Positions 1 through 64,000 of a stretch of 64,000 nucleotides of DNA are shown one piece after another. Numbering within the stretch: position 1 is the stretch's first letter; the number at the start of each line of letters is the position of its first letter. Under the pieces are notes generated by a model that worked only from the letters and a program-made list of their open reading frames with translations, made no database searches and was not told the DNA's origin. The stretch comes from an uncultured bacterium (GTDB lineage: Bacteria > Patescibacteriota > Patescibacteriia > Magasanikbacterales > GWA2-37-8): contig CALCZC010000025.1 of NCBI GenBank assembly GCA_937903605.1, positions 67,275-131,274 on the forward strand, written 5' to 3'. A program made the position numbers and the translations under genes.

Positions 1-1507
1 AAAGTTACAAGACAAACGTTTTGTGAGACTAAAAACCTCGGCATTGCTTTCCGGTACCACGCCAGCCGGAGCGGTAGAAAGACTCAATAATATCTTTTAT
101 GAAATTGCCAGGGCAGGAAATATTATTTTATGTATTCACAATATCCATGAATTGTTCGGAGTCAGCTCAGGGGGTGGTAGTAGTTTGGATGTAGCCGGAG
201 CCTTGGCAGAAAATTTATCCAAAGGTAGATTTTTAACTGTAGCTACTACTAGTCCAGAGGAATTTGCCAGGACTTTTAGCGGTACGACCTTGGGAAATAT
301 CTTTACCAAGATAGATGTGCCGGAGATGAACGAAGACCAAGCGATTCAAGTTATTGAAGCCAAAGTTGGTTATATTGAACATAAACATTCGGTTTTCTTT
401 TCCTATGATGCGATAGAAAAAGCGGTTAAATATAGTCATCGCTTTTTACATGAAACACTTTTACCCGGAAGTGCTTTGGAAGTGGTAGTAGAAGCAGCCG
501 CCTATACCAAAAATCACAAAGGGATAAATTCTTTGGTAACCGGAGAGGAGATATCCAAAGTAATAGCGGATAAGACCGGTATTCCGGTATCCTCGGTTAC
601 TGTCCAAGAAAGCGCTAAATTATTGAATTTAGAGCAAGAAATGCATAAACGCGTTATCGGACAAGATGAAGCCGTGCAGGCGATAGCCTTTGCTCTTCGA
701 CGAGCTCGAGCGGAAATAAGATCGCAAAATAGACCGATTGCTGCCTTCTTGTTTTTGGGCAGTACAGGGGTGGGGAAAACCGAATTGGCCAAAACCATAG
801 CCGAAATTTATTTTGGCGGAGAGAAAAAAATGATTCGTTTGGATATGAGTGAATATCAAGACGCACAAAGCATTTCAAGACTTATCGGCGCGCCCGGTCA
901 AAAAGGTACGGGTGTATTAACTGAAAATGTTCGTCGTAACCCTTTTTCATTGGTTCTGCTTGATGAAATAGAAAAAGCTGATAAAGATATTTTAAATTTA
1001 TTCTTACAAGTTTTAGACGATGGTCGTTTGACCGACAGTGTAGGTAAGGTGGTAGATTTCACCAACACCATAATCATTACTACCAGTAATGCCGGAACTT
1101 CTTTTATTATTCAAGCGCAAAAAGAAGGTGTTTCTTCCGAAGTGGTAAAAGAAAAACTATTACACGGAGAGTTAAAACAATATTTTCGACCGGAATTTTT
1201 GAATCGTTTTGACGGCATTGTATTGTTCAAAGAACTACAAAGAGAAGATTTGAAAAAAATTGCGGGTTTGATGTTAATGCGAGTAGTCAGAGACTTAGAA
1301 GTCAAAGGTATTGAAATGGTTTTTGACGATGAAGCTCAAGAATTTTTGGCTGATGTAGGTTTTGATCCGGAGTTTGGCGCCAGACCGATGCGACGAGCGG
1401 TCCAGGAAAAAGTAGAAAATAAATTGGCTGATTTATTATTAAGCGGTCAAATAAAAAAAGGGAGTAAGATAAAATTAGGTCAAGGAGGAGAAATAACTTC
1501 TTTATAA
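1..1507 (+). CDS. clpC: ClpC/ClpA-type AAA+ chaperone ATPase, 5'-truncated at window edge (D2 domain, sensor and C-terminal region present)
   Basis: The frame is open from nt 2. A D2 Walker A (LGSTGVGKTELAK), Walker B (LVLLDEIEKA) and the ClpA/B-type motif GAPGQKG are present. The typical C-terminal small domain is present. Confidence 0.8.
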   Translation, partial: KLQDKRFVRLKTSALLSGTTPAGAVERLNNIFYEIARAGNIILCIHNIHELFGVSSGGGSSLDVAGALAENLSKGRFLTVATTSPEEFARTFSGTTLGNIFTKIDVPEMNEDQAIQVIEAKVGYIEHKHSVFFSYDAIEKAVKYSHRFLHETLLPGSALEVVVEAAAYTKNHKGINSLVTGEEISKVIADKTGIPVSSVTVQESAKLLNLEQEMHKRVIGQDEAVQAIAFALRRARAEIRSQNRPIAAFLFLGSTGVGKTELAKTIAEIYFGGEKKMIRLDMSEYQDAQSISRLIGAPGQKGTGVLTENVRRNPFSLVLLDEIEKADKDILNLFLQVLDDGRLTDSVGKVVDFTNTIIITTSNAGTSFIIQAQKEGVSSEVVKEKLLHGELKQYFRPEFLNRFDGIVLFKELQREDLKKIAGLMLMRVVRDLEVKGIEMVFDDEAQEFLADVGFDPEFGARPMRRAVQEKVENKLADLLLSGQIKKGSKIKLGQGGEITSL

Positions 1508-1513
1508 TTTTTT

Positions 1514-1867
1514 ATGTTTGTTTTGTTAAAATCGCATTTCAAGGATTATTTTATTTTTGTGAGCCTTTTGGTTTCCATTATTTTTTTTGGTTTATCAAGT
1601 TGGTATATTTTTGGTCAAATAAATTGGGGTTTAGAACGTATTTTTTTGCATTATAATATTATTTTTGGTGTGGACAGGATAGGTGAGCCCGGGGATCTGT
1701 GGTATTTTTTTGCCGGCACAATCGGTGTTTTATTATTTAATTATTTATTATCTTTGTTTTTATATACAAAAGATAAGATTATTTCCCGAATTATCATGGT
1801 TTTCGGTGGTGTCTGGCAAATTTTTATGTTTATTGCGATTTCTTTGATTGTTTCTTTGAATAGTTGA
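1514..1867 (+). CDS. small hydrophobic membrane protein, hypothetical
   Basis: 117-aa ORF with three or four predicted TM segments. It sits 6 nt after clpC. No recognisable motif. Confidence 0.4.
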   Translation: MFVLLKSHFKDYFIFVSLLVSIIFFGLSSWYIFGQINWGLERIFLHYNIIFGVDRIGEPGDLWYFFAGTIGVLLFNYLLSLFLYTKDKIISRIIMVFGGVWQIFMFIAISLIVSLNS

Positions 1868-1868
1868 T

Positions 1869-2975
1869 ATGCAAAACGGAGAACTTTCAAAAAAAAGTAT
1901 TGATTGGAATTATCTTATATATATCTTTATTTTGTTAGCTTTTGGTTTGGCAATGCTAGCTTCAGCTTCCGCACCGCTTGGTTATATCAAATTTAACGAT
2001 TCCTATTTTTATCTCAAGCGCCAAATGCTTTTTGGGGTTTTACCGGGCTTGGCGCTTTTTTTTGTCGCTTTGAAAATGAAAAATGAATGGTTTCGTTTTT
2101 TGGCTTGGCCGGCTTATTTTTTGGGTTTACTTTTAGTTTGTTTGACATTTATTCCCGGGATAGCATTGGTCTTGAACAATTCTAGCAGTTGGATACAGAT
2201 TTGGGGTTTTTCTTTTCAGCCGGGTGAATTCATGAAATTGGGACTAGTTTTATTATTAGCGGCCATGCTTTCCGATCCGCATAGAGATGTTCGGGATTGG
2301 CAAAACGGTTTATTGCCGGTTTTGGTTTTTATTGGTATTCCGTTGGGTTTGATTTTAGCTCAACCGGATTTGGGGATGATGTTAATTTTGGGGGTTATTG
2401 CTTTCTGTATGCTTTTTGCCGCGCGTTTGCCGTGGAGTTATTTGATAATTTTGGGGTTGCTCGGAATAGTAGTTTTTTCCGGAATGGTCATGATAAAACC
2501 TTATCGCATGGAAAGATTGACTGTTTTTATGCATCCTGAACTTGATCCTCAGGGAGTTGGTTATCATGTCAATCAGGCTTATTTGGCTGTTGGATCCGGT
2601 GGTTTTTGGGGATTGGGTTTTGGTCATTCACGACAAAAGTACCAGTATTTACCTGAAGTCAACGCCGACTCTATCTATGCGGTTATTGCCGAGGAAATGG
2701 GATTCTTGATTGCCGCGGGCTTGATTTTACTTATTGGACTTATTGCTTTACGCGGTTTGAAAATAGCACGAAGCTGTGAAGATGAATTTGCCAGATATGT
2801 CGTGGTAGGGGTTTCGGCCTGGTTTTTTTGTCAGTCAATTATCAATATTGGCGCGATGGTCGGGGTTTTGCCGCTTACGGGAGTACCTCTACCATTTGTT
2901 TCTCATGGTGGTTCGGCGATGTTGATTTCTTTGATAGCAGTAGGAATGGTTTTGAATTTCAGTAAAAATGACTAA
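1869..2975 (+). CDS. SEDS family peptidoglycan glycosyltransferase (FtsW/RodA)
   Basis: About 10 TM segments. The conserved C-terminal motif ...PLTGVPLPFVSHGGSAML... is typical of FtsW/RodA/SpoVE. Confidence 0.85.
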   Translation: MQNGELSKKSIDWNYLIYIFILLAFGLAMLASASAPLGYIKFNDSYFYLKRQMLFGVLPGLALFFVALKMKNEWFRFLAWPAYFLGLLLVCLTFIPGIALVLNNSSSWIQIWGFSFQPGEFMKLGLVLLLAAMLSDPHRDVRDWQNGLLPVLVFIGIPLGLILAQPDLGMMLILGVIAFCMLFAARLPWSYLIILGLLGIVVFSGMVMIKPYRMERLTVFMHPELDPQGVGYHVNQAYLAVGSGGFWGLGFGHSRQKYQYLPEVNADSIYAVIAEEMGFLIAAGLILLIGLIALRGLKIARSCEDEFARYVVVGVSAWFFCQSIINIGAMVGVLPLTGVPLPFVSHGGSAMLISLIAVGMVLNFSKND

Positions 2976-3040
2976 ACAAGAGGTTTGACAAGAGTTGTAA
3001 TTATTGGAATAATTAAGCAAATAATTAAAATTAAAAAAAT

Positions 3041-4096
3041 ATGAAATTACTTGTTTGTGGGGGCGCAGGCTTTATCGGATCCAATTTTATCCGTTATATG
3101 CTCAATAAATATCCGGATTACAAAATAGTCAATTATGACAAATTGACCTATGCCGGTAATTTGGAAAATCTAAAAGACATAGAAAATAATCCCAATTATA
3201 CTTTTGTTCAAGGTGATATTGTGGATTTGGAAAATTTGGATAAAGTTGTTAAAGAATATAGTATAACTCATGTAATAAATTTTGCGGCGGAAACCCATGT
3301 GGACAGATCTATTCATGGCGGCTGTAAGGACTTTGTCTTGACTAATACTTTGGGGGTACAAATGATTTTGGATGCTGTTCGCAATAATAAACTGGAAAAA
3401 TTCGTTAATGTTTCCACAGATGAAGTTTATGGATCTTTGGAGCTGGATGAACCAAGTCGTTTTACCGAAAGTACTCCTATAGAACCAAATATGCCATATG
3501 CAGCGGCCAAAGCCGGTGGAGATCTGATGTGTCGGGCTTATTTTGCCACACATAAAGTTCCGGTTGTAGTTACTCATTGTTCCAACAATTACGGACCATA
3601 CCAATTTCCGGAAAAATTGATTCCATTTTTTATTTTTAAACTTTTTAAAGGTGAAAAGGTTCCGGTTTATGGCGATGGGCTGAATGTGCGCGATTGGATT
3701 CATGTGGTTGATCATGCGCGAGCTTTGGATTTATTACTACACAAAGGTGTTCCCGGCGAGGTTTATAATATTGGTGTGGATAATGAAAGAAATAATTTGG
3801 AAATTACCAAAATGATTTTGAAATTGATGAATTTGGGTGAAGACAGGATAGAATATATTACCGATAGACCAGGGCACGATCGTCGTTATGCCATTGATGC
3901 GAGTAAAATAACCGCCCTTGGCTGGTCTCCGGAATATAACAAAGAAAAATTTGAACAAGGCCTTCAAGAAACCATACAGTGGTATTTGAACAACCAGCCC
4001 TGGGTGGAAAATCTTTATCAAAAAAAGAAAGATGAAATGAATAAATTTCAAAATGATTTACAAAGATCACAAGAAAAAATGAAATCTTCGACATAA
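3041..4096 (+). CDS. rfbB: dTDP-glucose 4,6-dehydratase
   Basis: N-terminal GGAGFIGSN Rossmann motif, a YxxxK active-site region, and 'YDKLTYAGNLENL' typical of RmlB. Confidence 0.9.
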   Translation: MKLLVCGGAGFIGSNFIRYMLNKYPDYKIVNYDKLTYAGNLENLKDIENNPNYTFVQGDIVDLENLDKVVKEYSITHVINFAAETHVDRSIHGGCKDFVLTNTLGVQMILDAVRNNKLEKFVNVSTDEVYGSLELDEPSRFTESTPIEPNMPYAAAKAGGDLMCRAYFATHKVPVVVTHCSNNYGPYQFPEKLIPFFIFKLFKGEKVPVYGDGLNVRDWIHVVDHARALDLLLHKGVPGEVYNIGVDNERNNLEITKMILKLMNLGEDRIEYITDRPGHDRRYAIDASKITALGWSPEYNKEKFEQGLQETIQWYLNNQPWVENLYQKKKDEMNKFQNDLQRSQEKMKSST

Positions 4097-4105
4097 TTTA
4101 TTCGT

Positions 4106-4522
4106 ATGCAAAAATTTCAACAATTTTCCCTGAAAAAAATAGAAGTTCCCGGTAAATTTGTTATGAGTCCGGTGGAACTCAAAGATTATATCGATTTTGA
4201 AGTGAAAAGAATTTATTATATAACAAAAGTGGAGGCCCCGACCGGCGCGCATTGTCATAAAGTGGAAGAAGAATTGTTTATTTTGCTTTCCGGCACTTGC
4301 ACGGCCGTGATAGACAAAGGAAACGGCTTGGAAGAAATTTCGATGACCGGACCGACTGATGCACTCTATGTTCCAGGTTATGTTTGGCATCATTTCAAAG
4401 ATTTTTCTCCGGACGCCATACTTTTGGCCGTTTCTTCCACCAATTACAATCCGGATAGAAGCGATTATATAGAAAACTACGAAGAATATTTGAAAGTAAG
4501 AGATGAAAAATTGAAAGTTTAA
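4106..4522 (+). CDS. cupin-fold dTDP-sugar isomerase/epimerase (FdtA/WxcM-like 3,4-ketoisomerase or short RmlC-like)
   Basis: 138-aa cupin with His-rich metal/active-site-like motifs (GAHCHK…, WHHF). It sits between rfbB and rfbD. It is shorter than a canonical RmlC. Confidence 0.5.
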   Translation: MQKFQQFSLKKIEVPGKFVMSPVELKDYIDFEVKRIYYITKVEAPTGAHCHKVEEELFILLSGTCTAVIDKGNGLEEISMTGPTDALYVPGYVWHHFKDFSPDAILLAVSSTNYNPDRSDYIENYEEYLKVRDEKLKV

Positions 4523-4523
4523 T

Positions 4524-5378
4524 ATGAAAGTTTTAATCTTGGGTTACAAAGGAATGCTCGGACAATCTTTGACCGATGAATTTAAAAACAACGGCTATGA
4601 AGTCGTACTTTGGGATAAAGAAGATATAGATGTTGGCGATTTTGAATTGTTAAACCAAAAAATAAAAGAAGTACAGCCTAATATTTTGATAAACGCCACG
4701 GCCGTGAATGCCGTGGATAAGATAGAAGAAGACCCAAATGTTTTTGAATTGGCTTGGAAAATTAATGGAGAAGCAATAGGGGAATTGGCCAAAATTTGTA
4801 AAGAACAAAATATTTTGTTGGTTCATTATTCGTCCGATTATGTTTTTTATGGTGATAAAAAAGAAGGTTACGATGAAAACAGTGAAACCAACCCCGTGGA
4901 CAAATACGGGCAAACCAAAGCTAGGGGAGAAAAATTATTGCAAGAAAAAGGGGATAAATATTATTTAATTCGTTTATCCAAACTGTTTGGCAAACCGGCA
5001 ATAAGTGAAGGAGCGAAAAAAAGTTTTGTAGATACTATGATCTGGTTGGCAAATGAAGGTGGTAAAACACACCTTGATCTGGTGGATGAGGAAATCAGTT
5101 CTCCGACTTACGCGCCGGATTTGGCAATATTTACCAGGAATTTGTTGGAAGAAAATAAACCCTTTGGAATTTACCATGGCGCCAATAGCGGAGTTTGTAG
5201 TTGGTATGAATTGGGGAAAGCGACGTTTGAATTGAAAAATATCAAAATAGATATTTCACCGGTGAGCGGGGATAAATTCCAGAGACCCGCAAAAAGACCG
5301 GTTTACTCGGAACTCAAAAATACGAAAATGCCGTTACAGAGAAGTTGGCAAGAAGCGCTCAAAGAGTATTTAAAATAA
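4524..5378 (+). CDS. rfbD: dTDP-4-dehydrorhamnose reductase
   Basis: N-terminal MKVLILGYKGMLG Rossmann fold, RmlD-like length and context. Its start overlaps the stop of the upstream gene. Confidence 0.8.
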   Translation: MKVLILGYKGMLGQSLTDEFKNNGYEVVLWDKEDIDVGDFELLNQKIKEVQPNILINATAVNAVDKIEEDPNVFELAWKINGEAIGELAKICKEQNILLVHYSSDYVFYGDKKEGYDENSETNPVDKYGQTKARGEKLLQEKGDKYYLIRLSKLFGKPAISEGAKKSFVDTMIWLANEGGKTHLDLVDEEISSPTYAPDLAIFTRNLLEENKPFGIYHGANSGVCSWYELGKATFELKNIKIDISPVSGDKFQRPAKRPVYSELKNTKMPLQRSWQEALKEYLK

Positions 5379-5383
5379 ATTAA

Positions 5384-5412
5384 CAAAAAACAGCCCAAAC
5401 AGGCTGTTTTTT
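5384..5412 (+). terminator. rho-independent terminator after rfbD
   Basis: Stem AACAGCC / loop CAAAC / GGCTGTT, followed by TTTTTTG. Confidence 0.7.
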
Positions 5413-5421
5413 GTTTTAATC

Positions 5422-5450
5422 TTGACAAAATAGCCAAAATGTGCTAATCT
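5422..5450 (+). promoter_or_regulatory. sigma70-like promoter (TTGACA – 17 nt – TGcTAATCT) for the high-GC ORF
   Basis: cTTGACAaaatagccaaaatgTGcTAATCT. It is near-identical to the promoter at 47179-47207. Confidence 0.6.
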
Positions 5451-5502
5451 AATTCCGTGTTCTTTGTTAGTTTCATAAACTTTTTTTGGAAGAGGTAAAA
5501 AC

Positions 5503-5961
5503 ATGACCAAGTACAAGCAGTGGGATCTGTTGACCGATGACGAGAAGTACAACCTGTGTAATCTCGGCCCCGACGGCAAGAAACAGTTCTACGAGGTCAT
5601 CATGGGCCAGTACGGGCAGCCGCTCATCGTGGCCGAACCCGACAGGGCCTTCCCGTGTCCGGCGACGCTCGAGTATGTCAACGCCAAGGGCGAGCAGGCG
5701 GTGCCCAATGAGAAGATCGCCGGGATCATCTGCAGTGATGGTAAGCGTTTCTCGCTGACCAACGCCGCCAACAAAGGGATCAGGATCGAGCCCAAGGAAG
5801 ACGGTTCGATTCAGGTCGACAATGAGGTCTGGTGGATCAAGACGCTGTTCCAGAAGGACAAGAACCGCGTCATCAACTACGATGCGTACCTTGTCCCGAC
5901 CAAGCCGGAGCAGGTCAAGGTCATCGAATTGGCCGACCTCGTCAGCTTCCTCTGTTCCTAG
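5503..5961 (+). CDS. hypothetical protein with compositionally foreign coding sequence (~55–60% GC, GC3-rich codons)
   Basis: 152-aa ORF with an RBS-like GGAAGAGG upstream. Codon usage (AAG, CAG, CTG, GAC, GGC, CCC) is unlike all neighbours. It has its own promoter and terminator. No domain recognised. Confidence 0.65.
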   Translation: MTKYKQWDLLTDDEKYNLCNLGPDGKKQFYEVIMGQYGQPLIVAEPDRAFPCPATLEYVNAKGEQAVPNEKIAGIICSDGKRFSLTNAANKGIRIEPKEDGSIQVDNEVWWIKTLFQKDKNRVINYDAYLVPTKPEQVKVIELADLVSFLCS

Positions 5962-5974
5962 TTTCCACGGGTTT

Positions 5975-6003
5975 GCCGATTGTCCCTAACAATCGGTTTT
6001 TTG
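5975..6003 (+). terminator. rho-independent terminator after the high-GC ORF
   Basis: GCCGATTGT-CCCTAAC-AATCGG followed by TTTTTTG. Confidence 0.7.
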
Positions 6004-6060
6004 TTTACAAAACACGTTTTTGATGATAAAATCAGAATAACCTTTTTAACTAAAAATTTT

Positions 6061-7119
6061 ATGAAAATTTTAGATAATTTAGCCAAAATTAAGCAACTTG
6101 ATAGTAAAAACATGCTTGGTAGTATTGAATTGCTGGGGCAACAAATAAAGGAAGTAGAAAAAGCAGTTAAAACTATAAAGATTCCGAAAAATTATAAAAA
6201 GTTTGAAAATATTATCGTGTGTGGGATGGGTGGATCAGCCCTGGGTGCGCATCTGATAAAAAGCGTATATAAAAATGATTTGAAAACTCCTTTGTCTATT
6301 GTGAACGGTTATCATTTACCCGGGTTTGCGAATAAAAATACTTTGGTGATACTTAGTAGTTATTCGGGAAACACCGAAGAAGTAATATCTTGCGCCGTTG
6401 AAGCTAAAAAGAAAAAATGTAAAATTGCCGTGATTGCCTCAGGTGGTAAATTGGCGACTTTGAGTAAAAAAGAAAAATATCCGGCTTTGATTTTTACTAC
6501 AGAAAATAATCCGTGCGGATCACCGCGTATGGGGTTGGGTTATTCCATTGTCGGACAGATTTATTTATTTTCTAAATTAGGTCTATTAAAAGTTAAAACT
6601 GAGAAGCTGAAAAAAATTCCGGAGTTAATAGGGGAGTTAAATAAAAAATTCGGTGTTAAAGTAAAAAGTATTTTGAAAGATGTTGCCGAAAAAACAAAAG
6701 GTAAATCCGTGTGGTTTGTCGGAGCCGAACATCTCGGAGGTTCGGCGCATATTGCCGCCAATCAGATGAATGAAAACGCCAAACGTTTTGCCGGATATTT
6801 TCTCATCCCGGAACTGAATCACCATTTGATGGAAGGGATGATAAATCCCAAAAACAATAAAGATAATTTGTTGTTTGTATTTCTAGAATCGGATTTGTAT
6901 AGCGATAATTTCAAAAAACGTTTTGTCTTGACTAAAGAAATTTTGAAAATGAATAAGATAAATTTTGTTTCTATCAAAGCGAAAGAAAAATCCGCTTTGG
7001 AACAAACTGTGGAAATATTGATTATGAGCTCTTATTTGAGTTTTTATTCTGCGATGGTAGAGGGGATTGATCCAACTGCGATTCCTTTCGTTGATTTTTT
7101 TAAGAAAAAATTGGTTTAA
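6061..7119 (+). CDS. bifunctional phosphoglucose/phosphomannose isomerase (SIS-domain, archaeal-type PGI/PMI)
   Basis: SIS motif GMGGSALGAHL. Start placed at ATG 6061 (MKILDNLAKI…); the ORF-track start at 5980 would overlap the upstream terminator. Confidence 0.7.
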   Translation: MKILDNLAKIKQLDSKNMLGSIELLGQQIKEVEKAVKTIKIPKNYKKFENIIVCGMGGSALGAHLIKSVYKNDLKTPLSIVNGYHLPGFANKNTLVILSSYSGNTEEVISCAVEAKKKKCKIAVIASGGKLATLSKKEKYPALIFTTENNPCGSPRMGLGYSIVGQIYLFSKLGLLKVKTEKLKKIPELIGELNKKFGVKVKSILKDVAEKTKGKSVWFVGAEHLGGSAHIAANQMNENAKRFAGYFLIPELNHHLMEGMINPKNNKDNLLFVFLESDLYSDNFKKRFVLTKEILKMNKINFVSIKAKEKSALEQTVEILIMSSYLSFYSAMVEGIDPTAIPFVDFFKKKLV

Positions 7120-7173
7120 TTATTACCAAAACTTACTTGCTTACTAGCTTACTAGCTTATAAGCTAACAAAAT

Positions 7174-8052
7174 ATGAAATTGTCAGTAATCACTGTTACT
7201 TGGAAAAATGAATCATCTATTGGAAAGCAAATAGAAAGCGTACAAAAGGGTGCGACTGGTTTAGAATTGGAGCAGATTATCGTGGACAACGGTTCAACGG
7301 ATAGGACAATAGAAGTTGTCAAAAATTATCCGCAAATCAAACTTATTCAAAATAAAGAAAATCTCGGTTTTGGTGCGGCTAATAATCAAGGTTATAAAAT
7401 CGCCACCGGTGACTATATTTTATTTTTGAACCCTGATAATGAAGTGGAACCAGATTCTTTATTAAAACTTTGTAAAATGATGGAACAACGTCCAGAAATT
7501 GGTTTGCTGAGTTGTAAATTGACTACTCAAGAAGGGCTATTTAATGAAGGTGCCAAACCTAGGCGTTATCCTGGTTTGATTGATCAATTGGCCTTGTTGC
7601 TTAAAATTCCACATCTATTTCCGAAAGTTTTAGATAAATATTTAATGAAAGACTTTAATCCGGAAATAGAACAGGAGGTAGAAACGGTGAGGGGAGCTTT
7701 TATGTTGCTACGAAAATCAACCTTAGATAAACTGGGCTGGGGTTTTGATCCACGATATTTTATTTGGTTTGAAGATGTGGACCTGTGTAAAGAAGTACAA
7801 AAATTGGGGCTAAAAGTATTTTATACCCCAGAAGTTTCTTGTGTTGATTTGGTTGGACAAAGTTTTAAACAGCAAGATAATTTATGGAAGCAAAAGATTT
7901 TTACTGCTAGTATGGTACAATATTTTCAAAAGTGGGAACCATGGTATGTGTGGGTTTGGGTTGTATTTTTAAGGCCAGTAGCAATATTTTTAGTTTGGTT
8001 TAAAGTCTCTCTAAAGAGAAAAGAAAAAGAAAAAATTAAGCCATATTTATAA
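7174..8052 (+). CDS. glycosyltransferase family 2
   Basis: LSVITVTWKN…VDNGSTDRT and a DxD region. GT-A fold signature. Confidence 0.8.
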   Translation: MKLSVITVTWKNESSIGKQIESVQKGATGLELEQIIVDNGSTDRTIEVVKNYPQIKLIQNKENLGFGAANNQGYKIATGDYILFLNPDNEVEPDSLLKLCKMMEQRPEIGLLSCKLTTQEGLFNEGAKPRRYPGLIDQLALLLKIPHLFPKVLDKYLMKDFNPEIEQEVETVRGAFMLLRKSTLDKLGWGFDPRYFIWFEDVDLCKEVQKLGLKVFYTPEVSCVDLVGQSFKQQDNLWKQKIFTASMVQYFQKWEPWYVWVWVVFLRPVAIFLVWFKVSLKRKEKEKIKPYL

Positions 8053-8053
8053 T

Positions 8054-9097
8054 ATGCCAAAACTTTCTGTAAATTTAGTTGTCTGGAACGGGGCGAAATA
8101 TTTGCCTTATCTTTTTGATTCACTGCGTAAACAAAACTATCAAGATTGGGAATTGCAAATTTTAGATAATAATTCTACCGACAATACCATAGAAATTATT
8201 GAAAAAGAAATTATAAATTTTCCGGTCTCGGTAAGATTTTTCAAAGAAAAAGAAAATCATGGTTTTGCCAAAGGACATAATACATTATTTGCAGAAAGCG
8301 ACGATGAATATTTTTTACTTTTGAATCAAGATATGTATTTGGCGGAAGATTGTTTAGAAAAAATGGTAGATTTTTTGGATAAAAATCCGGCAGTTGCCGC
8401 AGTTTCACCTCGTTTGATGCGTTGGGATTTTGCCAAAATCAATGAAGGATTATTCGGGTCTTTTTCTTCACAAATAGACGCTTTGGGTTTGAAAGTTTTT
8501 CGTAATCGTCGCGTGATAGAACAGTATACCGGAAAAAATTGGGAAGAGATAAAAAATATTTTTGGATCAAAAGATAAAATGGAAGTTTTTGGCGTCTCCG
8601 GAGCTTTTCCGATGTATCGTCGTAGTGTCATAAAAAATGTTTTGTTTGATAACGGGCAGATGCTTGATGAAAGTTATCAATCTTACAAAGAAGATGTGGA
8701 TTTGGCTTATCGGTTGCAAGCCTCCGGGTACTCTTCCTTTATATTACTCGATACCATTGCTTATCATGATAGAGCCGGTGCCGGTCCTAAAGAAAGTGGA
8801 GATTTAGCGGCTTTAAAAAATAAGAAGAAACACAGTCCTTGGGTCAAATATTTTAGCTATAGAAATCATTTGGCGACTCTTTATAAAAACGAGCGCTGGC
8901 AAAACTTTTGGCTTGATTTTGTTTTTATTTTATGGTATGAATTGAAAAAGTTCGTTTATTTTTTGATTTTTGAACCGAAGATTTTAAAAGGTTGGGCCGA
9001 TTTGATGAAAGAAAGAAAAAATTTAAAAAGTAAAAGACAAGAAATTAAAAACAAACAAAAAATTTCTTGGAGGGATTTACGTAAATGGTGGAAATAA
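8054..9097 (+). CDS. glycosyltransferase family 2
   Basis: LSVNLVVWNG…LDNNSTDNT. Adjacent to and co-oriented with the other GT2 genes. Confidence 0.8.
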   Translation: MPKLSVNLVVWNGAKYLPYLFDSLRKQNYQDWELQILDNNSTDNTIEIIEKEIINFPVSVRFFKEKENHGFAKGHNTLFAESDDEYFLLLNQDMYLAEDCLEKMVDFLDKNPAVAAVSPRLMRWDFAKINEGLFGSFSSQIDALGLKVFRNRRVIEQYTGKNWEEIKNIFGSKDKMEVFGVSGAFPMYRRSVIKNVLFDNGQMLDESYQSYKEDVDLAYRLQASGYSSFILLDTIAYHDRAGAGPKESGDLAALKNKKKHSPWVKYFSYRNHLATLYKNERWQNFWLDFVFILWYELKKFVYFLIFEPKILKGWADLMKERKNLKSKRQEIKNKQKISWRDLRKWWK

Positions 9098-9101
9098 TTA
9101 T

Positions 9102-9941
9102 ATGAAAGACATAACAATAGTATTTGTAAATTATTTAATGAAAGACGACATTATAAATGCTGTCGATTCTTTGATCAAAGATATTGCTGATTGTCCCTAT
9201 GCCGTTCAAATAACGGTTACAGACAATTCGCAAAACAAAGATAATATCAAAGAATCTTTGGCGGAAAAATTTCCGCAAGTTAAATATATTGATTGTGGAG
9301 GAAATATCGGCTTTGGTGCCGGCAATCAAGTCGGTTTTATAGACACTCCGGCTCGTTATTATTTTGCTATTAATCGTGATACGATAATTCCAGAAAACAG
9401 CAGGACGATAGAACGGTTGGTAAGATTTATGGATGAACATCCTAAAATCGGCTGTATTGGGCCAAAATTACTGAACATGGACGGAACTCTGCAGGATACT
9501 TGTTATCGTTTTGATTTTCGTGCTTTATTGATTAAACCGCTCAAACAAATAAATTTTGATAAAAAATATGCTTGGGTAAAAAAATATACAGATTATCTTC
9601 TGATGAAAGATTTTGATCATAACGAAACCAGACCTGTAGATTGGGTTTTGGGAGCGGCCATGATAGTGCGTCAAGAAGTGGTAAACGAAATTGGTTGGTT
9701 TGATCCTAGATATTTTATGTATTTGGAAGATTGCGACTGGTGTCGCAGGATGTGGGAGTACCACTGGCCGGTTTATTATGTCCATGATATTGTCATATTA
9801 CATCGTCACGAAAGACAATCTGCCAAAGTTCCGGGAATTTTCAAAGCTTTGATAAAAAATAAAACCGCCCGCATCCATCTGGCCAGTTGGTGTAAATACC
9901 TCTGGAAATGGAAAGGTAAATATAAATATTATGCTGAATAA
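9102..9941 (+). CDS. glycosyltransferase family 2
   Basis: GT-A fold motifs (…VTDNSQN…, ED motif YLEDCDW). Confidence 0.7.
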   Translation: MKDITIVFVNYLMKDDIINAVDSLIKDIADCPYAVQITVTDNSQNKDNIKESLAEKFPQVKYIDCGGNIGFGAGNQVGFIDTPARYYFAINRDTIIPENSRTIERLVRFMDEHPKIGCIGPKLLNMDGTLQDTCYRFDFRALLIKPLKQINFDKKYAWVKKYTDYLLMKDFDHNETRPVDWVLGAAMIVRQEVVNEIGWFDPRYFMYLEDCDWCRRMWEYHWPVYYVHDIVILHRHERQSAKVPGIFKALIKNKTARIHLASWCKYLWKWKGKYKYYAE

Positions 9942-11031
9942 ATATCCCAAAGTTGCCATTGTATATCTTTCATTTCACAGCGAACCGTATATTGATGATG
10001 TGGTATCCGCTTTGAAAAAAACCACTTATCCCAAAGATAAATTGGAGTTTGTTATAGTAGATAATCCACATCCGCAATATGGGCCGTCTGTCAGATTTTT
10101 GAATGAAACAGTAATGCCTTTGTCGGGTAATGAATTGCCACATGTGACAATTTTACCGCAAACAGAAAATCTTGGTTTTGCTGGCGGTAATAATGCGGGG
10201 ATAAATTGGGCATTGGAACAAAACTTTGATTATGTATACTTTCACAATAACGATGGCTTTGTAGCTACTGATTTTTTGGAACCCTTGATTGAAACTATGG
10301 AACAGGATAAAAAAATCGGCATTACCCAATCACTTGTTATGTTGCATCCGGAAACAGAATTGATAAATACTTCCGGCAACACTTTCCAATATCTCGGGAT
10401 AGGCTTTTGTAATGATTTTCGTAAAAAGAGAACGAATATTGATTTAACAAAAAACAAGGAAATTAATTATGCTAGCGGTGCGGCGATGTTGATGAGGGTA
10501 GATTTGTTGAAACAGTTTGGAGTTTGGGATAAAGATTTCTTTTTGTATCATGAAGACGTAGAATACTCTTTTCGTTTGAAAATCGCCGGCTATAAAGTCG
10601 TGGTAGTTCCCAATTCCATCTTCTATCATAAATATTCTTTTTCTCGCAATAAAGAAAAATTTTATTATATTGAACGTAATCGTTACGGAGTGATGTTGAT
10701 GTTTTTTAAATGGCCAACACTTTTGTTGATGTTGCCGATGGGAATCATTTTAGATATTGGTCTACTCTTGTTTGCTTTCAAAAATGGTTGGATAAAAGAA
10801 AAGATGAATGCTTATAAATACTGGCTATCATGGAAAAATTGGCGCTTATGGTTAAAAAAACGCAGTTATGTGCAAAGCATTCGCCAGATCAAAGATAGAG
10901 AATTAATAAAAGACTTAGCGGGCAAAGTTGAATTTGAAGATAAAAGTATCAATAATCCTCTTTTGAAATACATAGGCAATCCGCTGATGAATATCTATTG
11001 GCAAGTAATCAAAAGAATAATTTTTTGGTAA
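9931..11031 (+). CDS. glycosyltransferase family 2 (rhamnosyltransferase-like) with C-terminal TM helices
   Basis: VAIVYLSFHS…VDNPHP, a DxD-like HNNDG, and a hydrophobic C-terminus. Confidence 0.7.
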   Translation: MLNKYPKVAIVYLSFHSEPYIDDVVSALKKTTYPKDKLEFVIVDNPHPQYGPSVRFLNETVMPLSGNELPHVTILPQTENLGFAGGNNAGINWALEQNFDYVYFHNNDGFVATDFLEPLIETMEQDKKIGITQSLVMLHPETELINTSGNTFQYLGIGFCNDFRKKRTNIDLTKNKEINYASGAAMLMRVDLLKQFGVWDKDFFLYHEDVEYSFRLKIAGYKVVVVPNSIFYHKYSFSRNKEKFYYIERNRYGVMLMFFKWPTLLLMLPMGIILDIGLLLFAFKNGWIKEKMNAYKYWLSWKNWRLWLKKRSYVQSIRQIKDRELIKDLAGKVEFEDKSINNPLLKYIGNPLMNIYWQVIKRIIFW

Positions 11032-11033
11032 TT

Positions 11034-12128
11034 ATGTCTTTGAAAAAGATTAGAAAAGCTATTTTGACCGGCGGGGGAAGAGCAACCAGACTGCGTCCTA
11101 TAACTTCCACTATTAATAAACATTTGATACCGCTGGCCAATAAACCCATGATTTTTCATGCTATCCAAAAAGTCGTGGATGCTGGCGTGGAAGAAATTTT
11201 TATTAATCTTAATCCCGGAGACACGGAACTTTCTAAATATATTGGTGATGGGGGACATTGGGGAATAAAAATAACTTATTTTGAACAAGAGGGCGGTCCG
11301 CAAGGTGTGGCTCACGTAGTCAAACAAGCGCAAAAGTTTATCGGTAACGATCCATTTATTTTCTTTTTATCCGATAATGTAGTGCTTGGCGATATCAAAC
11401 CGATGGTAGCGGAATTTATGGACAATAAATATGATTGTATGTTGGCCTTATCGGAAGTTCCCAATGCCAAATCTTTTGGCGTGCCGGTTTTTGATGAAAA
11501 CAAAAAATTGATTGATGTTTGGGAAAAGCCGGAAAATCCGCCAAACAATTTTGCAGTGACCGGTATTTATATTTATGGTCCGGATGTTTTTTTCAAAGCA
11601 TTTGATAACATAGAAAAAAGCGCTCGCGGTGAATATGAAATCAGCAGTATCCATTCTCATTTTTTGAAAAATAATTATAAAGTCGGTTACAAAGAAATAA
11701 CCGGTTGGTGGAAAGATACCGGACAAGCTCACGATCTTATTTTGGCCAACAAGTTATTGCTCGATGAATTGAAAGATGAAGAGTTTACCATTCAAGGAAA
11801 AGTGGAAGAGGGTGCAACGCTTACGGAAAAAGTGCATATTGGTGCCGGAACGATTGTCAGAAATGATGTAAAAATAAAAGGCCCTTCTACTATCGGTGAA
11901 AATTGTGTTTTGGAAAATTGTGTTATCGGACCTTATGCGACTATCGGAGGAGGTTGTATGATAAAAAATGCGGAAGTTAACAATTCTATTATTTTAAAAA
12001 ATTGTACTATTGATTGTCCGCTAAAATTCACAGAGAGTATTGTGGGTGAAAAAGCGGAAATAGTGAAAAAAAGAACGGATGAATGCCGAAGGATAATTAT
12101 CGGTGAACAGACGGTGATTGAGGTATAA
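11034..12128 (+). CDS. sugar-phosphate nucleotidyltransferase (RmlA/glucose-1-phosphate thymidylyltransferase-like) with C-terminal left-handed β-helix
   Basis: KAILTGGGRATRLRPITSTINKHL (G-x-G-x-R motif) and C-terminal hexapeptide repeats. Start placed at ATG 11034 rather than the overlapping 10998. Confidence 0.75.
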   Translation: MSLKKIRKAILTGGGRATRLRPITSTINKHLIPLANKPMIFHAIQKVVDAGVEEIFINLNPGDTELSKYIGDGGHWGIKITYFEQEGGPQGVAHVVKQAQKFIGNDPFIFFLSDNVVLGDIKPMVAEFMDNKYDCMLALSEVPNAKSFGVPVFDENKKLIDVWEKPENPPNNFAVTGIYIYGPDVFFKAFDNIEKSARGEYEISSIHSHFLKNNYKVGYKEITGWWKDTGQAHDLILANKLLLDELKDEEFTIQGKVEEGATLTEKVHIGAGTIVRNDVKIKGPSTIGENCVLENCVIGPYATIGGGCMIKNAEVNNSIILKNCTIDCPLKFTESIVGEKAEIVKKRTDECRRIIIGEQTVIEV

Positions 12129-12165
12129 AATAAATATTAGATATTGGATATTGAATATTAAATAT

Positions 12166-12196
12166 TAAAAACTCTGAACTTAGTTCAGAGTTTTTT
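12166..12196. terminator. bidirectional rho-independent terminator between convergent genes
   Basis: AAAAACTCTGAAC-TTAG-TTCAGAGTTTTTT, a perfect palindrome flanked by A- and T-runs. Confidence 0.7.
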
Positions 12197-12226
12197 GTAG
12201 TCCATAGTTTGTAGACTGAAGTCCAA

Positions 12227-12823
12227 TTACGTTCTGTTTTTCAACGCGCTGATGAGAGTGATTTCATCCGCATACTGTAAATCTGATCCTAGCGGGAGTC
12301 CGCGAGCCAAACGAGTAACTTTCAAATCAGGATTGATTTGCAACAATTCTTTTTTGATATACATCATCGTTGTTTCTCCGGAAAGGTCAGGGGACAGAGC
12401 CAAAATAACTTCTTTTATTTCTTTTTTACTTATTCTTTTTTTCAATTCTTCAATTTTAATTTTAGCGATTTCTGTTTCATCATCATCGGGACTTAGTGTT
12501 CCGCGTAAAACATGGTAAAGTCCACCATACTCATGGGTATTTTCAATAGCTACCAAATCTTGCGGATCAGCTACGACACAGACAACTTCTCTGTTTCTTT
12601 TTGAATCGCTACAAATATGGCAAGGGGAGTTATCATCAAAATTCCAGCACACCTCGCAACTTTTGGTGTTTTGTAACAAGATATCCAAGGCATCGCGCAA
12701 TTCATTGACTTCCTTTTTGCCGGATTTGAGCCAATAAAAAACAAAACGCTCGGCCGTGCGTTGCCCGACCGAGGGTAATTTTTTGAGAGCTTCAATAAGT
12801 TTGTTTATTGAAGAAGAATACAT
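12227..12823 (-). CDS. recR: recombination protein RecR
   Basis: HhH region, a C4 zinc finger (CxxC…CxxC) and a Toprim domain. 198 aa. Confidence 0.9.
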   Translation of the reverse strand: MYSSSINKLIEALKKLPSVGQRTAERFVFYWLKSGKKEVNELRDALDILLQNTKSCEVCWNFDDNSPCHICSDSKRNREVVCVVADPQDLVAIENTHEYGGLYHVLRGTLSPDDDETEIAKIKIEELKKRISKKEIKEVILALSPDLSGETTMMYIKKELLQINPDLKVTRLARGLPLGSDLQYADEITLISALKNRT

Positions 12824-12827
12824 AAAA

Positions 12828-13142
12828 TTATTGATTTCCGCCTCCTAGACCAGGTAAACTGAAGCCGCTTTCTTGCATTTTGCCGGCGATAATTTTTTGG
12901 ATTTTTTTGAGCACATCCGTATGAACATCTTTGATGGCGCTTTCCAATTTTTCTTTTTTATCTGGAGCCATCATATCCGGAGCGATTTTGACTTCCGTAA
13001 TTTGCATATTGCCGTTCATGGTAATACTGACGGTAGAACCGAAATTACTAGCCGTGGCGCTTTCACCGCTTAGACTTTCTTGAAGTTTTTTTCCTTGATC
13101 ACGAAGATCTTTGAACTGTTTTAATTTGGAGAACATGGACAT
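12828..13142 (-). CDS. ybaB: YbaB/EbfC nucleoid-associated DNA-binding protein
   Basis: 104 aa. It sits immediately upstream of recR, the conserved ybaB–recR gene order. Confidence 0.85.
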   Translation of the reverse strand: MSMFSKLKQFKDLRDQGKKLQESLSGESATASNFGSTVSITMNGNMQITEVKIAPDMMAPDKKEKLESAIKDVHTDVLKKIQKIIAGKMQESGFSLPGLGGGNQ

Positions 13143-13244
13143 AAGTTTGTATTTAAGATTTAAAGATTGAAATATTTAAAGATTTACCCCAGTGAAATGG
13201 CGCTTCGCGCCAATTTTTATTAAAATAAAAATTATTTCACGGGG

Positions 13245-14723
13245 TTAAAACTGTGGGGCGGGTGGTTCGGCGGAAATAGGTTTATTTACAAAATCACTTT
13301 TTGGTCGCAAACCGGATGAAAATTTATTTTCGGTTTTATTTTCACTGGTAACTCTGGTTTCCAGGTTGCGGAAAGAAGTGCAGTTGGCATTAAAGAGTAG
13401 TTTGACCGTACCGACAGGACCGTTTCTGTGTTTGGCAACGATTATCTCTGCTAAATATTTTTCATCCGGCGGAATTTCTTCCGGACGATAGTTCTTATCG
13501 GCTGATTTACGATAGATGAACATTACCACATCGGCGTCTTGTTCGATAGAACCGGATTCGCGCAAATGAGAAAGTTTCGGGATAGCCGGTTTGCTTTGTT
13601 CAACAACACGAGAGAGCTGAGAAAGAGCGATAACCGGGATATTTAGTTCACGAGCGATACTTTTGAGACCGCGAGTAATTTCGGAAACTTCTTGAACACG
13701 ATTTTCAAAACTACCGCGTGATTCCATCAACTGCAAATAATCGATAACGATCATACCCAAACCGTGTTCAGCTTGCAGTCTTCTGGCTTTGGTGCGTAAT
13801 TGCAAAATATTGTTGTTGGGGGAGTCGTCAATAAAAATCGGAGCTTCCGATAATGTACCGATAGCATGTCCGATACGAGGAAAATCATCATCTTCCGGTC
13901 TGTCGGACAGTTTGCCGTTACGTAATCGCCACAAATCAATATTGGCCTCGGCGCAGATCATACGATCAACGAGTTGTTCCTTACTCATTTCGAGCGAAAA
14001 CATCCCGACCGGAACTTTGAGTTTACCTCCGACGTGACGAACAATATCCATAGCAAAAGACGTTTTACCCACAGATGGACGAGCGGCGATAATTATCAGA
14101 TCTGATTTTTGTAAACCGGCCAACAGTTCATCCATTTCTTTGAATCCGGTTGATAGTCCGCGCAGTTGCCCTTTATTTTTATGCAACTCATCAATACGAT
14201 CAAAAGCGGTGTCCAAGACGCCGCGGATAGGAGTAAAATTTTGTTTGAAATAATTTCCAGAAACTCCGAACAAACTGCGTTGCGCCTCGTCTAATATTTG
14301 TTCCAAATCATCTCTTTCTTCATAACCTAGTCGCGCGATATCCGATGATGATTGGATAAGACGGCGACGGACAGCTTTACGATGAACGATCTGGGCATAA
14401 TGCAGTACATTGGCCGCGGTAGGCACGACATTGCAAAGAGTGGCTAAATACGGTTTTCCACCGACTTCTTCCAATTGATTTTTTTCATTCAAACGGTTAT
14501 CAATAGTCAATAAATCTATAGATTCGTTTTTGGCATAGAGTTCTTGCATGGCTTCATAAATCTTGCCGTGAGAACTTTTATAAAAATCACTTACCTCCAC
14601 AAGATCGGCAATTTTAATCATAGCATCTTTGTCTATAAGTAAAGAGCCGATTAATGACATTTCCGCCTCTACGCTGTGTGGCGGAATTTTATCTATGGAG
14701 TCAAAATTACCCGGAATAGTCAT
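13245..14723 (-). CDS. dnaB: replicative DNA helicase DnaB
   Basis: Walker A ARPSVGKTSFAMD, Walker B, an N-terminal helical domain, and an RecA-like core. Confidence 0.9.
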   Translation of the reverse strand: MTIPGNFDSIDKIPPHSVEAEMSLIGSLLIDKDAMIKIADLVEVSDFYKSSHGKIYEAMQELYAKNESIDLLTIDNRLNEKNQLEEVGGKPYLATLCNVVPTAANVLHYAQIVHRKAVRRRLIQSSSDIARLGYEERDDLEQILDEAQRSLFGVSGNYFKQNFTPIRGVLDTAFDRIDELHKNKGQLRGLSTGFKEMDELLAGLQKSDLIIIAARPSVGKTSFAMDIVRHVGGKLKVPVGMFSLEMSKEQLVDRMICAEANIDLWRLRNGKLSDRPEDDDFPRIGHAIGTLSEAPIFIDDSPNNNILQLRTKARRLQAEHGLGMIVIDYLQLMESRGSFENRVQEVSEITRGLKSIARELNIPVIALSQLSRVVEQSKPAIPKLSHLRESGSIEQDADVVMFIYRKSADKNYRPEEIPPDEKYLAEIIVAKHRNGPVGTVKLLFNANCTSFRNLETRVTSENKTENKFSSGLRPKSDFVNKPISAEPPAPQF

Positions 14724-14843
14724 ATTGTTTTTTAGTTATTTTATCTTAACTAAAAAGATTGAAATTGGCAAGCGGGGAGGGGTGCGTTTTGCGGATAACC
14801 TGTTGATGAAATGTGATTAAAAAACCGCCCCCTAAGGAGCGGT

Positions 14844-15602
14844 TCAAGAACGAGCGTTTAATTTACTAATAAGCGACCGGTAGGCAAACGGTGCGCTCAA
14901 AATGATAAAAAAAGAACCAAGTAAGGAAAAATTGCTTTCCGGGTTGGGATAAGCCAGGATAAAAGCGCCCAAACCGCACATTTCCAGTAAAAATTTGATT
15001 TTTCCGGACATGCCGGCTTTTATCAAACACTTACTATCGTTGTTAGCGGAAAATTTTTTATAATCTTGCCAACGAACAATAGCGAGCCAAATTTCTACTG
15101 GCACAATCAAGGTCAAACTACTGAAAGCGAGTGCTGGATAAAATATTCCCGTGTTTGTAAAATCCATCAGGAAAATCAAAGGAACAATCAAACAAACAAA
15201 GAAAACCTTATCCATGAGCGCGTCAATGGCTGCGCCGAATTCGGTCAGCATTTTTCTGCTTCTGGCCAAAAGTCCGTCCACTGAATCAAGATAAGCGGCA
15301 AAAACAAACAGGACAAAGGCTGGAATCTGGAAATCAAGCAACAGCAGGATAAGTACGGGTAGAAACAAAAAAGCGCGAAAAACAGAAATGCCGTTGGGCG
15401 TGACCCAAGGGGGAAAGATTTTTCCAACGATTTTTTCCATTACGAAATTGTATCGCTGGTAAAAAGCCTTGAAAGATTTTTCAAAGAACTCAAAGGTTGC
15501 AAAGACCACTACCAGCAAGAAATCCCAAAGTCTTTTGTACAACAGGTACGGATCATAATCCACTACCGGCTGGAAAAGCATAAGGCAGTTAGTCTGACGC
15601 AT
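14844..15602 (-). CDS. CDP-alcohol phosphatidyltransferase family protein
   Basis: D-x2-DG-x2-AR motif (DSVDGLLAR). Multi-pass membrane protein. Confidence 0.75.
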   Translation of the reverse strand: MRQTNCLMLFQPVVDYDPYLLYKRLWDFLLVVVFATFEFFEKSFKAFYQRYNFVMEKIVGKIFPPWVTPNGISVFRAFLFLPVLILLLLDFQIPAFVLFVFAAYLDSVDGLLARSRKMLTEFGAAIDALMDKVFFVCLIVPLIFLMDFTNTGIFYPALAFSSLTLIVPVEIWLAIVRWQDYKKFSANNDSKCLIKAGMSGKIKFLLEMCGLGAFILAYPNPESNFSLLGSFFIILSAPFAYRSLISKLNARS

Positions 15603-15685
15603 TTTGTACCTCCTTTTAGTTTATTTTCACAAAAACACTACAATACTTTGCTTTTTTTGTCAACTTTGTTATAATTCAAATAATA

Positions 15686-17784
15686 TGTTAAAGGTAGTAA
15701 AAAATTTGCTTGTTATAGCTATTTTTTCTCTGTTTTCGGGGTTTATTTTTACATATCAGCCAGGCTGGTTTTTTGGGCTGATTTTTTTATTATTTTTTGT
15801 TTTTTATTATGCCAAAGATGGATATCTACTGCTTGAACGCGTGTTTGATTTTCCACAAAATTCTTTTTTAAGTCGTTTTTTTGGCATGCTCACAGTTTTT
15901 TGGTTATTGGTTATAGTCGGCGGTTTTCTGATTTTAATCAAAATACCGATTTTTTATTTGAGCATTTTGGTTTTACCGGTGACAGCCGGGTTTTTGGAAA
16001 TTTTATTGAGTTTATCGCGATGGCGAAAAAAAAGAGAAAATGAAACAGAAGTTTTTGCGCAAAAACAAGAAACAGTCTTGCCTAGCTCTACTTCTTTTTT
16101 AGCTGCGGTTTTACTGTTGATGGCCGGGGCTTTTTATGTTTTGGTGCGTCATCAAACTGGAGATGAAATTTTGACTCCCTGGTCGGTTTTGCCGGATTAT
16201 TATCCTTATTTGTATTTATTGATTTATCTAGGTTTGGGATTGCTTATTTTTACCAACAATCATGCCAAGACTTTACTGATTTTGTTTTTCGTTTTTTCTC
16301 TGTTATGTCATTTTGATTTGAGTTTAACACACCAACTGGTTTATGGCGCGGATTATTGGCGACATTTGGGTACGCAAAATCAGATTTTACAAGGTGGGGG
16401 AGTCGTGGTGCAAAATTTTGCGGAAAATCCGAGTTTGATTGAAAAAATAAACTTCGGACTTTATTCTTATCTCGGGTTTTGGGGATTAAACGTTATTTTG
16501 AATTTATTTACCGGGTTTGATTTTTTGACTTTGGGGAAATTTGTCGGCCCAATACTTTGGTCTTTGTTTGTGCCGGTTTTGTTTTACGCGCTGGGGCGGG
16601 TTTTGAGTTTGTCCAAACGTTTATCGCTATTTTTGGTTTGGTTGTCTTTTATCCCGAGCGCCTTGCTTATCAGCGGTTCGTTTTCACTGCCTGCTACTTT
16701 GCATTTTATTTTCTGGCTTTTTTCGTTGACACTTTTGTTAAAAGCAAATTTAAAAGAAAACAGAAGCCAATTTTGGGGACTGCTTTTTGTCGGTCTGCTA
16801 CTTCTAAGCGGTTATCTGCTTTATGCCATAATTTTCTTTTTGGCTTTGGGGTTGAAATTATTAAACACATTGGACATCAAAAATCGCCTGGCTGATATCG
16901 TAATTTGGTTTTCAGCCGGCATTGGCGGAATTTTATTTTTGCCGCTATTGGAAATCCTATCCGGATATTCGCAATTATCTTTCAAAAGCGATATTTTTTC
17001 CGCCATCAAACAGTTTGTCGGCAATCTGACCGGATATTATTTTGTTTTTGGTCCGCGACCGCATACCATCGCAACCGGAAATATTCTTTTCAACCAAACT
17101 CCTGATTATGCTTTTGTCAGTAATGGTTTGACTGCCTGGTCGGGTTGGATGTTGTTTGTTGCGATTATATTTATTGGTTTGGCGATTTACGGATTATATA
17201 AATTTTTTGTAGAAGAAAAAGAAAAACGTTGGTTGGGGATTTTATTTATCGGATTATTTGGCGGGTATTTTATTTCTCGATATTTACTCAATGGTGAAAA
17301 TATTTTGGCTCGTCGACTAGATACTGTCCTCTCTACAGGCTTGATAATATTTTTTGTTTACGGAATTTCTTATTTACAACAATATTTTTCTCACCGAAGC
17401 GTCACTGTGTTTACGGTTATTATCTTGGCGATTTTTGGTTCTGCGATTTATACACTCGGACCGGTCAGTAAAGCGGTCTCATTTCAAGAATATTTGGATT
17501 ACACAGATATTGCTTTTCAGCTCAAAGATGAAAACAAATATTGCGTCATCGCTGATCCATATAATCTTACCGTGCTTGAAGGGGTTTCTACCAAGCAGAT
17601 AGTCGGTGGAGGTTTTCCAATAAAGGGAGATTTTTCGCAAATAGAATTGCAAACAGTACTCAAAGATTTGGAAGAGGGAAGAGATAAAAATCAGATTATT
17701 GCAGAAGCGAAACAAATCACCGGCGCGAAGAATTGTTTTGTGGTCGAAAAAAACGAGAGTGGTGTTAAAATGATAAAATTTTGA
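15686..17784 (+). CDS. large polytopic membrane protein (possible GT-C-like glycosyltransferase), hypothetical
   Basis: More than 12 TM helices plus a C-terminal soluble domain. Start placed at ATG 15686, because 15604 overlaps the divergent gene. Confidence 0.45.
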
Positions 17785-17861
17785 GATATTGAATATTAAA
17801 TATTGAATATTATTTTTATTTACGACTAATATCCAGTATTCAATATTCAGTATTTATTTTT

Positions 17862-18101
17862 ATGTCTTTTTTTGTCTACATTCTAAAGTGTTCCGACAAA
17901 ACTCTCTACACCGGTATTACCACCGACCTGAAACGCCGTATTGACGAACATAATTTTTCTGATTTGGGCGCCAAATACACCCGCGCGCGCCGTCCAGTCA
18001 AACTTGTTTGGTCAAAAAAGTTCAAAACCAGATCTTCCGCCGCGCGGATGGAGTATAAAATCAAACAGTTAAGCAGAGAAGAAAAATTAAAATTACTCTA
18101 G
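17862..18101 (+). CDS. GIY-YIG nuclease family protein (UPF0213-type)
   Basis: FVYILKCSDKTLYTGITTDLKRRIDEHN matches the GIY-YIG core. Confidence 0.8.
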   Translation: MSFFVYILKCSDKTLYTGITTDLKRRIDEHNFSDLGAKYTRARRPVKLVWSKKFKTRSSAARMEYKIKQLSREEKLKLL

Positions 18102-18102
18102 A

Positions 18103-18152
18103 TTGTCATCCTTGCACCCGTCAAGCGGGTATAAACTACAGCAGGGATCCAG
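18103..18152. repeat. family-1 palindromic repeat unit (GTCATCC…GGGATCCAG)
   Basis: ttgtcatccttgcacccgtcaagcgggtataaactacagcagggatccag. Near-identical inner part to the copy at 20743. Confidence 0.7.
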
Positions 18153-18364
18153 GAAATAATTATAAAAAAGCTCGCCTGAAAATGGCGAGTTTTTGTTCCC
18201 CTCTCTTTTTTAAGAGAGAGCTTGTCCGTCCGTAGTCCGGCGTAGTCTTAACGGAGCCTGGACGAAGGCGGAGGTTAGGGGAGAGTCTCTAAAAAATTTG
18301 TATTGAAGAAAATGTAAAAAAAGAGTAAAATATATTTGTTTTATATTAAAACATTATTAAATAT

Positions 18365-19204
18365 ATGGAGGAAAAAAATAAATTAGTGGTTTTGTTTGAA
18401 GATAATCCAGTACGTCGTTTATGGGATGAAAAAGAGGAGAAGTGGTATTTCAGCGTAGTGGATATTATTCAAATTTTAACTGGTAGTGTAGATGCGCGCG
18501 ATTATTGGTTTAAGATGAAAAAACGTGTTAAAAGTGACGATGGAATTGAGTTGTCGACAATTTGTCGTCAACTGAAATTAACAGCCAAAGATGGTAAAAA
18601 ATACTTGACAGATACGGCCAATATTGAAGGATTATTTCGTATTATTCAATCTGTCCCATCACCCAAAGCCGAACCAATAAAGCTTTGGCTAGCGCGTGTT
18701 GGTTATGAGCGCATGCAAGAAACTGTTGATCCGGAAAAATCTATCAATCGCGGTAGAAAAAATTGGCAAAGAATGGGGCGAAGTCAAAAATGGATTCAAC
18801 AAAGAATGATGGGGCAAGAAATAAGAAATAAATTGACGGATTATTGGAAAGATAATGAAGTAAAAGAAAAAGATGAATATGCGATTTTGACAAATATTAT
18901 TCATCAAGAATGGAGTGATTTGACGGTTAAAGAACACAAAAATTTAAAAGGTTTGAAAGTTCAAAATTTACGTGATCATATGACAGATGCGGAATTGGTT
19001 TTTACCGCATTGGCAGAATTATCCACGCGACAAATAGCTGAAACGATGCGAACCAAAGGTTTGGAAGAAAATAAAATTCCGGCACAAAAAGGCGGACGAA
19101 TTGCCAAAAATGCGCGATTGGAATTGGAAGAAAAAACGGGGAAAAAAGTGGTGACAAAAAACAATTTTCTCAAAAACATAGAAAACAGAAAAAGAATAAA
19201 ATAA
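18365..19204 (+). CDS. DinD / Bro-N-like DNA-damage-inducible family protein
   Basis: The N-terminal …RRLWDEKEEKWYFSVVDIIQILTGSVDARDYW… and C-terminal …GGRIAKNARLELEEKTGKKVV resemble E. coli DinD. Confidence 0.55.
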   Translation: MEEKNKLVVLFEDNPVRRLWDEKEEKWYFSVVDIIQILTGSVDARDYWFKMKKRVKSDDGIELSTICRQLKLTAKDGKKYLTDTANIEGLFRIIQSVPSPKAEPIKLWLARVGYERMQETVDPEKSINRGRKNWQRMGRSQKWIQQRMMGQEIRNKLTDYWKDNEVKEKDEYAILTNIIHQEWSDLTVKEHKNLKGLKVQNLRDHMTDAELVFTALAELSTRQIAETMRTKGLEENKIPAQKGGRIAKNARLELEEKTGKKVVTKNNFLKNIENRKRIK

Positions 19205-19223
19205 AAAAACCAAACAATAATTT

Positions 19224-19258
19224 CAACACTTCAGCCTATAGGTTGAAGTGTTTTTATT
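19224..19258 (+). terminator. family-2 conserved hairpin terminator (AACACTTCAGCC-TATA-GGTTGAAGTGTT + T-run)
   Basis: Palindrome followed by TTTTTATTTT. One of six near-identical copies. Confidence 0.7.
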
Positions 19259-19418
19259 TTCTTTGTTTTAGCAAAAATAAGTTGATTTATTTATTAGTAT
19301 AAATTTTAGTATTGCATTCGTATTATTAGTAAAATTAGTATATTGGTATCAATCAAAAAATTCAGTTGAATTTTTTAGGGAAAGAGAGTAAAATAAAGGC
19401 ATTAGTTGTTATAAAATT

Positions 19419-20402
19419 ATGAAGAAAAAAGTAAAAAACAATCAAGTTATTATTTATCAAGCCAAAAATGGAGCGATTGAGCTTCGGGGTGATAATTCCC
19501 GTGAGACTTTTTGGGCCACACAAGCGCAAATAGCGCGGTTGTTTGATGTTACTCCTCAAAATGTGACATTGCACTTAAATAATATCTATAAAGACAAAGA
19601 GCTTGAAATGTCGACAACTTGTAAGGAATCCTTACAAGTTCAAATCGAAGGGAAAAGAGAAATTAAAAGAACCGTTAAGTTTTATAACCTTGATGCGATT
19701 ATTGCTGTCGGCTATCGTATAAATTCCGTCTTGGGAACAAATTTTCGTATTTGGGCGACAAAGACTCTTCGTGGATATATTATCAACGGTTTTGTTATAA
19801 ATCGTAAACAAATATCGGTTCATTATTCGCAATTTTTGGAAGCTGTAGAAAATATCAAACAAATATTACCTGGAGCCGGAAATATAGATCAAAATAGTGT
19901 TTTGGAATTGATTTCCGCTTTTGCCAATACTTGGTTATCTCTGGAAGCTTATGATAAAGATAAAATGGTCAGCACCGGAAATACCAAAAAATCAGTAGTG
20001 ATAACCGCGGACAAATTAAAAAAAGCGTTGGGTGATTTCAAAAACGAGTTATTGAAGAAAGGCGAAGCAACGGAAATTTTCGGACAAGAAAAACACAGAG
20101 ATGCCGTAGGAAGTATTGTCGGTAATGTGATGCAATCGTTTGGCGGTAAATCGCTTTACGCAACCGTAGAAGAAAAAGCGGCCCATCTTCTTTATTTTTT
20201 GGTTAAAGATCATCCGTTTACAGACGGAAACAAACGAAGCGGTGCTTTCGCTTTTGTTTGGTTTTTGAAAAAAGCCGGTTTGCTTGATTCTTCCAAAATC
20301 ACTCCGCCCGCGCTCACGGCTATAACGCTTTTTATCGCTGAAAGCAATCCAAAACAAAAAGATAAGATGATTAAATTAGTTTTACAATTATTAAAAAAAT
20401 GA
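19419..20402 (+). CDS. RhuM-family N-terminal domain fused to Fic/Doc (death-on-curing) toxin-like domain
   Basis: RhuM-like N-terminus (…FRIWATKTLRGY…). Doc/Fic motif HPFTDGNKRSGA near the C-terminus. Confidence 0.75.
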   Translation: MKKKVKNNQVIIYQAKNGAIELRGDNSRETFWATQAQIARLFDVTPQNVTLHLNNIYKDKELEMSTTCKESLQVQIEGKREIKRTVKFYNLDAIIAVGYRINSVLGTNFRIWATKTLRGYIINGFVINRKQISVHYSQFLEAVENIKQILPGAGNIDQNSVLELISAFANTWLSLEAYDKDKMVSTGNTKKSVVITADKLKKALGDFKNELLKKGEATEIFGQEKHRDAVGSIVGNVMQSFGGKSLYATVEEKAAHLLYFLVKDHPFTDGNKRSGAFAFVWFLKKAGLLDSSKITPPALTAITLFIAESNPKQKDKMIKLVLQLLKK

Positions 20403-20407
20403 TATCC

Positions 20408-20532
20408 TGTGTCATCCTGAACGCAATGAAGGATCTGTAAATAAAACAGGACTTTGAATCAAATAATTTATTTTTTTGCAGACCTGCCTGCCGGCAGGCA
20501 GGTTCTTCGCTTGCGCTCAGAATGACAAATTA
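20408..20532. repeat. composite family-1 nested-hairpin element
   Basis: tGTCATCCtgaacgcaatgaaGGATCtg … ACCTGCCTGCCGGCAGGCAGGT (perfect 22-nt palindrome) … ctcagaATGACAa. Architecture parallels 44064-44176. Confidence 0.65.
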
Positions 20533-20552
20533 TACTAAATTTAGCCAAATTT

Positions 20553-20585
20553 AACACTTCACCCTATAGGTTGAAGTGTTTGTTT
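20553..20585 (+). terminator. family-2 hairpin terminator
   Basis: aacacttcaccctataggttgaagtgtttgtttt. Confidence 0.65.
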
Positions 20586-20742
20586 TATATTGACTTATAA
20601 CCCTGATCGTGTTATATTTTAAATAGGAGACATTCAAAATTTATTAGCGCGAAATGCGCCGTATAATTCTGGTGAAAACCAAGGCAACCGGGGAAATCTG
20701 CCGGAGTGCCGTATGAATTATATCGACTAACCAAAAAGGCAA

Positions 20743-20794
20743 TTGTCATTCCCGTACCCGTCAAGCGAGTATAAACTACAGCGGGAATCCAGTG
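20743..20794. repeat. family-1 palindromic repeat unit
   Basis: ttgtcattcccgtacccgtcaagcgagtataaactacagcgggaatccag. Confidence 0.7.
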
Positions 20795-20912
20795 GTCAAA
20801 GGCGGTTGGGAGATTTCATTCTAAGAGATAGTAATATCTTTTTGATGAAATCTCTTAGCCGCTTTTTTGTTTTTCAAAAAGGTCGAATCCGTAAAAACGG
20901 GAGAAAAACAAA

Positions 20913-21617
20913 ATGACTAATTTTAATTTTTTAACATCAATCTTTATGACACACAAAATACCTGAAGGATTAACCAAATGCAAAGTTTGCGGTTGGTATG
21001 ACGGACAAACGACCAGAGGTCAGTTCAATAACGGCGGGAGTTCCACTGAAAAAATCACCATATCCTGTCTTTGCAAAGGTTTGGTTTGTAAAAAATGCGG
21101 TCAAACCAAAATACCGAGACCTTGTTCCAATTCTTATGATGAAAAATCAAACACATTCGGACATTGGCCGTATTTCATCGGCATGATGACTACCTGTCCG
21201 GATTGCAGAAGGTTGGAAAAGATAATTGAAAAACCTTTTATCGGTTTTATCATTGATTGGAAAAAAATGTATTATGAAATAAATCTGGTCAATCCTACTG
21301 ATAGAAAAATTTCCAGCGTCTTGGCATATACAGGCGCGTTTTGCGGGGATACAGATGGCTTGATAGAGACAAGCAGGGTTACACGAGAAAAAGGGGAGAT
21401 GTTACCAAATTCATCAATTCTTTTGGAAAAAAGCGATGTTGACGGTTTGGAATTCGTGATTTGGTTTCATCTGGACATTTATTTTGAAGGAGAAGAAAAA
21501 CCCCTGAAAGTTTGGTTTAATATACCAAAAAATGGTTGGAATTATAAAGACAATGAAGAAATGCTTCCGGTATTGAATAAAAAAGGGCAAATAATAGAGT
21601 TAAAAGAGAGAAATTGA
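20913..21617 (+). CDS. Cys-rich (multiple CxxC) hypothetical protein
   Basis: N-terminal CKVC…CLCKGLVCKKC…CPDC zinc-binding-like clusters. No recognisable catalytic motif. Confidence 0.4.
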   Translation: MTNFNFLTSIFMTHKIPEGLTKCKVCGWYDGQTTRGQFNNGGSSTEKITISCLCKGLVCKKCGQTKIPRPCSNSYDEKSNTFGHWPYFIGMMTTCPDCRRLEKIIEKPFIGFIIDWKKMYYEINLVNPTDRKISSVLAYTGAFCGDTDGLIETSRVTREKGEMLPNSSILLEKSDVDGLEFVIWFHLDIYFEGEEKPLKVWFNIPKNGWNYKDNEEMLPVLNKKGQIIELKERN

Positions 21618-21655
21618 GATTGTATTTTTCTTCCAAAAATGCTAAACTTTATTCA

Positions 21656-21687
21656 GTGTCATTCCTGCGAAGGCAGGAATCCAGTGG
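21656..21687. repeat. family-1 short unit (gtcattcctgcgaaggcaggaatccagtgg)
   Basis: Same unit as 23710-23741 and (reverse complement) 62491-62522. Confidence 0.7.
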
Positions 21688-21754
21688 TTAATTCGAATTT
21701 CTCGGTTATTCGGGGCATTTGGATATTAATTTGTAGTATTCGGATTATATCTAT

Positions 21755-22342
21755 ATGAAATTAACACCAAAAATATTAAAAGCTATTAATTTTGCTAGCA
21801 AAAAGCATAAAAAGGGGGTTAGAAAAGGGGACAAGGGGTTGCCTTATATTAGCCACTGTTTTGCAACTGCCTGGATCTTGAACAGCTTTACCAAAGATGA
21901 AGATGTGATTGTCGCCGGTTTGCTTCACGATGTTATCGAAGATGTCTTGGGGCCCAAGGGTTACAAAATACTTCAAGAAAAATTCGGTCAGCGCGTGGTT
22001 GATATTGTGAAGGGTGTTACCGAAGACAAAGATCCCAACAAAAAAGAAGATGAAAAGCCATGGATTGAAAGAAAACAAGATTATCTTGATCATCTCAAAA
22101 AAGATAGCAAGGAATCCATGATGGTAAGTACAGCGGATAAAATACACAATTTGCAGTCCATGCGCGATGCTTATCGCGAACAAGGGGAAAAATTATGGAA
22201 GAATTTCAACTCTCCGGCGGATAAAAAGCTTTGGTTTTATGAAGAGGTTTATAAGATAGTAAAGGGAAAATTGAGGAATAAAATTGTAGAAGAGTTAAAT
22301 AAACAAATTAAAGGAGCAAAATATGAATTTCATTTATATTAA
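21755..22342 (+). CDS. HD-domain small (p)ppGpp/alarmone hydrolase-like protein (RelA/SpoT HD-type, paralog 1)
   Basis: …HCFATAWIL…AGLLHDVIEDV… matches the SpoT-type HD motif. 195 aa. About 70% identical to the product of 27353-27931. Confidence 0.75.
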   Translation: MKLTPKILKAINFASKKHKKGVRKGDKGLPYISHCFATAWILNSFTKDEDVIVAGLLHDVIEDVLGPKGYKILQEKFGQRVVDIVKGVTEDKDPNKKEDEKPWIERKQDYLDHLKKDSKESMMVSTADKIHNLQSMRDAYREQGEKLWKNFNSPADKKLWFYEEVYKIVKGKLRNKIVEELNKQIKGAKYEFHLY

Positions 22343-23057
22343 AAAAAGTTCAGCTATTGCCGGAATTATAGCTTTAGCTTTTATTTTTGCCGGAGTCGGT
22401 TATTTTTTCAAAGATAAAATACAAAAACAAAATTTTGATAATTATATTAATGAAAATAATGCAGAAAATTATTTTGAAGTCGTTAAAAAAGCCGACATGT
22501 GTTTGATGATGGAGCCAAAAGATATTGATTGTTTTATTTATAAAGCCAATGCTTTGGCAAAAATGGCTTATATTGACGAGGCTCTGAAAGTGTTAACCGA
22601 TGCAAAAAAATATGTAAATAAATGGTCTGATGAGGGTGAAGATTTAATACACTTATATTATTCTATCAGTGACAGAGGAAAAACGGACAAATGGAATCTA
22701 ATTTTAGATCAAGATATTCAGTGGAAAGGAAAAATTGGTATAGGGTTGGAACAGATTGACGGTATAAAATTTTATTTTATCGGAGATGATGGAAAAACAT
22801 CGCGAACAGCCGGTTGGCAAGATTGGTTTTGGGTTTTACCAACATCGACAGAGGAAATTGTAATAGAGAAAGATGGATGGGTAGAATATATGCTCAAAAG
22901 TTTTGGAAATATTGATATAAATACCGTAGATTTTATTAGTGATACGTTTTTGATAACAGGTAAATATACTAATTTTGATTGTGGTTTCTATGGAGATTAT
23001 ATGTGTGTACCAATAGTTGCTGTTGAGAAAATTGAAAGAATAAAAAATAACAAATAA
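22323..23057 (+). CDS. hypothetical protein with N-terminal TM helix
   Basis: 244-aa ORF overlapping the upstream stop. No motif recognised. Confidence 0.4.
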   Translation: MNFIYIKKSSAIAGIIALAFIFAGVGYFFKDKIQKQNFDNYINENNAENYFEVVKKADMCLMMEPKDIDCFIYKANALAKMAYIDEALKVLTDAKKYVNKWSDEGEDLIHLYYSISDRGKTDKWNLILDQDIQWKGKIGIGLEQIDGIKFYFIGDDGKTSRTAGWQDWFWVLPTSTEEIVIEKDGWVEYMLKSFGNIDINTVDFISDTFLITGKYTNFDCGFYGDYMCVPIVAVEKIERIKNNK

Positions 23058-23059
23058 AT

Positions 23060-23428
23060 ATGAAAATAGTTTATTCAAAATTCATTTCCGGTGCTTCTGC
23101 TTCGCGATTTAAAGTCAAAGGAGATAAAAAAAGTGTAAAAAATTGGAGAAATAATGTGATTGAACAAACCAAAGACGGGATAGGTATTATCAACAAAGAG
23201 TGTAGAATGAAAGTTATCTTTAAATTTCATTCAAGCAGATATCCAACAGATTTTCCATATGGTCCGGATTTAGATAACCACATAAAAAATTTATGGGATG
23301 GGCTTAATGAAACCATTTTTAAAAACGCACCAGGGCATGATAGTTGTGTAAAAATACTTCACGCGAGTAAACATAAAGTTGAAAAAGAAAAAGAAGCCGG
23401 AGTAAAAATAGAAATATCTTATATATAA
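23060..23428 (+). CDS. RusA-like Holliday-junction resolvase (phage-type), tentative
   Basis: About 120 aa with GPDLDNHIKNLWDGLNE, resembling the RusA DxDNxxKxxxDAL motif. Confidence 0.45.
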   Translation: MKIVYSKFISGASASRFKVKGDKKSVKNWRNNVIEQTKDGIGIINKECRMKVIFKFHSSRYPTDFPYGPDLDNHIKNLWDGLNETIFKNAPGHDSCVKILHASKHKVEKEKEAGVKIEISYI

Positions 23429-23473
23429 AATAAGAATATTTTCTATATTATTAAAAGCTAAAATAAGCCGGTT

Positions 23474-23531
23474 TTGTCATCCCCGCGAATCCGCCTTCGC
23501 CAGTTGGCGAATGGCGGAGGGGATCCGGTGG
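23474..23531. repeat. family-1 repeat with nested inner hairpin
   Basis: ttgtcatccccgcgaatccgccttcgccagttggcgaatggcggaggggatccggtgg. Confidence 0.7.
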
Positions 23532-23648
23532 TTAATTTTTGTAATCTTTCAATTTCGTAATTTCGCCTTTTTTTGTATGCTTAGCTTGTCCGGCGTAACT
23601 TTAGTGAAGTCGGATTATATTGTCCGTAAAAATAATATTCTGTATTTC

Positions 23649-23678
23649 AAACACTTCAGCCTAGGTTGAAGTGTTTTA
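23649..23678 (+). terminator. family-2 hairpin terminator
   Basis: aaacacttcagcctaggttgaagtgtttt. It is preceded by a duplicate of the last about 30 nt of the SNase gene's 3' end. Confidence 0.65.
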
Positions 23679-23700
23679 ATTTGCTTTGTTTTAGTAAAAT

Positions 23701-23788
23701 GTAGAACACATTGTCATTCCTGCGAAAGCAGGAATCCAGCGGTCGTCTCAATTTTCCTATATTCCTGCTTTCGCAGGAATTATGTTCT
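23701..23788. repeat. MITE-like family-1 element with terminal inverted repeats (TAGAACACAT … ATGTTCTA)
   Basis: Contains gtcattcctgcgaaagcaggaatccagcgg and a second hairpin attcctgctttcgcaggaat, bounded by imperfect TIRs. Confidence 0.6.
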
Positions 23789-23833
23789 AAATCTTTATTT
23801 GAATTTTATAATCAAAAAGAGTAAAATTCCATC

Positions 23834-24667
23834 ATGAAAAAACTTTATATTTCCATCATATTTCTACTATTTCTATCCGGTTGTACTTCCGAGGTTACGC
23901 AAAATAGTAAAGTAGAAATCAAAACCGAAAATCAAACCGTCACTGCGGTTGTTTCTTCTACCACAAATATAAAAATAAACGATGATTTTGATGATATAAA
24001 AACAGAAATTTTTGTTACTACCAATACCCCTACAAATTCAGAAAAAACTTTTTTGGTGACACGAGTTATTGACGGCGACACTATCGAGATAGAAGGCGGG
24101 CAAAAAGTGCGCTATATCGGTATAGACACTCCGGAAACTGTAGATCCGCGCAAACCCGTGCAATGTTTTGGCAAAGAAGCTTCCGCAAAAAACAAAGAAT
24201 TGGTGGAAGGCAAAAAAGTGCGTTTGGAAAAAGATGTTACAGACACGGATAAATACGGGCGCTTGTTGCGATACGTTTACATCGGCGATATTTTTGTAAA
24301 TCTGGAATTGGTCAAACAAGGTTACGCCTCCTCATATTCTTATCCGCCGGATATCAAATTTCAAAATATATTTTTGCAAGCTCAACAAGAAGCGCAAGCC
24401 AAGGATCTAGGTTTTTGGTCAGCTTGTGAAGAAAATAATATCCCCGAAATATCCACTCCTTCCATAAATACCACAACAAACAACAACAGCCCGACGGATT
24501 GTAAAATAAAAGGAAATATCAGTTCAAAAGAAGAAAAAATTTATCATTCTATAGGGTGTGATAGTTACGATCTTACAAAAATAGATGAGGCTAGGGGAGA
24601 GAGATGGTTTTGCACGGAAGAGGAAGCGGTGAACGCGGGGTGGAGAAAAGCATTAAATTGTCCGTAA
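23834..24667 (+). CDS. secreted/lipoprotein thermonuclease (staphylococcal nuclease, SNase-like)
   Basis: Lipobox LLFLSGCTS. SNase core VTRVIDGDTIEIEGGQKVRYIGIDTPE. Confidence 0.8.
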   Translation: MKKLYISIIFLLFLSGCTSEVTQNSKVEIKTENQTVTAVVSSTTNIKINDDFDDIKTEIFVTTNTPTNSEKTFLVTRVIDGDTIEIEGGQKVRYIGIDTPETVDPRKPVQCFGKEASAKNKELVEGKKVRLEKDVTDTDKYGRLLRYVYIGDIFVNLELVKQGYASSYSYPPDIKFQNIFLQAQQEAQAKDLGFWSACEENNIPEISTPSINTTTNNNSPTDCKIKGNISSKEEKIYHSIGCDSYDLTKIDEARGERWFCTEEEAVNAGWRKALNCP

Positions 24668-24686
24668 AAATAATATTCTGTATTTT

Positions 24687-24717
24687 AAACACTTCACCCT
24701 AGGGTGAAGTGTTTTAA
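24687..24717 (+). terminator. family-2 hairpin terminator (perfect palindrome variant)
   Basis: aaacacttcaccctagggtgaagtgtttt. Confidence 0.7.
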
Positions 24718-24802
24718 TTTTGTTTTATATTAGCAAAAATTTGTTTCTTGAGTTTTTTAGGGAAAAGGAGTAAAATAAATGCATCTTATTTAACAAAAAT
24801 TT

Positions 24803-25465
24803 ATGAAATTAAAGGAGGTTCCCGTCGTCGATAGACCGCGGGAAAAGTTGGAAAAATATGGGGTAAATAGGCTCAGTGACAGCGAGCTTATGGCTATTTT
24901 GATTCGCACCGGGATTGTTGGTAAAAATGTTGTGGAGCTTTCCAAACAAATTTTGAAAAAAATTAAAAAACTCGGTTTGGAAAAAATGGAAATGAAGGAT
25001 TTATTGGAAATAAAAGGTTTGGGAAAAACCAAGGCCGGGCAGATATTGGCAAGCTTGGAAATCGGTCGCCGTTTTCTTCAAAACAAAAAATCCGAATTAA
25101 TACTTTCTCCGCAAGATGTTTGGAACGAAATGAAAGACTTGCGCGACAGTAAAAAAGAACATTTTGTTATTTTTTATCTAGACACGCAAAATCAAATTAT
25201 TAAAAGAGAAATTATTTCCGTCGGCACGTTAAACGAAAGTCTGATTCATCCGCGAGAAGTTTTTGAACCGGCTGTCAGATATTCCACGGCGCAAATAATC
25301 ATGGCGCACAACCATCCGTCCGGGAATTTGGAACCGTCGCCTGAAGATGTCGCAGTTTCAAGACGTTTGATAGACGCCGGAAATTTATTGGGGATTGAAG
25401 TTTTGGATCATATTATCATAACAAAGGACGGTTTTAAAAGCATGAAAGAATTAAAAATGTTATAG
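24803..25465 (+). CDS. radC: RadC-like JAB/MPN domain protein
   Basis: JAMM motif HNHPSGNLEPSPEDV and an N-terminal HhH-like region. Confidence 0.85.
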   Translation: MKLKEVPVVDRPREKLEKYGVNRLSDSELMAILIRTGIVGKNVVELSKQILKKIKKLGLEKMEMKDLLEIKGLGKTKAGQILASLEIGRRFLQNKKSELILSPQDVWNEMKDLRDSKKEHFVIFYLDTQNQIIKREIISVGTLNESLIHPREVFEPAVRYSTAQIIMAHNHPSGNLEPSPEDVAVSRRLIDAGNLLGIEVLDHIIITKDGFKSMKELKML

Positions 25466-25468
25466 GTT

Positions 25469-26089
25469 ATGTCAAATCACTATACAGAAAAATTAAAAGC
25501 GGCTTTAAAAAAACGAGTTTATGTTTACATAGACGCGGCTAATTTGGAACGCTCGGTACAGGATATGTGGGTAAACTCCAAAGATATTCCGGATAATTTA
25601 AAAGAAAATAAAGCGGAAGAGTTGCACTATCGCGTAGATTATCAAAAATTTAAAGCTTATTTTGACAAAATTTCCGATTTAAAAGAAATAAAATTTTATT
25701 CCGCCGATTTTAATAATGAAAAGCACAGTAAGTTTTTATGGTTTTTAAGTAAAATATTAAAATTTAAATTAGGAACAAAACCTTTGAAAGAATATACTGA
25801 CCACACTCCTGAAACTCCGCACCGAAAAGCAAATTTTGACGTAGAACTGGCGGTAGATGCTACTTATCATTTGAATAAATATGACACTTTGGTTTTGTTT
25901 TCAGGAGATTGTGATTTTGAATACCTGATCAAATTTTTGAAGGGTCATGGTAAAGTGGTTATTGTTTTTTCACGGGTCGGACATGTGGCCAAAGAACTTC
26001 CGCCAGCAAGCAGTTATTATTTTGACATAGTGGACTTTAGACAGGAATTGTTAAAAATAGAAACTAAAACGCAAAAAATCCCGCGATAA
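25469..26089 (+). CDS. NYN/LabA-like (PIN-fold) nuclease-domain protein
   Basis: VYVYIDAANL…LVLFSGDCDFEYLIKFLKGHGKVVIV matches the NYN Asp pattern. Starts 4 nt after radC. Confidence 0.7.
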   Translation: MSNHYTEKLKAALKKRVYVYIDAANLERSVQDMWVNSKDIPDNLKENKAEELHYRVDYQKFKAYFDKISDLKEIKFYSADFNNEKHSKFLWFLSKILKFKLGTKPLKEYTDHTPETPHRKANFDVELAVDATYHLNKYDTLVLFSGDCDFEYLIKFLKGHGKVVIVFSRVGHVAKELPPASSYYFDIVDFRQELLKIETKTQKIPR

Positions 26090-26405
26090 AGCGGGATTCT
26101 GCAGTTGATTACAAGTGATACTGCTATCACCTGTAATTCAACTATACATTAATTTTACGATTTTGTCAATGTTATCCACAACGGAAAAAGTACCTAAGAT
26201 TGTTGTAATACTAAATAAACAAAAAACCCAATCGGTTAGATTAGGCGCTTTGTTGAAGTAGCGTCTTAAAAAGTGGTTATCTGCGGCTTAAGTCCCGAGT
26301 TCCTCGGGGGAACACCACAGCGCTCTCTAAGCTATTATTGCATACTTCAAGATTAATATACCACAAAACCCCTTTTTCGCCAATATCAGCTTATCCACAG
26401 GTTTT

Positions 26406-26435
26406 TTGTCATCCTGAACTTGATTCAGGATCTCC
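26406..26435. repeat. family-1 short unit (gtcatcctgaacttgattcaggatctccc)
   Basis: Palindromic ATCCTGAA-cttga-TTCAGGAT core. Confidence 0.6.
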
Positions 26436-26473
26436 CTTTAAGTCTAATTTCGCCTGTTCAAGGCGGATTTTTT

Positions 26474-26506
26474 AACACTTCAGCCTGTAGGTTGAAGTGT
26501 TTTTGT
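26474..26506 (+). terminator. family-2 hairpin (no annotated CDS immediately upstream)
   Basis: aacacttcagcctgtaggttgaagtgtttttgttt. Confidence 0.55.
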
Positions 26507-26795
26507 TTGGGTTGAATTAGCGAAAATTTATTTTTGACAAAATCACCAAAATATACTATACTACTAATAGTTACAATCTAAAATAATTATTTATCAAGAG
26601 CGCAGGTAGTTTCTTCGCCGAGGCGGAGAACTTAGGGATCTAGCCCAAAATCTGCCGGCAACCTCTGTGGCTGACTGCCAAAGAAAGGTGCCAATTCTAG
26701 CCCGAATAGGGAAAGATGATCGTCGATTTTTTGTTTCTTGAGCAAAAAGCATCTTTCCCACCCGGGAAAGATTTTTAATTTTTAATAATGAATAT

Positions 26796-27173
26796 ATGAT
26801 AACTGAAAATTTTAATACTTATACTTTTAAATTTTTATCAGGGGTTAAAAATAAAATGACGGAGTTTACCGAAGAACCGGATCTTATTGTTTATGAATCA
26901 ATAGGATTAGCCACGGCTGGCAGTGTAGAACATGCAATTATTCTTGCTTTACAACATAAAGAAGGTTTTTTAAAAGAGGCAGTAGGGTATAGAGTCAGAG
27001 AAAATAATGATATTATTAAAATTCTCAGCAAAGCCACGGGTAAAGATTATGTCGGAGTGGAGTTTTATAAGTTAAAAAGAAAAAATCAAGAAGAATTAAG
27101 TGGTATAGGTAAGTTTTTTGCGGACAATTTGAACAAGAATGTCCTGGAAGATCAAAAAAAGATGAAAAATTGA
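26796..27173 (+). CDS. hypothetical protein
   Basis: 125-aa ORF. No motif recognised. Confidence 0.35.
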   Translation: MITENFNTYTFKFLSGVKNKMTEFTEEPDLIVYESIGLATAGSVEHAIILALQHKEGFLKEAVGYRVRENNDIIKILSKATGKDYVGVEFYKLKRKNQEELSGIGKFFADNLNKNVLEDQKKMKN

Positions 27174-27352
27174 AGTTTTCTTAAAAAAATGCTAAACTTT
27201 AATGGCAATATTCGTATAAATTTTAGTATAGCACTAGTATAATTAGTATCAATTATTCGTATCTATGAAATTAATATTAAATTAGTATAAATTTTAGTAT
27301 TACATTCGTATCATTAGTACAATTAGTATATTAGTATCAATTATTTGTATCT

Positions 27353-27931
27353 ATGAAACTAACTCCCAAAATACAAAAAGCCATCAATTACGCCAGTCGT
27401 TTGCATGCCAAACAGATAAGAAAAGGGGATAAAGACCTGCCTTATGTCAGCCATTGCTTCACCGCGGCTTGGATTCTCAATGAATTTACCAAAGACGAAG
27501 ATATTATCGTGGCCGGATTGCTTCACGATGTACTGGAAGATGTTCCGGGTTATGGTTACGAAAGGATGAAAAAAGATTTTGGCGCGCGAGTGGCGAAAAT
27601 AGTCGCCGGTGTTACCGAAGATAAAGATCCCAATAAAAAAGAGAAAGAGAAGCCGTGGATTGAAAGAAAACAGAAATATCTCGAGCATCTCAAAAAAGAT
27701 AGCCGGGAATCCATGATGGTAAGCGCAGCGGATAAAATACACAATTTGCAGTCCATGCGCGATGCTTATTGCGAACAAGGGGAGAAATTGTGGAAGCATT
27801 TCAATGCTACAAAAGAGGAATCTCTTTGGTTTTATGAGCAAGTTTATAAGATTATTAGGGGGAAATTGAGGAATAAAATTGTGGGGGAATTGGGGAAACA
27901 ATTGGCAGGGGCAAAAAAGGAATTTAAATAA
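27353..27931 (+). CDS. HD-domain small alarmone hydrolase-like protein (paralog 2)
   Basis: …HCFTAAWILNEFTKDEDIIVAGLLHDVLEDV… matches the SpoT-type HD motif. Paralog of 21755-22342. Confidence 0.75.
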   Translation: MKLTPKIQKAINYASRLHAKQIRKGDKDLPYVSHCFTAAWILNEFTKDEDIIVAGLLHDVLEDVPGYGYERMKKDFGARVAKIVAGVTEDKDPNKKEKEKPWIERKQKYLEHLKKDSRESMMVSAADKIHNLQSMRDAYCEQGEKLWKHFNATKEESLWFYEQVYKIIRGKLRNKIVGELGKQLAGAKKEFK

Positions 27932-27935
27932 TTTT

Positions 27936-27968
27936 TAACACTTCAGCCTGTAGGTTGAAGTGTTTGTT
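27936..27968 (+). terminator. family-2 hairpin terminator
   Basis: aacacttcagcctgtaggttgaagtgtttgtttt. Confidence 0.65.
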
Positions 27969-27986
27969 TTGTGTAATTTTGGCCAT

Positions 27987-28076
27987 TTTGTCATTCCTGT
28001 GGGCCAAAGGCCTCCCTTTGGGAAAGGCAGAGATCTAGGCACTTGTCATCCCCGCGCAGGCGGGGATCCAATGACT
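27987..28076. repeat. two adjacent family-1 units
   Basis: ttgtcattcctgtgggccaaaggcctccctttgggaaaggcagagatctagg + cttGTCATccccgcgcaggcggggatccaATGAC. Confidence 0.7.
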
Positions 28077-28175
28077 AATTTTTCGCAATTTTTCGTATTT
28101 TTATAATTCAAAAATTGGTATTGTAAAAAAGGGGGAAAGAGAGTAAAATATAGACAACTTATTTAATAAAAATTT

Positions 28176-29105
28176 ATGAAAAGTTATTATCGTATAATGC
28201 TTGGCAAGGGTAGTGTTTATGCCAAAGAAGCAAGGTTAGAAAATTTTATGGGCGCCGGATGGCTTGGTGATATTGATTTAACAAATGAATTACCAGAAAG
28301 TCGAGTTGAATTCAATAAGAAATTCATACCTGTTTATTTAAAAAAACATCCTGATGCAAAGAAAATGTCAGCGGCCCTTGCTTGTGGTATGTTATACACG
28401 ATCGCAAAAGGTATTGTTATTGGTGATATTGTTTTATGTCCGGATGGGTCAGGTAATTATTATTTCGGAGAAGTCATTGGTGATTATCAATATGTGTCGG
28501 GAGTAAACTTACCGCACCGTCGTGCTGTGAAATGGTATTCCAAAATTATTCCCAGAGAAGAAATGAGTCAAGCTTTAAAATATTCCACTGGCGCCATTGG
28601 TACAGTTAGCAATATAACCGATCATGCTTCTGAATTAGAAAAATTGATATCAGGTAATGTTGAAAGTCCGATTGTTGTGACCGACGAGTCAATTGAAGAC
28701 CCAAGTGTATTTATGTTAGAGAAACATCTAGAGGATTTTTTGGTACAAAATTGGAACAATACTGAATTGGGTAAGAATTATAATATTTATGAAGAAGATG
28801 GTGAAATAGTGGGGCAACAATATCCTAGCGATACTGGTCCAATAGATATTTTGGCAATTAGTAAAGATAAAAAAACACTTTTGGTAGTTGAGTTAAAAAA
28901 AGGACGCGCAAGTGATGTGGTGGTCGGCCAAATTCAAAGGTACATGGGTTATGTAAAAGACGAATTAGCAGAAAAAAATCAAGAAATTAAAGGGGTTATA
29001 ATTGCTTTTGAAGATGATATTAAAATTCGCCGTGCTTTATCGGTTGCAAATAACATCGATTTTTATACTTATAAAATTGATTTTAAACTTGAAAAAAATA
29101 AATAA
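28176..29105 (+). CDS. YhcG/DUF1016-like PD-(D/E)xK nuclease-domain protein
   Basis: C-terminal …GPIDILAISKDKKTLLVVELKKGRASDVVVGQIQRYMGY… is a D…ExK motif resembling YhcG. It is the first gene of a tightly spaced 15-gene array. Confidence 0.5.
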   Translation: MKSYYRIMLGKGSVYAKEARLENFMGAGWLGDIDLTNELPESRVEFNKKFIPVYLKKHPDAKKMSAALACGMLYTIAKGIVIGDIVLCPDGSGNYYFGEVIGDYQYVSGVNLPHRRAVKWYSKIIPREEMSQALKYSTGAIGTVSNITDHASELEKLISGNVESPIVVTDESIEDPSVFMLEKHLEDFLVQNWNNTELGKNYNIYEEDGEIVGQQYPSDTGPIDILAISKDKKTLLVVELKKGRASDVVVGQIQRYMGYVKDELAEKNQEIKGVIIAFEDDIKIRRALSVANNIDFYTYKIDFKLEKNK

Positions 29106-29107
29106 TT

Positions 29108-30682
29108 ATGACTAATTTTAATACTTCAAAAGAACAAGAACGTGCCGAGCTTCATCGTGCTATTTGGCAAATTGCTAATGATCTAAGGGGAAGTGTAGAT
29201 GGTTGGGATTTCAAACAATATGTTTTGGGAATTTTGTTTTATAGATTTATTGGTGAAAATCTTTCTAATTATATCAATAAACAACAGAGAAAAGTTAAAG
29301 GGTTTGAAAATTTTGAATATTCAAATTTGAGCGATAAAGAAGCAGAATTGGGTAAAAAAGAAATTGTGTTGGCAAAGGGTTTCTATATTCTTCCAAGTGA
29401 GCTTTTTGTAAATGTTCGTAAAAATGCTAAAAACAATGCAAATTTAAACGAAACTCTTTCAAGAGTTTTTAGTAATATTGAAAATTCTGCAAAAGGTTTT
29501 GATAGTGAGGATGATATAAAAGGGTTATTTGCTGACCTTGATGTCAATTCTCCAAAACTTGGAAATACAGTTGAAAAACGTAATCAAAAATTAGTAAAAC
29601 TTTTAGATGCTATTGGAGATCTTCAATTAGGAAATTACTCTGATAATACTATCGATGCTTTCGGTGATGCTTATGAGTTTTTAATGACCATGTATGCTTC
29701 AAATGCTGGTAAATCTGGAGGTGAATTTTATACACCACAAGAAGTTAGTGAATTACTTGCAAAAATTACGACTGTGGGTAAAAAAGAGGTAAACAAAGTT
29801 TATGATCCATGTTGTGGTTCAGGATCGCTTCTTTTGAAATTTGCCAAAGTTCTTGGTAAAGAAAATGTCCGGCTTGGTTTTTTTGGTCAAGAAATAAATC
29901 TTACCACCTATAATTTGTGTCGTATCAACATGTTTTTACACGATATCAACTATAATCATTTTGATATTGAGCTCGGTGACACACTAACTGATCCCAAACA
30001 TTGGGATGACGAACCTTTTGATGCTATAGTTTCTAACCCGCCTTATTCAATTAATTGGGAAGGGGACGCTAATCCGCTTTTAATAAACGACCCTCGTTTT
30101 TCGCCTGCTGGAGTACTTGCTCCAAAGAGTAAAGCTGATTTGGCTTTCACCATGCACATGCTTTCGTGGCTTTCTACCAGCGGAACGGCGGCGATTGTTG
30201 AATTCCCTGGAGTTCTTTATCGTGGTGGAGCTGAAGCAAAAATCCGCAAATATTTGATTGATAACAATTACGTTGATGCTGTAATACAACTTCCACTAGA
30301 TCTTTTCTTTGGTACAACCATTGCTACTTGTGTTATCGTTTTAAAGAAGAGTAAAAAAGACAATAAGACTTTATTTATCGATGCTTCCGCTGAATTTGTT
30401 CGGGGTGGTAATAAAAATAAATTAAACGAAGAAAATCGTAAAAAGATCCTGAATGCTTTTATAGAAAGAAAAGATATAGAACATTTTGCAAAAATTATAG
30501 ATAACAAAGCTATTGCAGAAAATGATTACAATCTAGCAGTTTCTAGTTATGTGGAGCAAAAAGACACTAGAGAAGCAGTGGACATAAAAGAACTTAATAA
30601 AGAAATTGAGAGAATCGTAAAAAGACAAAGTGAATTAAGGTTGGCAATTGATGAGATTGTGAGGGAGATTGAGGGTAATTAA
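29108..30682 (+). CDS. hsdM: Type I restriction-modification system, DNA methyltransferase subunit M
   Basis: N6-adenine MTase motif IV NPPYS, an AdoMet-binding region (DPCCGSGSLL), and an HsdM N-terminal domain. Confidence 0.9.
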   Translation: MTNFNTSKEQERAELHRAIWQIANDLRGSVDGWDFKQYVLGILFYRFIGENLSNYINKQQRKVKGFENFEYSNLSDKEAELGKKEIVLAKGFYILPSELFVNVRKNAKNNANLNETLSRVFSNIENSAKGFDSEDDIKGLFADLDVNSPKLGNTVEKRNQKLVKLLDAIGDLQLGNYSDNTIDAFGDAYEFLMTMYASNAGKSGGEFYTPQEVSELLAKITTVGKKEVNKVYDPCCGSGSLLLKFAKVLGKENVRLGFFGQEINLTTYNLCRINMFLHDINYNHFDIELGDTLTDPKHWDDEPFDAIVSNPPYSINWEGDANPLLINDPRFSPAGVLAPKSKADLAFTMHMLSWLSTSGTAAIVEFPGVLYRGGAEAKIRKYLIDNNYVDAVIQLPLDLFFGTTIATCVIVLKKSKKDNKTLFIDASAEFVRGGNKNKLNEENRKKILNAFIERKDIEHFAKIIDNKAIAENDYNLAVSSYVEQKDTREAVDIKELNKEIERIVKRQSELRLAIDEIVREIEGN

Positions 30683-30688
30683 ATTAAT

Positions 30689-32890
30689 ATGAATAAATTA
30701 AAAGTTAAATTAGAAAATTGTTACGGAATAAAAAAGCTTGAACACGAGTTTGATTTTTCTAATTTTAAAACTTTTGTTATCTATGCACCCAACGGCGTAA
30801 TGAAGACATCATTTGCAAAAACCCTTAGCGATATTGCAAAAGGAGAAAAACCCTGTGATCAAATAGATGATACTTTAACACCAATTTTTAATTTTTTAAT
30901 TGATGATTCTGAAAATCAAATCCAATCAGAAGAAATATGTGTTATAGAGTCATACAACAAAAAAGCGTTTGATTCTGAAGATAAGATTCTTACGCTTCTA
31001 GCAGACGACGAGACCAAAAAGGAATATTTGGCAATATTTAACGAAATTGAATCACTTAAAAAAGCTTCTCTTCCTGGATTAAAAAAAATATCAGGCAGTA
31101 GTAACTACGAATCTGAAATTACAGAAGCATTTTCTAATCTTGATAAGAAAAATATTTTTGAAATTTTTGAGGCCGTTTTAAATGACATTGAAGCATCGAA
31201 AGATTCATTTGAATTTAAATATAACGATGTTTTTGATAAAGGTGGAAAAGTTAAAAAATTTCTGGCAGATAATTTTGCATTATTAAAAGAGTACATTGAA
31301 AAATACAATGATCTGATTAGTAAGTCTACTTTTTTTGCAAAAAATGCCAACCATATTTTTGGAACAACGGAAGCAAAAATTCTTGGTAAGTCGCTTGAGG
31401 GCGATGAATATTTTACTGCTGGGCATAAATTAGTATTAAAATCACATGGGGATGTATCTGCTAAAAATAAATTATCAGAAATAATTGATGAGGAAATTGA
31501 AAAAGTTTTTAATGATAAAGACCTGAAAGATATTTTTGAAAAAATCGATAATTTGCTCAATACTAATAAAGAACTTCAAGCATTTAAGAAGATTATTGAA
31601 AGAGACAATTCAATTTTATTGAGATTAAATAATTACGATGCTTTTAGAAGAGAGGTGTGGTTTAGTTTTTTAAAACAAATTGAGACAAGCATAAAATCAT
31701 TAGTTGAATTATATAATCAGAAAAAGGTTGATTTAGAAAGGATTATACAAAAAGCAAAGGACAGTCAGTCACAATGGGAAAGTGCTATTAAAGAATTTGA
31801 AAACAGATTTGTTAATAATCCATTTACTCTTGAAATTCAAAATAAGGCGGACGCTGTATTAAACGAAAAGACACCAGTAATTGATTTTAAATTTCAAGGA
31901 AAAGATATCGAAAGAAACAATTTGATAGAAAATGTATTGAGCCAAGGAGAGAGACGAGCTTTTTATATTTTAAATGTTATTTTTGAGATTAAATCTCGGC
32001 AGCTACAAAACAAAAAAACATTATTTATTATTGATGACATAGCGGACTCGTTTGATTACAAAAATAAATATGCAATTATTGAATATTTAAATGATTTATC
32101 CAAAGAAGATAATTTCTATTCAATAATTTTAACGCACAACTTTGACTTTTTTAGGACACTTCAATCAAGAATCTTGCAAGATAATAAGTGGAACTATTCT
32201 TTTATAGCAGAAAAACTAACAGATGAAATTAAACTAATTAAAGCAGGTAGTAAAAATGTTACTGACCCATTTACTAACTGGAAAGCAGGTCTTAATAACA
32301 ACAAAAAACATTTAATTGCTTGTATTCCTTTTGTGCGAAATTTGATTGAATTTAAAGATGGACGAAATGATGGATATAAGCTTCTAACGCACACTCTTCA
32401 TAGAAAATCTTTGGACGAAACTATTAAAGCAACCCCAGATATTTCAATTGCTGATCTACAAGCACCGTTTTCGAGTGTTGTGTCTGGTGTTGCATTTACA
32501 TTTACAGACACAAATGAAAAAATTATTGATGTAATTGAGGAACAGATAGCAGTGATAAAAAATGACAGAAATACCGATTCAATTGTTCTAGAAGATAAAA
32601 TTATTTTTGCTATTGGAATAAGATTGAAAGCAGAAGAATATATGTGGTCGAAGGTTACAAACCAAGATCTAATAAACGGATCGCAAACAGGTAAGCTGTT
32701 TCAGCGATACAAAGATCAATTTAAACAAGATCCGACTCATGTTGAAGCTATAAAAATCTTAGAAAGCGTAAATATAATGACTCCTGAGAACATACACCTG
32801 AACTCTTTTATGTATGAACCAATTTTAGATATAGGCATAGATGAGTTAAAGAGTTTACACGATAAGGTTTGCAATTTAATGAATAATTAG
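30689..32890 (+). CDS. ABC-type (Rad50/SMC-like) ATPase with ~400-aa helical insertion and C-terminal R-x3-E…H module; RloC-like anticodon-nuclease candidate
   Basis: Degenerate Walker A APNGVMKTS. ABC signature LSQGERRAF, Walker B LFIIDDIADSFD and H-loop ILTHNFDFF about 400 aa downstream. C-terminal GIRLKAEEY…(39 aa)…H. Lies between hsdM and hsdS. Confidence 0.5.
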   Translation: MNKLKVKLENCYGIKKLEHEFDFSNFKTFVIYAPNGVMKTSFAKTLSDIAKGEKPCDQIDDTLTPIFNFLIDDSENQIQSEEICVIESYNKKAFDSEDKILTLLADDETKKEYLAIFNEIESLKKASLPGLKKISGSSNYESEITEAFSNLDKKNIFEIFEAVLNDIEASKDSFEFKYNDVFDKGGKVKKFLADNFALLKEYIEKYNDLISKSTFFAKNANHIFGTTEAKILGKSLEGDEYFTAGHKLVLKSHGDVSAKNKLSEIIDEEIEKVFNDKDLKDIFEKIDNLLNTNKELQAFKKIIERDNSILLRLNNYDAFRREVWFSFLKQIETSIKSLVELYNQKKVDLERIIQKAKDSQSQWESAIKEFENRFVNNPFTLEIQNKADAVLNEKTPVIDFKFQGKDIERNNLIENVLSQGERRAFYILNVIFEIKSRQLQNKKTLFIIDDIADSFDYKNKYAIIEYLNDLSKEDNFYSIILTHNFDFFRTLQSRILQDNKWNYSFIAEKLTDEIKLIKAGSKNVTDPFTNWKAGLNNNKKHLIACIPFVRNLIEFKDGRNDGYKLLTHTLHRKSLDETIKATPDISIADLQAPFSSVVSGVAFTFTDTNEKIIDVIEEQIAVIKNDRNTDSIVLEDKIIFAIGIRLKAEEYMWSKVTNQDLINGSQTGKLFQRYKDQFKQDPTHVEAIKILESVNIMTPENIHLNSFMYEPILDIGIDELKSLHDKVCNLMNN

Positions 32891-32891
32891 T

Positions 32892-34010
32892 ATGAAAAAA
32901 CACCAATCAAAAATTGAAAAACTAATTTCAGAACTATGCCCTAATGGTGTGGAGTTTAAAATGCTTGGAGAACTAGAAGATGATAATTTGATTAAACTTG
33001 GACGTGGAAATGTAATTTCAAAAACTGATATTACAAACACACCTGGTGATTATCCGGTTTATTCTTCATCTGCAAATGATGAGGGCGAATTTGGCAGGTA
33101 TGGAAAATATATGTTTGATGATGAAAGAATTACGTGGTCAATCGATGGGGGCGGTAGATTTTTTTATAGACAGTCACATAAATATTCTGTAACAAATGTA
33201 TCGGGGTGGTTAAAAGTAAATGATAATAATGTATTAAATTTACGTTATTTGTATTTTGTTCTGTCAAATGCTTGGTTAACAAAAGTTTTTGATTATACAA
33301 AAAAAGCTCATCCTTCAGTAATTAGAGAAGAGTACAAAATCCCTATTCCACCTCTTGCAATTCAAGAAGAAATTGTAAAAATTCTTAATAGTTTTACGGA
33401 GCTGGAAGCGGAGCTGGAAGCGGAGCTGGAAGTAAGAAAGAAACAGTATGATTATTACCATAAAGAACTTTTTGATTTAAGGGATGATTTCGAATTAAAA
33501 ACACTTGGGGATATTTACGAATTTCAATATGGAGAAGGAAATACTATTCCTACTTCAGGGGATAAATTTCCAGTATATGGAAGTAATGGTATTGTTGGTT
33601 CTCATGAAAAATTCAACAGTGAAGATGCTCCGGTGATTGGACATATTGGAGCTTACGCAGGAATAGTAAATTGGGCTCAAGGAAAACACTTTGTTACATA
33701 CAACGGAGTTATTTGTAAAATCAAGCCAGGAGTTAATCCAAGGTTTGGTTATCATCTGTTGATTCTCCAAGATTTTAGATCAAAAGCAAACGCAGGGTCT
33801 CAACCTTTTGTTTCTTACGACATGCTTAGAAAAACCGAAGTAAAAATACCTCCTATTTTAATACAAAATAAAATTGCAGATGTCCTTGATAAATTTGATG
33901 CACTTGTAAACGATATTTCAGTTGGTTTGCCTGCCGAGCTCAAAGCACGTAGGTCACAATACGAATATTATAGAAATAAACTTCTTGATTTTAAAGAGTT
34001 AGAAAAATAA
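32892..34010 (+). CDS. hsdS: Type I restriction-modification system, specificity subunit S
   Basis: Two target-recognition domains. Central and C-terminal conserved helices (…LAIQEEIVKILNSFTELEAEL… and …LPAELKARRSQYEYYRNKLLDF). Confidence 0.85.
   Translation: MKKHQSKIEKLISELCPNGVEFKMLGELEDDNLIKLGRGNVISKTDITNTPGDYPVYSSSANDEGEFGRYGKYMFDDERITWSIDGGGRFFYRQSHKYSVTNVSGWLKVNDNNVLNLRYLYFVLSNAWLTKVFDYTKKAHPSVIREEYKIPIPPLAIQEEIVKILNSFTELEAELEAELEVRKKQYDYYHKELFDLRDDFELKTLGDIYEFQYGEGNTIPTSGDKFPVYGSNGIVGSHEKFNSEDAPVIGHIGAYAGIVNWAQGKHFVTYNGVICKIKPGVNPRFGYHLLILQDFRSKANAGSQPFVSYDMLRKTEVKIPPILIQNKIADVLDKFDALVNDISVGLPAELKARRSQYEYYRNKLLDFKELEK
33398..33433 (+). repeat. 3× 12-bp in-frame tandem repeat (GGAGCTGGAAGC; EAEL units) in the central conserved region of hsdS
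   Basis: ggagctggaagcggagctggaagcggagctggaagt. Confidence 0.85.
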
Positions 34011-34011
34011 T

Positions 34012-35166
34012 ATGGTTGAATTCGACTCAATCTCTGAATTGTTTGTTAATATAAAAAATGATTTATTATCAGATATTGATAAAAAGAGTATTGCTTTACT
34101 TTATGCTTTTAATTCTACTGGTAAGACAAGGCTTTCTATTGAGTTTGATGAATTAAACGAAAATGATAATGGTTATATTAAAGTACTATCTTATAATGCT
34201 TTTTTAGAAGACCTGTTTGTCTGGGATAATAAGAACCTTGTCTTAAATTTTAGTCCGGATGATTGGCGGATAAGATTTATTCAGGATCAAGGTTTAGAAA
34301 ATAAAATTGTAGAGAATTTTAAATTATTTACTAATTCAAAAGTTGAGCCTATCTTTGAAATTGAAACACATAGAGCAGAGCTCGATAAATTTATATTAGA
34401 CAAATCTAAACTAGGTGGAAATAAGATAGGAAAAATTTCTTTTTTTATTGCTTCAGGAGATGGAAAAAATAAAGATAGCATAAAAATTTCTAAAAGTGAA
34501 GAAAGTATACTGATATGGTCTGTTTTTTATTCTATTTTAGAGATTGTTATAGAAGAATTAAATACACCAGAAGAACATCGTTCAACTAATCTTTTTAATC
34601 ACCTTGAATATATTGTAATAGATGATCCTGTTTCTTCGATCGATGATGAAAGAATTATTTCTTTAGCAGTAAAATTATGTAGGACTATAAAGTTAAATGA
34701 AAATAGAAAAATAAACTTTTTAATAACCACACATCACGCTTTATTTTTTAATGTTTTATTTAATTCTTTCAAAAAATTTCAAAAATCTGATGTAAAAAAA
34801 TATTGTTATATTTTATCAAAAAATGGTAATATTTTTATATTAGAAAGCCAGAAAGATGATTCACCGTTTGCATATCATATTTTAGTTAAAAATAAGCTTA
34901 AAGAAGCAATAAAAAATGGAAGTCTTGAAAAATACCATTTTAATTTATTTAGAACTTTATTAGAAAAAACGGCAAATTTTTTAGGATATACTGATTGGGG
35001 TGAGTGTATTTATAAAGAAGAAAACAGAGAAGAAGTTAAAAGACTTATTAATTTATATAGTCATAGCAAATTATCAGAATTGGAAAGTGGAAGTTTAAGT
35101 AATGCTGATAAAGAGTTGTTTGCAAATACTTTTAATTCTTTTATGGAAGATTTTAAATATAAATAA
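34012..35166 (+). CDS. PrrC-like anticodon nuclease candidate (ABC-type ATPase N-domain + C-terminal R-x3-E…H module)
   Basis: Walker A FNSTGKTRL, Walker B YIVIDDPVSSIDD, H-loop LITTHHALFF. C-terminal FRTLLEK…(37 aa)…YSHSK. Sits between hsdS and hsdR, as in the prr locus. 384 aa (PrrC is about 396). Confidence 0.55.
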   Translation: MVEFDSISELFVNIKNDLLSDIDKKSIALLYAFNSTGKTRLSIEFDELNENDNGYIKVLSYNAFLEDLFVWDNKNLVLNFSPDDWRIRFIQDQGLENKIVENFKLFTNSKVEPIFEIETHRAELDKFILDKSKLGGNKIGKISFFIASGDGKNKDSIKISKSEESILIWSVFYSILEIVIEELNTPEEHRSTNLFNHLEYIVIDDPVSSIDDERIISLAVKLCRTIKLNENRKINFLITTHHALFFNVLFNSFKKFQKSDVKKYCYILSKNGNIFILESQKDDSPFAYHILVKNKLKEAIKNGSLEKYHFNLFRTLLEKTANFLGYTDWGECIYKEENREEVKRLINLYSHSKLSELESGSLSNADKELFANTFNSFMEDFKYK

Positions 35167-35169
35167 ATT

Positions 35170-38100
35170 ATGTCTAAAAATAATAATTACAATTTAGTTG
35201 CAGAAAATACACAAAGCACGGTTGTCGCCGAGTATGTTTCTGGTACAAAAAGATTATCACAATATCAAAGTGAAGATGCTTTAGAAAAAGCTTTTATTAA
35301 ACAATTAGAATCTCAGGCGTATGAATATATTGCGATTAAATCCGAAAATGATTTGATTCTTAATCTTCGCAAACAACTTGAAAAGTTAAATAGTTATACT
35401 TTTTCTGATGCAGAATGGGATAGATTTTTTACGAGCGAAATAGCAAATCCAAATCAGAGTATTGAAGAAAAAACTGCAACTATACAAGAAAATGAAGTAA
35501 AAAATTTATATGGTGATGATGGAAAATTTAAAAGAAATATAACTCTTTTAGATAAGAAAAATATTCACAACAACAGTCTGCAAGTCATCAATCAGTACGT
35601 CACCGAAGACGGACAAAGATCGAATCGTTATGATGTGACGGTATTGGTAAATGGATTACCGCTTATACACATTGAATTAAAACGTCGTGGAGTTGCTATT
35701 CAAGAAGCATTTAACCAAATAAACAGATATCAAAGAGAGAGTTTTTGGGCTTCAAGTGGTCTTTTTGAATATGTGCAATTGTTTGTAATATCTAATGGAA
35801 CACATACAAAATATTACAGCAATACAACAAGATCACAACACGTCAAAGAATCTCAAGAGGGTTCTAAAAATAAAGGAAAGAAGACCAGTAATAGTTTTGA
35901 ATTTACAAGTTGGTGGGCTGATGCAACAAATAGACCAATCACTGATTTGATGGACTTTGCAAAAACATTTTTTGCAAAGCATGCGATTTTGAATATTCTG
36001 ACGAAGTATTGCGTATTTACGACCGATCGCCTTTTGCTTGTTATGCGACCGTATCAAATCGTAGCAACAGAAAGAATTTTAAATCGCATTGAAGTTAGTA
36101 CAAATTATAAAAAACTTGGCACCACCGAAGCGGGTGGCTATATTTGGCACACCACAGGGTCAGGAAAGACTCTGACGAGTTTTAAAACTGCTCAATTGGC
36201 AAGTAAATTGTCATATGTAGATAAAGTATTGTTTGTGGTAGATCGTAAGGATTTGGACTATCAAACAATGAAAGAATATGACAAGTTTGAAAAAGGTGCG
36301 GCGAACAGCAATACGAGCACTGCGGTTTTAAAGAAACAACTGGAGGATTCAAATTCTAGAATTATTATCACAACAATTCAAAAACTTGATAGATTTATTG
36401 CCAAAAATTCTAGTCACACTATTTTTGATGGTCATATCGTAATTATTTTTGACGAGTGTCATCGTTCGCAATTTGGTGAAATGCATTCGAGTATTATAAA
36501 ATCATTTAATAATTATCACTTATTTGGATTTACTGGAACACCAATATTTTCTAAGAATGCTTCAGCTGGTGGCAGACCTGATTTCAAGACCACAGAGCAG
36601 GCTTTTGGTGAAAAATTACACACTTATACAATAGTTGATGCTATTTCTGATAAGAATGTTTTACCGTTTAAAGTTGATTATGTTTCAACTGTTAAAGAAG
36701 CAGAAAATATTGAAGACGCTCAAGTAAAAGATATTGACCGTGAAGCGGTATTATCCGCTCCAGAACGATTAGAAAATATTGTTCGCTATATTCGTGAACA
36801 TTTTGATCAGAAAACTAAAAGAAATAGTTTTTATAAAATTCAAGATAGAAGATTAGCGGGGTTTAATTCTGTTTTTGCAGTTTCTTCTATTGAGGTAGCA
36901 AAGAAATATTATCTTGAATTTAAAAGACAGTTGGCAGATGAACCGAGTGATAAAAAATTAAAAGTCGCCACAATATTTAGTTTTGGAGTAAATGACGAGG
37001 ATATAGACGGAATGATTGATGAAAATTCTGAAGATACAAGTGGTTTAGACGTAAGTTCAAGAGAGTTTCTTGAAAGTGCTATCAAAGATTATAATAAAAT
37101 GTTTGGAACGTCTTATGACACTTCATCTGAAAAATTTCAAAATTACTATAAAGATGTTAGTGAAAAAGTAAAAAAACGAGAAATAGACATCTTAATTGTG
37201 GTTAATATGTTTTTAACTGGTTTTGATGCTACTACTTTAAATACTTTGTGGGTAGATAAGAATTTGAGATTGCATGGATTACTTCAGGCATATTCAAGAA
37301 CTAACCGTATATTAAATAGTATTAAAACTTTTGGAAATATTGTTTGTTTTAGAAACCTAGAAAAAGCTACTAATGAAGCGATTGCTTTATTTGGAGATAA
37401 AGAAGCCGGTGGAATCGTATTACTTAAAGCATATGAGGATTACTACAATGGGTATAAAGAAGGTAATAAAGAAGTTCGAGGATACAAAAGTTTTGTTAAT
37501 GAACTACTTGCAAAGTTTCCAATCGGAGAAAGAATTATTGGAGAACAAAATCAAAAAGATTTTATAAAATTATACGGAGCAATTTTGAGAGTCAAAAATA
37601 TTTTAGCTACTTTCGATGAATTTAATGGTAATGAAATATTATCTGATAGAGATGTGCAAGATTATCATAGTATGTATATTGATTTATACAATGAATTCCG
37701 CAAAGCCGATGATTCTGAGAAAGAAAACATTAATGACGATATTGTTTTTGAAATGGAACTTATCAAACAAGTTGAAATTAACATTGATTATGTTCTTGGT
37801 CTTATAAAAATATATCATGAGGATCATGTAAAAAATAAAGAACTTTTGATAGATATTAATAAAGCAATTGATTCGAGTGTGGAATTGCGTAATAAAAAAG
37901 ATTTGATCAATCAGTTTATTACTTCCCTTGATGTTCATTCTATCATTGATGAAGATTGGCAAAAGTTTGTGGAAGAGAAAAAAGTCCAAGAATTAGAACA
38001 AATTATTGAAACTGAAAATCTTGATCATGAAGCTACATATAAATTTATAAAAAACTCTTTTAGAGATGGTAATATACCGATTACAGGAACCGCTATAAGT

Positions 38101-38226
38101 GATATTTTGCCACCAGTATCAATGTTTTCCCCAAACGGAGAAAGAACTAAAAAAAGAGAAGGTGTTTTGGATAAATTAACAAGATATTTTGAGAGGTTTT
38201 TTGATATTAGTAAAAGAGATTTATAG
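35170..38226 (+). CDS. hsdR: Type I restriction enzyme, R subunit (helicase/endonuclease)
   Basis: N-terminal PD-(D/E)xK (…LIHIELKRRG). SF2 motifs TTGSGKT (I), FDECHRSQ (II) and further helicase motifs. 1018 aa. Confidence 0.9.
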   Translation: MSKNNNYNLVAENTQSTVVAEYVSGTKRLSQYQSEDALEKAFIKQLESQAYEYIAIKSENDLILNLRKQLEKLNSYTFSDAEWDRFFTSEIANPNQSIEEKTATIQENEVKNLYGDDGKFKRNITLLDKKNIHNNSLQVINQYVTEDGQRSNRYDVTVLVNGLPLIHIELKRRGVAIQEAFNQINRYQRESFWASSGLFEYVQLFVISNGTHTKYYSNTTRSQHVKESQEGSKNKGKKTSNSFEFTSWWADATNRPITDLMDFAKTFFAKHAILNILTKYCVFTTDRLLLVMRPYQIVATERILNRIEVSTNYKKLGTTEAGGYIWHTTGSGKTLTSFKTAQLASKLSYVDKVLFVVDRKDLDYQTMKEYDKFEKGAANSNTSTAVLKKQLEDSNSRIIITTIQKLDRFIAKNSSHTIFDGHIVIIFDECHRSQFGEMHSSIIKSFNNYHLFGFTGTPIFSKNASAGGRPDFKTTEQAFGEKLHTYTIVDAISDKNVLPFKVDYVSTVKEAENIEDAQVKDIDREAVLSAPERLENIVRYIREHFDQKTKRNSFYKIQDRRLAGFNSVFAVSSIEVAKKYYLEFKRQLADEPSDKKLKVATIFSFGVNDEDIDGMIDENSEDTSGLDVSSREFLESAIKDYNKMFGTSYDTSSEKFQNYYKDVSEKVKKREIDILIVVNMFLTGFDATTLNTLWVDKNLRLHGLLQAYSRTNRILNSIKTFGNIVCFRNLEKATNEAIALFGDKEAGGIVLLKAYEDYYNGYKEGNKEVRGYKSFVNELLAKFPIGERIIGEQNQKDFIKLYGAILRVKNILATFDEFNGNEILSDRDVQDYHSMYIDLYNEFRKADDSEKENINDDIVFEMELIKQVEINIDYVLGLIKIYHEDHVKNKELLIDINKAIDSSVELRNKKDLINQFITSLDVHSIIDEDWQKFVEEKKVQELEQIIETENLDHEATYKFIKNSFRDGNIPITGTAISDILPPVSMFSPNGERTKKREGVLDKLTRYFERFFDISKRDL

Positions 38227-38232
38227 GTTTGT

Positions 38233-38946
38233 ATGAATATTTTAGGAATACACACTGAATTTATTGTTAATTCAACTCTATTAATAGGAGCTGTGGCTTA
38301 TCTATCACACTTTTTTGGTAAAGTCATAACCGACTGCAAACCAATAGTTGATGATCGTAAATGGGATGCCGAACTTTCCGGAGTTTATTATATTGGAATG
38401 TATGTTTTTTTGCCACTTACACTTTTATTAATCATTCCGCAATCCATATTGATGAATTTTCTTGATTCAATTGGTTTAAATAGTTTTGTTGCTGTTTTAT
38501 TACAGTTTATCCTTTGCTCTTATCTTTCTGTGTTTCAAGTAATTAAGTCACGGTTTTTTTACAGTGTGCCAACAGGACAAATAAAGTGGGTTGAAAAACG
38601 AATTGTAGAATATATAAAAAAGAAACGAAATTTTAAATTAAGTATTATTTTGGTGTTACTTGCACAAATACAATTATATTATTCTAGCAATGTTAGATTA
38701 TTTATTCTTGGTTTAATATTTTGTTTGATCTTTTATTTTTTACGTGCTGCCATATTTTCTTATGATAAAAATGTAAAACTAAATAAATTTAATATTTATT
38801 TTATAGATACAACGATTGCACCTTTACTTAATTATGATTTGGTTAAAATTAACGATGATCATATTAAGTTAAAAAAAGACGGTAAATTTATGATTATAAA
38901 TAAAAATACTATTTTACGTCTTGAGTGTTTAGAAAAAGAAAAATAA
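38233..38946 (+). CDS. hypothetical membrane protein
   Basis: 237 aa with about five TM helices. Very AT-rich. Confidence 0.4.
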   Translation: MNILGIHTEFIVNSTLLIGAVAYLSHFFGKVITDCKPIVDDRKWDAELSGVYYIGMYVFLPLTLLLIIPQSILMNFLDSIGLNSFVAVLLQFILCSYLSVFQVIKSRFFYSVPTGQIKWVEKRIVEYIKKKRNFKLSIILVLLAQIQLYYSSNVRLFILGLIFCLIFYFLRAAIFSYDKNVKLNKFNIYFIDTTIAPLLNYDLVKINDDHIKLKKDGKFMIINKNTILRLECLEKEK

Positions 38947-38953
38947 TAAAAAT

Positions 38954-39592
38954 ATGAATTTAAATGATTATACCAAAAGATTTGAAAAATGTTATCAAAT
39001 TTTTTCCGAAACTTTTTTAAGTTTTTTTGTTTGGAAGGGATTACAAGATAAAGATTTTGAAAAGACATATTCAGAAAATAATTATTTTTGGTCCGCCATT
39101 CTTCGTTCGCTTGAAAATGATTGGCTTACTAATCTTGCAAAAATATATGAAGAATCAAGATATAGTAAAGAAAATGAAGTAATTTCTGTGTATGCTCTTG
39201 TATCATACCAGGCTGACCTTGATCGAGCAGTCAAAGTCAGACAGATTTTAGAAGTAAATGCAGATATTATTAAAAATATTCAAATTTTACGTCATAATCA
39301 GTTGGCGCACAATAATGCTGAGCATTTACTAAAGCCGGAGACGTTGTTAGAGAAATTTCCGATTGAATATAATAAAGTAGAACAACTTGTGTTGTTAACA
39401 GATGAAGTTTTATCAAATTTACATCCTGAAACGGGTCACGGATATATTTATAAAATGCTTTCTGAAGATGCTGTCAACGACAGTAAAAATATTATAAAAA
39501 AATTACAATATTATTCAAAACTTCACCATAATCATTCAGAAAAATTTAGGTGTGGAGAAGTAAATGATTGGAAATTTCCACCAGATTTATAA
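38954..39592 (+). CDS. HEPN-like (R-x4-6-H) Abi-type hypothetical protein
   Basis: …ILRHNQLAHNNAEH… fits the HEPN Rx4-6H motif. Immediately downstream of hsdR. Confidence 0.4.
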   Translation: MNLNDYTKRFEKCYQIFSETFLSFFVWKGLQDKDFEKTYSENNYFWSAILRSLENDWLTNLAKIYEESRYSKENEVISVYALVSYQADLDRAVKVRQILEVNADIIKNIQILRHNQLAHNNAEHLLKPETLLEKFPIEYNKVEQLVLLTDEVLSNLHPETGHGYIYKMLSEDAVNDSKNIIKKLQYYSKLHHNHSEKFRCGEVNDWKFPPDL

Positions 39593-39603
39593 TTTAAATA
39601 AAT

Positions 39604-40179
39604 ATGCAAACACCGATTTTAATAAAAGAACATGTGAGTATAACTCAATTTATTAATTTTTGGTCAAGTTATTATATTTATGCAAAAATTGAAAATTATT
39701 ATATAAAAAATATAAATAAAAAAGTATTTGATAGTGAAACGTTAAACGCTTTATTTATGTGGAAGAATGGATCTGTGTTAAGTAAAAAAAAGAAAGATTC
39801 TCTGAATAAAAATATTATAAGAAAAATTGAAATAATAAATTCTCTTAAAAATAAATTTGATTTCGATCTGTTTAAAAAGGAATTTAAAAATGTGTCTGTA
39901 ATATGGAAAATTTTTCTTCTAAACTTAATTAAACCGAAAACATACCCCATATTTGATCAACATGTTTTTAGAGCGATGAAATTTATTAAATTTTCTAAAA
40001 TTGAAGAAGTTCCAAATAATGACAGAGAAAAAGAAGAAGTATATTTTGATGAATACATAGATTTTTTTAATAAAATTAAAGCTGAATTACCAAGAGATTT
40101 TGATAATAAAAAAATTGATGAAGCACTTTGGTCTTTTGGAAAATTTCTTAAGAGTAATTACAAAACAATTTTATGTTAG
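39604..40179 (+). CDS. hypothetical protein
   Basis: 191-aa Lys-rich ORF. No motif recognised. Confidence 0.35.
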   Translation: MQTPILIKEHVSITQFINFWSSYYIYAKIENYYIKNINKKVFDSETLNALFMWKNGSVLSKKKKDSLNKNIIRKIEIINSLKNKFDFDLFKKEFKNVSVIWKIFLLNLIKPKTYPIFDQHVFRAMKFIKFSKIEEVPNNDREKEEVYFDEYIDFFNKIKAELPRDFDNKKIDEALWSFGKFLKSNYKTILC

Positions 40180-40946
40180 GTGCTATTGCCGGTGACATTA
40201 TAGGTTCCGCTTTTGAATGGAACAACAAAAAAACAACGGACTTCTCTTTGTTTTCTGAAAAATCTATTTTTACCGATGACACCATAATGACTGTGGTGGT
40301 GATGGAAAGTTTGCTTACAAATAAAGATTATTTTTTTAAATTCAAAGATATAGGTCGCAGGTATCCGGATGCCGGATGGGGAGATGTATTTAGACAGTGG
40401 CTTTTTTCTCGACAAGAAGAACCCAACGATAGCTTTGGAAACGGCGCGGCAATGAGAGTAAGCCCTATGGGTTTCTTTTTTGACGACCTTGATTCTGTTT
40501 TGGAAGAAACGGCAATATGTACAAATATATCCCACGACCACGTAGAAGCTCGCAAAGGCGCACAAGCTGTGGCTTCTGCCGTATTTTTGGCTAGGACCGG
40601 TAAAACCAAGCAAGAGATTAAAGAATACGTTGAAAAGAAGTTTGGATATGATTTAAGCAGAAAATTGGATGATATTCGGCCGAATTACAGGTATGATGTA
40701 AGTTGTCAGGGGTCCGTACCAGAAGCTATTATCGCTTTTTTGGAATCAGAAAATTTTGAGGATGCTATCCGAAAAGCGGTTTCTTTGGGAGGGGATAGTG
40801 ATACTATCGCTTGTATAACCGGTGGCGTTGCCGAAGCTTTTTATAAAGGTGTACCAATTGATATAATGGAAAAGGTTAGAGTTTTATTACCGCCAGAATT
40901 GTTGGAAATAGTAGATAAATTTTACGAATATATTAATAATAAATAA
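40173..40946 (+). CDS. ADP-ribosylglycohydrolase (DraG/ARH family)
   Basis: N-terminal MLGAIAGDIIGS and C-terminal GGDSDTIACITGG. Both are hallmark ARH motifs. Confidence 0.85.
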   Translation: MLGAIAGDIIGSAFEWNNKKTTDFSLFSEKSIFTDDTIMTVVVMESLLTNKDYFFKFKDIGRRYPDAGWGDVFRQWLFSRQEEPNDSFGNGAAMRVSPMGFFFDDLDSVLEETAICTNISHDHVEARKGAQAVASAVFLARTGKTKQEIKEYVEKKFGYDLSRKLDDIRPNYRYDVSCQGSVPEAIIAFLESENFEDAIRKAVSLGGDSDTIACITGGVAEAFYKGVPIDIMEKVRVLLPPELLEIVDKFYEYINNK

Positions 40947-40947
40947 T

Positions 40948-41745
40948 ATGTCCGAATACTACACCCCCAAACGTACAAAAAATATCTTTGATCCAAAATC
41001 CAAAGAGCCTTTTAAAATATCTCGTTCCAAACTGGACCTATTTTTAAACTGCCCTCGCTGTTTTTATTTGGATCGTCGTCTCGGTGTTGGTCAACCGCCC
41101 GGATATCCTTTCAACCTCAACTCTGCCGTTGATGCCTTGCTCAAAAAAGAATTTGATATTCATCGCGCGAAAAACACTACCCATCCGCTCATGAAAACAT
41201 ACGGATTGGACCTTGTTCCGCTTGCCCATGACAAAATGAACGAATGGCGAGAGAATTTTGTCGGCGTGCAATATTTGCACGAGCCTACCAATTTGATTAT
41301 CACCGGCGCGGTTGATGATCTATGGGTGGATGCTCCCACCCCCTCTACCTCCTCTTCCGCCAAAGGCGGACAGGCGGGCAGGGGGAGAGAAAAAATTTAT
41401 ATTGTTGACTACAAGTCTACGAGTAAAAGCACGGAAGTGAACTTGGATGCTGACTGGCAAATAGGATATAAGAGACAGATGGAGGTTTATCAATGGTTGA
41501 TGCGTAAAAATGGCTTTCAGGTTTCTGATACCGGTTATTTTGTCTATTGCAACGGCCGGACCGACCGAGAGGCCTTTGACAGTAAATTGGAATTTGATGT
41601 AAAGATTATTCCCTACATTGGCGATGATAGTTGGGTGGAAAAAGCCATCGTTGCCGCGCACAAATGTCTGATGAGCGACAAAATCCCCAAAGCAGGGGAG
41701 GGTTGCGATTTTTGTCGTTACGTCGATGAAGCGAGTAAATTTTAG
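40948..41745 (+). CDS. Cas4-like / RecB-family PD-(D/E)xK nuclease with Fe-S cysteines
   Basis: N-terminal …SRSKLDLFLNCPRCFYL…, core IVDYKST…QMEVYQWL, and C-terminal …GEGCDFCRY. It carries a low-complexity GC-rich insert (APTPSTSSSAKGGQAGRGRE). Confidence 0.65.
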   Translation: MSEYYTPKRTKNIFDPKSKEPFKISRSKLDLFLNCPRCFYLDRRLGVGQPPGYPFNLNSAVDALLKKEFDIHRAKNTTHPLMKTYGLDLVPLAHDKMNEWRENFVGVQYLHEPTNLIITGAVDDLWVDAPTPSTSSSAKGGQAGRGREKIYIVDYKSTSKSTEVNLDADWQIGYKRQMEVYQWLMRKNGFQVSDTGYFVYCNGRTDREAFDSKLEFDVKIIPYIGDDSWVEKAIVAAHKCLMSDKIPKAGEGCDFCRYVDEASKF

Positions 41746-41753
41746 ATTTTAGA

Positions 41754-42107
41754 TTGCTGATTTTAGATTTAAATATGGAAGACGATCCATCTATACAACA
41801 AAGTATAAAATTTTTAAAAATAACACTGATTATATTTAAGATATTTCTTTTTGTGTTAGTTTTATTTATTGGATATGTAGTTATTAATATTAAAGGTTTG
41901 AATAAAAATAGATCAACTATAGATAATTCCTGGAATTATTTTCAAGACAATACAAACGCTACTCCAATACAGAAAAAAACAGAAACGCCCATTATTGAAG
42001 AAAAAACAAAACAACTAAGTGACGAAGAGCTAAAAGCTATTTATCAAGCTCAAGAAAATGAAATTAAGGAAGCGGAAGAAAGGGCTAGACAAAAATATAA
42101 TTTTTAA
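41754..42107 (+). CDS. hypothetical protein (TM helix + coiled-coil)
   Basis: 117-aa ORF. No motif. Confidence 0.35.
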   Translation: MLILDLNMEDDPSIQQSIKFLKITLIIFKIFLFVLVLFIGYVVINIKGLNKNRSTIDNSWNYFQDNTNATPIQKKTETPIIEEKTKQLSDEELKAIYQAQENEIKEAEERARQKYNF

Positions 42108-42110
42108 TTT

Positions 42111-42713
42111 ATGTTCAAACAAGTTATTGTCATCCATGGCGGAGACAGTTACAACACTTACAAAGAATATCTTTCCAATTTAAAAAAGATAAATTTAAAT
42201 TTTGAAAAGATGTTTCGAAAAGGTTGGAAAGATGGTTTAGATAAATCGCTTGGTAAAAACTTTCAAGTGATAATGCCAAGCATGCCCAACAAATCCAATG
42301 CTCGTTTTGAAGAATGGAAAATTTGGTTTGAGAAATTGTTCCCGTATTTAAACAAAGAAGTTATTTTAATAGGACATTCGCTTGGTGCCAGTTTTTTGCT
42401 CCGATATTTATCGGAGAATAAGTTCCCCAAAAAAATTAAAGCGACTTTTTTAGTCTCTGCTCCTTACGAGCAAACAGGCATGAAGACGGAATTGGGCGAC
42501 AGTTTCCGTTTTGGCAAAGATATGAGTTTGCTTATTAAGCAATCGCCAAGATTGGTTTTTTATCACAGCAAAGACGACAAAATCGTGCCTTATGCGGATT
42601 TTAAGAAGTTTCAAGATCTTTTCCCCGGCGCTTGTTTTGTAGAATTTGCAGATAGGGGACATTTCAATCAAGAAAATTTCCCAGAAATAGTTAAAGATTT
42701 GAAAGTACTTTAG
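42111..42713 (+). CDS. alpha/beta hydrolase (YdeN/RBBP9-like serine hydrolase)
   Basis: G-x-S-x-G nucleophile elbow IGHSLGASFL. About 200 aa. Confidence 0.6.
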   Translation: MFKQVIVIHGGDSYNTYKEYLSNLKKINLNFEKMFRKGWKDGLDKSLGKNFQVIMPSMPNKSNARFEEWKIWFEKLFPYLNKEVILIGHSLGASFLLRYLSENKFPKKIKATFLVSAPYEQTGMKTELGDSFRFGKDMSLLIKQSPRLVFYHSKDDKIVPYADFKKFQDLFPGACFVEFADRGHFNQENFPEIVKDLKVL

Positions 42714-42717
42714 ATTT

Positions 42718-43194
42718 ATGAGTGTTGTTACCTTTAAACCTCACGACAGAAAAGACATTCCCTTGCGAGTAAAATGGTTGAATAATAAAAAAGCCAATGT
42801 TTGCGCTATTGATAATCCGGAAAGCGGAACGACTTTAGAAAAAGAAACGAAGTGGTTTGATGAATATGAAAAAAATCCAACCAAAAAATTCTTTACCATT
42901 TATAGCGATGAAACACCGATTGGGTTGATGGGGCTATCTAATATTAATTTAAATACTAAAACCGCCAAATTATTTATTTTGATAGGGGAGGATGAATATC
43001 GTGGAAAAGGAATTGGAAAAACATCGCTCAAATATATAATTGATTATGCTTTTAATGATATAGGACTCTATTCTATTTTTTTGGAAGTGAAGAGAATTAA
43101 TTATCCAGCAATCAAACTTTATGAATCATTTGGTTTTGTAGATAACGGACCAGGAGATAAAGAATTTAGATATATGGTGTTTGATAAAAAATAA
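42718..43194 (+). CDS. GNAT family N-acetyltransferase
   Basis: Acetyl-CoA binding R/Q-xx-G-x-G/A (YRGKGIGKT). Confidence 0.7.
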   Translation: MSVVTFKPHDRKDIPLRVKWLNNKKANVCAIDNPESGTTLEKETKWFDEYEKNPTKKFFTIYSDETPIGLMGLSNINLNTKTAKLFILIGEDEYRGKGIGKTSLKYIIDYAFNDIGLYSIFLEVKRINYPAIKLYESFGFVDNGPGDKEFRYMVFDKK

Positions 43195-43208
43195 AATATT
43201 AAAATTAT

Positions 43209-43901
43209 ATGTCCAAACCTCGTCGTGTTGCTATCTTTGACATTGACGGAACGATATTTCGCTCCAGTCTTTTGATTGAGATAACCGAAGCCCTGATAGA
43301 TGAAGGTATATTTTCTCCCAATACCAGAAATATCTACATGAAACCCTACAAAAACTGGTCCAATCGCCGGGATACTTATGAGAAATACATTGATTCGGTG
43401 GTAGTGGCTTTCTTGAAAAACATCAAAGGTGTTGATTATGATATTTTTACCAAAATTGTCAGAAGGGTGATAAATGCGAAAAAAGACCGGGTTTATCGTT
43501 ATACTCGCGATTTGGTACATGACCTAAAAAAGAAAGGATTTTTCTTGTTGGCAATTTCTCAATCACCCAAAGAACTCGTGCAAGATTTCGGTTATAAGAT
43601 GGGGTTTGATAAAGTTTACGGTCAATATTACGAAGTTGGTAAAAACAAGAAATTTACCGGTAAAGTTTTATCATTAGAGATGACCGGCAACAAAGCCAAT
43701 TTACTCAACCGCGCGTTGGAGAGAAACAATATTACTTTGAAAGGATCTGTTGGAGTTGGGGATAGTGAAAGTGACATTGCTTTTTTGAAAATGGTGGATA
43801 ATCCGATTTGTTTCAATCCCAACAACAAACTTTACCAACATGCCAAAAAACATGGGTGGGCTGTGGTGGTGGAGAGGAAAGACGTAACATATAAGATATA
43901 A
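43209..43901 (+). CDS. HAD-superfamily hydrolase (phosphoserine-phosphatase-like, subfamily IB)
   Basis: Motif I VAIFDIDGTI. Motif IV GVGDSESDIAFLK. Confidence 0.75.
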   Translation: MSKPRRVAIFDIDGTIFRSSLLIEITEALIDEGIFSPNTRNIYMKPYKNWSNRRDTYEKYIDSVVVAFLKNIKGVDYDIFTKIVRRVINAKKDRVYRYTRDLVHDLKKKGFFLLAISQSPKELVQDFGYKMGFDKVYGQYYEVGKNKKFTGKVLSLEMTGNKANLLNRALERNNITLKGSVGVGDSESDIAFLKMVDNPICFNPNNKLYQHAKKHGWAVVVERKDVTYKI

Positions 43902-44063
43902 AAAATACTGGATATTGAATATTGAATATTGCGAAAATAAATAAATAATATGATGTCTATGATTATAATAGGAATAGTATTAATTTTGGTGATAGTTGGA
44001 GTGGTGAGTTGGTATTTTGTAGATTGAAAGATTACAAGATTTAAAGATTACAAGATTAACAAA

Positions 44064-44176
44064 ATGTCATCCCCGCGAAGGCGGGGATCCAGGACATTTC
44101 GCCACTGGACCTGCCTGTCCGGTAGGCAGGTTCCCGCTCGTCCCAAAGGGACCCCTTCGGGGGAGGCGGGAATGAC
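44064..44176. repeat. composite family-1 nested-hairpin element
   Basis: tGTCATccccgcgaaggcggggatccagg … gacctgcctgtccggtaggcaggt … cgtcccaaagggaccccttcgggggaggcgggaATGACAag. Confidence 0.7.
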
Positions 44177-44245
44177 AAGTCAACGTAAATTGATAACTAA
44201 AAATTAATTAAAAATTGTAAAATTATAAAATTAAAAATTGCCATT

Positions 44246-44647
44246 ATGTCCAACTGTATTTTTTGTAAAATCATTGCCGGAGAAATTCCGTGCCATAAAA
44301 TCTATGAAGACGATTATGCTTTGGCATTCCTAGATATTTTTCCTCATGCCAAGGGTCACACAGTCGTGATTCCAAAAAAACATTTGGAAAATATTGATGA
44401 ATTTAGCGCGGAGGAATGGAACTTTTTGATGTCTGCGGTTCACAAAGTTGCCAAAAGAGTAGAGGAAGTACTCAAGCCAGACGGGCTCAATATCGCGATG
44501 AATGATAAGCCTGTTGCCGGACAAATAGTACCACACACCCATTGGCATATCTTGCCGAGATACGAGGGCGACGGGGGAGGATCTATACATTCTATAATTA
44601 AAAATCCCGGGGATATCAAACCCGAAGAATTGATAAAATTATTTTAA
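44246..44647 (+). CDS. HIT (histidine triad) family nucleotide hydrolase
   Basis: H-x-H-x-H-hh motif HTHWHILPR. Confidence 0.85.
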   Translation: MSNCIFCKIIAGEIPCHKIYEDDYALAFLDIFPHAKGHTVVIPKKHLENIDEFSAEEWNFLMSAVHKVAKRVEEVLKPDGLNIAMNDKPVAGQIVPHTHWHILPRYEGDGGGSIHSIIKNPGDIKPEELIKLF

Positions 44648-44650
44648 ATT

Positions 44651-45202
44651 ATGCGTAAAGCAAAAAAAACCGACGAAGAAATAATTCACCAAAATCCGTG
44701 GTGGACTTACAAACACGACAAATTTGAAAAAGACGACGGCACTGTCGGTGATTATTTTTATGCGCAAACAAATAACAGTGCGATGATCGTGCCTGTGCTT
44801 GATGACGGGAGAGTGATATTAGTCAGTCAATATCGCTATTTACAAGATCGAGAAAGTATCGAATTTCCTTGCGGACAATTACAAGAAGACGAAGCGCCCT
44901 CAGAAGGTGCCAAGCGTGAATTGTTTGAAGAAACCGGTTATAAAGGCGGGGATTTGATCAAAGTAGGTAATTTTTGCGGAATAAAAGGTATGGTCAAAGA
45001 CGATACTCATCTATTCCTCGGGACCGATCTCAAACAAATAGATGAACCGCAAAAGGAAGATGATAGCGGGAAGATGGAAGTGATTTATCGTCGAGTGGAT
45101 GAATTGGAACAAATGATAATAGACGGTAAAATCTGGGATGGGCAAACGTTGGCTGCTTGGGCGCTAGTGCGCGATCATCTGCACAAATTAATTTCCGGAT
45201 AA
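44651..45202 (+). CDS. NUDIX hydrolase
   Basis: Nudix box GAKRELFEETGY. Confidence 0.8.
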   Translation: MRKAKKTDEEIIHQNPWWTYKHDKFEKDDGTVGDYFYAQTNNSAMIVPVLDDGRVILVSQYRYLQDRESIEFPCGQLQEDEAPSEGAKRELFEETGYKGGDLIKVGNFCGIKGMVKDDTHLFLGTDLKQIDEPQKEDDSGKMEVIYRRVDELEQMIIDGKIWDGQTLAAWALVRDHLHKLISG

Positions 45203-45261
45203 GCTATTTTTAGAGTTTTTGTTTTTGTGATATAATATAGTTAGCTAAAAAAATTTTAAAT

Positions 45262-47157
45262 GTGAGTGATAATTTTTGGGACAATTTAGAAGAGGCAGAA
45301 AAAGAACCGGAGTTTTACGCACCTCCGGATGTTAATTATTTCGCCATGACCAATTTCCGCAATCAAATGCGTAAATTTGGTATCAAGACCGATGACCGTC
45401 GCCGACACATGTATGTTATCGGTAAGACCGGTATGGGTAAGACCACGGTGCTTGAAAATATGGTGCTCAACGATATCTATGCCGGGCATGGAGTTGGTTT
45501 GGTTGATCCGCATGGAGATTTTGCCGAAAAAATCATCAACTATATTCCGCCCCGTCGCATCAATGATGTGGTATATTTTAATCCGGCTGATATGGATTTT
45601 CCGGTCGGTTTTAATATTTTTGAAACCGTTCGTCCGGAACACAAACATCTGGTGGCTAGCGGTTTGATGGGTGTTTTCAAAAAGATTTGGGTAGATATGT
45701 GGAGTTCTCGCATGGAATATATTCTCAATAATACTATTTTGGCGTTGCTCGAATATCCGGGTACGACACTACTTGGTATCAATCGCATGTTGGCTGATGA
45801 CGAATATCGTAATCGTATCGTTGCCAATCTCAAAGATCCGGTAGTAAAAGCTTTTTGGCAAAGTGAATTTGCCGGTTATAACGACAGATACAAACAAGAA
45901 GCGGTCGCGCCTATCCAAAACAAGATCGGTCAGTTTTTGTCCGCTTCGGTTATCCGCAACATCGTGGCACAAGTAAAAAGCAAGATAAACATCCGCGAAA
46001 TCATGGATCAAAAAAAGATTTTTATCATGAATTTATCCAAAGGTAGAATCGGGGAGGATAATTCTCGACTCTTGGGAGGTATGCTCATCACCAAAATCCA
46101 ACTCTCTGCCATGGAACGTGTAGATATGGCGGAAAAAGATCGTAAAGATTTCTTTTTATACGTGGATGAGTTTCAAAATTTTGCGACTGAAAGTTTTTCC
46201 AATATTTTGTCCGAAGCGCGTAAATATCGCTTGGATTTGACCATGGCGCATCAATATATGGATCAGCTTGATGAACACGTACGCGCCGCGGTAATAGGTA
46301 ACGTCGGCAGTATCGTTACTTATCGTGTAGGTTCGACAGATGCGGAAATATTGGGCAAAGAGTTTGCGCCGATTTTCACGGAAGAAGATCTGATCAACTT
46401 ACCAAAATACAACGTTTACCTCAAATTGATGATTGACGGCGTGGCCTCACGTCCTTTTAGTGCCATCACCTTGCCGCCTATTGGCAAACCTACCGGTAGT
46501 TTGGAAAAAGTGGTACGCGTATCTCGTGAACGTTACGCGACACCGCGCGATCAGATAGAAGATAAGATTATGCGTTGGAGCGGAATGGAAGAAAATATTG
46601 ATGAAAACAGAGAATTGGATGAAGATGAAATAGAGTTTAATAAAGCCGCGCCTTTGGTAAAAACTCCCGATACCGGCGGAAAAAAAGAATTTAAGAAAAA
46701 CGATTTTCGCGGTGACAAAAAAAGTAAACCAAATTTTAATAAAAAAGATAAAAAAAGTTTTGATTTTGCCTCTTTGCGACCAGATCCGGTTTTTGTTCCG
46801 CCACCAACGGTTAAGATTCCGCGTAAAGAAATTGTTCCGCCAAAGCCGGTAATAAAAACCGAGCCCAAAATCATAGAACAGAAAACAACTACGCTTTCAT
46901 TGTCTTCTTTGCAAAATAGGACAGATGTCAAACCACCGGAAAAATTGGCGCAAAAAATAGCCCCGGAACCGATTGAAAAAGAAATTGTTGAAGAACCACC
47001 GCAAAGTATCAATTTCAGCGATTTAAAGCGTTCCCACAAAGCAGAACCGCCAAAAAAAGTGGAAAATAAACCGAATTTGCCGAAAACCGAAAAGCCGCGA
47101 GAAAATCAAGGTAATCCGAAACCGCTAAAGCCAAATGATGTGGTAACTTTTGATTAA
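45262..47157 (+). CDS. VirD4/TraG/TraD-like (type IV secretion coupling-protein-like) AAA ATPase with Pro/Lys-rich C-terminal tail
   Basis: Walker A VIGKTGMGKTT, Walker B FFLYVDEFQNF, and TraG-D_C-like RKYRLDLTMAHQYMDQL. C-terminal about 200 aa are low-complexity (PPKPV…). Confidence 0.6.
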   Translation: MSDNFWDNLEEAEKEPEFYAPPDVNYFAMTNFRNQMRKFGIKTDDRRRHMYVIGKTGMGKTTVLENMVLNDIYAGHGVGLVDPHGDFAEKIINYIPPRRINDVVYFNPADMDFPVGFNIFETVRPEHKHLVASGLMGVFKKIWVDMWSSRMEYILNNTILALLEYPGTTLLGINRMLADDEYRNRIVANLKDPVVKAFWQSEFAGYNDRYKQEAVAPIQNKIGQFLSASVIRNIVAQVKSKINIREIMDQKKIFIMNLSKGRIGEDNSRLLGGMLITKIQLSAMERVDMAEKDRKDFFLYVDEFQNFATESFSNILSEARKYRLDLTMAHQYMDQLDEHVRAAVIGNVGSIVTYRVGSTDAEILGKEFAPIFTEEDLINLPKYNVYLKLMIDGVASRPFSAITLPPIGKPTGSLEKVVRVSRERYATPRDQIEDKIMRWSGMEENIDENRELDEDEIEFNKAAPLVKTPDTGGKKEFKKNDFRGDKKSKPNFNKKDKKSFDFASLRPDPVFVPPPTVKIPRKEIVPPKPVIKTEPKIIEQKTTTLSLSSLQNRTDVKPPEKLAQKIAPEPIEKEIVEEPPQSINFSDLKRSHKAEPPKKVENKPNLPKTEKPRENQGNPKPLKPNDVVTFD

Positions 47158-47178
47158 TAAAAAAGCAAAAAAGCACTC

Positions 47179-47207
47179 TTGACAAAAAGGTCAAAATGTG
47201 CTATAAT
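47179..47207 (+). promoter_or_regulatory. strong sigma70-like promoter with extended -10 (TTGACA – 17 – TGcTATAAT)
   Basis: cTTGACAaaaaggtcaaaatgTGcTATAATatt. 22 of 26 core nt identical to the promoter at 5422-5450. Confidence 0.7.
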
Positions 47208-47221
47208 ATTGCCAAATAAGT

Positions 47222-47325
47222 TTGGGTTACGTACGTTTTTGTGACAAACAAGTAGTCGTTCCCAAAACAGGTCGTTTAATTAAAAAATCCAAATAACATT
47301 TTGGGAAATAGTCACAAAAATTACT
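47222..47325 (+). promoter_or_regulatory. structured ~110-nt 5' leader upstream of the zinc-ribbon gene
   Basis: Nested complementary segments TTTTTGTGAC(47237-46)/GTCACAAAAA(47311-20) and CCCAAAA(47261-67)/TTTTGGG(47300-06). Confidence 0.4.
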
Positions 47326-47640
47326 ATGATGGACAGACAAATGTACTCTGTAGACGCTACTTGCGCAAAATGTGGCGCTCATATTTCTGAGCTTCCTTTT
47401 CAACCAAGTGGTGATCGACCAGTTTACTGTTCTGACTGCAATCGTGAATTCCGCAACCGCAACCGTGATGACAGAGGCGGACGTGGATTCAACAATCGTG
47501 ATCGCGGTCCAAAACAAATGTTTGACGTAAACATTGACTGCGCCGGCTGTGGTACGAAAATTACCAAATTGCCGTTCATGCCAAAAGATGGCGGAAAGCC
47601 AATCTTGTGCATCGATTGTTTGAAAAAACAAAGAGCATAA
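47326..47640 (+). CDS. tandem-duplicated CxxC…CxxC zinc-ribbon protein with Arg/Asp-rich linker
   Basis: Two repeats of C-A/G-x-C-G-x-x-I-x-x-L-P-F-x-P…P-[VI]-x-C-x-D-C, separated by RNRNRDDRGGRGFNNRDRG. Confidence 0.6.
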   Translation: MMDRQMYSVDATCAKCGAHISELPFQPSGDRPVYCSDCNREFRNRNRDDRGGRGFNNRDRGPKQMFDVNIDCAGCGTKITKLPFMPKDGGKPILCIDCLKKQRA

Positions 47641-47645
47641 AATTA

Positions 47646-47672
47646 AAAAACTCGCTGATAAGGCGAGTTTTT
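47646..47672 (+). terminator. rho-independent terminator after zinc-ribbon gene
   Basis: AAAAACTCGC-tgataag-GCGAG-TTTTTT. Confidence 0.65.
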
Positions 47673-47836
47673 TAATTAAAACTCAAAACGCAAATCTCAA
47701 AACTCAAAACCACAACTTAAAACCTTAAAACTACTAATAAATCGTCCCGACTTGTCGGGACACCAAAGTTTTGACTTTTGACATTTGAATTTTGACTTAT
47801 AACATTGAAAATATCCCAAATCTTTGATATTATTAA

Positions 47837-48976
47837 GTGAGTATGAGAAATAAAAAAATGCCTAAAGTGTTAGTCTGTCTCTCCGGTGGCGTAGATTCTT
47901 CTGTAGCCGCCGCTCTTTTGGTTAAGGCCGGATATGATGTTACCGGCGCATTTATGGTGAATTATGATGATAAGGATGCTCTGACAAGTTGCTGGCGAGG
48001 GGATTACCAGGATGCTCTGCGAGTCGCTGCTAAACTTCATATTCCGCTTTTACGTTTGAATTTTGTTCGGGAATACAAAAAAGCGGTTTTGGACTACATG
48101 TACTCTGAGTACAAAAAAGGCCGGACACCAAATCCGGATGTTTTGTGCAATAAATTTGTGAAATTTGGGTTTTGGTTGAAAAAAGCGAAAAGTTTGGGTT
48201 TTGATTACCTTGCGACCGGTCATTACGCCCGACTTTCCAGTTTGTCATCCCGCGGGCCAAAGGCCTCCCTTTGGGAAAGGCGGGAATCCAGTATCAAATT
48301 GGTTAGCGCTGTTGACGATAATAAAGACCAAACATATTTCCTTCATCAATTGAACCAATCTCAATTAAAGCATATCATGTTCCCCATAGGCGAATATACC
48401 AAAGACCAAGTTCGTAAATTGGCGGATAAATTTGATTTACCAACTGCCAAAAAAGAAGAAAGCATGGGTATTTGTTTTATCGGGGAAGTACCGATGAAAG
48501 AATTTTTACAAAAAAAGATTAAATCAAAAAAAGGAAAAGTGATTTTAAATAATAGTAAAGAAGTTTTGGGCGAACATGACGGTGTCCCTTTTTATACTAT
48601 CGGACAAAGATTGGGTTTGAATAATAAACCTTATTTTGTTGTTAAAAAAGACGCAAAGAAAAATATTTTGTTTGTCGGAACTGAAAATGATCCGGAACTT
48701 TTGAAGAAAGAAATTGAAGTTGAAAATGTAAATTGGATAAGTGGACAAAAGCCGAAATTGCCGTTAAAATGTGAAGTAAGACTGCGACATAGACAGACAC
48801 TACAAAAGTGTAGTGTCGAGTTCATAAAGTCTATAAAGTCCGTAAAGTCCATAAAGACGAAAGCGAATAATAATGTAATTATTAAGTTTCAAACCCCGCA
48901 ACGGGCCGTCACCCCCGGACAGTTTGCAGTTTTATACAATAAAGGTGTTTGTTTGGGTGGAGGAGTGGTAAAATAA
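47837..48976 (+). CDS. mnmA: tRNA-specific 2-thiouridylase MnmA (with an in-frame repeat-derived insertion)
   Basis: PP-loop SGGVDSS. Conserved …NKDQTYFL…. Alternative starts at ATG 47843 or 47858. Confidence 0.85.
   Translation: MSMRNKKMPKVLVCLSGGVDSSVAAALLVKAGYDVTGAFMVNYDDKDALTSCWRGDYQDALRVAAKLHIPLLRLNFVREYKKAVLDYMYSEYKKGRTPNPDVLCNKFVKFGFWLKKAKSLGFDYLATGHYARLSSLSSRGPKASLWERRESSIKLVSAVDDNKDQTYFLHQLNQSQLKHIMFPIGEYTKDQVRKLADKFDLPTAKKEESMGICFIGEVPMKEFLQKKIKSKKGKVILNNSKEVLGEHDGVPFYTIGQRLGLNNKPYFVVKKDAKKNILFVGTENDPELLKKEIEVENVNWISGQKPKLPLKCEVRLRHRQTLQKCSVEFIKSIKSVKSIKTKANNNVIIKFQTPQRAVTPGQFAVLYNKGVCLGGGVVK
48242..48291. repeat. family-1 palindromic repeat unit inserted in-frame inside mnmA
   Basis: ttgtcatcccgcgggccaaaggcctccctttgggaaaggcgggaatccag. 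The unit is near-identical to copies at 27987 and 62426. Confidence 0.8.
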
Positions 48977-49006
48977 AATATTTAATTTTTTTAATAAAAA
49001 TTTGTA

Positions 49007-49239
49007 TGATAACAACCATCGGAATATTAGGCGCATTTTTTATGTTATTGGCTTTTGTAATGAATCAAACCGGAAAGTGGAAAACCAATGATTTGATTTA
49101 TGATGTTGTGAATTTCATCGCAGCCGTACTTTTGGTTGTTTACGGTATATTGATCAAAGGTTATCCTTTTGTAATTTTAAACACGGTTTGGGCGTTGGTG
49201 TCGCTTAAAGATGTTTTTATAGATTTAAAAAAGAAATAA
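49007..49239 (+). CDS. small membrane protein, hypothetical
   Basis: Two TM helices. Start placed at ATG 49007 to avoid overlap with mnmA. Confidence 0.35.
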
Positions 49240-49401
49240 GTATGCCTTCCGAAACTGATAAACAAAAAATAAAAAAGATTATCCAAAAATTTGATGCAGA
49301 GATTGTTTTGCTCAAGAAAAAACAAAAGGAAGTTATTAAAAAGAATGTAAAGATTGTTGAAAAAAGAAAAATAGATCAAATAAGAAAGAAAATTTTTTAG
49401 T

Positions 49402-52400
49402 ATGGAGAATAAAATGATTGACAATGAAAAAAATAACGATTTTTTTTCCGATCTGAAAAAAAACCCAGATCGTGCTATTGAATTTGAAAAAATAGATGAA
49501 TTTACTGAAAATAATTTTGAAAAAGAAACAGAAAGTTATATTACCAACCAAACTAGAAATACTATTGTATCTGGTGAAAAAAATTTAATAATAGCCATGC
49601 AATCTGTTGAAGCTTCAGAACAAGAGTTACAAATGGCAAAGAAAGAATTAAATGAAATTAACCAAGAAATTAAAAAAGTTGGTCAAGATGGTCTTGATAA
49701 AGTTCATGAAAAAAAAGAAAGCGAAAAAGATAAAAAGTACGAGGATTTTTCCGAACAAATGACCCATCTATCACAACAAGGAAAAGAAATAAACTATGCG
49801 TTAAAAGAAAAAGATGAAAATTATAGAGAATTTATTGAAACAATGCAAGTTATTGCGGATATGGGAAATGTTTCTGAAGATGATGATGTGACAGCTATTA
49901 AATATATTGAAGCAAAAGGAATTAAAAAATATTTATCGGAAAAACAAATTAAAGAAGGTGTAAAAAAAGGCATTATTTCTTGCCTTTTGGAACAAAAGTC
50001 AATACCAGATTTGACAGTCTTTAAAGGCGTCGCTTCAAAAGAAGATCTTTTGGCAGATTCGGAAATTATTGAATCATTTAAAAAATCGATTAAAGAACTT
50101 ATAGAGAGGGGGGCTATTTCTATAATTAAAGGTTATATTTTACAGGCCGGATTACCGGAAGATGAAGTTAGAAAACCAGAATATGCTGAATCAATTAAAA
50201 TAGGAATACAAAAAAATTTGGAACAAGGAGATATCTATAAAGCTGAGGGAGATCTCTTAATGTTGGGTTTTACAGAAGAAGAGATAAAAGAAGAATTAAA
50301 AAAAGCAGAGTATAATCCTTTTGTTAAAAAGGGAATAGTTGAGATGCTTAAAAATGAGGATAGTATTAAAAAACTTCTCGATTCCACATCGCTTCCTTTA
50401 GAAGAATTAGATACTCCGGATATAATACATGGTTTTGTAATTAATCTCGCTAAAAACTTTAAAGAAGGAAATTACTATAGAATGGAAGAAACGCTTCATT
50501 ATGTGCCAGAAAAAAGAAAAGAAGAAGTTATTAAAGAAAGTATAATGGAATATTTCTTGATTGCTAATTTTAAAGATCCTAGTTGGGATTTAAGAAGAAT
50601 GATTGAATGGTTTAAATTGCCTACTGAAAATTTTGATTTAATCAAATTTGTTAAAACAGAAACTGATGATAAAAAAATTCAAGCAAAAATATTTTCTTTT
50701 TATGCAGATGAAAAACAATGGAAAGAGGAATTTGGCGAGGAAGAAATAAATAGTTTTTTGGATGTTTTGCCTAAAAAATCCGAAGAAAAACGCAATGCCT
50801 TTACGCATAATAAATATGATAGAACCAGTAAATTTTTGCAATTCTTATCCAAAGATAGTCTGTTTGTTTTAGATAAAGAAAATCTGGGTATAGCAAAGGA
50901 ATATATAAATAAATTTGGTTTAGCGAAATCAAAAATATTATATGAATATTTTAACAATATTAAATTACTTGAAAAAGGTTTATTAAAAGAATTACCGGAA
51001 GAACAAAAAAATGATGGTATTGTTTCTATGGAAATATTGGAAACAAAATATAATAATTTAAAAAATACTGTGTTTGGAGATAAGCCGATGATGGCGGAAA
51101 ATCTGGAAAATTTGTCAGAATTTGAAATTAGTCTTTTGAACAGTGTTACGGGGAAAAGTACTCATCGTTTTGATGGTGATCGTCCGAACATTCAAGAAAT
51201 TATAGAAAACTTTAAAAAATATTCTAAAAATGAAGGACACGAGGCGAAGGAATATGTGCCGGTTCCAAAGGAATATACATCGGCAGAAGTCGAGGTTAGC
51301 AATGTGGATATATCTTTTGATATCGAAAGAGTAAAAGAAGATTTTGATGTTTTGAAACAGGAAATTTTTCAAAGTTTTGATACGGAAGTTTCTGATAAAG
51401 ATAAAATAAATAAAATAAAAGAATCAGTATTGGATAAAATTAAGATCAAAATTCAGGAGCTGAAAAAAAATATTGAATCAAAATCTAACAAATTTTTGCA
51501 GGTACAATTGGAAAATTATCAAAATTTAGAAAAAAATATCACAGCGGTTGATGATTATGATAGTTTGATGGGAAATTTATTAGAAATCGAAAGAGGTACT
51601 GCGGAAAAACTGGGTTTATATGGTGAAATGAGGCAAATAATATTTCGTAAGATTTTAGAAAAAAATTACGGATCAAATCAAGCTGTAGAAAATATTCATA
51701 GTAATTTGGAAGGAAAAATAACCAGTCAATCAATTTTATCTATCGTTGATTTGATTGATAACTTTGCCAAGGAACATGTCTTGAATTTACAGGGTGCAAA
51801 TAGTGAAAAATATTGGTCAAACGAAACTTGGAAAAAAATTAAAGATGCGAAAGATAAAAGTAAAATGGTAAACTTATTAAAAATTTTTAGTCCACATCTG
51901 GATAGTCTTAAAAATGAAATAGCTAATTTTGAAGTAAAAGACAAAGGAGAACAATTTAAAATAAAATGTATTCCGGATAGAGGATTGGTCGGGGAAATGT
52001 CTGGTTATTTGGCGGATGTCTGTTATACAAAAGAAACAAAAATGTTGGAAAGATATCCCAATGTTATTCCGTTTAAGTTTGTGGTGGATGATGGAGTGGG
52101 AAATAAAAATTTTATTGGGTCTGTTTTATTGTTTGAACTTACGGATAATCAAGGAGAAAAAGTTGCTTTATTGCGTGGTTTTGACGTGCCTGATGAAAAT
52201 GATATAAATATTTCGAAGTTTATAGAAAAATTTATTGATCAAGTACAAATAATGACAAAAAATAGAAATATTAAAAAAGTTATTATTCCTGGGCTTAGTG
52301 GTGCTATTTCAAATTATAGAAGGACCGTAAATCATATGGCTTATAACTATGCCAAACCAAATAATCATGTAGCTTTGAGCGAAAAGTTTGATTTTAATGG

Positions 52401-52449
52401 AAATGAATATGATATTACAAACAATTGTTATATAGTAAGAAAAAATTAA
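49402..52449 (+). CDS. large (1015 aa) Lys/Glu-rich hypothetical protein
   Basis: A single ORF with no stops over 3 kb. Predicted coiled-coil-rich. No catalytic motif recognised. Lies between mnmA and alaS. Confidence 0.5.
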   Translation: MENKMIDNEKNNDFFSDLKKNPDRAIEFEKIDEFTENNFEKETESYITNQTRNTIVSGEKNLIIAMQSVEASEQELQMAKKELNEINQEIKKVGQDGLDKVHEKKESEKDKKYEDFSEQMTHLSQQGKEINYALKEKDENYREFIETMQVIADMGNVSEDDDVTAIKYIEAKGIKKYLSEKQIKEGVKKGIISCLLEQKSIPDLTVFKGVASKEDLLADSEIIESFKKSIKELIERGAISIIKGYILQAGLPEDEVRKPEYAESIKIGIQKNLEQGDIYKAEGDLLMLGFTEEEIKEELKKAEYNPFVKKGIVEMLKNEDSIKKLLDSTSLPLEELDTPDIIHGFVINLAKNFKEGNYYRMEETLHYVPEKRKEEVIKESIMEYFLIANFKDPSWDLRRMIEWFKLPTENFDLIKFVKTETDDKKIQAKIFSFYADEKQWKEEFGEEEINSFLDVLPKKSEEKRNAFTHNKYDRTSKFLQFLSKDSLFVLDKENLGIAKEYINKFGLAKSKILYEYFNNIKLLEKGLLKELPEEQKNDGIVSMEILETKYNNLKNTVFGDKPMMAENLENLSEFEISLLNSVTGKSTHRFDGDRPNIQEIIENFKKYSKNEGHEAKEYVPVPKEYTSAEVEVSNVDISFDIERVKEDFDVLKQEIFQSFDTEVSDKDKINKIKESVLDKIKIKIQELKKNIESKSNKFLQVQLENYQNLEKNITAVDDYDSLMGNLLEIERGTAEKLGLYGEMRQIIFRKILEKNYGSNQAVENIHSNLEGKITSQSILSIVDLIDNFAKEHVLNLQGANSEKYWSNETWKKIKDAKDKSKMVNLLKIFSPHLDSLKNEIANFEVKDKGEQFKIKCIPDRGLVGEMSGYLADVCYTKETKMLERYPNVIPFKFVVDDGVGNKNFIGSVLLFELTDNQGEKVALLRGFDVPDENDINISKFIEKFIDQVQIMTKNRNIKKVIIPGLSGAISNYRRTVNHMAYNYAKPNNHVALSEKFDFNGNEYDITNNCYIVRKN

Positions 52450-52476
52450 AATAAAAAAATTAAACTTATTGTTTTT

Positions 52477-54300
52477 ATGTTAACATCCACAGAACTTCGT
52501 CAAAAATATTTAGATTTTTTCAAAAGCAAGAACCATGCGATTATTGGTTCGGCTTCGGTAATTCCGGAAAATGATCCCACTGTGTTGTTTACCACCGCCG
52601 GGATGCATCCGCTCGTGCCGTATTTGTTGGGACAAAAACATCCGAGTGGTACCCGTTTGGCTGATGTGCAAAAATGTATTCGTACCGGAGATATTGATGA
52701 GGTTGGCGATATGAGCCATTTCACTTTTTTTGAAATGCTTGGCAATTGGTCGCTCGGGGATTATTTCAAAGAAGATTCTATCAAATGGAGCTTTGAATTC
52801 TTGACTGACAAAAAATGGCTTGGTTTGGATATAAAAAAATTGGCCGTGTCTGTTTTTGAAGGCGACGCTGACGCACCGCGTGATGAATTTTCCGCTGATG
52901 TTTGGAAAAAAGCCGGGATGCCAGAAAATAGAATTGCTTATTTACCAAAAAAAAATAATTGGTGGGGACCAGCTGGTCAAACAGGTCCTTGCGGTCCGGA
53001 TACGGAAATATTTTATTGGCGCGGTACTAGTGAATTTCCACCTGTTGATAGTAATCCGAAAAACGATGAAGAAAATTGGTTGGAAATCTGGAATAATGTT
53101 TTCATGGAATATTTTAAAAATGAAAAGGGTGAGTTTGAACCGCTCAAACAAAAAAATGTAGATACGGGCATGGGAATGGAGCGTACGATAGCCGTGATTA
53201 ACGGTTTAACTGATACTTACCAGATAGACACAATGTGGCCACTCATTCAAAAAATTGAAGAAATTTCCGGTCGTGAATATGTGGAAAATAAAGATGTTAC
53301 CAAAGCTATGCGCGTGATTGCCGATCATTTGCGTACATCCACGATGATAATGGGAGATGATCGAGGTATTGGCCCGAGCAATGTAGATCAGGGTTATATC
53401 GTTCGTCGTCTCATTCGTCGCGCGGTGCGTTACGGAAAAATTATCGGTTTGAAAGAAAATTTTTGTTCAATAATTTCAGAAAAAGTTATTGAAATTTTTG
53501 GCGATATTTATCCGGAAGTAAAAAAGAATAAAGAATTTATTTTGACGGAAATGGCTCGCGAAGAAAGTAAATTTCGAAATACTATTGAACAGGGGATAAA
53601 AGAATTTGAAAAGTTGGTTGACGGTTTTCGCCTTGCTTTTGAAAAGACCGGCAAGTTGATCAATACGATTTCCGGCAAGCAGGCCTTCAAACTTTATGAT
53701 ACTTACGGTTTTCCGCTCGAGATGACCATGGAATTGGCGGTGGAACACGGATTGAGTGTGGATGTGGATGATTTTAATGTGGCTTTCAAACGTCACCAAG
53801 AATTATCTCGCGCCGGTGCTGAACAAAAATTCAAAGGGGGGTTGGCCGATACCTCGGAAATTTCTACCAAATATCACACTGCCACGCACCTGATGCACAG
53901 CGCTTTACGCAAAGTGCTGGGTAGTCATGTAGAACAACGCGGTAGTAATATCACGGCGGATCGCATGCGTTTTGATTTTTCTCATCCGGAAAAAATGACT
54001 GACGAACAAAAACAACAAGTGGAAGATATGGTAAATGAGGCTATAGCCAAAAATTATTCCGTAACTTTCGAAGAAATGACAGTAGATCAGGCCAAAAAAC
54101 AAAATGCTATCGGATTGTTTGAAGATAAGTACGGTGAATCAGTCAAGGTTTACACTGTAGGAAATGATCAAGAAATTTATAGTAGAGAAATTTGCGGAGG
54201 TCCGCATGTGGAAAACACTGGAGTTTTGGGAAAATTCAAAATTACCAAAGAGGAAGCAGTTAGTTCCGGTGTCAGACGTATCAAAGCCGTGTTAGAATAA
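52477..54300 (+). CDS. alaS: alanine--tRNA ligase (short form: catalytic + tRNA-recognition + editing domains, no C-Ala domain)
   Basis: Class II motifs (…FTTAGMHP…, …GNWSLGDYFK…). Editing-domain HxxxH (HTATHLMHSALR). 607 aa. Confidence 0.85.
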   Translation: MLTSTELRQKYLDFFKSKNHAIIGSASVIPENDPTVLFTTAGMHPLVPYLLGQKHPSGTRLADVQKCIRTGDIDEVGDMSHFTFFEMLGNWSLGDYFKEDSIKWSFEFLTDKKWLGLDIKKLAVSVFEGDADAPRDEFSADVWKKAGMPENRIAYLPKKNNWWGPAGQTGPCGPDTEIFYWRGTSEFPPVDSNPKNDEENWLEIWNNVFMEYFKNEKGEFEPLKQKNVDTGMGMERTIAVINGLTDTYQIDTMWPLIQKIEEISGREYVENKDVTKAMRVIADHLRTSTMIMGDDRGIGPSNVDQGYIVRRLIRRAVRYGKIIGLKENFCSIISEKVIEIFGDIYPEVKKNKEFILTEMAREESKFRNTIEQGIKEFEKLVDGFRLAFEKTGKLINTISGKQAFKLYDTYGFPLEMTMELAVEHGLSVDVDDFNVAFKRHQELSRAGAEQKFKGGLADTSEISTKYHTATHLMHSALRKVLGSHVEQRGSNITADRMRFDFSHPEKMTDEQKQQVEDMVNEAIAKNYSVTFEEMTVDQAKKQNAIGLFEDKYGESVKVYTVGNDQEIYSREICGGPHVENTGVLGKFKITKEEAVSSGVRRIKAVLE

Positions 54301-54302
54301 TT

Positions 54303-54728
54303 ATGTTTTCTAAAATTGTCGGATACTTCAAAGAACATTCATTTGAATTTAATAGGTATTTTGTTATAGGAATCTCTGGAACGGTTCTGGACATAGTTTC
54401 ACTTTGGATATTGAAACAGTTTTTTAATCTGGTTCCAGTGTTGGCAGTTGTGGTGAACCAGATTTTTATTTTGCTATATTTGTTTTGGTTAAATAAAAAA
54501 ATCAGTTTTCGCGCACAGGGGATAGCCCGACAACAATTAGTAAGATTTGTTTTAGTGTTTGGGGGTAATTATATCCTCGCTATAGGCTGGATGTGGGCGT
54601 TCAATCATTTATTGAATTTTAATTATTTATTGGTTCGTTTGGTTAATATTGCTCTTTCTGTATCTTGGAATTTCTTTCTATATAAAGAATGGGTGTACAA
54701 AACAGCTAATAAGCAAATAAGCTTGTAA
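54303..54728 (+). CDS. GtrA-family membrane protein
   Basis: Four TM helices. RYFVIGISGTVLD typical of GtrA-like. Confidence 0.65.
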   Translation: MFSKIVGYFKEHSFEFNRYFVIGISGTVLDIVSLWILKQFFNLVPVLAVVVNQIFILLYLFWLNKKISFRAQGIARQQLVRFVLVFGGNYILAIGWMWAFNHLLNFNYLLVRLVNIALSVSWNFFLYKEWVYKTANKQISL

Positions 54729-54802
54729 GCAGTAAAGTAGTAAATAATTTTTGGCTAAAATAAGCGAAATTATCCATTAAAAAGCCGGTTTTTGGCTAAG
54801 AC

Positions 54803-54831
54803 TTGACTAAAATTAAAAAATAGTTTAATAT
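54803..54831 (+). promoter_or_regulatory. sigma70-like promoter upstream of infA operon (TTGACT – 17 – TAATAT)
   Basis: cTTGACTaaaattaaaaaatagttTAATATat. Confidence 0.55.
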
Positions 54832-54855
54832 ATTTACATAAATAATCCTTTCAAA

Positions 54856-55071
54856 ATGGCAAACAAAGACGCTATTGAAATCAAAGGGACAATCGAAGAG
54901 CTTTTACCAGCCGGTACTTTCAGAGTAAAACTTGAAAGCGGCCAGGTGGTTTTGGCTCATTTGTCCGGTAAAATGCGCCTGAATAAAATTCGTTTGGGAC
55001 TCGGCGATCAAGTAAAGATCGAGATGACCCCTTACGATTTGACTAAAGGTAGAATTATTTATCGGTTTTAA
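54856..55071 (+). CDS. infA: translation initiation factor IF-1
   Basis: S1-like OB fold. 71 aa …[34 protein letters not shown]. Confidence 0.9.
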
Positions 55072-55093
55072 AAAATATTATTAAAAAAGAAAT

Positions 55094-55160
55094 ATCAACC
55101 ACTGCGGTGTAGCTTGACACATAAGTTGAGCGTCGATATCGCGGCAGTGGTTGATGTTTT
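55094..55160 (+). terminator. long hairpin (14-bp stem, 33-nt loop) + T-run between infA and rpmJ
   Basis: ATCAACCACTGCGG…GCGGCAGTGGTTGAT followed by GTTTTTGTG. Confidence 0.5.
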
Positions 55161-55182
55161 TGTGTAATTTAAAATTAGTTTT

Positions 55183-55296
55183 ATGAAAGTACGTCCATCG
55201 GCAAAAAAAATTTGCCAAAAATGTAAAGTCGTCAGACGTAAGGGAAGGGTTTGTGTGATTTGTTCAAATCCCAAACACAAACAACGTCAAGGTTAA
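55183..55296 (+). CDS. rpmJ: 50S ribosomal protein L36
   Basis: 37-aa [37 protein letters not shown] with the C-x2-C-x12-C-x4-H zinc ribbon. Absent from the ORF track (<60 aa). Confidence 0.85.
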
Positions 55297-55323
55297 TTTA
55301 ATTTATTAAAGTAAGTTTAACTT

Positions 55324-55710
55324 ATGCGTATAGCAGGTACCAATATACCCAAAGAAAAGAAAATACTTTTTTCTTTGCAATATGTTTACGGAGTTGGTCC
55401 GACTTTGGCGGAAAGAATTTTAAAACAAGCCAAAGTTGACGGTGATTTACGCACCAAAGATTTGACTCCCGAACAAGAAGACAAAATCCGAGCGATTGTC
55501 GAAAAAAGTTATGTTACCGAAGGAGATTTACGTCGTGAAATCGGCGCCAACATTAAACGTCTCAAAGACGTTAAATGTTATCGTGGTATTCGTCATATGA
55601 AACATTTACCTTGTCGCGGTCAAAGAACCAAGACAAATTCCAGAACAGTTCGAGGCAATACCAGAAAAACCATGGGTAGCGGTCGCAAACCCTCTGGTAT
55701 CAAGACTTAA
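55324..55710 (+). CDS. rpsM: 30S ribosomal protein S13
   Basis: MRIAGTNIPKEKKILFSLQYVYGVGPTLAERIL…. Confidence 0.9.
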   Translation: MRIAGTNIPKEKKILFSLQYVYGVGPTLAERILKQAKVDGDLRTKDLTPEQEDKIRAIVEKSYVTEGDLRREIGANIKRLKDVKCYRGIRHMKHLPCRGQRTKTNSRTVRGNTRKTMGSGRKPSGIKT

Positions 55711-55739
55711 TTTTTTAATTTGGTAAGATTTTGTAATAT

Positions 55740-56141
55740 ATGGCAACAGAACAAGCAAAAAAAGTAAAAGCTAAAAAGAAAAAAGTGGTTAAACAAGTAC
55801 CACGTGCCGTGGCGCACATTTTGGCTTCTTACAACAATACCATCATTACCGTCACCGATCCCAATGGCAATGCGTTGGGTTGGGCTTCTGCCGGTATGGC
55901 TGGTTTCAAAGGTCCTAAAAAAGCCACTCCTTATGCTGCTTCCGTGGTAGTAAAAAATTTAGCGGAGAAAATTGTTGATTATGGTGTAAAAGAAGTGAGT
56001 GTTTTTGTGAAAGGTATCGGTCAAGGTCGTGAAGGCGCCATTCGCGCTTTTCATACCAACGGCATCAATGTGATTTCTATCAATGATGTCACCCCGATCC
56101 CGCACAATGGTTGTCGTCCGCCGAAGCCTCGTCGCGTTTAA
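55740..56141 (+). CDS. rpsK: 30S ribosomal protein S11
   Basis: …AHILASYNNTIITVTDPNGNALGWASAGMAGFKG…. Confidence 0.9.
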   Translation: MATEQAKKVKAKKKKVVKQVPRAVAHILASYNNTIITVTDPNGNALGWASAGMAGFKGPKKATPYAASVVVKNLAEKIVDYGVKEVSVFVKGIGQGREGAIRAFHTNGINVISINDVTPIPHNGCRPPKPRRV

Positions 56142-56167
56142 TACTTCTGAAATCTTAATTTATAGAT

Positions 56168-56794
56168 ATGTCTAAAAAAATTAATACCAATTGCGCACAA
56201 TGTCGTCGCGCCGGAGTAAAATTGATGCTTAAGGGAGAAAAATGTTTGGGACCAAAATGTCCTTTCGCCAAACGTAGTTATGCTCCGGGACAACATGGTC
56301 CTAATTCTCGTCGTGGAAAACTTTCCGGATATGGTGCTCAATTGAAAGAAAAACAAAAAGCCAAAAGAACTTATGGTCTGATAGAAAGACAATTTGCCAA
56401 CTATGTGAATAAAGCCGAATCTAAATTGGGAGATACGTCCAAAATTTTGTTGGCAATGTTGGAACAACGTCTTGATAACGTAGTTTATCGCATGGGTTTG
56501 GGAAAATCTCGTTTGGCCGCTCGTCAAATAGTTTCCCATGGTTTAGTAACCGTCAATGGTAAAAAAGTTGACGTTCCTTCATATAATGTAAAAATCGGCG
56601 ATGTTGTTGCTTTGGGTTCTAAGGGAAAAAATAAAAAAGGATTTGAAAATATCGGAGAAAAATTATCAAAAGTTGAAACTCCAGCTTGGTTGGGCTTGGA
56701 TGTCAAAAACATCTCTGCTAAAGTTTTGAACGTACCTCAAGTAGAAGATCCTGGTTTCAGTGTCAAAGCTATCATTGAGTATTATTCACGTTAA
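56168..56794 (+). CDS. rpsD: 30S ribosomal protein S4
   Basis: N-terminal zinc-ribbon-like CAQCRRAG…C…C and an S4 RNA-binding domain. Confidence 0.9.
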   Translation: MSKKINTNCAQCRRAGVKLMLKGEKCLGPKCPFAKRSYAPGQHGPNSRRGKLSGYGAQLKEKQKAKRTYGLIERQFANYVNKAESKLGDTSKILLAMLEQRLDNVVYRMGLGKSRLAARQIVSHGLVTVNGKKVDVPSYNVKIGDVVALGSKGKNKKGFENIGEKLSKVETPAWLGLDVKNISAKVLNVPQVEDPGFSVKAIIEYYSR

Positions 56795-56815
56795 AAATTT
56801 TTAATTTTAAACCAT

Positions 56816-57655
56816 ATGGAGAACTTATTATTACCGTCAAAAATTGAGTTTAATGAAGGCGAACAAGGTAATATCGGGGTGGTTACCGTCAGTCCGTGTT
56901 ATTTCGGCTACGGCACAACTCTGGGAAACGCTTTGCGTCGCGTACTTTTATCTTCTTTGCCGGGGGCAGCGGTAGAATCTTTCAAAATTAAAGGCGTTCA
57001 ACATGAATTTTCTACCATCGAAGGAGTAAAGGAAGATGTTGTAGAAATAATGTTAAACCTAAAACAATTGGTGGTAAAAGTTTATTCGCAAGAACCGGTA
57101 ACATTGGTACTTACCAAAAAAGGTCCTGGTGCGGTCACAGCAGCTGATTTTGAAAAAAATGCTGATGTGGAAATTATCAATTCCGACTTAGTTATTGCCA
57201 ATTTAACCGCCAATAAAACTTTTGAAATGGAAATTACTGTGGGAGTTGGCAGAGGTTTTAGAACGGTTGAAGAAAAAGATAAACAAGCTGTTGATTTGGG
57301 AACTGTTTTGATAGATTCCATCTATACTCCGGTCAAAGATGTTGGTTATCATGTTGAATATACTCGTGTAGGAGATATTACCAACTATGAAAAATTGACT
57401 TTAACCATTGAAACCAACGGTTCAATTTCACCAAAATTGGCCTTACAACAAGCCAATGACATCTTGATGGAACATTTCAAAATCGTCGCTTCCGGTATAA
57501 AAACCGAAGAAGAACTATACAGTGAACCGGAAATTTCTCTAGAAAAAGAAATTGAAGGAATAGATGAAGAAACACCGATAAAAGAAAAAAAGAAAAAGGG
57601 GGAAGAAAAGGTCGCTAAAAAAGTTAAAAAAACCACTAGTAAAAAAAGTAAGTAA
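56816..57655 (+). CDS. rpoA: DNA-directed RNA polymerase subunit alpha (short, Lys-rich C-terminal tail)
   Basis: Alpha NTD dimerisation motifs (…GYGTTLGNALRRVLLSS…). Conserved gene order. Confidence 0.85.
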   Translation: MENLLLPSKIEFNEGEQGNIGVVTVSPCYFGYGTTLGNALRRVLLSSLPGAAVESFKIKGVQHEFSTIEGVKEDVVEIMLNLKQLVVKVYSQEPVTLVLTKKGPGAVTAADFEKNADVEIINSDLVIANLTANKTFEMEITVGVGRGFRTVEEKDKQAVDLGTVLIDSIYTPVKDVGYHVEYTRVGDITNYEKLTLTIETNGSISPKLALQQANDILMEHFKIVASGIKTEEELYSEPEISLEKEIEGIDEETPIKEKKKKGEEKVAKKVKKTTSKKSK

Positions 57656-57661
57656 ACCCCT

Positions 57662-58012
57662 ATGAGACACAAAAGTAAAAAAATAACTTTGGATAGAGCT
57701 AAAGCCGGAAGACGCGCGTTGATGGCCAATCTGGTTGAAAGTTTGATTTTGTACGGAAAAATAAAAACAACCAAAGCCAAAGCCAGAGCGACTCGTTCCG
57801 CAATAGAAAAATTGATCACTATTGCCAAGAAAAATAATTTAGCTGCCCGTCGACAAATTTCTAAAACATTATATACAAAAAATGCGGTTAAAAAGTTGAT
57901 GGAAGTATATGGTCCGAAATATAATGAAACCAAAGGCGGCTGCACCAGAATTATTACTTTAAAAAACCGTAAAGGCGACGGAGCCGAAGAAGCGGTTGTA
58001 GAATTTATTTAA
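57662..58012 (+). CDS. rplQ: 50S ribosomal protein L17
   Basis: MRHKSKKITLDRAKAGRRALMANL…. Confidence 0.9.
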   Translation: MRHKSKKITLDRAKAGRRALMANLVESLILYGKIKTTKAKARATRSAIEKLITIAKKNNLAARRQISKTLYTKNAVKKLMEVYGPKYNETKGGCTRIITLKNRKGDGAEEAVVEFI

Positions 58013-58023
58013 TTTTTTTAGCT

Positions 58024-58371
58024 ATGAATAGAAAGAAAATTGAAATTGACGCCACAGACATGGCTCCGGGACGTTTAGCCACAAAAATCGCGATGATTTT
58101 GATGGGTAAACACAAAGTCGGCTATGAACCGCGCTTGGACAAAGGAGATAAAGTCGTGATAGTCAATGTAGAAAAATTAAAATTTACCGGTAAAAAGTTG
58201 GATCAAAAAGTTTATCGTCACCACAGTATGCATCCAGGCGGTTTGAAAGAAACTCCGGCTAAAAAAATCATGAAAGAAGATCCTAAAAAAATTGTTTTGC
58301 ATGCTGTCGCGAAAATGTTGCCGAAAAACAAATTACGCGACGGAAGAATGTTAAGAATATCATTTAAATAA
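58024..58371 (+). CDS. rplM: 50S ribosomal protein L13
   Basis: …DATDMAPGRLATKIAMILMGKHK…. Confidence 0.85.
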   Translation: MNRKKIEIDATDMAPGRLATKIAMILMGKHKVGYEPRLDKGDKVVIVNVEKLKFTGKKLDQKVYRHHSMHPGGLKETPAKKIMKEDPKKIVLHAVAKMLPKNKLRDGRMLRISFK

Positions 58372-58379
58372 TTTGTTCT

Positions 58380-58805
58380 ATGGCAAAAACAACAGTAAAA
58401 ACTTTAAAAAACGCTAAAAAGAAAGATGAAAACAGATCAGTTGGTCGTCGTAAATCAGCTGCTGCCAGAGTTAAGATAGACAAAGGTGAAGGTAAAATCA
58501 TTGTTAACGGCAAAGATTACAAAGAATATTTTTCTTTTTTTGAACAAGGTTTGGTTATCGTGCCTCTTAAAACCTTGGCAAAAGAAAAAGATTTGGATAT
58601 TTCCGTAAAAGTTAGCGGTGGTGGTAAAAAAGGCCAAGCTATAGCCGTACAACACGGTATTGCTCGTGCCTTGGTCAAATGGAACGAAGAATTTCGTAAG
58701 ACTTTGAAAGTTTCCGGATTATTGACTCGTGATGCTCGTGTAAAAGAAAGAAAGAAACCGGGTTTGAAAAAAGCTCGCAGAGCACCGCAATGGTCGAAGC
58801 GTTAA
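58380..58805 (+). CDS. rpsI: 30S ribosomal protein S9
   Basis: C-terminal …KKARRAPQWSKR. Confidence 0.9.
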   Translation: MAKTTVKTLKNAKKKDENRSVGRRKSAAARVKIDKGEGKIIVNGKDYKEYFSFFEQGLVIVPLKTLAKEKDLDISVKVSGGGKKGQAIAVQHGIARALVKWNEEFRKTLKVSGLLTRDARVKERKKPGLKKARRAPQWSKR

Positions 58806-58925
58806 GCGAGACCAGTGTGGCAGAGGGGGGTCGGGGGAACTGGGTGTTCCACCGCGGAGGAGAGCAGTGAAGCGCTGAGAACCGTGGGTTCTTAGAGCGC
58901 GCAGCGCCCGCAAATGGAGCAAACG
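58806..58925 (+). other. GC-rich (~65%) 120-nt structured segment downstream of rpsI; candidate small RNA or structured 3' UTR
   Basis: Composition is sharply different from flanking DNA. Strong hairpin GCGCUGAGAAC-CGUGG-GUUCUUAGAGCGC. It is followed by an independent terminator. Confidence 0.3.
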
Positions 58926-58939
58926 TTAATATTACTTCA

Positions 58940-58972
58940 AAAAAATCCCGATTTTACATCGGGATTTTTTGT
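58940..58972 (+). terminator. rho-independent terminator of the r-protein operon
   Basis: AAAAAATCCCGAT-tttacA-TCGGGATTTTTTG. Confidence 0.75.
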
Positions 58973-59015
58973 TTGAAAAAAGAATAGATTACTGATATAA
59001 TGGAAGAAACAAAAT

Positions 59016-60443
59016 ATGGCTAATAGTATTGCAAAAAATACGACTTTTATGACAATTGCTTCGATCGCTCAGCGGATCGTTTCTTTTGTTTACTTTATCA
59101 TCATTGCGCGAATTATCGGAGTAGAGAATACCGGCGATTACTTTTTTGCTTTATCCTTTTCTACCATATTTTTGGTAGTGGCTGATTTCGGGCTTAACAA
59201 TGTATTGGTTCGAGAATTAGCGAGAAACCAAGAAAAAGGAAATAGTTATTTGAATAGTTTATTGAGTTTGAAATTTTTCCTCGGTATTTTTTCTTACGCT
59301 TTGATAATTTTATTCGCTAATATTTTGGGTTATTCGGAAAATATCAAACAATTGATTTATGTTGCAGGTATCACGGTGGTTTTTGACAGTTTGCAAAATC
59401 TTTTTTATGCCTCTTTGCGCGCGGCGGAAAAACTGAAATATGAAGCTTTTGGGATTTTTATGTCTCAGGTTTTAACTATGGTTATCGGAACAACAGCTTT
59501 ACTTTTGCACTGGCCGCTTTATTTTCTTATTTTAGCTTATACAATCCCGAGTTTTTTGAGTGTTTTTTACGCCGGATATTTTACTGCTAAAAATGTTGGC
59601 TGGAAATTTCACCCTGTTTGGAAAAAAGAAATTTTGCAACCTTTTTTCTTCATGGCTTTGCCATTTTTTGCGGCCGCGATTATCGGCAAACTCTATTCTT
59701 TTAGCGACTCTCTTTTGATGAGTAAAATTCTTGACAGTACGCAATTGGGTTATTGGAGTGTGCCATATAAAATAGTTTTTGCATTTCAGTTTATTCCTAT
59801 AGCTTTGACCGCCAGTTTATATCCGGTCATTTCTGCGCTTCACACCGGGGAAAACAAAGAGCGCATCGCGCAATTACTTCTCAAAGGTTGGCGCTATTTA
59901 TTACTTATTGTCATGCCTCTCATGTTTGGAATTTACGCTATAGCTGATAATTTTATCATATCTTTTTATACGTCTGCCTATGCACCATCTGTTGCCGTGC
60001 TCAAGATTTTGATTTTTAGCCTGGTTTTCGGTTATCTCAATTATACTATGGCCGCACTGCTTAATGCGGTAAATAAACAAACCGAGCAAACACTGTTGGT
60101 TTTGTTAGCCCTGATCTTAAGTGTTTGTCTAAATTTGTGGCTATTACCAAAAGCGGGGGTGTTGGGTGCCGCTATTTCCGCTTTGCTTAGTAATGCTATT
60201 TTATTTATTTTTACATTATGGCGTGTGCGAAAAATTGTTTTATTGCCAATACGTGATATTATAGCTTTGGTTGATAAATGTCTCTGGCCGGCGGTTATTA
60301 TGGCGGCAGCGGTTGTTTATTTACAAAATTATTTTCATTTCATCGCTTGTATCTTTTTAGGCGCTTTGATTTATATTGCTTTGGCTTTTGTTTTTGGCGG
60401 TTTGGTGCGTGAAGATCTAAACATTAAAAAAATTATTTTATAA
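59016..60443 (+). CDS. polysaccharide flippase (Wzx/MOP-superfamily oligosaccharide flippase)
   Basis: 475 aa with about 12–14 TM helices. Context with GT genes. Confidence 0.65.
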   Translation: MANSIAKNTTFMTIASIAQRIVSFVYFIIIARIIGVENTGDYFFALSFSTIFLVVADFGLNNVLVRELARNQEKGNSYLNSLLSLKFFLGIFSYALIILFANILGYSENIKQLIYVAGITVVFDSLQNLFYASLRAAEKLKYEAFGIFMSQVLTMVIGTTALLLHWPLYFLILAYTIPSFLSVFYAGYFTAKNVGWKFHPVWKKEILQPFFFMALPFFAAAIIGKLYSFSDSLLMSKILDSTQLGYWSVPYKIVFAFQFIPIALTASLYPVISALHTGENKERIAQLLLKGWRYLLLIVMPLMFGIYAIADNFIISFYTSAYAPSVAVLKILIFSLVFGYLNYTMAALLNAVNKQTEQTLLVLLALILSVCLNLWLLPKAGVLGAAISALLSNAILFIFTLWRVRKIVLLPIRDIIALVDKCLWPAVIMAAAVVYLQNYFHFIACIFLGALIYIALAFVFGGLVREDLNIKKIIL

Positions 60444-60452
60444 AAGGAATTT

Positions 60453-61565
60453 ATGAAAACGCTTATTATAACATTGGAATATCCGCCAAAAATCGGAGGT
60501 ATAGCTTCTTATACTTATAATTTTGCTTCTCATTTGAAACCGGAAGAAGTTTTTCTTTATGCCCCCAAACAATCAGGGGATAAAGAATTTGATGCTCATA
60601 ATGATTGGAAAACATATCGTTTCAAGCCATATTTTAGGATTTTATGGCCAAGATGGTTGAGAATGTTTTTTCAAGTTCGTAAAATAATAAAAAAAGAAAA
60701 AATAGAAAAAATTTATGTTCACCATGCGTTACCTTCCGGTTATGTGGCTTATTTATGTAAAAAGTTCTATAAAATTCCATATATCGTCTTTTTTCATGGT
60801 ACGGATTTGGAAGTCGGACTCAAGAAAAAAGCACGCAAAATAAAACTGGTTTGCGATGGAGCAGAAAAAATTGTCGTTAGCAGTCATTTTCTAAAAAATA
60901 AAATAACAATGAGAATAGAAAGTTTGGAAGAAAAAATTATAATTTTACATCCATGTCCGGGAGATTTCTTTTTACAACCGATTAAAACAGAAGAGTTAGA
61001 AAATTTACGGGCGAAGTTGGCACTTAAAGGTAAAAAAGTTTTGATTTCTGTAGGGAGAATGGCGGATGGCAAAGGTTTTCCTCATATGGTCAGATTATTG
61101 CCAAAGATTTTGGAAAAAGTTCCGAATTTGGTTTGGTTGGTTGTAGGCGATGGTCCTAAAAAAGAAGATTTGATTAAAAATATTCAAAAAAATTACCTGC
61201 AAAATGTCGCTCGTATTATGGGCTTTATTCCCTTAGCGGAACTACCTAAATATTATCAGTTAGCTGACACATTTGTTTTACTTACCCATAAAGACGAAGA
61301 GAGTGAAGAGGGTTGGGGGACTGCATTTCTAGAAGCTGCAGCGTCTGGTTTGCCGGTGATTGCCGGACGTGTGGGTGGAGTGGAAGAAGTGATAGAAAAT
61401 TTGGTTACCGGTATAGTGGTTGATGTTTATCAAGATCAGGGTGTTGTTTCCGCAATTTCCGAACTTTTGAAAAATCCAGATTATGCTAGACAGATGGGAG
61501 AAGCAGGACGCCAGAGAATTCTGGCTGAATTTAATTGGGAGAAACAGATAGCGAAGTTAAATTAA
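60453..61565 (+). CDS. glycosyltransferase family 4 (GT-B, group 1)
   Basis: C-terminal E-x7-E-like region (…EGWGTAFLEAAASGLPVIAGRVGGVEEV…). Confidence 0.8.
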   Translation: MKTLIITLEYPPKIGGIASYTYNFASHLKPEEVFLYAPKQSGDKEFDAHNDWKTYRFKPYFRILWPRWLRMFFQVRKIIKKEKIEKIYVHHALPSGYVAYLCKKFYKIPYIVFFHGTDLEVGLKKKARKIKLVCDGAEKIVVSSHFLKNKITMRIESLEEKIIILHPCPGDFFLQPIKTEELENLRAKLALKGKKVLISVGRMADGKGFPHMVRLLPKILEKVPNLVWLVVGDGPKKEDLIKNIQKNYLQNVARIMGFIPLAELPKYYQLADTFVLLTHKDEESEEGWGTAFLEAAASGLPVIAGRVGGVEEVIENLVTGIVVDVYQDQGVVSAISELLKNPDYARQMGEAGRQRILAEFNWEKQIAKLN

Positions 61566-61656
61566 TTTGGTATATTGTATACCGTATGTCGTATATCGTA
61601 TAGTTTATATTATGCTTACAATATACTAAATACTATATACGAAATACGTTTTTCAT

Positions 61657-62361
61657 ATGGTCTCAGTAATCATTCCCATCTACAACCACAAACACACAAT
61701 AATCCCGACTTTAGAGTCCATAATGGGGCAATCTTATCGTCCTATAGAAGTGATAATTGTGAATGATGGTAGCAATGACGGATTTGAAGAAATGGTGCCA
61801 AAATTGACTCAAATAGGCCGTATCAACGGGGTAGACGTTAAAATACTCAACCAAGCCAATTTCGGGGCTCCTAAGGCCAGAAATGAGGGTTTTTTGGCCT
61901 CCCGCGGGGAGTATGTTATCTTTTGGGATGCTGATACTATTGGTGAATCCCAAATGCTGTCAAAAATGGCTTCGGTTCTGGATAAAAAACCAAATATCAG
62001 TTTTGTTTACAGCGGGTTTAAATTTGGTTGGAAAAAATTTAGAAACTGTACTTTTGAACCTGAAAAATTGAAAAAATTCAATTATGTAGATATTACCAGT
62101 TTGATAAGAAGAAAAGATTTTGTGCCATTTGATGAAAGTTTAAAAAAATTCCAAGATTGGGATTTTTGGCTGGGTCTCACACTGTCTGGAAAAAAAGGTG
62201 AGTGGATTGATGAAATTTTGTATCAAAAAATAGTTCGCGGGAGAAAGGGTATTAGCTTCTGGTTGCCGAAGTTTGTTTATAAACTTCCTTGGAAGATGGA
62301 AGAAGTAAAAAAATATGAGGAAGCGAAAAAGGTTATATATAAAAAACATCACTTAGATTAG
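61657..62361 (+). CDS. glycosyltransferase family 2
   Basis: VSVIIPIYNH…VNDGSNDG and DAD (FWDADT). Confidence 0.8.
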   Translation: MVSVIIPIYNHKHTIIPTLESIMGQSYRPIEVIIVNDGSNDGFEEMVPKLTQIGRINGVDVKILNQANFGAPKARNEGFLASRGEYVIFWDADTIGESQMLSKMASVLDKKPNISFVYSGFKFGWKKFRNCTFEPEKLKKFNYVDITSLIRRKDFVPFDESLKKFQDWDFWLGLTLSGKKGEWIDEILYQKIVRGRKGISFWLPKFVYKLPWKMEEVKKYEEAKKVIYKKHHLD

Positions 62362-62400
62362 TATTTAGTATATAGTATTAAGTATTCGGTATAAAAATAA

Positions 62401-62426
62401 AAAAGACCGTTAGTAGACGGTCTTTT
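62401..62426. terminator. bidirectional hairpin terminator between convergent genes
   Basis: AAAAGACCGT-tagtag-ACGGTCTTTT. Confidence 0.7.
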
Positions 62427-62522
62427 GTTATCCCCGCGGGCCAACGGCCTCCCTTTGGGAAAGGCGGGGATCCAGAAAATTTAATTACTACCACTGGATT
62501 CTTGCTTTCGCAGGAATGACAG
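62426..62522. repeat. two family-1 units in opposite orientation
   Basis: ttgttatccccgcgggccaacggcctccctttgggaaaggcggggatccag … ccactggattcttgctttcgcaggaatgacag (reverse complement of the 21656 unit). Confidence 0.7.
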
Positions 62523-63863
62523 TAAAAAAATTATCAAAATTATTCCCATCACATGAAATAACGCCGGAGAAGTGAAATTGATAATCAAAATGGAAATTAG
62601 AAGCGACAAAGAAAGTTTGTTATTTTTTGTTTGTTTAAATAACAACCAAATTAAAGCCATCCAGATTAGAATTCCAACAATTCCCATTTCACCGATAATT
62701 TCGAGATATCCCCAATCATAATGCGAAGTAGTAATTTCTTTTTTGAAAATAGGGGAATAAACGGCTATGGTATCACCTAAACCATTACCAATAAGTGGGT
62801 TAGTTTTTATTTTCTCCCAAATTTTTGGCAATAACATCATACGAGAAAGCGAACTATTCTCGGAGCTTGGGTCGATTACACTTTGAGCACGACCAAGAAG
62901 TAAATTTAATCCTGCGTCTTTACCTTGAGTTATTATTAAGTTTGTTGAACAAAAAATAAATATATAAATAAAAGCGGAAAGAAAAAAAACAGAAAAAGTT
63001 TTTTTCCAATTTAGTTTGGTGATTAAAAATAAACATCCGAAAATTATCGCCAGATGATAGATACGAGTAAAGTTAATCCCGAGAACAAAAAGTAAAGCGG
63101 ATAATATGGTAATATTTTGCCAAGTAATTTTTTCTTTGATGATTTTATAAAGCCAATAAAGCAAAATAGGCGCCAAAAGCAGTTGTTCGTTGAGAACCAG
63201 ACGGAAGAAATTTCCGCCCATTTCCGTAATCTTTCCCAAACCGATATCGCGGTACCAGTGGTAATATGGATCAAACATTACCAAAGTACCGGAAGAATAA
63301 CCGATGAAAGTCAACAAAACAAACAAAGCATTGCCAATAATGGCAGCCAAAATAAGTTTTTTGACAAATGAAACAAATTCAGCATTATCCAAAAGTTCTT
63401 TGAGCGGAAAATAATAAAAAAGAAAAAAATAGGGGAGAATGTCGGAAAAAATCAAATTCATACTGTGCCCGTTTAGCAAACCAACAACAGCTGAAATACC
63501 GGCGGATAATATTAATAAGCTAAAAATTAGGCTTATGATTCTATCCTCTTTAATTAAAGGAATCAATTGTTTTCGTTTCAGTTTTTGAAAGACAAAAATT
63601 AAGGCCGAAGAAATCAAGAGTAAAGTACGTAAAGATAGACCGAAAGCGGATAGAAATCCGCCGGCCCCGCCCAAAATAATTTCAAACGCAATCAAATACC
63701 AACCTTCTTTTCTTTTGGCAATAAGCAAAGCAGCGGTTATACTCAAAAAAAACAAAGTTAAAACGGTATTCATCCAATCGCCGGGTTGGAAATAAAAAGA
63801 AAAGACGCGTAGTAGTGCGTAGTCTAGTAAGAGTAGATAAGTGGGGTAGGTGGAGAAAGACAT
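62481..63863 (-). CDS. O-antigen-ligase-like / Wzy-like polytopic membrane protein
   Basis: 460 aa with about 12 TM helices and a periplasmic loop. Sits in the glycan cluster. Confidence 0.45.
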   Translation of the reverse strand: MSFSTYPTYLLLLDYALLRVFSFYFQPGDWMNTVLTLFFLSITAALLIAKRKEGWYLIAFEIILGGAGGFLSAFGLSLRTLLLISSALIFVFQKLKRKQLIPLIKEDRIISLIFSLLILSAGISAVVGLLNGHSMNLIFSDILPYFFLFYYFPLKELLDNAEFVSFVKKLILAAIIGNALFVLLTFIGYSSGTLVMFDPYYHWYRDIGLGKITEMGGNFFRLVLNEQLLLAPILLYWLYKIIKEKITWQNITILSALLFVLGINFTRIYHLAIIFGCLFLITKLNWKKTFSVFFLSAFIYIFIFCSTNLIITQGKDAGLNLLLGRAQSVIDPSSENSSLSRMMLLPKIWEKIKTNPLIGNGLGDTIAVYSPIFKKEITTSHYDWGYLEIIGEMGIVGILIWMALIWLLFKQTKNNKLSLSLLISILIINFTSPALFHVMGIILIIFLLSFLRKQESSGSN

Positions 63864-63867
63864 GCAG

Positions 63868-64000
63868 TTATTTTAAATAACCATTGATAAATGCTTTAGC
63901 ATTCATGGATTTCTTTCCCTCAATTTGTAATTCAAATATTTCCAGCGCTCCTTCTGTGCATCCAATAAACAATCTTCCGTTTTCAACAACAAATTTTCCC
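63868..64000 (-). CDS. fmt: methionyl-tRNA formyltransferase, C-terminal end (5' part beyond window)
   Basis: The reverse strand translates to …GKFVVENGRLFIGCTEGALEIFELQIEGKKSMNAKAFINGYLK*. This is typical of the Fmt C-terminal domain (…LQ.EGKK.M.A.DF..G). Confidence 0.6.
   Translation of the reverse strand, partial: GKFVVENGRLFIGCTEGALEIFELQIEGKKSMNAKAFINGYLK

Follow-up and report, generated by a model that had tools for sequence, protein, structure and literature searches.

The NYN-domain gene that directly follows a radC gene in this Patescibacteria DNA is best read as the protein component of a self-contained, mobile, type I toxin–antitoxin-like RNase module, which would have landed beside RadC in a defence island and whose second component is a small antisense RNA gene converging on the 3' end of the NYN gene. 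On balance we judge the RadC–NYN pair itself to be a lineage-specific juxtaposition and not a conserved two-protein system, with NYN and its antisense RNA forming a separate module. The small RNA, which is structured, covarying and absent from Rfam, is the first strictly conserved genetic partner for bacterial LabA-like NYN proteins.

The window (the whole stretch of DNA analysed, 64,000 nucleotides) contains a defence/mobile-gene island from ~18.3 to 41 kb that encloses RadC–NYN and holds the PADLOC candidates PDC-S13, PDC-S23, PDC-S02 and PDC-S46 together with a type I restriction-modification system, AbiU2, RusA and SNase. The RadC and NYN open reading frames are intact and lie on the same strand (Table 1). 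The RadC stop codon is separated from the NYN ATG by 3 nt (GTT) and not by the 4 nt given in the first-pass annotation, whose description of a tight same-strand adjacency otherwise stands. Such spacing is uninformative alone because close gene spacing is the norm in the window, where 51% of same-strand neighbouring gene pairs are at most 10 nt apart (median 9 nt). A scan of the locus showed no terminator or promoter between the two genes, and a promoter-like site precedes RadC; the co-operonic arrangement proposed earlier is plausible in this genome, and from the sequence the two genes are probably co-transcribed. The hairpin that marks the upstream boundary of the transcription unit belongs to a 58-nt repeat, a hairpin element with six copies at the borders of gene cassettes in the island (at 19221, 20549, 23644, 24682, 26470 and 27933 in a repeat search of the window), and the leader around the RadC promoter-like site recurs upstream of two further island genes (19378–19426 and 28133–28181, the latter with 86% identity). 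Since two terminator-like hairpins downstream are the likely transcript end, the 3' UTR of the RadC–NYN transcript would be antisense to the small RNA.

Table 1. Features of the RadC–NYN locus (window coordinates; features of the small RNA are predicted)
Feature	Position	Strand	Remarks
Terminator-like hairpin 3' of the SNase gene	24687-24714	+	upstream boundary of the RadC–NYN transcription unit
Promoter-like site of RadC	24748-24776	+	TTGAGT-17-TAAAAT
RadC gene	24803-25465	+	220 aa; N-terminal HhH-type UPF0758_N and RadC-type JAB domain
NYN gene	25469-26089	+	206 aa; LabA-like, PIN-like fold; predicted RNase
Small RNA	26067-26134	-	~68 nt; convergent with NYN; ends predicted; 5' hairpin, linker, terminator
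Small RNA terminator hairpin, then U-run	26100-26075	-	predicted
Small RNA conserved single-stranded linker	between 5' hairpin and terminator	-	AAUCAACUGCAG; predicted
Small RNA 5' hairpin	26133-26112	-	predicted
Small RNA promoter	26141-26169	-	-35 TTGACA 26169-26164, 17-nt spacer, -10 TATAGT 26146-26141
DnaA-box-like perfect 9-mer	26172-26180	+	TTATCCACA; 2 nt upstream of the small RNA -35
Two terminator-like hairpins	26449-26467 and 26474-26501	+	likely end of the RadC–NYN transcript

The domain assignments made at first pass, RadC (JAB) and NYN, are correct. In Pfam, RadC matches PF20582 (UPF0758_N) at 1.7e-23 and PF04002 (RadC JAB) at 6e-42; its score of 235.8 bits against the NCBIfam equivalog NF000642 (cut-off 180) places it in the RadC family, and a profile search matches structure 2QLC at 2.9e-39. 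The protein is canonical and full-length, N-terminal HhH domain included, and its JAMM motif is intact, with E152, H169, H171, S179 and D182 invariant among 28 RadC orthologues. The NYN protein matches PF01936 at 4.5e-22 (79.6 bits against a Pfam gathering score of 24.2). Its acidic residues D22, D124, D130, D147 and D149 are invariant among 25 orthologues, and its AlphaFold model (pLDDT 87.8) yields Foldseek matches to the LabA-like protein 2QIP (E 1.8e-10) and to the NYN domain of MARF1 (5YAA, 1e-4). The protein thus shares the PF01936 domain, fold and acidic residues of the LabA-like NYN proteins (COG1432; PDB 2QIP; cyanobacterial LabA) and of MARF1, although sequence identity to these is only ~20%. 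Family membership predicts that it is a ribonuclease; according to a 2017 review, nuclease function had until then been studied in no bacterial member of PF01936, and the bacterial LabA-like members were without known function (PMC5499597). The NYN protein is 54–85% identical across candidate phyla, which is unusually conserved for a toxin, and its relatives at E<=1e-30 comprise only 17 representatives at 50% clustering.

The neighbourhood survey that had been proposed as the check on the pair was run on genome and metagenome samples that were pattern-seeded, with up to 80 loci each, so that the frequencies given here are estimates. RadC lies upstream of NYN in two of 46 NYN loci from different species (tblastn and Pfam tallies), and both of these are close relatives; among the 41 orthologous NYN loci, only L001 and L002 carry RadC and 39 do not. 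Seen from the other gene, NYN stands 3' of RadC in two of 76 RadC loci and is absent from 74. The adjacency is present in other genomes but is limited to a narrow clade in which RadC is 73–100% identical (the window, L001, L002, L048 and L139–L144), with L109 as an independent adjacency to a divergent NYN. The close relatives L139–L144 show the order HD_4–RadC–NYN–hsdM–hsdS, whereas L059 has HD_4–RadC–hsdM, with a RadC 96% identical to that of the window and no NYN, and its DNA homology to the window stops exactly at the RadC stop codon. Comparison of L059 with L139 and the window was considered as a clean indel marking the module borders and was rejected, as the downstream hsdM genes are unrelated and homology ends at that stop codon. 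RadC–NYN is not a pair conserved across divergent lineages, and a literature search for RadC together with NYN returned nothing on such a pair. Absence of the adjacency from every other genome, named at first pass as the outcome that would refute the proposed module, was not strictly observed; the conservation seen is what shared descent in one lineage predicts. At least eight contigs keep RadC and NYN together amid different flanks, and this, with the divergent NYN after RadC in L109, may reflect a weak functional link.

The position after RadC in this Patescibacteria lineage is highly variable, being occupied by Phd–ParE, restriction-modification or Fic genes and only rarely by NYN. Over the 76 RadC loci the 3' gene is Phd in 18, HsdR-type in ~18, an N6_N4 methyltransferase in 11, N6_Mtase in seven, Fic in four and NYN in two, so that restriction-modification genes stand there in ~30–36 of 76; upstream (~76 loci) Fic (10), AbiEii (5) and AAA_14/DUF4143 (4) are found. 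NYN and its RNA occupy the same slot as Phd–ParE. The earlier remark that RadC-like JAB proteins are frequent in mobile or defence contexts is borne out for this RadC lineage, the flanks of ~76 loci being mostly restriction-modification, Phd/ParE, Fic and AbiEii genes. The E. coli prophage versions of RadC consist of the JAB domain only, in contrast to the full-length protein of the window. Those of the CP4-type prophages (YeeS, YkfG and YfjY, beside CbtA/CbeA) and the RadC domains of conjugative-element polyvalent proteins are likewise found on mobile DNA with toxin–antitoxin, anti-restriction or restriction neighbours (PMC5512222).

NYN has no conserved protein neighbour in a clustering of 517 ORFs from 47 loci. 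Its immediate neighbours are diverse (HsdM, HsdR, an EcoRI-like methyltransferase, ProRS, GatA, GyrA, RecA and RNase Y), tRNA genes lie near it in several loci and the neighbourhood is not syntenic across species. The loci sampled frequently carry restriction-modification systems, and genes of such systems are enriched at positions -1/+1 of NYN (10/87, versus 10/299 further away). NYN is directly beside or inside restriction-modification operons in ~20% of loci, and in L008, L012, L024 and L034 it lies inside or abuts type I operons (hsdR/hsdM). This arrangement recalls the RNases PrrC and RloC in type I restriction-modification operons; unlike these, NYN belongs to an unrelated protein family, stands at most loci without a restriction-modification neighbour and appears to be controlled by RNA and not by the restriction-modification complex. 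A recognisable defence neighbour is absent at about three quarters of NYN loci, a pattern that is also compatible with a housekeeping RNase fine-tuned by antisense RNA. The gene shows presence/absence polymorphism between near-identical strains (the L059 comparison), and several loci carry multiple NYN paralogues (L033, L034, L040 and L139). Carriage by phages was considered and rejected, as no NYN relative and no small RNA motif was found in a viral contig collection. The DUF3800-V RNA was considered as a further part of the NYN module and is treated as separate, as it is absent from 12 other loci.

What does accompany NYN is the small RNA. The predicted RNA reaches ~23 nt into the end of the NYN open reading frame, stop codon included, and folds with a minimum free energy of -30.8 kcal/mol (z -7.6). 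Its promoter agrees with the consensus at 11 of 12 positions, and in 39 loci the two hexamers keep their places; the DnaA-box-like 9-mer recurs at the same position, in either orientation, as a perfect copy in 12 of these 39 and with one mismatch in four more. Downstream of the NYN stop codon, ~110 nt hardly vary between four genomes with proteins that differ by 15–20%, and the architecture of promoter, hairpin, linker and terminator is visible in ~39 loci. The RNAalifold consensus contains 21 pairs, 17 of them with compensatory changes; 95.8% of cells are paired, against 39–46% in slid controls, and none of 500 shuffles reaches the observed values. The alignment contains 122 G.U cells against ~15 A.C cells, which assigns the RNA to the minus strand. 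A structure in the plus-strand 3' UTR was rejected for the same reason, since the 122 G.U cells would become A.C mismatches, and because the U-run and promoter hexamers are also on the minus strand. A covariance model, R1, scores 53–85 bits in all 42 orthologous loci (three of them not used for training), each with a single match at the 3' end of NYN, and 25 bits at a 39%-identical NYN; the overlapping cis-encoded antisense RNA gene that characterizes type I systems is thus predicted at 42 of 42 loci. Among 86 RadC loci (~0.5 Mb) R1 matches only the single NYN-bearing locus and none of the 85 without NYN. In the divergent NYN subfamilies L109 (208 aa) and L139 (250 aa), a convergent RNA with a TTGACA promoter, hairpin and terminator abuts the stop codon.

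The small RNA matches no family in Rfam 15; in the window only DUF3800-V, located elsewhere, passes the gathering threshold. An E-value search of 26050–26850 gave only weak terminator-like matches over the small RNA (Leu_leader 22.2, istR 19.4 and RsmY 16 bits in that region), and its copy in L019 has no match at E<=1. NYN is not mentioned in the 2017 Weinberg motif paper, literature on NYN was not found to mention an associated antisense RNA for LabA-like proteins, and a search combining NYN, toxin–antitoxin and antisense found no such module.

In the mechanism that we propose, the small RNA would be made constitutively from its near-consensus sigma-70-type promoter, its terminator and 3' part being antisense to the NYN mRNA at the 3' end, where the two would pair over 13–52 nt of coding sequence and over the 3' UTR. 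By analogy with type I systems that overlap at their 3' ends, pairing would hold NYN expression down through duplex-dependent mRNA decay or interference. On depletion of the small RNA, the NYN endoribonuclease would accumulate and degrade cellular or invader RNA. The module would be mobile and, in the lineage of the window, would have inserted right after RadC to be read from the RadC promoter. From this we tentatively suggest, as a possibility that we put below even, that NYN and its 3'-overlapping antisense RNA represent an unrecognised class of RNA-controlled toxin or abortive-infection module with an enzyme, a PIN-like NYN endoribonuclease, and not a membrane peptide as the toxin, widespread among Patescibacteria, horizontally mobile and often sited within or next to restriction-modification operons, in which the perfect DnaA-box-like 9-mer that the RNA's promoter frequently carries could couple release of the RNase to replication or DnaA status. 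If true, type I-like control of toxins by antisense RNA would now include an enzymatic RNase, and a further type of defence or addiction module would be present in Patescibacteria. These bacteria mostly lack CRISPR. Antisense RNAs that overlap a 3' end can also stabilise their target, as in GadY/gadX.

The closest known arrangement is that of the B. subtilis type I pairs bsrG/SR4, txpA/RatA and yonT/SR6, in which the protein and small RNA genes converge and overlap at their 3' ends, the RNA gene carries a strong promoter and a terminator of its own and the loci are mobile and island-associated, features that are here predicted from sequence. As in SR4, the overlap contains a terminator stem-loop, whose loop in SR4 is the site of first contact, and antisense control of the toxin mRNA through a 3' overlap is established for bsrG/SR4 (PMC3834814), as is RNase III-dependent silencing for txpA and yonT (PMC3531473). 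Known type I toxins are small (<60 aa) hydrophobic membrane peptides (PMC3919570), whereas NYN is a soluble, enzyme-like protein of 206 aa and therefore not a toxin of that kind, and its hosts are Patescibacteria. Type II organization was not found, the proteins encoded on either side of NYN being unrelated across loci with no conserved protein antitoxin. Another precedent is SymE/SymR of E. coli (symE/symR is cited in reference 25 of PMC3834814), a type I-like pair with an RNA-cleavage-associated toxin, in which a protein under antisense-RNA control acts on RNA and not on membranes. SymR, however, covers symE at its 5' end, with the translation start, in contrast to the 3' overlap at NYN, and SymE has an AbrB-like fold that differs from that of NYN.

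Among other explanations, one that we regard as rather unlikely, though the strongest of them, takes NYN to be a housekeeping RNA-processing RNase of Patescibacteria, for example in tRNA or rRNA maturation, with the antisense RNA only fine-tuning or terminating its expression. The high identity over many candidate phyla, the few clustered representatives and the nearby tRNA genes fit this, as do the many neighbours such as ProRS, GatA, aminoacyl-tRNA synthetases, GyrA, RecA and RNase Y, and published neighbourhood analyses link bacterial NYN domains to tRNA/rRNA processing (PMC5499597). The lack of synteny across species would, however, be unusual for a core gene, and the residence of ~20% of loci in or adjacent to restriction-modification operons, the polymorphism between near-identical strains, the paralogue clusters and the dedicated strong-promoter antisense RNA kept in three divergent NYN subfamilies all speak against it.

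It is less probable still that the small RNA acts on the NYN protein, as a type III-like inhibitor or a preferred substrate, through its linker (AUCAACUGCRG) and GYAG loop. Both elements keep their sequence in 39 loci, including places where they are non-coding, which pairing in cis would not need and which the antisense model leaves unexplained, and NYN is a predicted endoribonuclease. Pairing of the linker in trans with the NYN translation-initiation region was examined and rejected, duplex energies being no better than those of shuffles in 17 loci, a result that also leans towards a protein target. A general likeness to the type III systems ToxIN, CptIN and TenpIN, which have a role in abortive infection, lies in the combination of an endoribonuclease with a dedicated small structured RNA. 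Type III antitoxin RNAs, however, are arrays of tandem repeats upstream on the same strand that are processed by the toxin, whereas a repeat search found no array beside NYN, and the RNA is a single convergent gene. The linker sequence moreover differs in the two divergent NYN subfamilies while the convergent architecture is kept, as cis-antisense logic would have it, and in many loci part of the linker encodes the C-terminal tail of NYN, which may add to its conservation.

Cooperation of RadC and NYN as nucleic-acid enzymes in this lineage only, in a young operon with no peptidase step, for instance processing foreign DNA or RNA alongside the adjacent restriction-modification system, seems to us very unlikely. 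The pair is retained with a gap of 3–14 nt in at least five species-level genomes, a restriction-modification system always comes next (EcoRI-like methyltransferase, HsdM or TaqI), RadC has an HhH DNA-binding domain and is a predicted nuclease (PMC3239186) and two independent RadC-to-NYN adjacencies in 76 loci are more than naive chance would predict. A common home in defence islands nevertheless explains both the retention and the excess, with RadC flanked by defence genes in most loci and NYN enriched beside restriction-modification genes; tight spacing is the genome norm and NYN comes and goes among near-identical RadC genes.

The model put forward at first pass, in which the RadC JAB metallopeptidase would proteolytically activate or de-repress the co-operonic NYN RNase as a dedicated effector module, is highly improbable and largely refuted by the survey: the 3-nt gap, shared strand, absence of an intervening terminator, intact catalytic motifs in both proteins and adjacency kept amid different flanks and again in L109 favour it, but the pair is rare among both NYN and RadC loci, the 96%-identical RadC of L059 has no NYN, 39 loci that lack RadC have an equally conserved NYN with the same antisense RNA, the 25-orthologue alignment shows no pro-peptide-like conserved extension in NYN, no ubiquitin-like, E1 or E2 partner is present with RadC–NYN and the premise that RadC is a peptidase is doubtful, as RadC-type JAB proteins have been argued to be nucleic-acid enzymes that lack the groove for a ubiquitin tail (PMC3239186, PMC5512222). 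The survey thereby removes a tempting but unsupported model of RNase activation by a JAB peptidase. It also places the canonical full-length RadC of this lineage as a resident of restriction-modification and toxin–antitoxin islands, a hint from gene context at what RadC does, a question of long standing.

Both open reading frames of the RadC-NYN pair were confirmed where the first-pass annotation had placed them, although the gap between them is 3 nt and not 4 nt. RadC scores 235.8 bits, which is above the NCBIfam RadC equivalog cut-off of 180, and none of its JAMM residues varies among 28 orthologues. The acidic residues of NYN are invariant in 25 orthologues, and structural matches to its AlphaFold model (pLDDT 87.8) include LabA-like 2QIP (E = 1.8e-10) and the NYN domain of MARF1 (1e-4). 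The tight spacing says little about the proposed operon, since half of the same-strand neighbouring pairs in the window have gaps of 10 nt or less. Even so, the two genes may plausibly share a transcript: RadC is preceded by a terminator-like hairpin and a promoter-like site, and the first plus-strand terminator thereafter is at 26449-26501.

Adjacency was surveyed from both sides. With each GTDB species represented by a single genome, a scan yielded 47 NYN loci, 41 of which carry orthologues (54-85% identity), with hosts among Magasanik-, Doudna-, Uhr-, Yanofsky- and Kuenenbacteria, Paceibacterota and others. By tblastn of the NYN loci, RadC occurs within 5 kb on either side of NYN only in the two closest relatives (L001 and L002), and in a Pfam tally it is the immediate upstream neighbour in two of 46 loci; the other neighbours are mutually unrelated (HsdM, HsdR, cyclophilin, GyrA, RecA, RNase Y, ProRS, GatA and others). 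Of eight RadC orthologues checked (61-76% identity), only P0143 (76%) has NYN downstream. The remainder are followed by Phd (+ParE), N6_N4 or HsdM methylases, DUF3800 or a type IIG enzyme and preceded by a serine recombinase, a T4SS coupling protein or Fic. A metagenome scan added at least 80 RadC loci, from which 76 nonredundant downstream neighbours were tallied: Phd antitoxin (18), HsdR-type (∼18), N6_N4 methylase (11), N6_Mtase (7) and Fic (4) are found there, and NYN in two (L048 and, in divergent form, L109). Six loci from close relatives, with RadC 92-96% identical (L139-L144), share the order HD_4-RadC-NYN-hsdM-hsdS. A further locus, L059 (RadC 96% identical), has HD_4-RadC-hsdM without NYN, and its nucleotide homology to the window ends exactly at the RadC stop codon.

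Adjacency thus recurs in close relatives (L001, L002, L048 and L139-L144) and, apart from the divergent NYN of L109, not beyond them. From the two surveys and L059, we conclude that the pair is a trait of one narrow lineage, polymorphic even there, and that the position downstream of RadC is a variable slot within a defence island. RadC-NYN is very probably not a dedicated module; the peptidase-activated RNase suggested in the first-pass annotation finds no support in the low counts on both sides or in L059, and its peptidase premise is weakened by published arguments that RadC-type JAB domains act as nucleases or otherwise process nucleic acids (PMC3239186, PMC5512222). The pair as first noted is an ordinary lineage-specific gene juxtaposition.

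The suggested defence context of RadC, on the other hand, is borne out: restriction-modification genes follow it in roughly 30-36 of the 76 loci, in addition to the Phd (+ParE) cases, and Fic (10), AbiEii (5) and AAA_14/DUF4143 (4) are among its upstream neighbours. These surroundings may bear on RadC function. Full-length canonical RadC of this Patescibacteria lineage is almost always found among defence genes (76 loci, L048-L138; e.g. L050 3001-4342 and L095 4001-6928), and a RadC-Phd-ParE trio recurs with differing upstream genes.

Homologues of RadC and NYN derive from Patescibacteria/CPR metagenome-assembled genomes. In the window, housekeeping genes (glycosyltransferases, RecR, YbaB, DnaB) extend to ∼17.8 kb and a defence/mobile island begins at ∼18.3 kb, with the order Bro-N (PADLOC candidate PDC-S13), RhuM+Fic (PDC-S23), HD_4, RusA-like, secreted SNase, RadC, NYN, a second HD_4, a PD-(D/E)XK protein (PDC-S02), a type I restriction-modification system (HsdM, PDC-S46, HsdS, AAA_13, HsdR), HEPN AbiU2, ADP-ribosylglycohydrolase and another PD-(D/E)XK nuclease. 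A 58-nt palindromic terminator-like hairpin (AACACTTCAsCCTnnAGGkTGAAGTGTT) and a common promoter/leader recur between genes, and these repeated intergenic modules give the island a cassette-like layout that could favour shuffling. A second hairpin, GTCATTCCTGCG..CAGGAATCC, is present in three intergenic copies. The HD_4 paralogues (21755-22342 and 27353-27931) flank RadC-NYN and share 71-80% nucleotide identity over ∼500 nt; HD_4 is also directly upstream of RadC in L059 and L139-L144. The type I operon holds extra genes at 30689-32890 and 34012-35166, one encoding a 733-aa protein matched end to end by PDC-S46 (6.7e-231) and the other a 384-aa AAA_13-like fragment.

The more constant partner of NYN is a predicted antisense RNA. 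In an alignment of the window, L001, L002 and L048, ∼110 nt past the NYN stop codon are nearly invariant, exceeding the conservation of the coding sequence, and across all loci this region has a common architecture with compensatory changes. On the minus strand, a -35 element (TTGACA/TTGACT), a 16-18-nt spacer and a -10 element (TAnnnT, often extended TG) are followed after ∼7 nt by a hairpin of 9 bp closed by a GYAG loop, then by a conserved linker (A-U-N-A-A-Y-N-G-C-R-G) and a G+C-rich terminator hairpin with a U-run. Of the 21 pairs that RNAalifold predicts from 39 sequences, 17 show double compensatory changes; paired cells make up 95.8%, versus 39-46% with slid partners, and none of 500 shuffles attains any observed structure measure. 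The minus strand was assigned because G.U cells (122) outnumber A.C cells (∼15). The window copy has a fold energy of -30.8 kcal/mol (z = -7.6). The RNA overlaps the NYN coding sequence by 13-52 nt in 36 of 39 loci, in about half of which the TGA inside the linker complement GCAGTTGA serves as the NYN stop codon. The structural evidence is strong; the antisense RNA gene is probably real, and we hold this with good confidence.

Its covariance model, R1, finds exactly one strong match per locus (53-85 bits), always on the minus strand at the NYN 3' end, in the window and all 41 orthologous loci, three of them outside the model-building set; it reaches 79 bits in each of L139-L144 and 25 bits at an NYN of 39% identity. 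Across 86 RadC loci (0.5 Mb), only the NYN-bearing L048 matched. Linkage of the RNA to NYN is exclusive. Two divergent NYN subfamilies, one represented by the gene of 208 aa that follows RadC in L109 and the other by a 250-aa paralogue in L139, have convergent RNAs built to the same design but with different sequence. No family in Rfam 15 matches, and the NYN-associated antisense RNA is a new RNA family. In 12 of 39 loci a perfect DnaA-box-like 9-mer (TTATCCACA/TGTGGATAA) stands 1-7 nt ahead of the -35 element, and four more have it with one mismatch. The consensus TTATCCACA recurs directly before the -35 elements of small RNA promoters and, at a distance of ∼45 nt, before certain RadC start codons. 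These genomes may use it as a promoter-proximal regulatory site.

Features of the RadC-NYN region and related loci (window coordinates unless a locus is named)
Feature	Position	Strand	Remarks
RadC gene	24803-25465	+	220 aa; N-terminal UPF0758_N/HhH PF20582 (1.7e-23), JAB PF04002 (6e-42)
NYN gene	25469-26089	+	206 aa; PF01936 (4.5e-22)
Small RNA	~26134 to 26067	-	predicted
Small RNA -35	26169-26164	-	predicted
Small RNA -10	26146-26141	-	predicted
Small RNA terminator hairpin	26100-26075	-	NYN stop codon within
DnaA-box-like 9-mer (TTATCCACA)	26172-26180		upstream of small RNA -35
TTATCCACA	26391-26399		perfect; just upstream of DUF3800-V RNA -35
TTATCCACA	L050 2948-2956; L051 2963-2971; L139 ~3027-3035
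58-nt hairpin element	19221, 20549, 23644, 24682, 26470, 27933		six copies, between cassettes
Common promoter/leader	19378, 24760, 28133		precedes three genes including RadC
NYN in type I operons	L008 2744-7270; L012 2672-7340; L024 772-3124; L034 3217-6720
DUF3800-V RNA	26254-26349	-	full-length; RF02964, 72.9 bits (gathering score 37.4)
DUF3800-V promoter-like site	26383-26355	-
DUF3800-V terminator-like hairpin	26246-26226	-
SAM-I riboswitch-like aptamer	26588-26722	+	38.8 bits, under gathering score 44.4
Near-consensus promoter before aptamer	26534-26562	+
Terminator after aptamer	26751-26772	+

The arrangement resembles type I toxin-antitoxin pairs with 3' overlap in its convergent small RNA, strong promoter and terminator within the overlap, all predicted here. 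In bsrG/SR4, the SR4 RNA speeds decay of the toxin mRNA and blocks its translation (PMC3834814), and for txpA and yonT, silencing that depends on RNase III is essential (PMC3531473). A toxin-antitoxin-like or defence role would fit the slot after RadC that NYN-RNA shares with Phd-ParE, the enrichment of restriction-modification genes at NYN positions -1/+1 (10/87 versus 10/299 farther off), the position of NYN inside four type I operons, the lack of synteny, the presence/absence polymorphism and the paralogue clusters. However, NYN, a conserved enzyme-like protein of 206 aa, is unlike the type I toxins, which are hydrophobic peptides of small size (PMC3919570); most NYN loci have housekeeping neighbours, and bacterial NYN proteins have been tied by context to tRNA/rRNA processing (PMC5499597). 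Nor does the analogy explain the conserved linker, which shows no pairing with the NYN start region and may therefore be a protein-recognition site, as in a type III-like variant. By this analogy a toxin-antitoxin-like module is conceivable, though we consider it somewhat improbable; if it functions in this way, NYN with its antisense RNA would add a new variant to the toxin modules under antisense control. In the type I operons, NYN and its RNA lie between or abut hsdR and hsdM with gaps of 1 to -4 nt, reminiscent of PrrC-type RNases embedded in such operons.

Other RNA elements lie nearby. The DUF3800-V motif is defined by its association with DUF3800 genes, yet one tblastn query found no such gene in the window; the RNA was not found in 12 other NYN/RadC loci. 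The SAM-I-like aptamer, which has a ∼26-nt insertion in one stem, precedes a 125-aa ORFan (26796-27173) whose sole database match is itself, and it lies inside the defence island adjoining the SAM-dependent type I restriction-modification system. In L004, a Magasanikbacteria contig, a group I intron (2994-3202; RF00028, 57.1 bits) is located among tRNA genes upstream of NYN.

Follow-up and report, generated by a model that had tools for sequence, protein, structure and literature searches.

The window analyzed here, a stretch of 64,000 nucleotides, carries between positions 28,176 and 41,745 the genes of a Type I restriction-modification (R-M) system with an ABC-ATPase gene in each of the two junctions between hsdM, hsdS, and hsdR, which raises the question of whether one R-M enzyme keeps two effectors latent. 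The original prediction considered this possible and took both ATPases for putative anticodon nucleases (ACNases) in a composite defense array. We favor, as the probable reading, a Type IC-like R-M operon that has gathered independent embedded defense modules, comprising PrrC, the defense candidate PDC-S46, and further add-ons.

Layout and boundaries of the locus

The ORF map of the window places eleven ORFs, all on the + strand, where they had been predicted, and profile searches bore out the families assigned to them (nuclease, hsdM, ATPases, hsdS, hsdR, HEPN, ADP-ribosylglycohydrolase [ARH], and Cas4-like). The features are as follows:

27937..27964, +, terminator-like hairpin (12-bp stem, 4-nt loop, T-rich tail)
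28176..29105, +, PD-(D/E)xK nuclease, PADLOC candidate PDC-S02 (PDC-S02 E 3e-153, full length; NucS_C 4e-08; YhcG_C 1.5e-06)
29108..30682, +, hsdM, Type I methyltransferase subunit (N6_Mtase 2.6e-115; HsdM_N 1e-17; PADLOC MTase_I 1.6e-132)
30689..32890, +, PDC-S46, SMC/Rad50-type ABC ATPase, defense candidate, 733 aa (PADLOC PDC-S46 E 7e-231, full length)
32892..34010, +, hsdS, specificity subunit (Methylase_S 1.5e-36, two stretches; PADLOC Specificity_I 6e-87)
34012..35166, +, prrC, latent anticodon nuclease, 384 aa (PADLOC PrrC E 2.6e-100; Pfam AAA_13 5.5e-11)
35170..38226, +, hsdR, restriction/translocase subunit (EcoR124_C 2e-65; T1R_D3-like; SWI2_SNF2; HSDR_N; PADLOC REase_I E 0)
38233..38946, +, membrane protein, predicted multi-pass, 237 aa (several hydrophobic stretches long enough to span a membrane, with hydropathy maxima near residues 50-104 and 156-174)
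38954..39592, +, AbiU2-family HEPN protein, 212 aa (HEPN_AbiU2 4e-12, exceeding the gathering score)
39604..40179, +, hypothetical protein, 191 aa (ORF map)
40173..40946, +, ARH (ADP_ribosyl_GH 4e-35; phrog_6572 6e-53)
40948..41745, +, Cas4-like PD-(D/E)xK nuclease (PDDEXK_1 6e-10)

From 5' to 3', the intergenic distances along the eleven genes are 2, 6, 1, 1, 3, 6, 7, 11, -7, and 1 nt, i.e., one pair of genes overlaps by 7 nt and the others are 1-11 nt apart. The hairpin, which starts 6 nt past the stop side of an upstream HD-domain gene and has a second, identical copy at 26474-26501, probably delimits the operon on its 5' side. The HD-domain gene is followed by a 244-nt gap, which contains the hairpin and is the sole sizeable intergenic space up to position 43901: close co-directional packing runs past 41745 through a 117-aa ORF and genes for an alpha/beta hydrolase, a GNAT protein, and a HAD hydrolase, where the gaps are 8, 3, 4, and 14 nt. 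No strong + strand terminator was found between 28 kb and 44 kb, and the + strand carries nearly the entire window. Tight spacing had been put forward as a sign of co-translation and possibly of masking; because it extends across this compact genome, it provides no evidence that the eleven genes cooperate.

The R-M core and PrrC

By its sequence, the locus comprises a complete operon for a Type IC-like R-M system (hsdM-hsdS-hsdR), and the genome is CPR/Patescibacteria-like. Its profile matches place HsdR in the Type IC (EcoR124-like) family, and HsdS has two target-recognition domains. Across related loci, identity is 32-37% for HsdS, compared with 70-83% for HsdM and HsdR. Since the subunits are intact and full-length, we infer R-M activity; the enzyme would form the first line of defense, with host DNA methylated and unmodified DNA cut.

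As judged from profile and motif matches, the 384-aa protein encoded between hsdS and hsdR is a bona fide member of the PrrC family, and the predicted prr-like core is thereby upheld. Its N-terminal ABC NTPase has a Walker A motif ending in K38-T39-R40 and a Walker B motif at D204D205, and its C-terminal ACNase domain carries the triad R314-x3-E318-x31-S350-H351. Among 70 sequences, these residues and H241 are 97-100% conserved, with R314, E318, and H351 at 100%. The protein lies inside the PrrC length range of 341-416 aa, and the hsdS-hsdR slot is the one that prrC occupies in all 80 PrrC loci surveyed. EcoprrI/PrrC of E. coli CT196 (prrA-prrB-prrC-prrD) has the same Type IC order, hsdM-hsdS-prrC-hsdR, and the same ABC NTPase with a Walker A motif ending in Arg and an R-x3-E...S-H triad (PMC2610378, PMC3458546, PMC3874165), whereas the operon described here has two additional genes, PDC-S46 at the hsdM-hsdS junction and PDC-S02 on the 5' side of hsdM, and belongs to a CPR-like rather than an enterobacterial host. 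By analogy with EcoprrI, PrrC would stay silent inside the HsdMSR complex until a phage anti-restriction factor disables the R-M enzyme, upon which PrrC would be freed and translation would stop.

PDC-S46 joins an SMC/Rad50-type ATPase to a conserved helical domain

Both PDC-S46 and PDC-S02 match the corresponding PADLOC HMMs at full length, and PDC-S46 is also PHROG family phrog_38705; we found no paper that names it. Its ATPase head (Walker A NGVMK39T, signature LSQGE, Walker B D449D450, and H483) is interrupted by a helical insert of ~270 aa. In 79 of 79 sequences, Met replaces the second Gly of the Walker A motif (NGxMKT), and NTP binding is therefore assumed rather than certain. The C-terminal domain of ~210 aa is all-helical and resembles the HEPN fold, to which we tentatively assign it. 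Its invariant residues are R550, H571, K573, K637, R645, E649, H703, N705, E710, and D714. There are two R-x3-E sites, both conserved and each with an invariant His downstream: R645/E649/H703, 100% conserved in 79 sequences, and a second set, R550/E554/H571. An R-x3-E...H module is hence present in both ATPases, as predicted.

The designation as an anticodon nuclease, sound for PrrC, is not supported for PDC-S46. Pfam and PADLOC yielded no AAA_13 or PrrC match, and a profile comparison with PrrC gave nothing significant outside the Walker A region; no sequence homology to its nuclease domain was detectable. PDC-S46 also lacks an Rx4-6H motif, and none of 79 homologs has a CxxC zinc hook. PDC-S46 resembles RloC in its length (733 aa, inside the RloC range of 658-897 aa), in an ABC ATPase split by a long helical insert, in a C-terminal helical domain with an invariant R-x3-E...H, and in being mostly unlinked to R-M loci but now and then inserted in them (PMC2610378). 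Because it differs from RloC in the missing zinc hook, in a Glu-His spacing of 53 (or 16) as opposed to the defined 36-52, and in the lack of AAA_13 or PrrC-type sequence similarity, we regard it as an RloC analog and not as a demonstrated member.

Alternatively, PDC-S46 could be a non-nuclease, SMC/Rad50-like sensor ATPase with a noncatalytic C-terminal domain for binding or oligomerization, acting for example by binding or clamping DNA or through an influence on the R-M enzyme or on an effector encoded in trans. The nearest structural matches of the head, namely, SMC/Rad50/RecF DNA-handling proteins and retron and Septu ATPases with separate effectors, are consistent with such a role, as are the missing Rx4-6H motif, the lack of a nuclease domain by Pfam or PADLOC, Foldseek matches that are not significant, and the noncatalytic nature of some HEPN domains described by Anantharaman et al. 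2013 (PMC3710099). We nevertheless consider this unlikely, given that the many invariant polar residues of the C-terminal domain form a pattern that typifies active sites and not scaffolds, that the domain was seen in no other architecture, and that no conserved neighbor or partner gene to provide an effector was found across PDC-S46 loci.

PDC-S46 occurs mostly away from R-M operons

In reference genomes, 64 of 80 PDC-S46 homolog loci are more than 10 kb from any hsd gene, and 16 lie within hsd operons; 12 relatives are on viral contigs. Because most homologs are far from hsd genes and some are viral, PDC-S46 is most likely an autonomous RloC-like module and not a second R-M-guarded effector.

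The competing proposal, that one Type I R-M complex masks PrrC and PDC-S46 as two latent ABC-ATPase RNases, each released by R-M inhibition to give a two-effector back-up, draws on the 16 loci within hsd operons. In other phyla, PDC-S46 fills the hsdS-hsdR slot, the position of PrrC (L039, L053, L073, L079, and the viral L175), and in the CPR hsd clade, it is kept at the hsdM-hsdS junction while its identity drops to 48-67%; both observations would fit a degree of functional coupling between PDC-S46 and Type I enzymes. A survey of related loci shows the order hsdM-S46-hsdS-PrrC-hsdR repeated exactly in three diverged loci (L011, L012, and L086), and an ABC-plus-HEPN-like layout (PMC3710099) is common to both proteins. 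However, other closely related hsd cassettes have PDC-S46 without PrrC (L008, L009, and L017), and the hsdM-hsdS junction takes many unrelated systems: extra defense genes fill it, and thus both junctions, in 27 of the 52 PrrC loci surveyed. These inserts are RhuM/PDC-S05, OLD-like ATPases, SIR2-HerA, Shedu, a CBASS cyclase, and PDC-S06, the last being the second ABC ATPase of L126. Such variety favors a permissive insertion site over a specific partnership. Together with the hsd-distant and viral homologs, the PHROG membership, the lack of a conserved partner, and the genome-wide close spacing, this makes obligatory guarding of PDC-S46 unlikely and a two-effector complex rather improbable.

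Flanking genes

PDC-S02, whose gene ends 2 nt before hsdM, consists of an N-terminal part annotated as DUF8426 on an identical contig and a C-terminal NucS_C/YhcG_C-like nuclease domain; it was found in none of the 160 related loci. Downstream of hsdR, the 237-aa membrane protein, without a family match in profile searches including Pfam, PADLOC, and PHROG, may be paired with the adjoining AbiU2 gene, whose product has an R-x5-H motif (RHNQLAH) and is a candidate abortive-infection-type RNase. PDC-S02 and the AbiU2 HEPN protein would be further add-on defense candidates. The 191-aa protein gave no match and no defense signal in the same searches, and the contexts examined for its 87 homologs are unrelated and lack an ARH neighbor; it probably lies outside any defense module. 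The Cas4-like protein has four cysteines (CxxC...CxxC; C35/C38 and C253/C256), and its Cas4 profile matches are weak and under threshold. The 191-aa protein, ARH, and the genes further downstream are probably mere neighbors in a compact genome. Several genes of the predicted composite array have defense-type domains, but its downstream part is only partly defense-like.

That all eleven genes form one co-evolved array working as a unit is highly improbable: co-directional close packing without a strong terminator and defense-type domains in several genes would fit, but conservation does not extend to the flanks (only the hsd/S46/PrrC core is common to this locus, L086, and L011), PDC-S02 does not recur, the 191-aa protein is not defense-linked elsewhere, and equal spacing carries on into the hydrolase, GNAT, and HAD genes.

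Discussion

In the reading that we prefer, PDC-S46 is a separate single-gene module that would work in an RloC-like manner. The ATPase head and helical insert would serve as sensor and switch for a presumed trigger, and an NTP-dependent rearrangement would expose a putative metal-independent RNase site (R645/E649/H703, possibly R550/H571), with abortive infection as the outcome. Its location would reflect a general tendency of defense genes to become embedded in R-M operons, by way of co-transfer and co-expression, with no obligatory physical partnership.

The original prediction knew of no described case of such an arrangement, but the nesting of genes between hsd genes is on record. Payne, Hughes, Fineran, and Jackson 2024 (bioRxiv 10.1101/2024.01.29.577857), who introduced the "guilt-by-embedding" concept and the PDC candidates, describe the phenomenon seen at this locus, Type I R-M operons that contain defense genes, for which PrrC is the paradigm; their text discusses neither the domain content of PDC-S46 nor its pairing with PrrC. 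Genes nested in R-M operons are also listed in Table 1 of Anantharaman et al. 2013 (PMC3710099). The ABC ATPases with a C-terminal HEPN-type domain within R-M operons covered there resemble PDC-S46, which lacks the Rx4-6H signature defining catalytic HEPN families, and the R-M-linked HEPN genes agree with the co-embedding of RhuM/PDC-S05 at nine PrrC loci as well as at L011 and L012. In the restriction-linked ORF (rlo) Type I loci of Campylobacter jejuni, as reported in PMC2610378 (citing Miller et al. 2005) and PMC2928727, extra genes likewise lie between the hsd genes, although the inserted genes and the host phylum are different. The nested arrangement is already described and common and is not a new kind of system; the locus is therefore a good example of defense genes embedded in a Type I R-M operon rather than a novel type.

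A Type IC restriction-modification operon within a variable neighborhood

All eleven + strand genes described in the original prediction are reproduced in our ORF list at the same coordinates. Scans against Pfam, PADLOC, NCBIfam, and PHROGs identify them, in order, as:

28176-29105, +, PD-(D/E)xK nuclease, full-length match to PADLOC PDC-S02 (E 3e-153)
+, hsdM, intact (Pfam/PADLOC)
30689-32890, +, 733-aa ABC ATPase PDC-S46 (hereafter S46)
+, hsdS, intact, with two target-recognition domains (Pfam/PADLOC)
34012-35166, +, 384-aa PrrC
+, hsdR, intact, with helicase and EcoR124-type C-terminal (EcoR124_C) domains (Pfam/PADLOC)
+, 237-aa hydrophobic protein, no family match
+, 212-aa protein, AbiU2-type HEPN (Pfam HEPN_AbiU2, 46.4 bits; cut-off 26.8)
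39604-40179, +, 191-aa protein (g191), no match in any of the four scans
+, ADP-ribosylglycohydrolase
+, Cas4-like PD-(D/E)xK protein with four cysteines

Intact hsdM, hsdS with its two target-recognition domains, and the domains of hsdR are those of a family IC Type I restriction-modification (R-M) system; it is the EcoR124_C domain that assigns it to Type IC, the family of EcoprrI (PMC3874165). The hydrophobic 237-aa protein encoded after hsdR might be a partner of the AbiU2-type gene that follows it. The product of the latter contains the sequence RHNQLAH, an Rx4-6H motif, and its motif and Pfam score make it a member of AbiU2, a recognised HEPN family of abortive infection. With its bacterial and archaeal relatives, ~190-aa proteins without a Pfam domain, g191 makes up a small family of 87 clusters. 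Its homologues sit among housekeeping genes or in a Type III R-M/Fic neighborhood, in each case without an ADP-ribosylglycohydrolase neighbor, so that the 7-nt overlap of the two genes here is no sign of a conserved pair, and we reject their interpretation as a toxin/antitoxin-like couple. Related cassettes differ in their flanks, and PDC-S02 is present in none of the 160 related loci surveyed; the array is thus a variable neighborhood surrounding a conserved hsd/S46/PrrC core.

The intergenic distances across the eleven genes (2, 6, 1, 1, 3, 6, 7, 11, -7, and 1 nt) had been read as a sign of co-translation and possibly of masking by the R-M complex. Beyond the eleventh gene, however, similar spacing (8, 3, 4, and 14 nt) continues through a 117-aa ORF and genes for an alpha/beta hydrolase, a GNAT protein, and a HAD hydrolase, up to 43901, and the + strand carries nearly all genes of the 64-kb window. 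The packing is therefore a property of the genome and holds little functional information. A terminator-like hairpin (27937-27964) lies in the one upstream gap of notable size (27931-28176); it probably terminates the HD-domain gene before it and delimits the operon at its start.

A T-rich tail follows this 28-nt hairpin, AACACTTCAGCCTGTAGGTTGAAGTGTT, which is present in two identical + strand copies (26474-26501 and 27937-27964) that flank a 125-aa ORF and the HD-domain gene, and may be a terminator that occurs twice or the junction of a duplication. A pair of paralogous HD_4/HD phosphohydrolase genes (21755-22342 and 27353-27931) lies 5 kb apart, separated by RusA-like, SNase-domain, RadC, and NYN genes, the SNase-domain gene matching PADLOC 'C3a212 SNc+LTD' (E 1e-35). 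Upstream of the operon, this stretch may form another island rich in nucleases. No tRNA gene that could mark an integration site was found within the window. The same exact locus is present on independent metagenome contigs, for example ENA ERZ724084, and its closest homologues carry the names Candidatus Magasanikbacteria, Paceibacteria, and Nomurabacteria, which makes the host CPR/Patescibacteria-like.

The 384-aa protein is a PrrC

Residues 20-384 of the 384-aa protein match the PADLOC PrrC model (PDLC02360, E 2.6e-100), and its Pfam AAA_13 match exceeds the gathering score. By definition, a PrrC is 341-416 aa long and begins with an ABC NTPase that has a terminal Arg in its Walker A motif (PMC2610378, PMC3458546), this Arg being a PrrC-specific determinant (PMC3458546). 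At 384 aa, the protein lies inside this range, and in two alignments, of 34 and 70 homologues, Walker A (G37-K38-T39-R40), Walker B (D204-D205), and H241 are 97-100% conserved. The anticodon nuclease (ACNase) triad, R314-x3-E318...S350-H351 with a Glu-His spacing of 32, is 100% conserved in the 70 sequences; R314, E318, and H351 correspond to R320, E324, and H356 of EcoPrrC (PMC2610378). The gene lies between hsdS and hsdR, an order kept in essentially all 80 PrrC loci surveyed. Sequence and profile searches found no PrrC relatives in the PDB. Judged by its sequence, which displays every defining feature that can be tested, this protein is a real PrrC.

S46 combines a split ABC ATPase with an all-helical C-terminal domain

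S46 matches the PDC-S46 profile over its full length (residues 1-730, model positions 1-718 of 719, E 6.7e-231) and also matches phrog_38705. Clustered at 90% identity, the family still numbers more than 7,600 clusters, and 1,191 representatives remain at 50%; its members range across bacterial phyla, some archaea, and phages or viral contigs. We found no mention of PDC-S46 in the literature searched, and neither 'PDC-S46' nor 'PDC-S02' in the supplements of Payne et al. 2024, the study in which the 145 PDC (PADLOC phage-defence candidate) predictions were derived (10.1101/2024.01.29.577857).

The ATPase of S46, with Walker A at residues 33-40 and the signature at 417-421, is split by a helical insert spanning residues ~100-375 in an AF2 model. 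Its P-loop reads A-P-N-G-x-M-K-T (N35, M38, K39), where all 79 sequences have Met instead of the second Gly; this substitution is uncommon among ABC ATPases and may influence how or which nucleotides are bound. The other conserved motifs are the signature L417-S-x-G-E421, Walker B D449-D450, and an invariant H483.

The effector half of the protein has no Pfam domain. Its C-terminal domain (residues 520-733) is helical throughout and, modeled alone, reaches a pLDDT of 88 and a pTM of 0.87. In S46, R-x3-E occurs just twice and is conserved at both sites, R550/E554 with H571 downstream and R645/E649 with H703 downstream. Across the 79 sequences (27-67% identity), R550, H571, K637, R645, E649, H703, N705, and E710 are invariant. 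Foldseek returns nothing significant for this domain in the PDB, the highest listed probabilities belonging to HEPN toxins, and sequence and profile searches likewise found no PDB relatives of S46. Pfam searches at E<=10 with 23 C-terminal domain sequences yielded noise only. When a C-terminal profile was run against 1.84 billion representatives, the best 150 matches were S46-type proteins or fragments exclusively, with no other architecture among them. An internal duplication of the domain into two HEPN-like halves, each with its own R-x3-E...H, is unsupported by half-domain comparisons.

S46 is an analogue of RloC and PrrC

In PrrC and RloC, an SbcC/Rad50-like ABC ATPase is fused to a nuclease domain classified as a divergent HEPN (PMC3710099), and S46 would belong to this architectural class too. 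Homology between S46 and PrrC beyond the P-loop is, however, undetectable in hhalign profile comparisons, and we reject it. With profiles of 38 and 34 sequences, the Walker A region alone aligns (probability 38%), and profiles of the C-terminal parts only (78 and 69 sequences) give a probability below 1%. Half-domain comparisons are also without significant result, the sole recurrent local pairing being 'PFVRNLIE' of S46 with 'NLFRTLLE' of PrrC. S46 has no Pfam AAA_13 match at E<0.01, and its PADLOC matches are PDC-S46 and a weak mad8, with no PrrC. The claim that S46 is a second anticodon nuclease finds no backing in these comparisons.

S46 resembles RloC in overall layout: at 733 aa, S46 falls inside the RloC range of 658-897 aa, and its ABC ATPase is similarly split by a long insert. 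Unlike RloC, it has no zinc hook, and all 79 homologues lack a CxxC between residues 90 and 400. The RloC triad is Arg-X3-Glu-X36-52-His (PMC2610378), whereas the invariant R645-x3-E649-x53-H703 of S46 lies one residue beyond the published range, and R550-x3-E554-x16-H571 is conserved as well. S46 also differs from catalytic HEPN domains in having no Rx4-6H motif, as no conserved Arg precedes H571 or H703 by 4-6 residues. Given the absence of significant profile similarity beyond the P-loop and of AAA_13, Rx4-6H, and zinc hook, together with the spacing of 53, the sequence points to an analogue of RloC and PrrC rather than a demonstrated member of either family.

Pairing of S46 with PrrC in R-M operons

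In a survey of 80 reference-genome loci, S46 has no conserved neighbor, and hsd genes lie near it in only 16, which argues against the proposed masking of both effectors by the R-M complex. In a clade from CPR genomes (L008-L012 and L017), whose hsdM and hsdR are 70-83% and S46 48-67% identical to those of the window, S46 lies between hsdM and hsdS. The gene order recurs in relatives: two Saccharibacteria loci (L011, L012) have the order hsdM-(RhuM)-S46-hsdS-PrrC-hsdR, and an independent metagenome contig (L086) has it without RhuM and with different flanks. The sister cassettes L008, L009, and L017 contain S46 and lack PrrC. The pairing of S46 with PrrC is thus recurrent but rare.

In four loci from other phyla (L039, L053, L073, L079), S46 occupies the PrrC slot between hsdS and hsdR, in the absence of PrrC, and the same arrangement is seen on a viral contig (L175, 8001-10157).

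The hsdM-hsdS junction of PrrC operons

The canonical order among the 80 metagenome loci of the PrrC survey is hsdM-hsdS-PrrC-hsdR. Extra genes are present at the hsdM-hsdS junction in 27 of the 52 loci informative for it, so double occupancy is common. RhuM/PDC-S05 (9 loci) and OLD-like ATPases (5) are joined there by SIR2+HerA, Shedu, a CBASS cyclase, DUF6119, and PDC-S06.

Examples of genes at the hsdM-hsdS junction of PrrC loci
L126, 1280-3418: PDC-S06 (AAA_13 ABC ATPase, 712 aa)
L096, 4296-7368: SIR2+HerA
L122, 4578-5450: CBASS-type cyclase
L111, 2043-3173: Shedu
L110, 416-2993: RhuM+DUF6119

With about half of the loci carrying an insert there, the junction looks like a hotspot, and PDC-S06 shows that a second ABC ATPase next to PrrC is not unique to the window. 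Embedding of defence genes in Type I R-M, BREX, DISARM, and Hma operons has been described, with PrrC found almost only within Type I systems (Payne et al. 2024, 10.1101/2024.01.29.577857). PrrC and RloC were found often in R-M operons together with RhuM or Doc toxins, and the same study described at least 16 R-M-linked HEPN clades (Anantharaman et al. 2013, PMC3710099); in C. jejuni, rloC is named as an insert within Type I loci (PMC2610378; see also PMC2928727). The view that the arrangement is rare is therefore unsupported.

Several further features were seen in these loci. A cluster of 170-aa proteins (L130, L134, L152) has no family match. A RadC (JAB-domain) gene lies near or beside PrrC-type hsd operons on several unrelated contigs (L011 6740-7384; L012 999-1643; L122 1532-2263; L167 3368-4012; L097 14137-14799; window 24803-25465), which suggests a loose association with this Type I clade. 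Splitting of hsdM, hsdR, or prrC into short ORFs by frameshifts or decay (L010, L104, L106/L107, L108, L117, L120/L121, L124) makes PrrC/S46-related hsd cassettes seem often inactivated.

Discussion

Of the two-effector operon originally predicted, the PrrC is genuine, and the second ABC ATPase does have a HEPN-like C-terminal domain with R-x3-E...H; rarity, a second anticodon nuclease, and dual masking are unsupported. In the most likely account, the R-M enzyme would restrict unmodified DNA and, following the EcoprrI paradigm, keep PrrC inactive; anti-restriction proteins that disable the enzyme would then release PrrC to cleave tRNA anticodon loops, by analogy that of tRNA-Lys. S46 would act autonomously, as an ABC-ATPase switch of the RloC kind linked to a HEPN-like RNase pocket formed by R645, E649, and H703, and its nesting in the operon would serve joint transfer and expression.

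Alternatively, a single R-M complex could guard both PrrC and S46, a reading supported by the repeated finding of S46 in the PrrC slot; with 80% of S46 homologues lacking R-M linkage, we consider this unlikely. Also unlikely is a broader form, in which one R-M complex of this CPR/Patescibacteria Type IC clade would hold two structurally different latent ABC-ATPase/HEPN-type RNases, S46 being a second, independently evolved guarded effector able to take the PrrC slot in other phyla. If S46 were such an effector, it would provide a layered back-up against different anti-restriction strategies.

The locus reveals no new principle. Coming from the poorly studied CPR/Patescibacteria, it illustrates cleanly how a natural Type I R-M operon can hold both a classical PrrC and an uncharacterised ABC-ATPase candidate, and the hsdM-hsdS junction of PrrC operons could be mined for new defence genes. 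The practical value of the locus is to draw attention to PDC-S46, a very widespread family that may represent an RloC-like ABC-HEPN RNase, with R645, E649, and H703 as catalytic candidates and K39 and D449/D450 as candidate switch residues.

What the first reader, a model, noticed from the sequence alone, without database searches (positions are those of the whole stretch)
30689..32890. Second, larger ABC ATPase between hsdM and hsdS with Rad50-like helical insertion and its own R-x3-E…H tail (RloC-like?)
Walker A (APNGVMKTS) is separated by about 400 residues from the ABC signature LSQGERR, Walker B LFIIDDIAD and H-loop THNF, as in Rad50/SMC/RloC. The C-terminal GIRLKAEEY…(39 aa)…H resembles the ACNase spacing. 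No CxxC zinc hook is visible, so it is not a canonical RloC. Its position inside the hsd operon suggests it is also silenced or regulated by the R-M complex.
Basis: partly seen in the sequence, partly recalled or inferred. Interest (0 to 1): 0.75.

Follow-up and report, generated by a model that had tools for sequence, protein, structure and literature searches.

The report
Uncharacterised ABC-ATPase defence candidate in restriction operon
The gene between hsdM and hsdS encodes a real 733-residue protein of a large uncharacterised family (PADLOC candidate PDC-S46) that joins an SMC/Rad50-type ATPase to a C-terminal domain resembling HEPN RNases, so it is probably a self-contained anti-phage "suicide" nuclease, related in design to PrrC and RloC but a member of neither.

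Summary
The ORF (30689-32890, +) is real. It sits in a tightly packed six-gene operon: PDC-S02 nuclease, hsdM, target, hsdS, PrrC, hsdR.

The protein matches PADLOC model PDC-S46 over its full length (E 7e-231). PDC-S46 is one of 145 untested candidates found by "guilt-by-embedding". The family is large (more than 900 clusters at 50% identity) and spans bacteria and archaea. No source gives it a functional name.

AlphaFold places the 270-residue insertion where Rad50 carries its coiled coil. It is modelled as many short helices, the longest 27 residues, not a long coiled coil.

Only 11-13 of 80 homologous loci lie within type I R-M operons, and no partner gene is conserved. Obligate PrrC-style silencing by the R-M complex is therefore unlikely for the family.

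It is not RloC and not PrrC. It is best read as a new variant of the ABC-ATPase plus HEPN-like effector design. The nuclease activity is inferred, not shown.

The parts
30689..32890 (+). Whole gene: 733-aa PDC-S46-family protein (ABC ATPase, helical insertion, HEPN-like C-terminal domain)
   Evidence: ORF. PADLOC PDC-S46 E 6.7e-231, residues 1-730 against model positions 1-718 of 719. phrog_38705 E 1.3e-127. The exact protein occurs on 10 public contigs with the same neighbours.
30689..31006 (+). ABC head, N-terminal lobe (residues 1-106), including Walker A
   Evidence: AlphaFold beta-strands 3-32 and helix 39-50. Foldseek to SMC/Rad50 heads.
30785..30811 (+). Walker A / P-loop APNGVMKTS (residues 33-41). 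It is deviant: Met replaces the Gly before the Lys.
   Evidence: Y32, N35 and K39 invariant; M38 in 129/131; G36 in 127/131.
31007..31807 (+). Helical insertion (residues 107-373) at the site where SMC/Rad50/RloC carry their coiled coil; candidate sensor domain
   Evidence: AlphaFold gives 16 helices of at most 27 residues plus short strands, with block pLDDT of about 66-93. No Pfam family. No CxxC.
31808..32248 (+). ABC head, C-terminal lobe (residues 374-520)
   Evidence: Pfam SMC_N match over 259-490, below threshold at 22.8 bits. Fold match.
31937..31957 (+). ABC signature LSQGERR (residues 417-423)
   Evidence: L417 128/131, S418 130/131, G420 128/131, E421 130/131.
32021..32068 (+). Walker B and D-loop LFIIDDIADSFDYKNK (residues 445-460). 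DD replaces DE, as in PrrC (IIDDPVSSID).
   Evidence: D450, F455, D456, Y457, N459 and K460 invariant. In-register alignment to the PrrC Walker B.
32132..32146 (+). H-loop THNFD (residues 482-486)
   Evidence: H483, N484 and D486 invariant.
32249..32887 (+). C-terminal all-alpha domain (residues 521-733), HEPN-like fold; proposed effector (RNase)
32336..32407 (+). Conserved block R550-N551-x2-E554-Y555 ... L566-T567-x3-H571-x-K573
   Evidence: R550 131/131, N551 128/131, E554 111/131, H571 131/131, K573 120/131. In one weak hhalign alignment R550..E554 pairs with PrrC R314..E318; in another it pairs with the PrrC RLLNLYSH motif.
32621..32635 (+).
   Evidence: R645 130/131 and E649 126/131. Helix assignment.
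32786..32830 (+). Invariant loop motif E700-N-I-H703-L-N705-S-F707-M-Y-E710-P711-x2-D714, just after helix 682-697; candidate catalytic histidine loop
   Evidence: H703, N705, F707, E710, P711 and D714 are 131/131. The loop is modelled with low confidence: pLDDT < 50 at 699-708 in the full-length model and at the equivalent of 703-707 in the C-terminal-domain model, so it may be flexible.
28176..29105 (+). Operon neighbour: PDC-S02 candidate (DUF8426 plus NucS_C/PD-(D/E)XK nuclease)
29108..30682 (+). Operon neighbour: hsdM
   Evidence: N6_Mtase E 2.6e-115 and HsdM_N.
32892..34010 (+). Operon neighbour: hsdS
   Evidence: Methylase_S, two matched stretches.
34012..35166 (+). Operon neighbour: genuine PrrC anticodon nuclease
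   Evidence: PADLOC PrrC E 2.6e-100. AAA_13 at 42.3 bits, above the 36-bit cutoff. R314, E318 and H351 invariant.
35170..38226 (+). Operon neighbour: hsdR
   Evidence: HSDR_N, SWI2_SNF2, T1R_D3-like and EcoR124_C.

Best explanation
The gene encodes a single-polypeptide, self-contained anti-phage effector of the ABC-ATPase plus HEPN-like-nuclease design.

Shown:
- It is a full-length member of the catalogued but untested PADLOC candidate family PDC-S46.
- It has an SMC/Rad50-type split ABC head with every nucleotide-site motif under strict conservation.
- A 270-residue multi-helix domain replaces the coiled coil.
- A 210-residue C-terminal all-alpha domain has HEPN proteins as its nearest solved folds and carries about ten invariant polar residues.

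Inferred mechanism:
- The insertion domain senses an infection cue, such as a phage protein, an anti-restriction factor or a DNA feature.
- ATP binding drives head-to-tail dimerisation of the ABC heads.
- This brings two C-terminal domains together and assembles a metal-independent RNase site. H571 and/or H703 would act as acid/base. R550, K573 and R645 would bind the phosphate. E649 and N705 would assist.
- The enzyme would cleave RNA, by analogy tRNA anticodon loops, and so shut down translation and abort the infection.

In this operon it would be a third layer of defence beside the type I R-M enzyme and PrrC. Across the family it works without an R-M partner, so its control logic is closer to RloC (self-governed) than to PrrC (R-M-silenced).
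For: - Family membership: PDC-S46 E 6.7e-231 over the full length. The family was defined by embedding in BREX, DISARM and type I R-M systems.
- ATPase: motifs are present and invariant in 131 sequences at 33-64% identity. The head matches SMC/Rad50 heads, E 2.7e-7 and similar.
- Kinship with the PrrC-type ATPase: DD Walker B plus an SxxD D-loop and TH[NH] aligned in register. One family member has a sub-threshold AAA_13 hit over residues 414-511.
- The invariant polar inventory of the domain (R550, N551, H571, K573, R645, E649, H703, N705, E710, D714) resembles the essential set of the EcoPrrC nuclease domain (3 His, 2 Arg, Glu, 2 Asn; PMC3025547).
- H703 lies in the loop right after a helix, and E649 lies on the preceding long helix. 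This matches the geometry described for HEPN active sites (PMC3710099).
- Defence context: 13/80 loci are near hsd genes and 11/80 are flanked by them. Recurrent neighbours are RhuM/Fic, YhcG nucleases, Mrr-nSTAND3, methyltransferases and integrases. The E. coli homologue sits beside a BREX pglX remnant. The gene also occurs on plasmids and in one phage record. No partner gene is conserved.
Against: - No experiment exists for any family member. No paper in the library mentions PDC-S46.
- Profile searches of the domain against Pfam, PDB sequences and the PrrC family are all non-significant.
- The canonical HEPN Rx4-6H motif is absent. RNxxxY at 550-555 has Tyr in 115/131 sequences and His in 1/131. 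No Arg lies 4-6 residues before H571 or H703.
- I could not obtain coordinates, so the spatial clustering of the conserved residues is untested.
- The P-loop has Met in place of the canonical Gly before the Lys (129/131). This could mean altered or regulatory nucleotide binding.
- The substrate and the trigger are pure analogy.
Confidence: 0.5

Rival explanations
1. The C-terminal domain is a non-catalytic HEPN-like or generic helical module. The protein would then be an ATP-driven sensor, clamp or adaptor that binds nucleic acid or a partner, like the non-catalytic HEPN domains of MtlR or nucleotidyltransferases. It would signal to, or protect, other defence components instead of cutting RNA itself.
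For: - The canonical Rx4-6H motif is absent.
- Foldseek and all sequence-profile tests are non-significant.
- HEPN domains without the motif are described as non-catalytic binders (PMC3710099).
- The region 522-570 shows a weak, non-significant resemblance to the RNA-binding ribosomal protein S15 (E about 1).
Against: - About ten invariant charged or polar residues, including two invariant His and two Arg, across sequences only 33-64% identical look like an active site.
- No conserved partner gene exists through which a signal could be passed.
Confidence: 0.2
2. PrrC-like logic at this locus: the protein is bound and silenced by the HsdM/S/R complex encoded around it, and is released when a phage anti-restriction factor disables the complex.
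For: - The gene is embedded between hsdM and hsdS with 6-nt and 1-nt gaps.
- The same gene order recurs in loci from other genomes: L007 and L008 carry hsdM, target, hsdS, hsdR with hsdM directly upstream, and L010, L011 and L016 keep that order with one extra ORF (RhuM/Fic-type, cluster c4) between hsdM and the target.
- PrrC provides the precedent.
Against: - 67 of 80 homologous loci have no hsd gene within 6 kb.
- Standalone copies occur on plasmids and in E. coli islands.
- PrrC, in contrast, is almost exclusively embedded.
- The same operon already has a PrrC in the canonical hsdS-hsdR slot.
Confidence: 0.15
3. A mobile-element function that is not host defence. For example, a plasmid or prophage establishment, exclusion or anti-defence factor that happens to travel with R-M genes.
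For: - In a Providencia plasmid, the homologue lies upstream of the traM/traY/traA transfer genes, between an orphan hsdM fragment and an antirestriction gene.
- It lies next to type IV secretion (T4SS) genes in an A. baumannii conjugative plasmid.
- It matches a PHROG family.
Against: - Most copies are chromosomal and sit in defence-type neighbourhoods.
- Embedding inside intact hsd operons argues for cooperation with restriction, not opposition to it.
Confidence: 0.08
4. A housekeeping SMC/RecF/RecN/Rad50-type DNA-repair ATPase.
For: Weak SMC_N (22.8 bits) and RecF (26 bits) matches. The head fold matches SMC/Rad50.
Against: - Both matches are far below their curated cutoffs (40 and 172 bits).
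- There is no long coiled coil.
- Distribution is patchy: 6 of 5,426 complete E. coli genomes carry a full-length copy.
- Neighbourhoods are variable and island-like.
Confidence: 0.02

Closest known systems
PADLOC phage-defence candidate PDC-S46 (Payne et al., bioRxiv 10.1101/2024.01.29.577857)
   Same: Full-length HMM match, E 6.7e-231. It is a single-gene system found embedded in type I R-M, which is how the family was defined.
   Different: Nothing differs: this gene is a member. However, the catalogue entry carries no function, domain analysis or experimental test.
RloC (Rad50-like wobble-nucleotide-excising anticodon nuclease)
   Same: - Size class of about 730-800 aa.
- ABC head split by a large insertion at the Rad50 coiled-coil position.
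- C-terminal helical effector domain with a conserved R-x3-E and a downstream His.
- Mostly not linked to R-M, so apparently self-governed (PMC3458546 abstract).
   Different: - No AAA_13 membership.
- The insertion is a bundle of short helices, not a long coiled coil.
- No CxxC zinc hook.
- The E-to-H spacing is 54 residues, against about 32 in PrrC.
- No detectable sequence homology of the tail to the PrrC-type (PrrC/RloC-class) nuclease domain; an RloC profile itself was not compared.
PrrC (R-M-silenced tRNA-Lys anticodon nuclease), present in this same operon at 34012-35166
   Same: - ABC NTPase plus C-terminal nuclease design.
- DD-type Walker B, SxxD D-loop and TH[NH] H-loop aligned in register.
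- Embedded in an hsd operon in this window.
- Similar inventory of conserved His, Arg, Glu and Asn in the tail.
   Different: - Twice the size, with a 270-residue insertion and a 210-residue tail.
- The PADLOC PrrC model does not match it.
- Profile-profile E is only 0.03-0.5 outside the ATPase motifs.
- The family is R-M-linked in only about 15% of loci.
Other ABC-HEPN fusions described by Anantharaman et al. 2013 (APECO1_4465 and ERFG_01251 groups)
   Same: N-terminal ABC ATPase fused to a C-terminal HEPN domain. Found in mobile islands and prophages and with RhuM/Fic-DOC neighbours (compared).
   Different: Those groups are listed as having the Rx4-6H motif conserved, which this family lacks.
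Defence ABC ATPases with separate effectors (PARIS AriA, Septu/retron PtuA, Gabija GajA, Lamassu LmuB)
   Same: ABC head fold: AriA and the retron-IA ATPase appear among the Foldseek hits at E about 3e-4. The sensor-ATPase logic is shared.
   Different: Those systems use a second protein or a TOPRIM/HNH domain as the effector. Here there is no conserved partner gene, no PADLOC match to those families, and the effector candidate is a fused HEPN-like domain.

Membership tests
PADLOC PDC-S46 | Full-length match to the family HMM (PDLC05023) | tested here: met
   E 6.7e-231, 766.8 bits, residues 1-730 against model positions 1-718 of 719.
PADLOC PDC-S46 | Single-gene system (no obligatory partner), seen embedded in BREX, DISARM or type I R-M | tested here: met
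   No conserved neighbour family in 80 loci. 11/80 are flanked by hsd genes. The E. coli copy lies next to a pglX remnant.
ABC ATPase, SMC/Rad50/RecF-like | Walker A, signature (LSGGQ-like), Walker B, D-loop and H-loop in the canonical order | tested here: met
   Residues 33-41, 417-423, 445-450, 453-456 and 482-484. The key residues are invariant in 131 sequences. Caveat: the P-loop has Met in place of the Gly before the Lys.
ABC ATPase, SMC/Rad50/RecF-like | Head fold similar to solved SMC/Rad50 heads | tested here: met
   Foldseek against PDB gives 64 hits at E <= 1e-3. The top hits are Smc, Rad50, cohesin and condensin heads, best E 2.7e-7.
ABC ATPase, SMC/Rad50/RecF-like | Pfam SMC_N above the gathering score | tested here: not met
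   22.8 bits against a cutoff of 40. 39/40 members give only sub-threshold hits.
RloC | Membership of Pfam AAA_13 (PF13166) | tested here: not met
   No hit at E <= 0.1 for the target or for 39/40 family members. One member scores 32.1 bits, below the cutoff of 36, over the ATPase motifs only.
RloC | Long Rad50-like antiparallel coiled coil in the insertion | tested here: not met
   In the AlphaFold model (pLDDT 84), the longest helix in residues 107-373 is 27 residues. No dedicated coiled-coil predictor was available.
RloC | CxxC zinc hook at the coiled-coil apex | tested here: not met
   No CxxC. Cys occurs only at residues 11, 56, 84, 545 and 728.
RloC / PrrC | C-terminal ACNase domain homologous to the PrrC Arg-Glu-His triad domain | tested here: inconclusive
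   hhalign E values are 0.027-0.5. Three mutually incompatible weak registers appear: R550/E554 with PrrC R314/E318; R550 with the PrrC RLLNLYSH motif; ENIH703LNSF with PrrC EKYH309FNLF.
RloC / PrrC | Anticodon-loop cleavage of tRNA | not testable with these tools
   Needs biochemistry.
PrrC | Match to the PrrC family model; size of about 360-400 aa without an insertion | tested here: not met
   The PADLOC PrrC model matches only the neighbouring gene. The target is 733 aa.
PrrC | Near-obligate embedding in a type I hsd operon | tested here: not met
   Met in this window, but only 13/80 family loci have hsd genes within 6 kb.
HEPN superfamily | Four-helix, two-hairpin HEPN fold | tested here: inconclusive
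HEPN superfamily | Rx4-6H catalytic motif at the end of helix 3 | tested here: not met
   R550-N551-x3-Y555 has Tyr in 115/131 sequences and His in 1/131. No Arg lies 4-6 residues before H571 or H703.
HEPN superfamily | Sequence-profile match to any Pfam HEPN family | tested here: not met
   No HEPN family matches the domain in the target or in 24 diverse members, even at E <= 10.

The most novel reading that the evidence does not exclude
PDC-S46 is a third, structurally distinct lineage of ABC-ATPase-gated ribotoxin. It would be widespread in bacteria, archaea and candidate-phyla-radiation (CPR, Patescibacteria) lineages. Its active site would have replaced the canonical HEPN Rx4-6H motif with a split constellation (R550/N551, H571/K573, R645/E649, H703/N705). 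Its globular helical insertion would be a new kind of infection sensor replacing the Rad50 coiled coil and zinc hook. In operons like this one, two different ABC-nuclease ribotoxins (PDC-S46 and PrrC) would guard the same type I restriction enzyme against different anti-restriction strategies.
Probability: 0.25. Interest if true: 0.7.

Novelty: new variant of a known kind. Interest (0 to 1): 0.5.

Why it matters
- The family is very large: 924 clusters at 50% identity with E <= 1e-30.
- It is phylogenetically broad, recurs in defence islands, plasmids and R-M operons, and has no assigned function.
- If the C-terminal domain is an ATP-gated RNase, it adds a major new branch to the PrrC/RloC class. 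It would also show a HEPN-like site that works without the Rx4-6H motif.
- The operon here carries type I R-M with three embedded candidates: PDC-S02, PDC-S46 and PrrC. It is a compact natural example of layered defence in a small, probably CPR, genome.
- A close E. coli homologue (WP_096983205.1) makes the hypothesis directly testable.

Tried and rejected
- **Whole-length hhalign, family against PrrC family.** Only the P-loop region is meaningful; the rest is a forced alignment.
- **Domain-wise hhalign.** E values are 0.03-0.5 with three incompatible registers, so I do not claim sequence homology of the tail to the PrrC nuclease domain.
- **Internal duplication of the tail (520-600 against 625-733).** No signal.
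- **Pfam on the isolated tail and on the insertion, and on 24 diverse tails at E <= 10.** No consistent family.
- **Sequence and profile searches against PDB.** No hits for the whole protein. The tail profile gives only non-significant ribosomal protein S15 matches.
- **No PrrC structure to compare with.** None was found in the PDB by sequence.
- **Foldseek of the tail model against PDB.** No significant hit.
- **afdb50 fold library.** Unavailable.
- **Literature.** No paper mentions PDC-S46 or the RefSeq accessions. The PDC assignment table in the preprint supplement is truncated. Krishnan et al. 2020 (ABC ATPase classification) is not held. The DefensePredictor supplements are not held.
- **Housekeeping SMC/RecF reading.** Rejected on curated cutoffs, patchy distribution and island context.
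Full report
**Observation**

The window has an uninterrupted 733-codon ORF at 30689-32890 on the + strand. It belongs to a run of six co-directional genes separated by 1-6 nt:
- 28176-29105: PADLOC candidate PDC-S02, with DUF8426 plus a NucS_C/PD-(D/E)XK nuclease domain
- 29108-30682: hsdM
- 30689-32890: the target
- 32892-34010: hsdS
- 34012-35166: a genuine PrrC (PADLOC PrrC E 2.6e-100; AAA_13 above its cutoff)
- 35170-38226: hsdR

A strong terminator-like hairpin at 27937-27964 precedes the operon. The identical protein, with the same neighbours, occurs on ten public contigs.

- Walker A: 33-41
- ABC signature: 417-423
- Walker B: 445-453
- H-loop: 482-485
- GIRLKAEEY: 643-651

There is no CxxC. 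The one inaccurate detail is the '39 aa ... H'. The next histidines are H684, which does not appear among the invariant or >=90%-conserved columns, and H703, which is invariant; they lie 33 and 52 residues after Y651.

**What family it is**

Pfam gives only a sub-threshold SMC_N hit (22.8 bits against a cutoff of 40). NCBIfam gives only far-sub-threshold RecF and ABC hits. No PDB sequence matches.

PADLOC matches one model end to end: PDC-S46, E 6.7e-231. [quoted passage not shown] Payne et al. derived them from genes embedded in BREX, DISARM and type I R-M systems. No paper in the library mentions PDC-S46.

The family is large:
- More than 7,600 homologues in one database, named 'hypothetical protein' wherever a name is given.
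- 2,272 clusters at 50% identity with E <= 1e-3, and 924 with E <= 1e-30, nearly all full-length.
- Members in many bacterial phyla, in CPR/Patescibacteria (the closest relatives of this copy) and in archaea.
- Copies on 29 plasmids and one phage record, and a match to phrog_38705.
- 6 of 5,426 complete E. coli genomes carry a full-length copy.

**ATPase**

I aligned 131 representatives that are 33-64% identical to the target. The invariant or nearly invariant positions are:
- Y32, N35 and K39 (P-loop)
- L417, S418, G420 and E421 (signature)
- D449 and D450 (Walker B)
- D453, S454, F455, D456, Y457, N459 and K460 (D-loop and a family-specific extension)
- T482, H483, N484 and D486 (H-loop)

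The P-loop is unusual. Met replaces the Gly before the Lys in 129/131 sequences.

The DD Walker B, SxxD D-loop and TH[NH] H-loop align in register with the PrrC family (IIDDPVSSID, TTHH). One family member has a sub-threshold AAA_13 hit confined to this region. The ATPase is therefore probably closest to the PrrC/RloC-type heads, although the protein is not a member of AAA_13.

The AlphaFold model (pLDDT 84) matches SMC, Rad50, cohesin and condensin heads by Foldseek, with E down to 2.7e-7. AriA and a retron ATPase appear further down the list.

**The insertion**

Residues 107-373 lie between the two halves of the head. This is where SMC, Rad50 and RloC carry their coiled coil. The model shows 16 helices, the longest 27 residues, plus two small hairpins, with good confidence.

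Helices 107-147 and 308-373 could form a short stalk, capped by a globular part at about 150-305. This is inference only, because no coordinates were available. There is no long coiled coil, no zinc hook and no Pfam family.

Only the first half is met. The family is not housekeeping.

**The C-terminal domain**

I modelled residues 500-733 separately (pLDDT 87, pTM 0.85).

The scores are nonetheless modest for a helical domain. Foldseek finds nothing significant; its top hit is again the sacsin HEPN domain, but at E 1.4. Profile searches against Pfam, PDB sequences and the PrrC family are all non-significant. I therefore call the fold HEPN-like with moderate confidence.

**Candidate active-site residues**

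The domain carries a dense set of conserved polar residues:
- R550 (131/131)
- N551 (128/131)
- E554 (111/131)
- H571 (131/131)
- K573 (120/131)
- R645 (130/131)
- E649 (126/131)
- H703, N705, F707, E710, P711 and D714 (all 131/131)

The canonical HEPN Rx4-6H motif is absent. R550-N551-x3 is followed by Tyr, not His.

Anantharaman et al. describe the HEPN site as a His at the end of helix 3 or the start of the next loop, plus an acidic residue on helix 2. The best-fitting assignment is this:
- Helix 634-655, carrying R645 and E649, acts as helix 2.
- Helix 682-697 acts as helix 3.
- The low-confidence, possibly flexible loop ENIH703LN705 carries the catalytic His.

The longer spacing to the His would come from the extra helix 666-678, at the variable HEPN insert position. 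The R550/N551/H571/K573 block would be an additional sub-site or RNA-binding element.

An alternative register, weakly favoured by hhalign (E 0.027), equates R550-N-x2-E554 with PrrC R-N/T-x2-E, and H571-x-K with the PrrC S-H-S-K. I could not decide between the two without coordinates.

EcoPrrC requires His295, His315, Arg320, Asn321, Glu324, Arg349, Asn352 and His356. The target family conserves a comparable inventory.

**Genomic context across the family**

I examined 80 loci from 80 species, with these results:
- No neighbouring gene family is conserved.
- 13 loci have hsd genes within 6 kb, and 11 are flanked by hsd genes on both sides on the same strand.
- The embedded copies come from unrelated phyla (CPR, Kiritimatiellota, Bacteroidota, Chlorobiota), which suggests repeated embedding.
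- Two Saccharibacteria loci (L010, L011) also carry both the target and PrrC in one hsd operon.
- Other recurrent neighbours are RhuM/Fic-DOC (8 loci), YhcG/DUF1016 nucleases, DUF2130, Mrr-nSTAND3, other methyltransferases, type III and IIG R-M genes, and integrases or recombinases.
- In E. coli E8, the homologue lies between a DEAD-box helicase cluster and a BREX pglX remnant.
- In a Providencia plasmid, it lies upstream of the traM/traY/traA transfer genes, between an hsdM fragment and an antirestriction gene.

This is the signature of a mobile, single-gene defence module. It is strongly enriched in R-M operons but not dependent on them.

**Mechanism**

- Shown: family membership, ABC head, insertion architecture (predicted), conserved residues, and context.
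- Moderately supported: a HEPN-like effector fold.
- Inferred by analogy with PrrC, RloC and other HEPN RNases: ATP-driven head dimerisation pairs two tails into an RNase site, which cleaves RNA (perhaps tRNA) and aborts infection. The insertion would be the sensor.
- Control: because most copies lack R-M partners, self-governed control as in RloC is more likely than R-M silencing as in PrrC. Silencing at this particular locus cannot be excluded.

**Comparison and novelty**

- It is a member of PDC-S46.
- It is not a member of RloC. AAA_13 membership, the coiled coil and the zinc hook were all tested and not met.
- It is not a member of PrrC. The PrrC model does not match, and neither the size nor the obligate R-M linkage fits.
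- Membership of the HEPN superfamily is supported by fold only. The defining motif is absent.

It is therefore a new variant of a known kind, the ABC ATPase plus HEPN-like effector. It is already catalogued as an untested candidate but is otherwise undescribed.

**Verdict**

Interest is moderate at 0.5: this is a very large, testable family of unknown function, but the evidence for the effector is structural prediction only.

Noticed in passing
window 26254-26349 (- strand): A DUF3800-V RNA (Rfam RF02964) scores 72.9 bits against a gathering score of 37.4. It lies in the intergenic region between the NYN-domain gene and the next ORF of the island.
   Followed up: no
window 28176-29105: The first gene of the operon is another untested PADLOC candidate, PDC-S02 (E 3e-153). 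It has DUF8426 plus a NucS_C/YhcG-type PD-(D/E)XK nuclease domain. The type I R-M operon therefore carries three embedded defence genes: PDC-S02, PDC-S46 and PrrC.
   Followed up: partly
window 23834-27931 and 38233-41745: The operon sits in a wider defence-type island. Upstream are SNase (PADLOC C3a212 'SNc+LTD'), RadC, an NYN nuclease and an HD_4 phosphohydrolase. Downstream are a 237-aa ORF with no family, HEPN_AbiU2 (38954-39592), a 191-aa ORF with no family, an ADP-ribosylglycohydrolase and a Cas4-like PD-(D/E)XK protein.
   Followed up: partly
window 30785-30811 (residues 33-41): The family-wide P-loop is [AS]-P-N-G-x-M-K-[TS]-S. Met replaces the canonical Gly before the Lys in 129/131 sequences. 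This is unusual for a Walker A motif and may indicate altered nucleotide handling.
   Followed up: partly
window 32252-32398 (residues 522-570): The profile of the C-terminal domain gives only non-significant hits (E about 1) to ribosomal protein S15, an rRNA-binding helical hairpin. The hits cover the block containing the invariant R550-N551.
   Followed up: no
L085 (Providencia plasmid NZ_CP097292.1) 3812-9621: A homologue lies upstream of the plasmid's traM/traY/traA transfer genes. It sits between a truncated 'type I R-M subunit M' gene, a 485-aa hypothetical gene and an antirestriction gene.
   Followed up: no
L087 (E. coli E8 chromosome NZ_CP104526.1) 9001-11187: The E. coli homologue WP_096983205.1 is annotated 'AAA family ATPase'. 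It lies directly after a DEAD/DEAH helicase gene cluster and before a frameshifted BREX-1 pglX. Only 6 of 5,426 complete E. coli genomes carry a full-length copy, and 40 more have fragments.
   Followed up: partly
L009 (Patescibacteria chromosome OZ245768.1) 6081-15062: Here the hsdM, hsdS and hsdR genes flanking the homologue are broken into many short ORFs, apparently pseudogenised or frameshifted by the assembly. The PDC-S46 homologue itself is intact.
   Followed up: no
window 31105-31560 (- strand): An antisense ORF of 151 aa with a TTG start overlaps the target. No evidence was sought for it, and it is most likely spurious.
   Followed up: no
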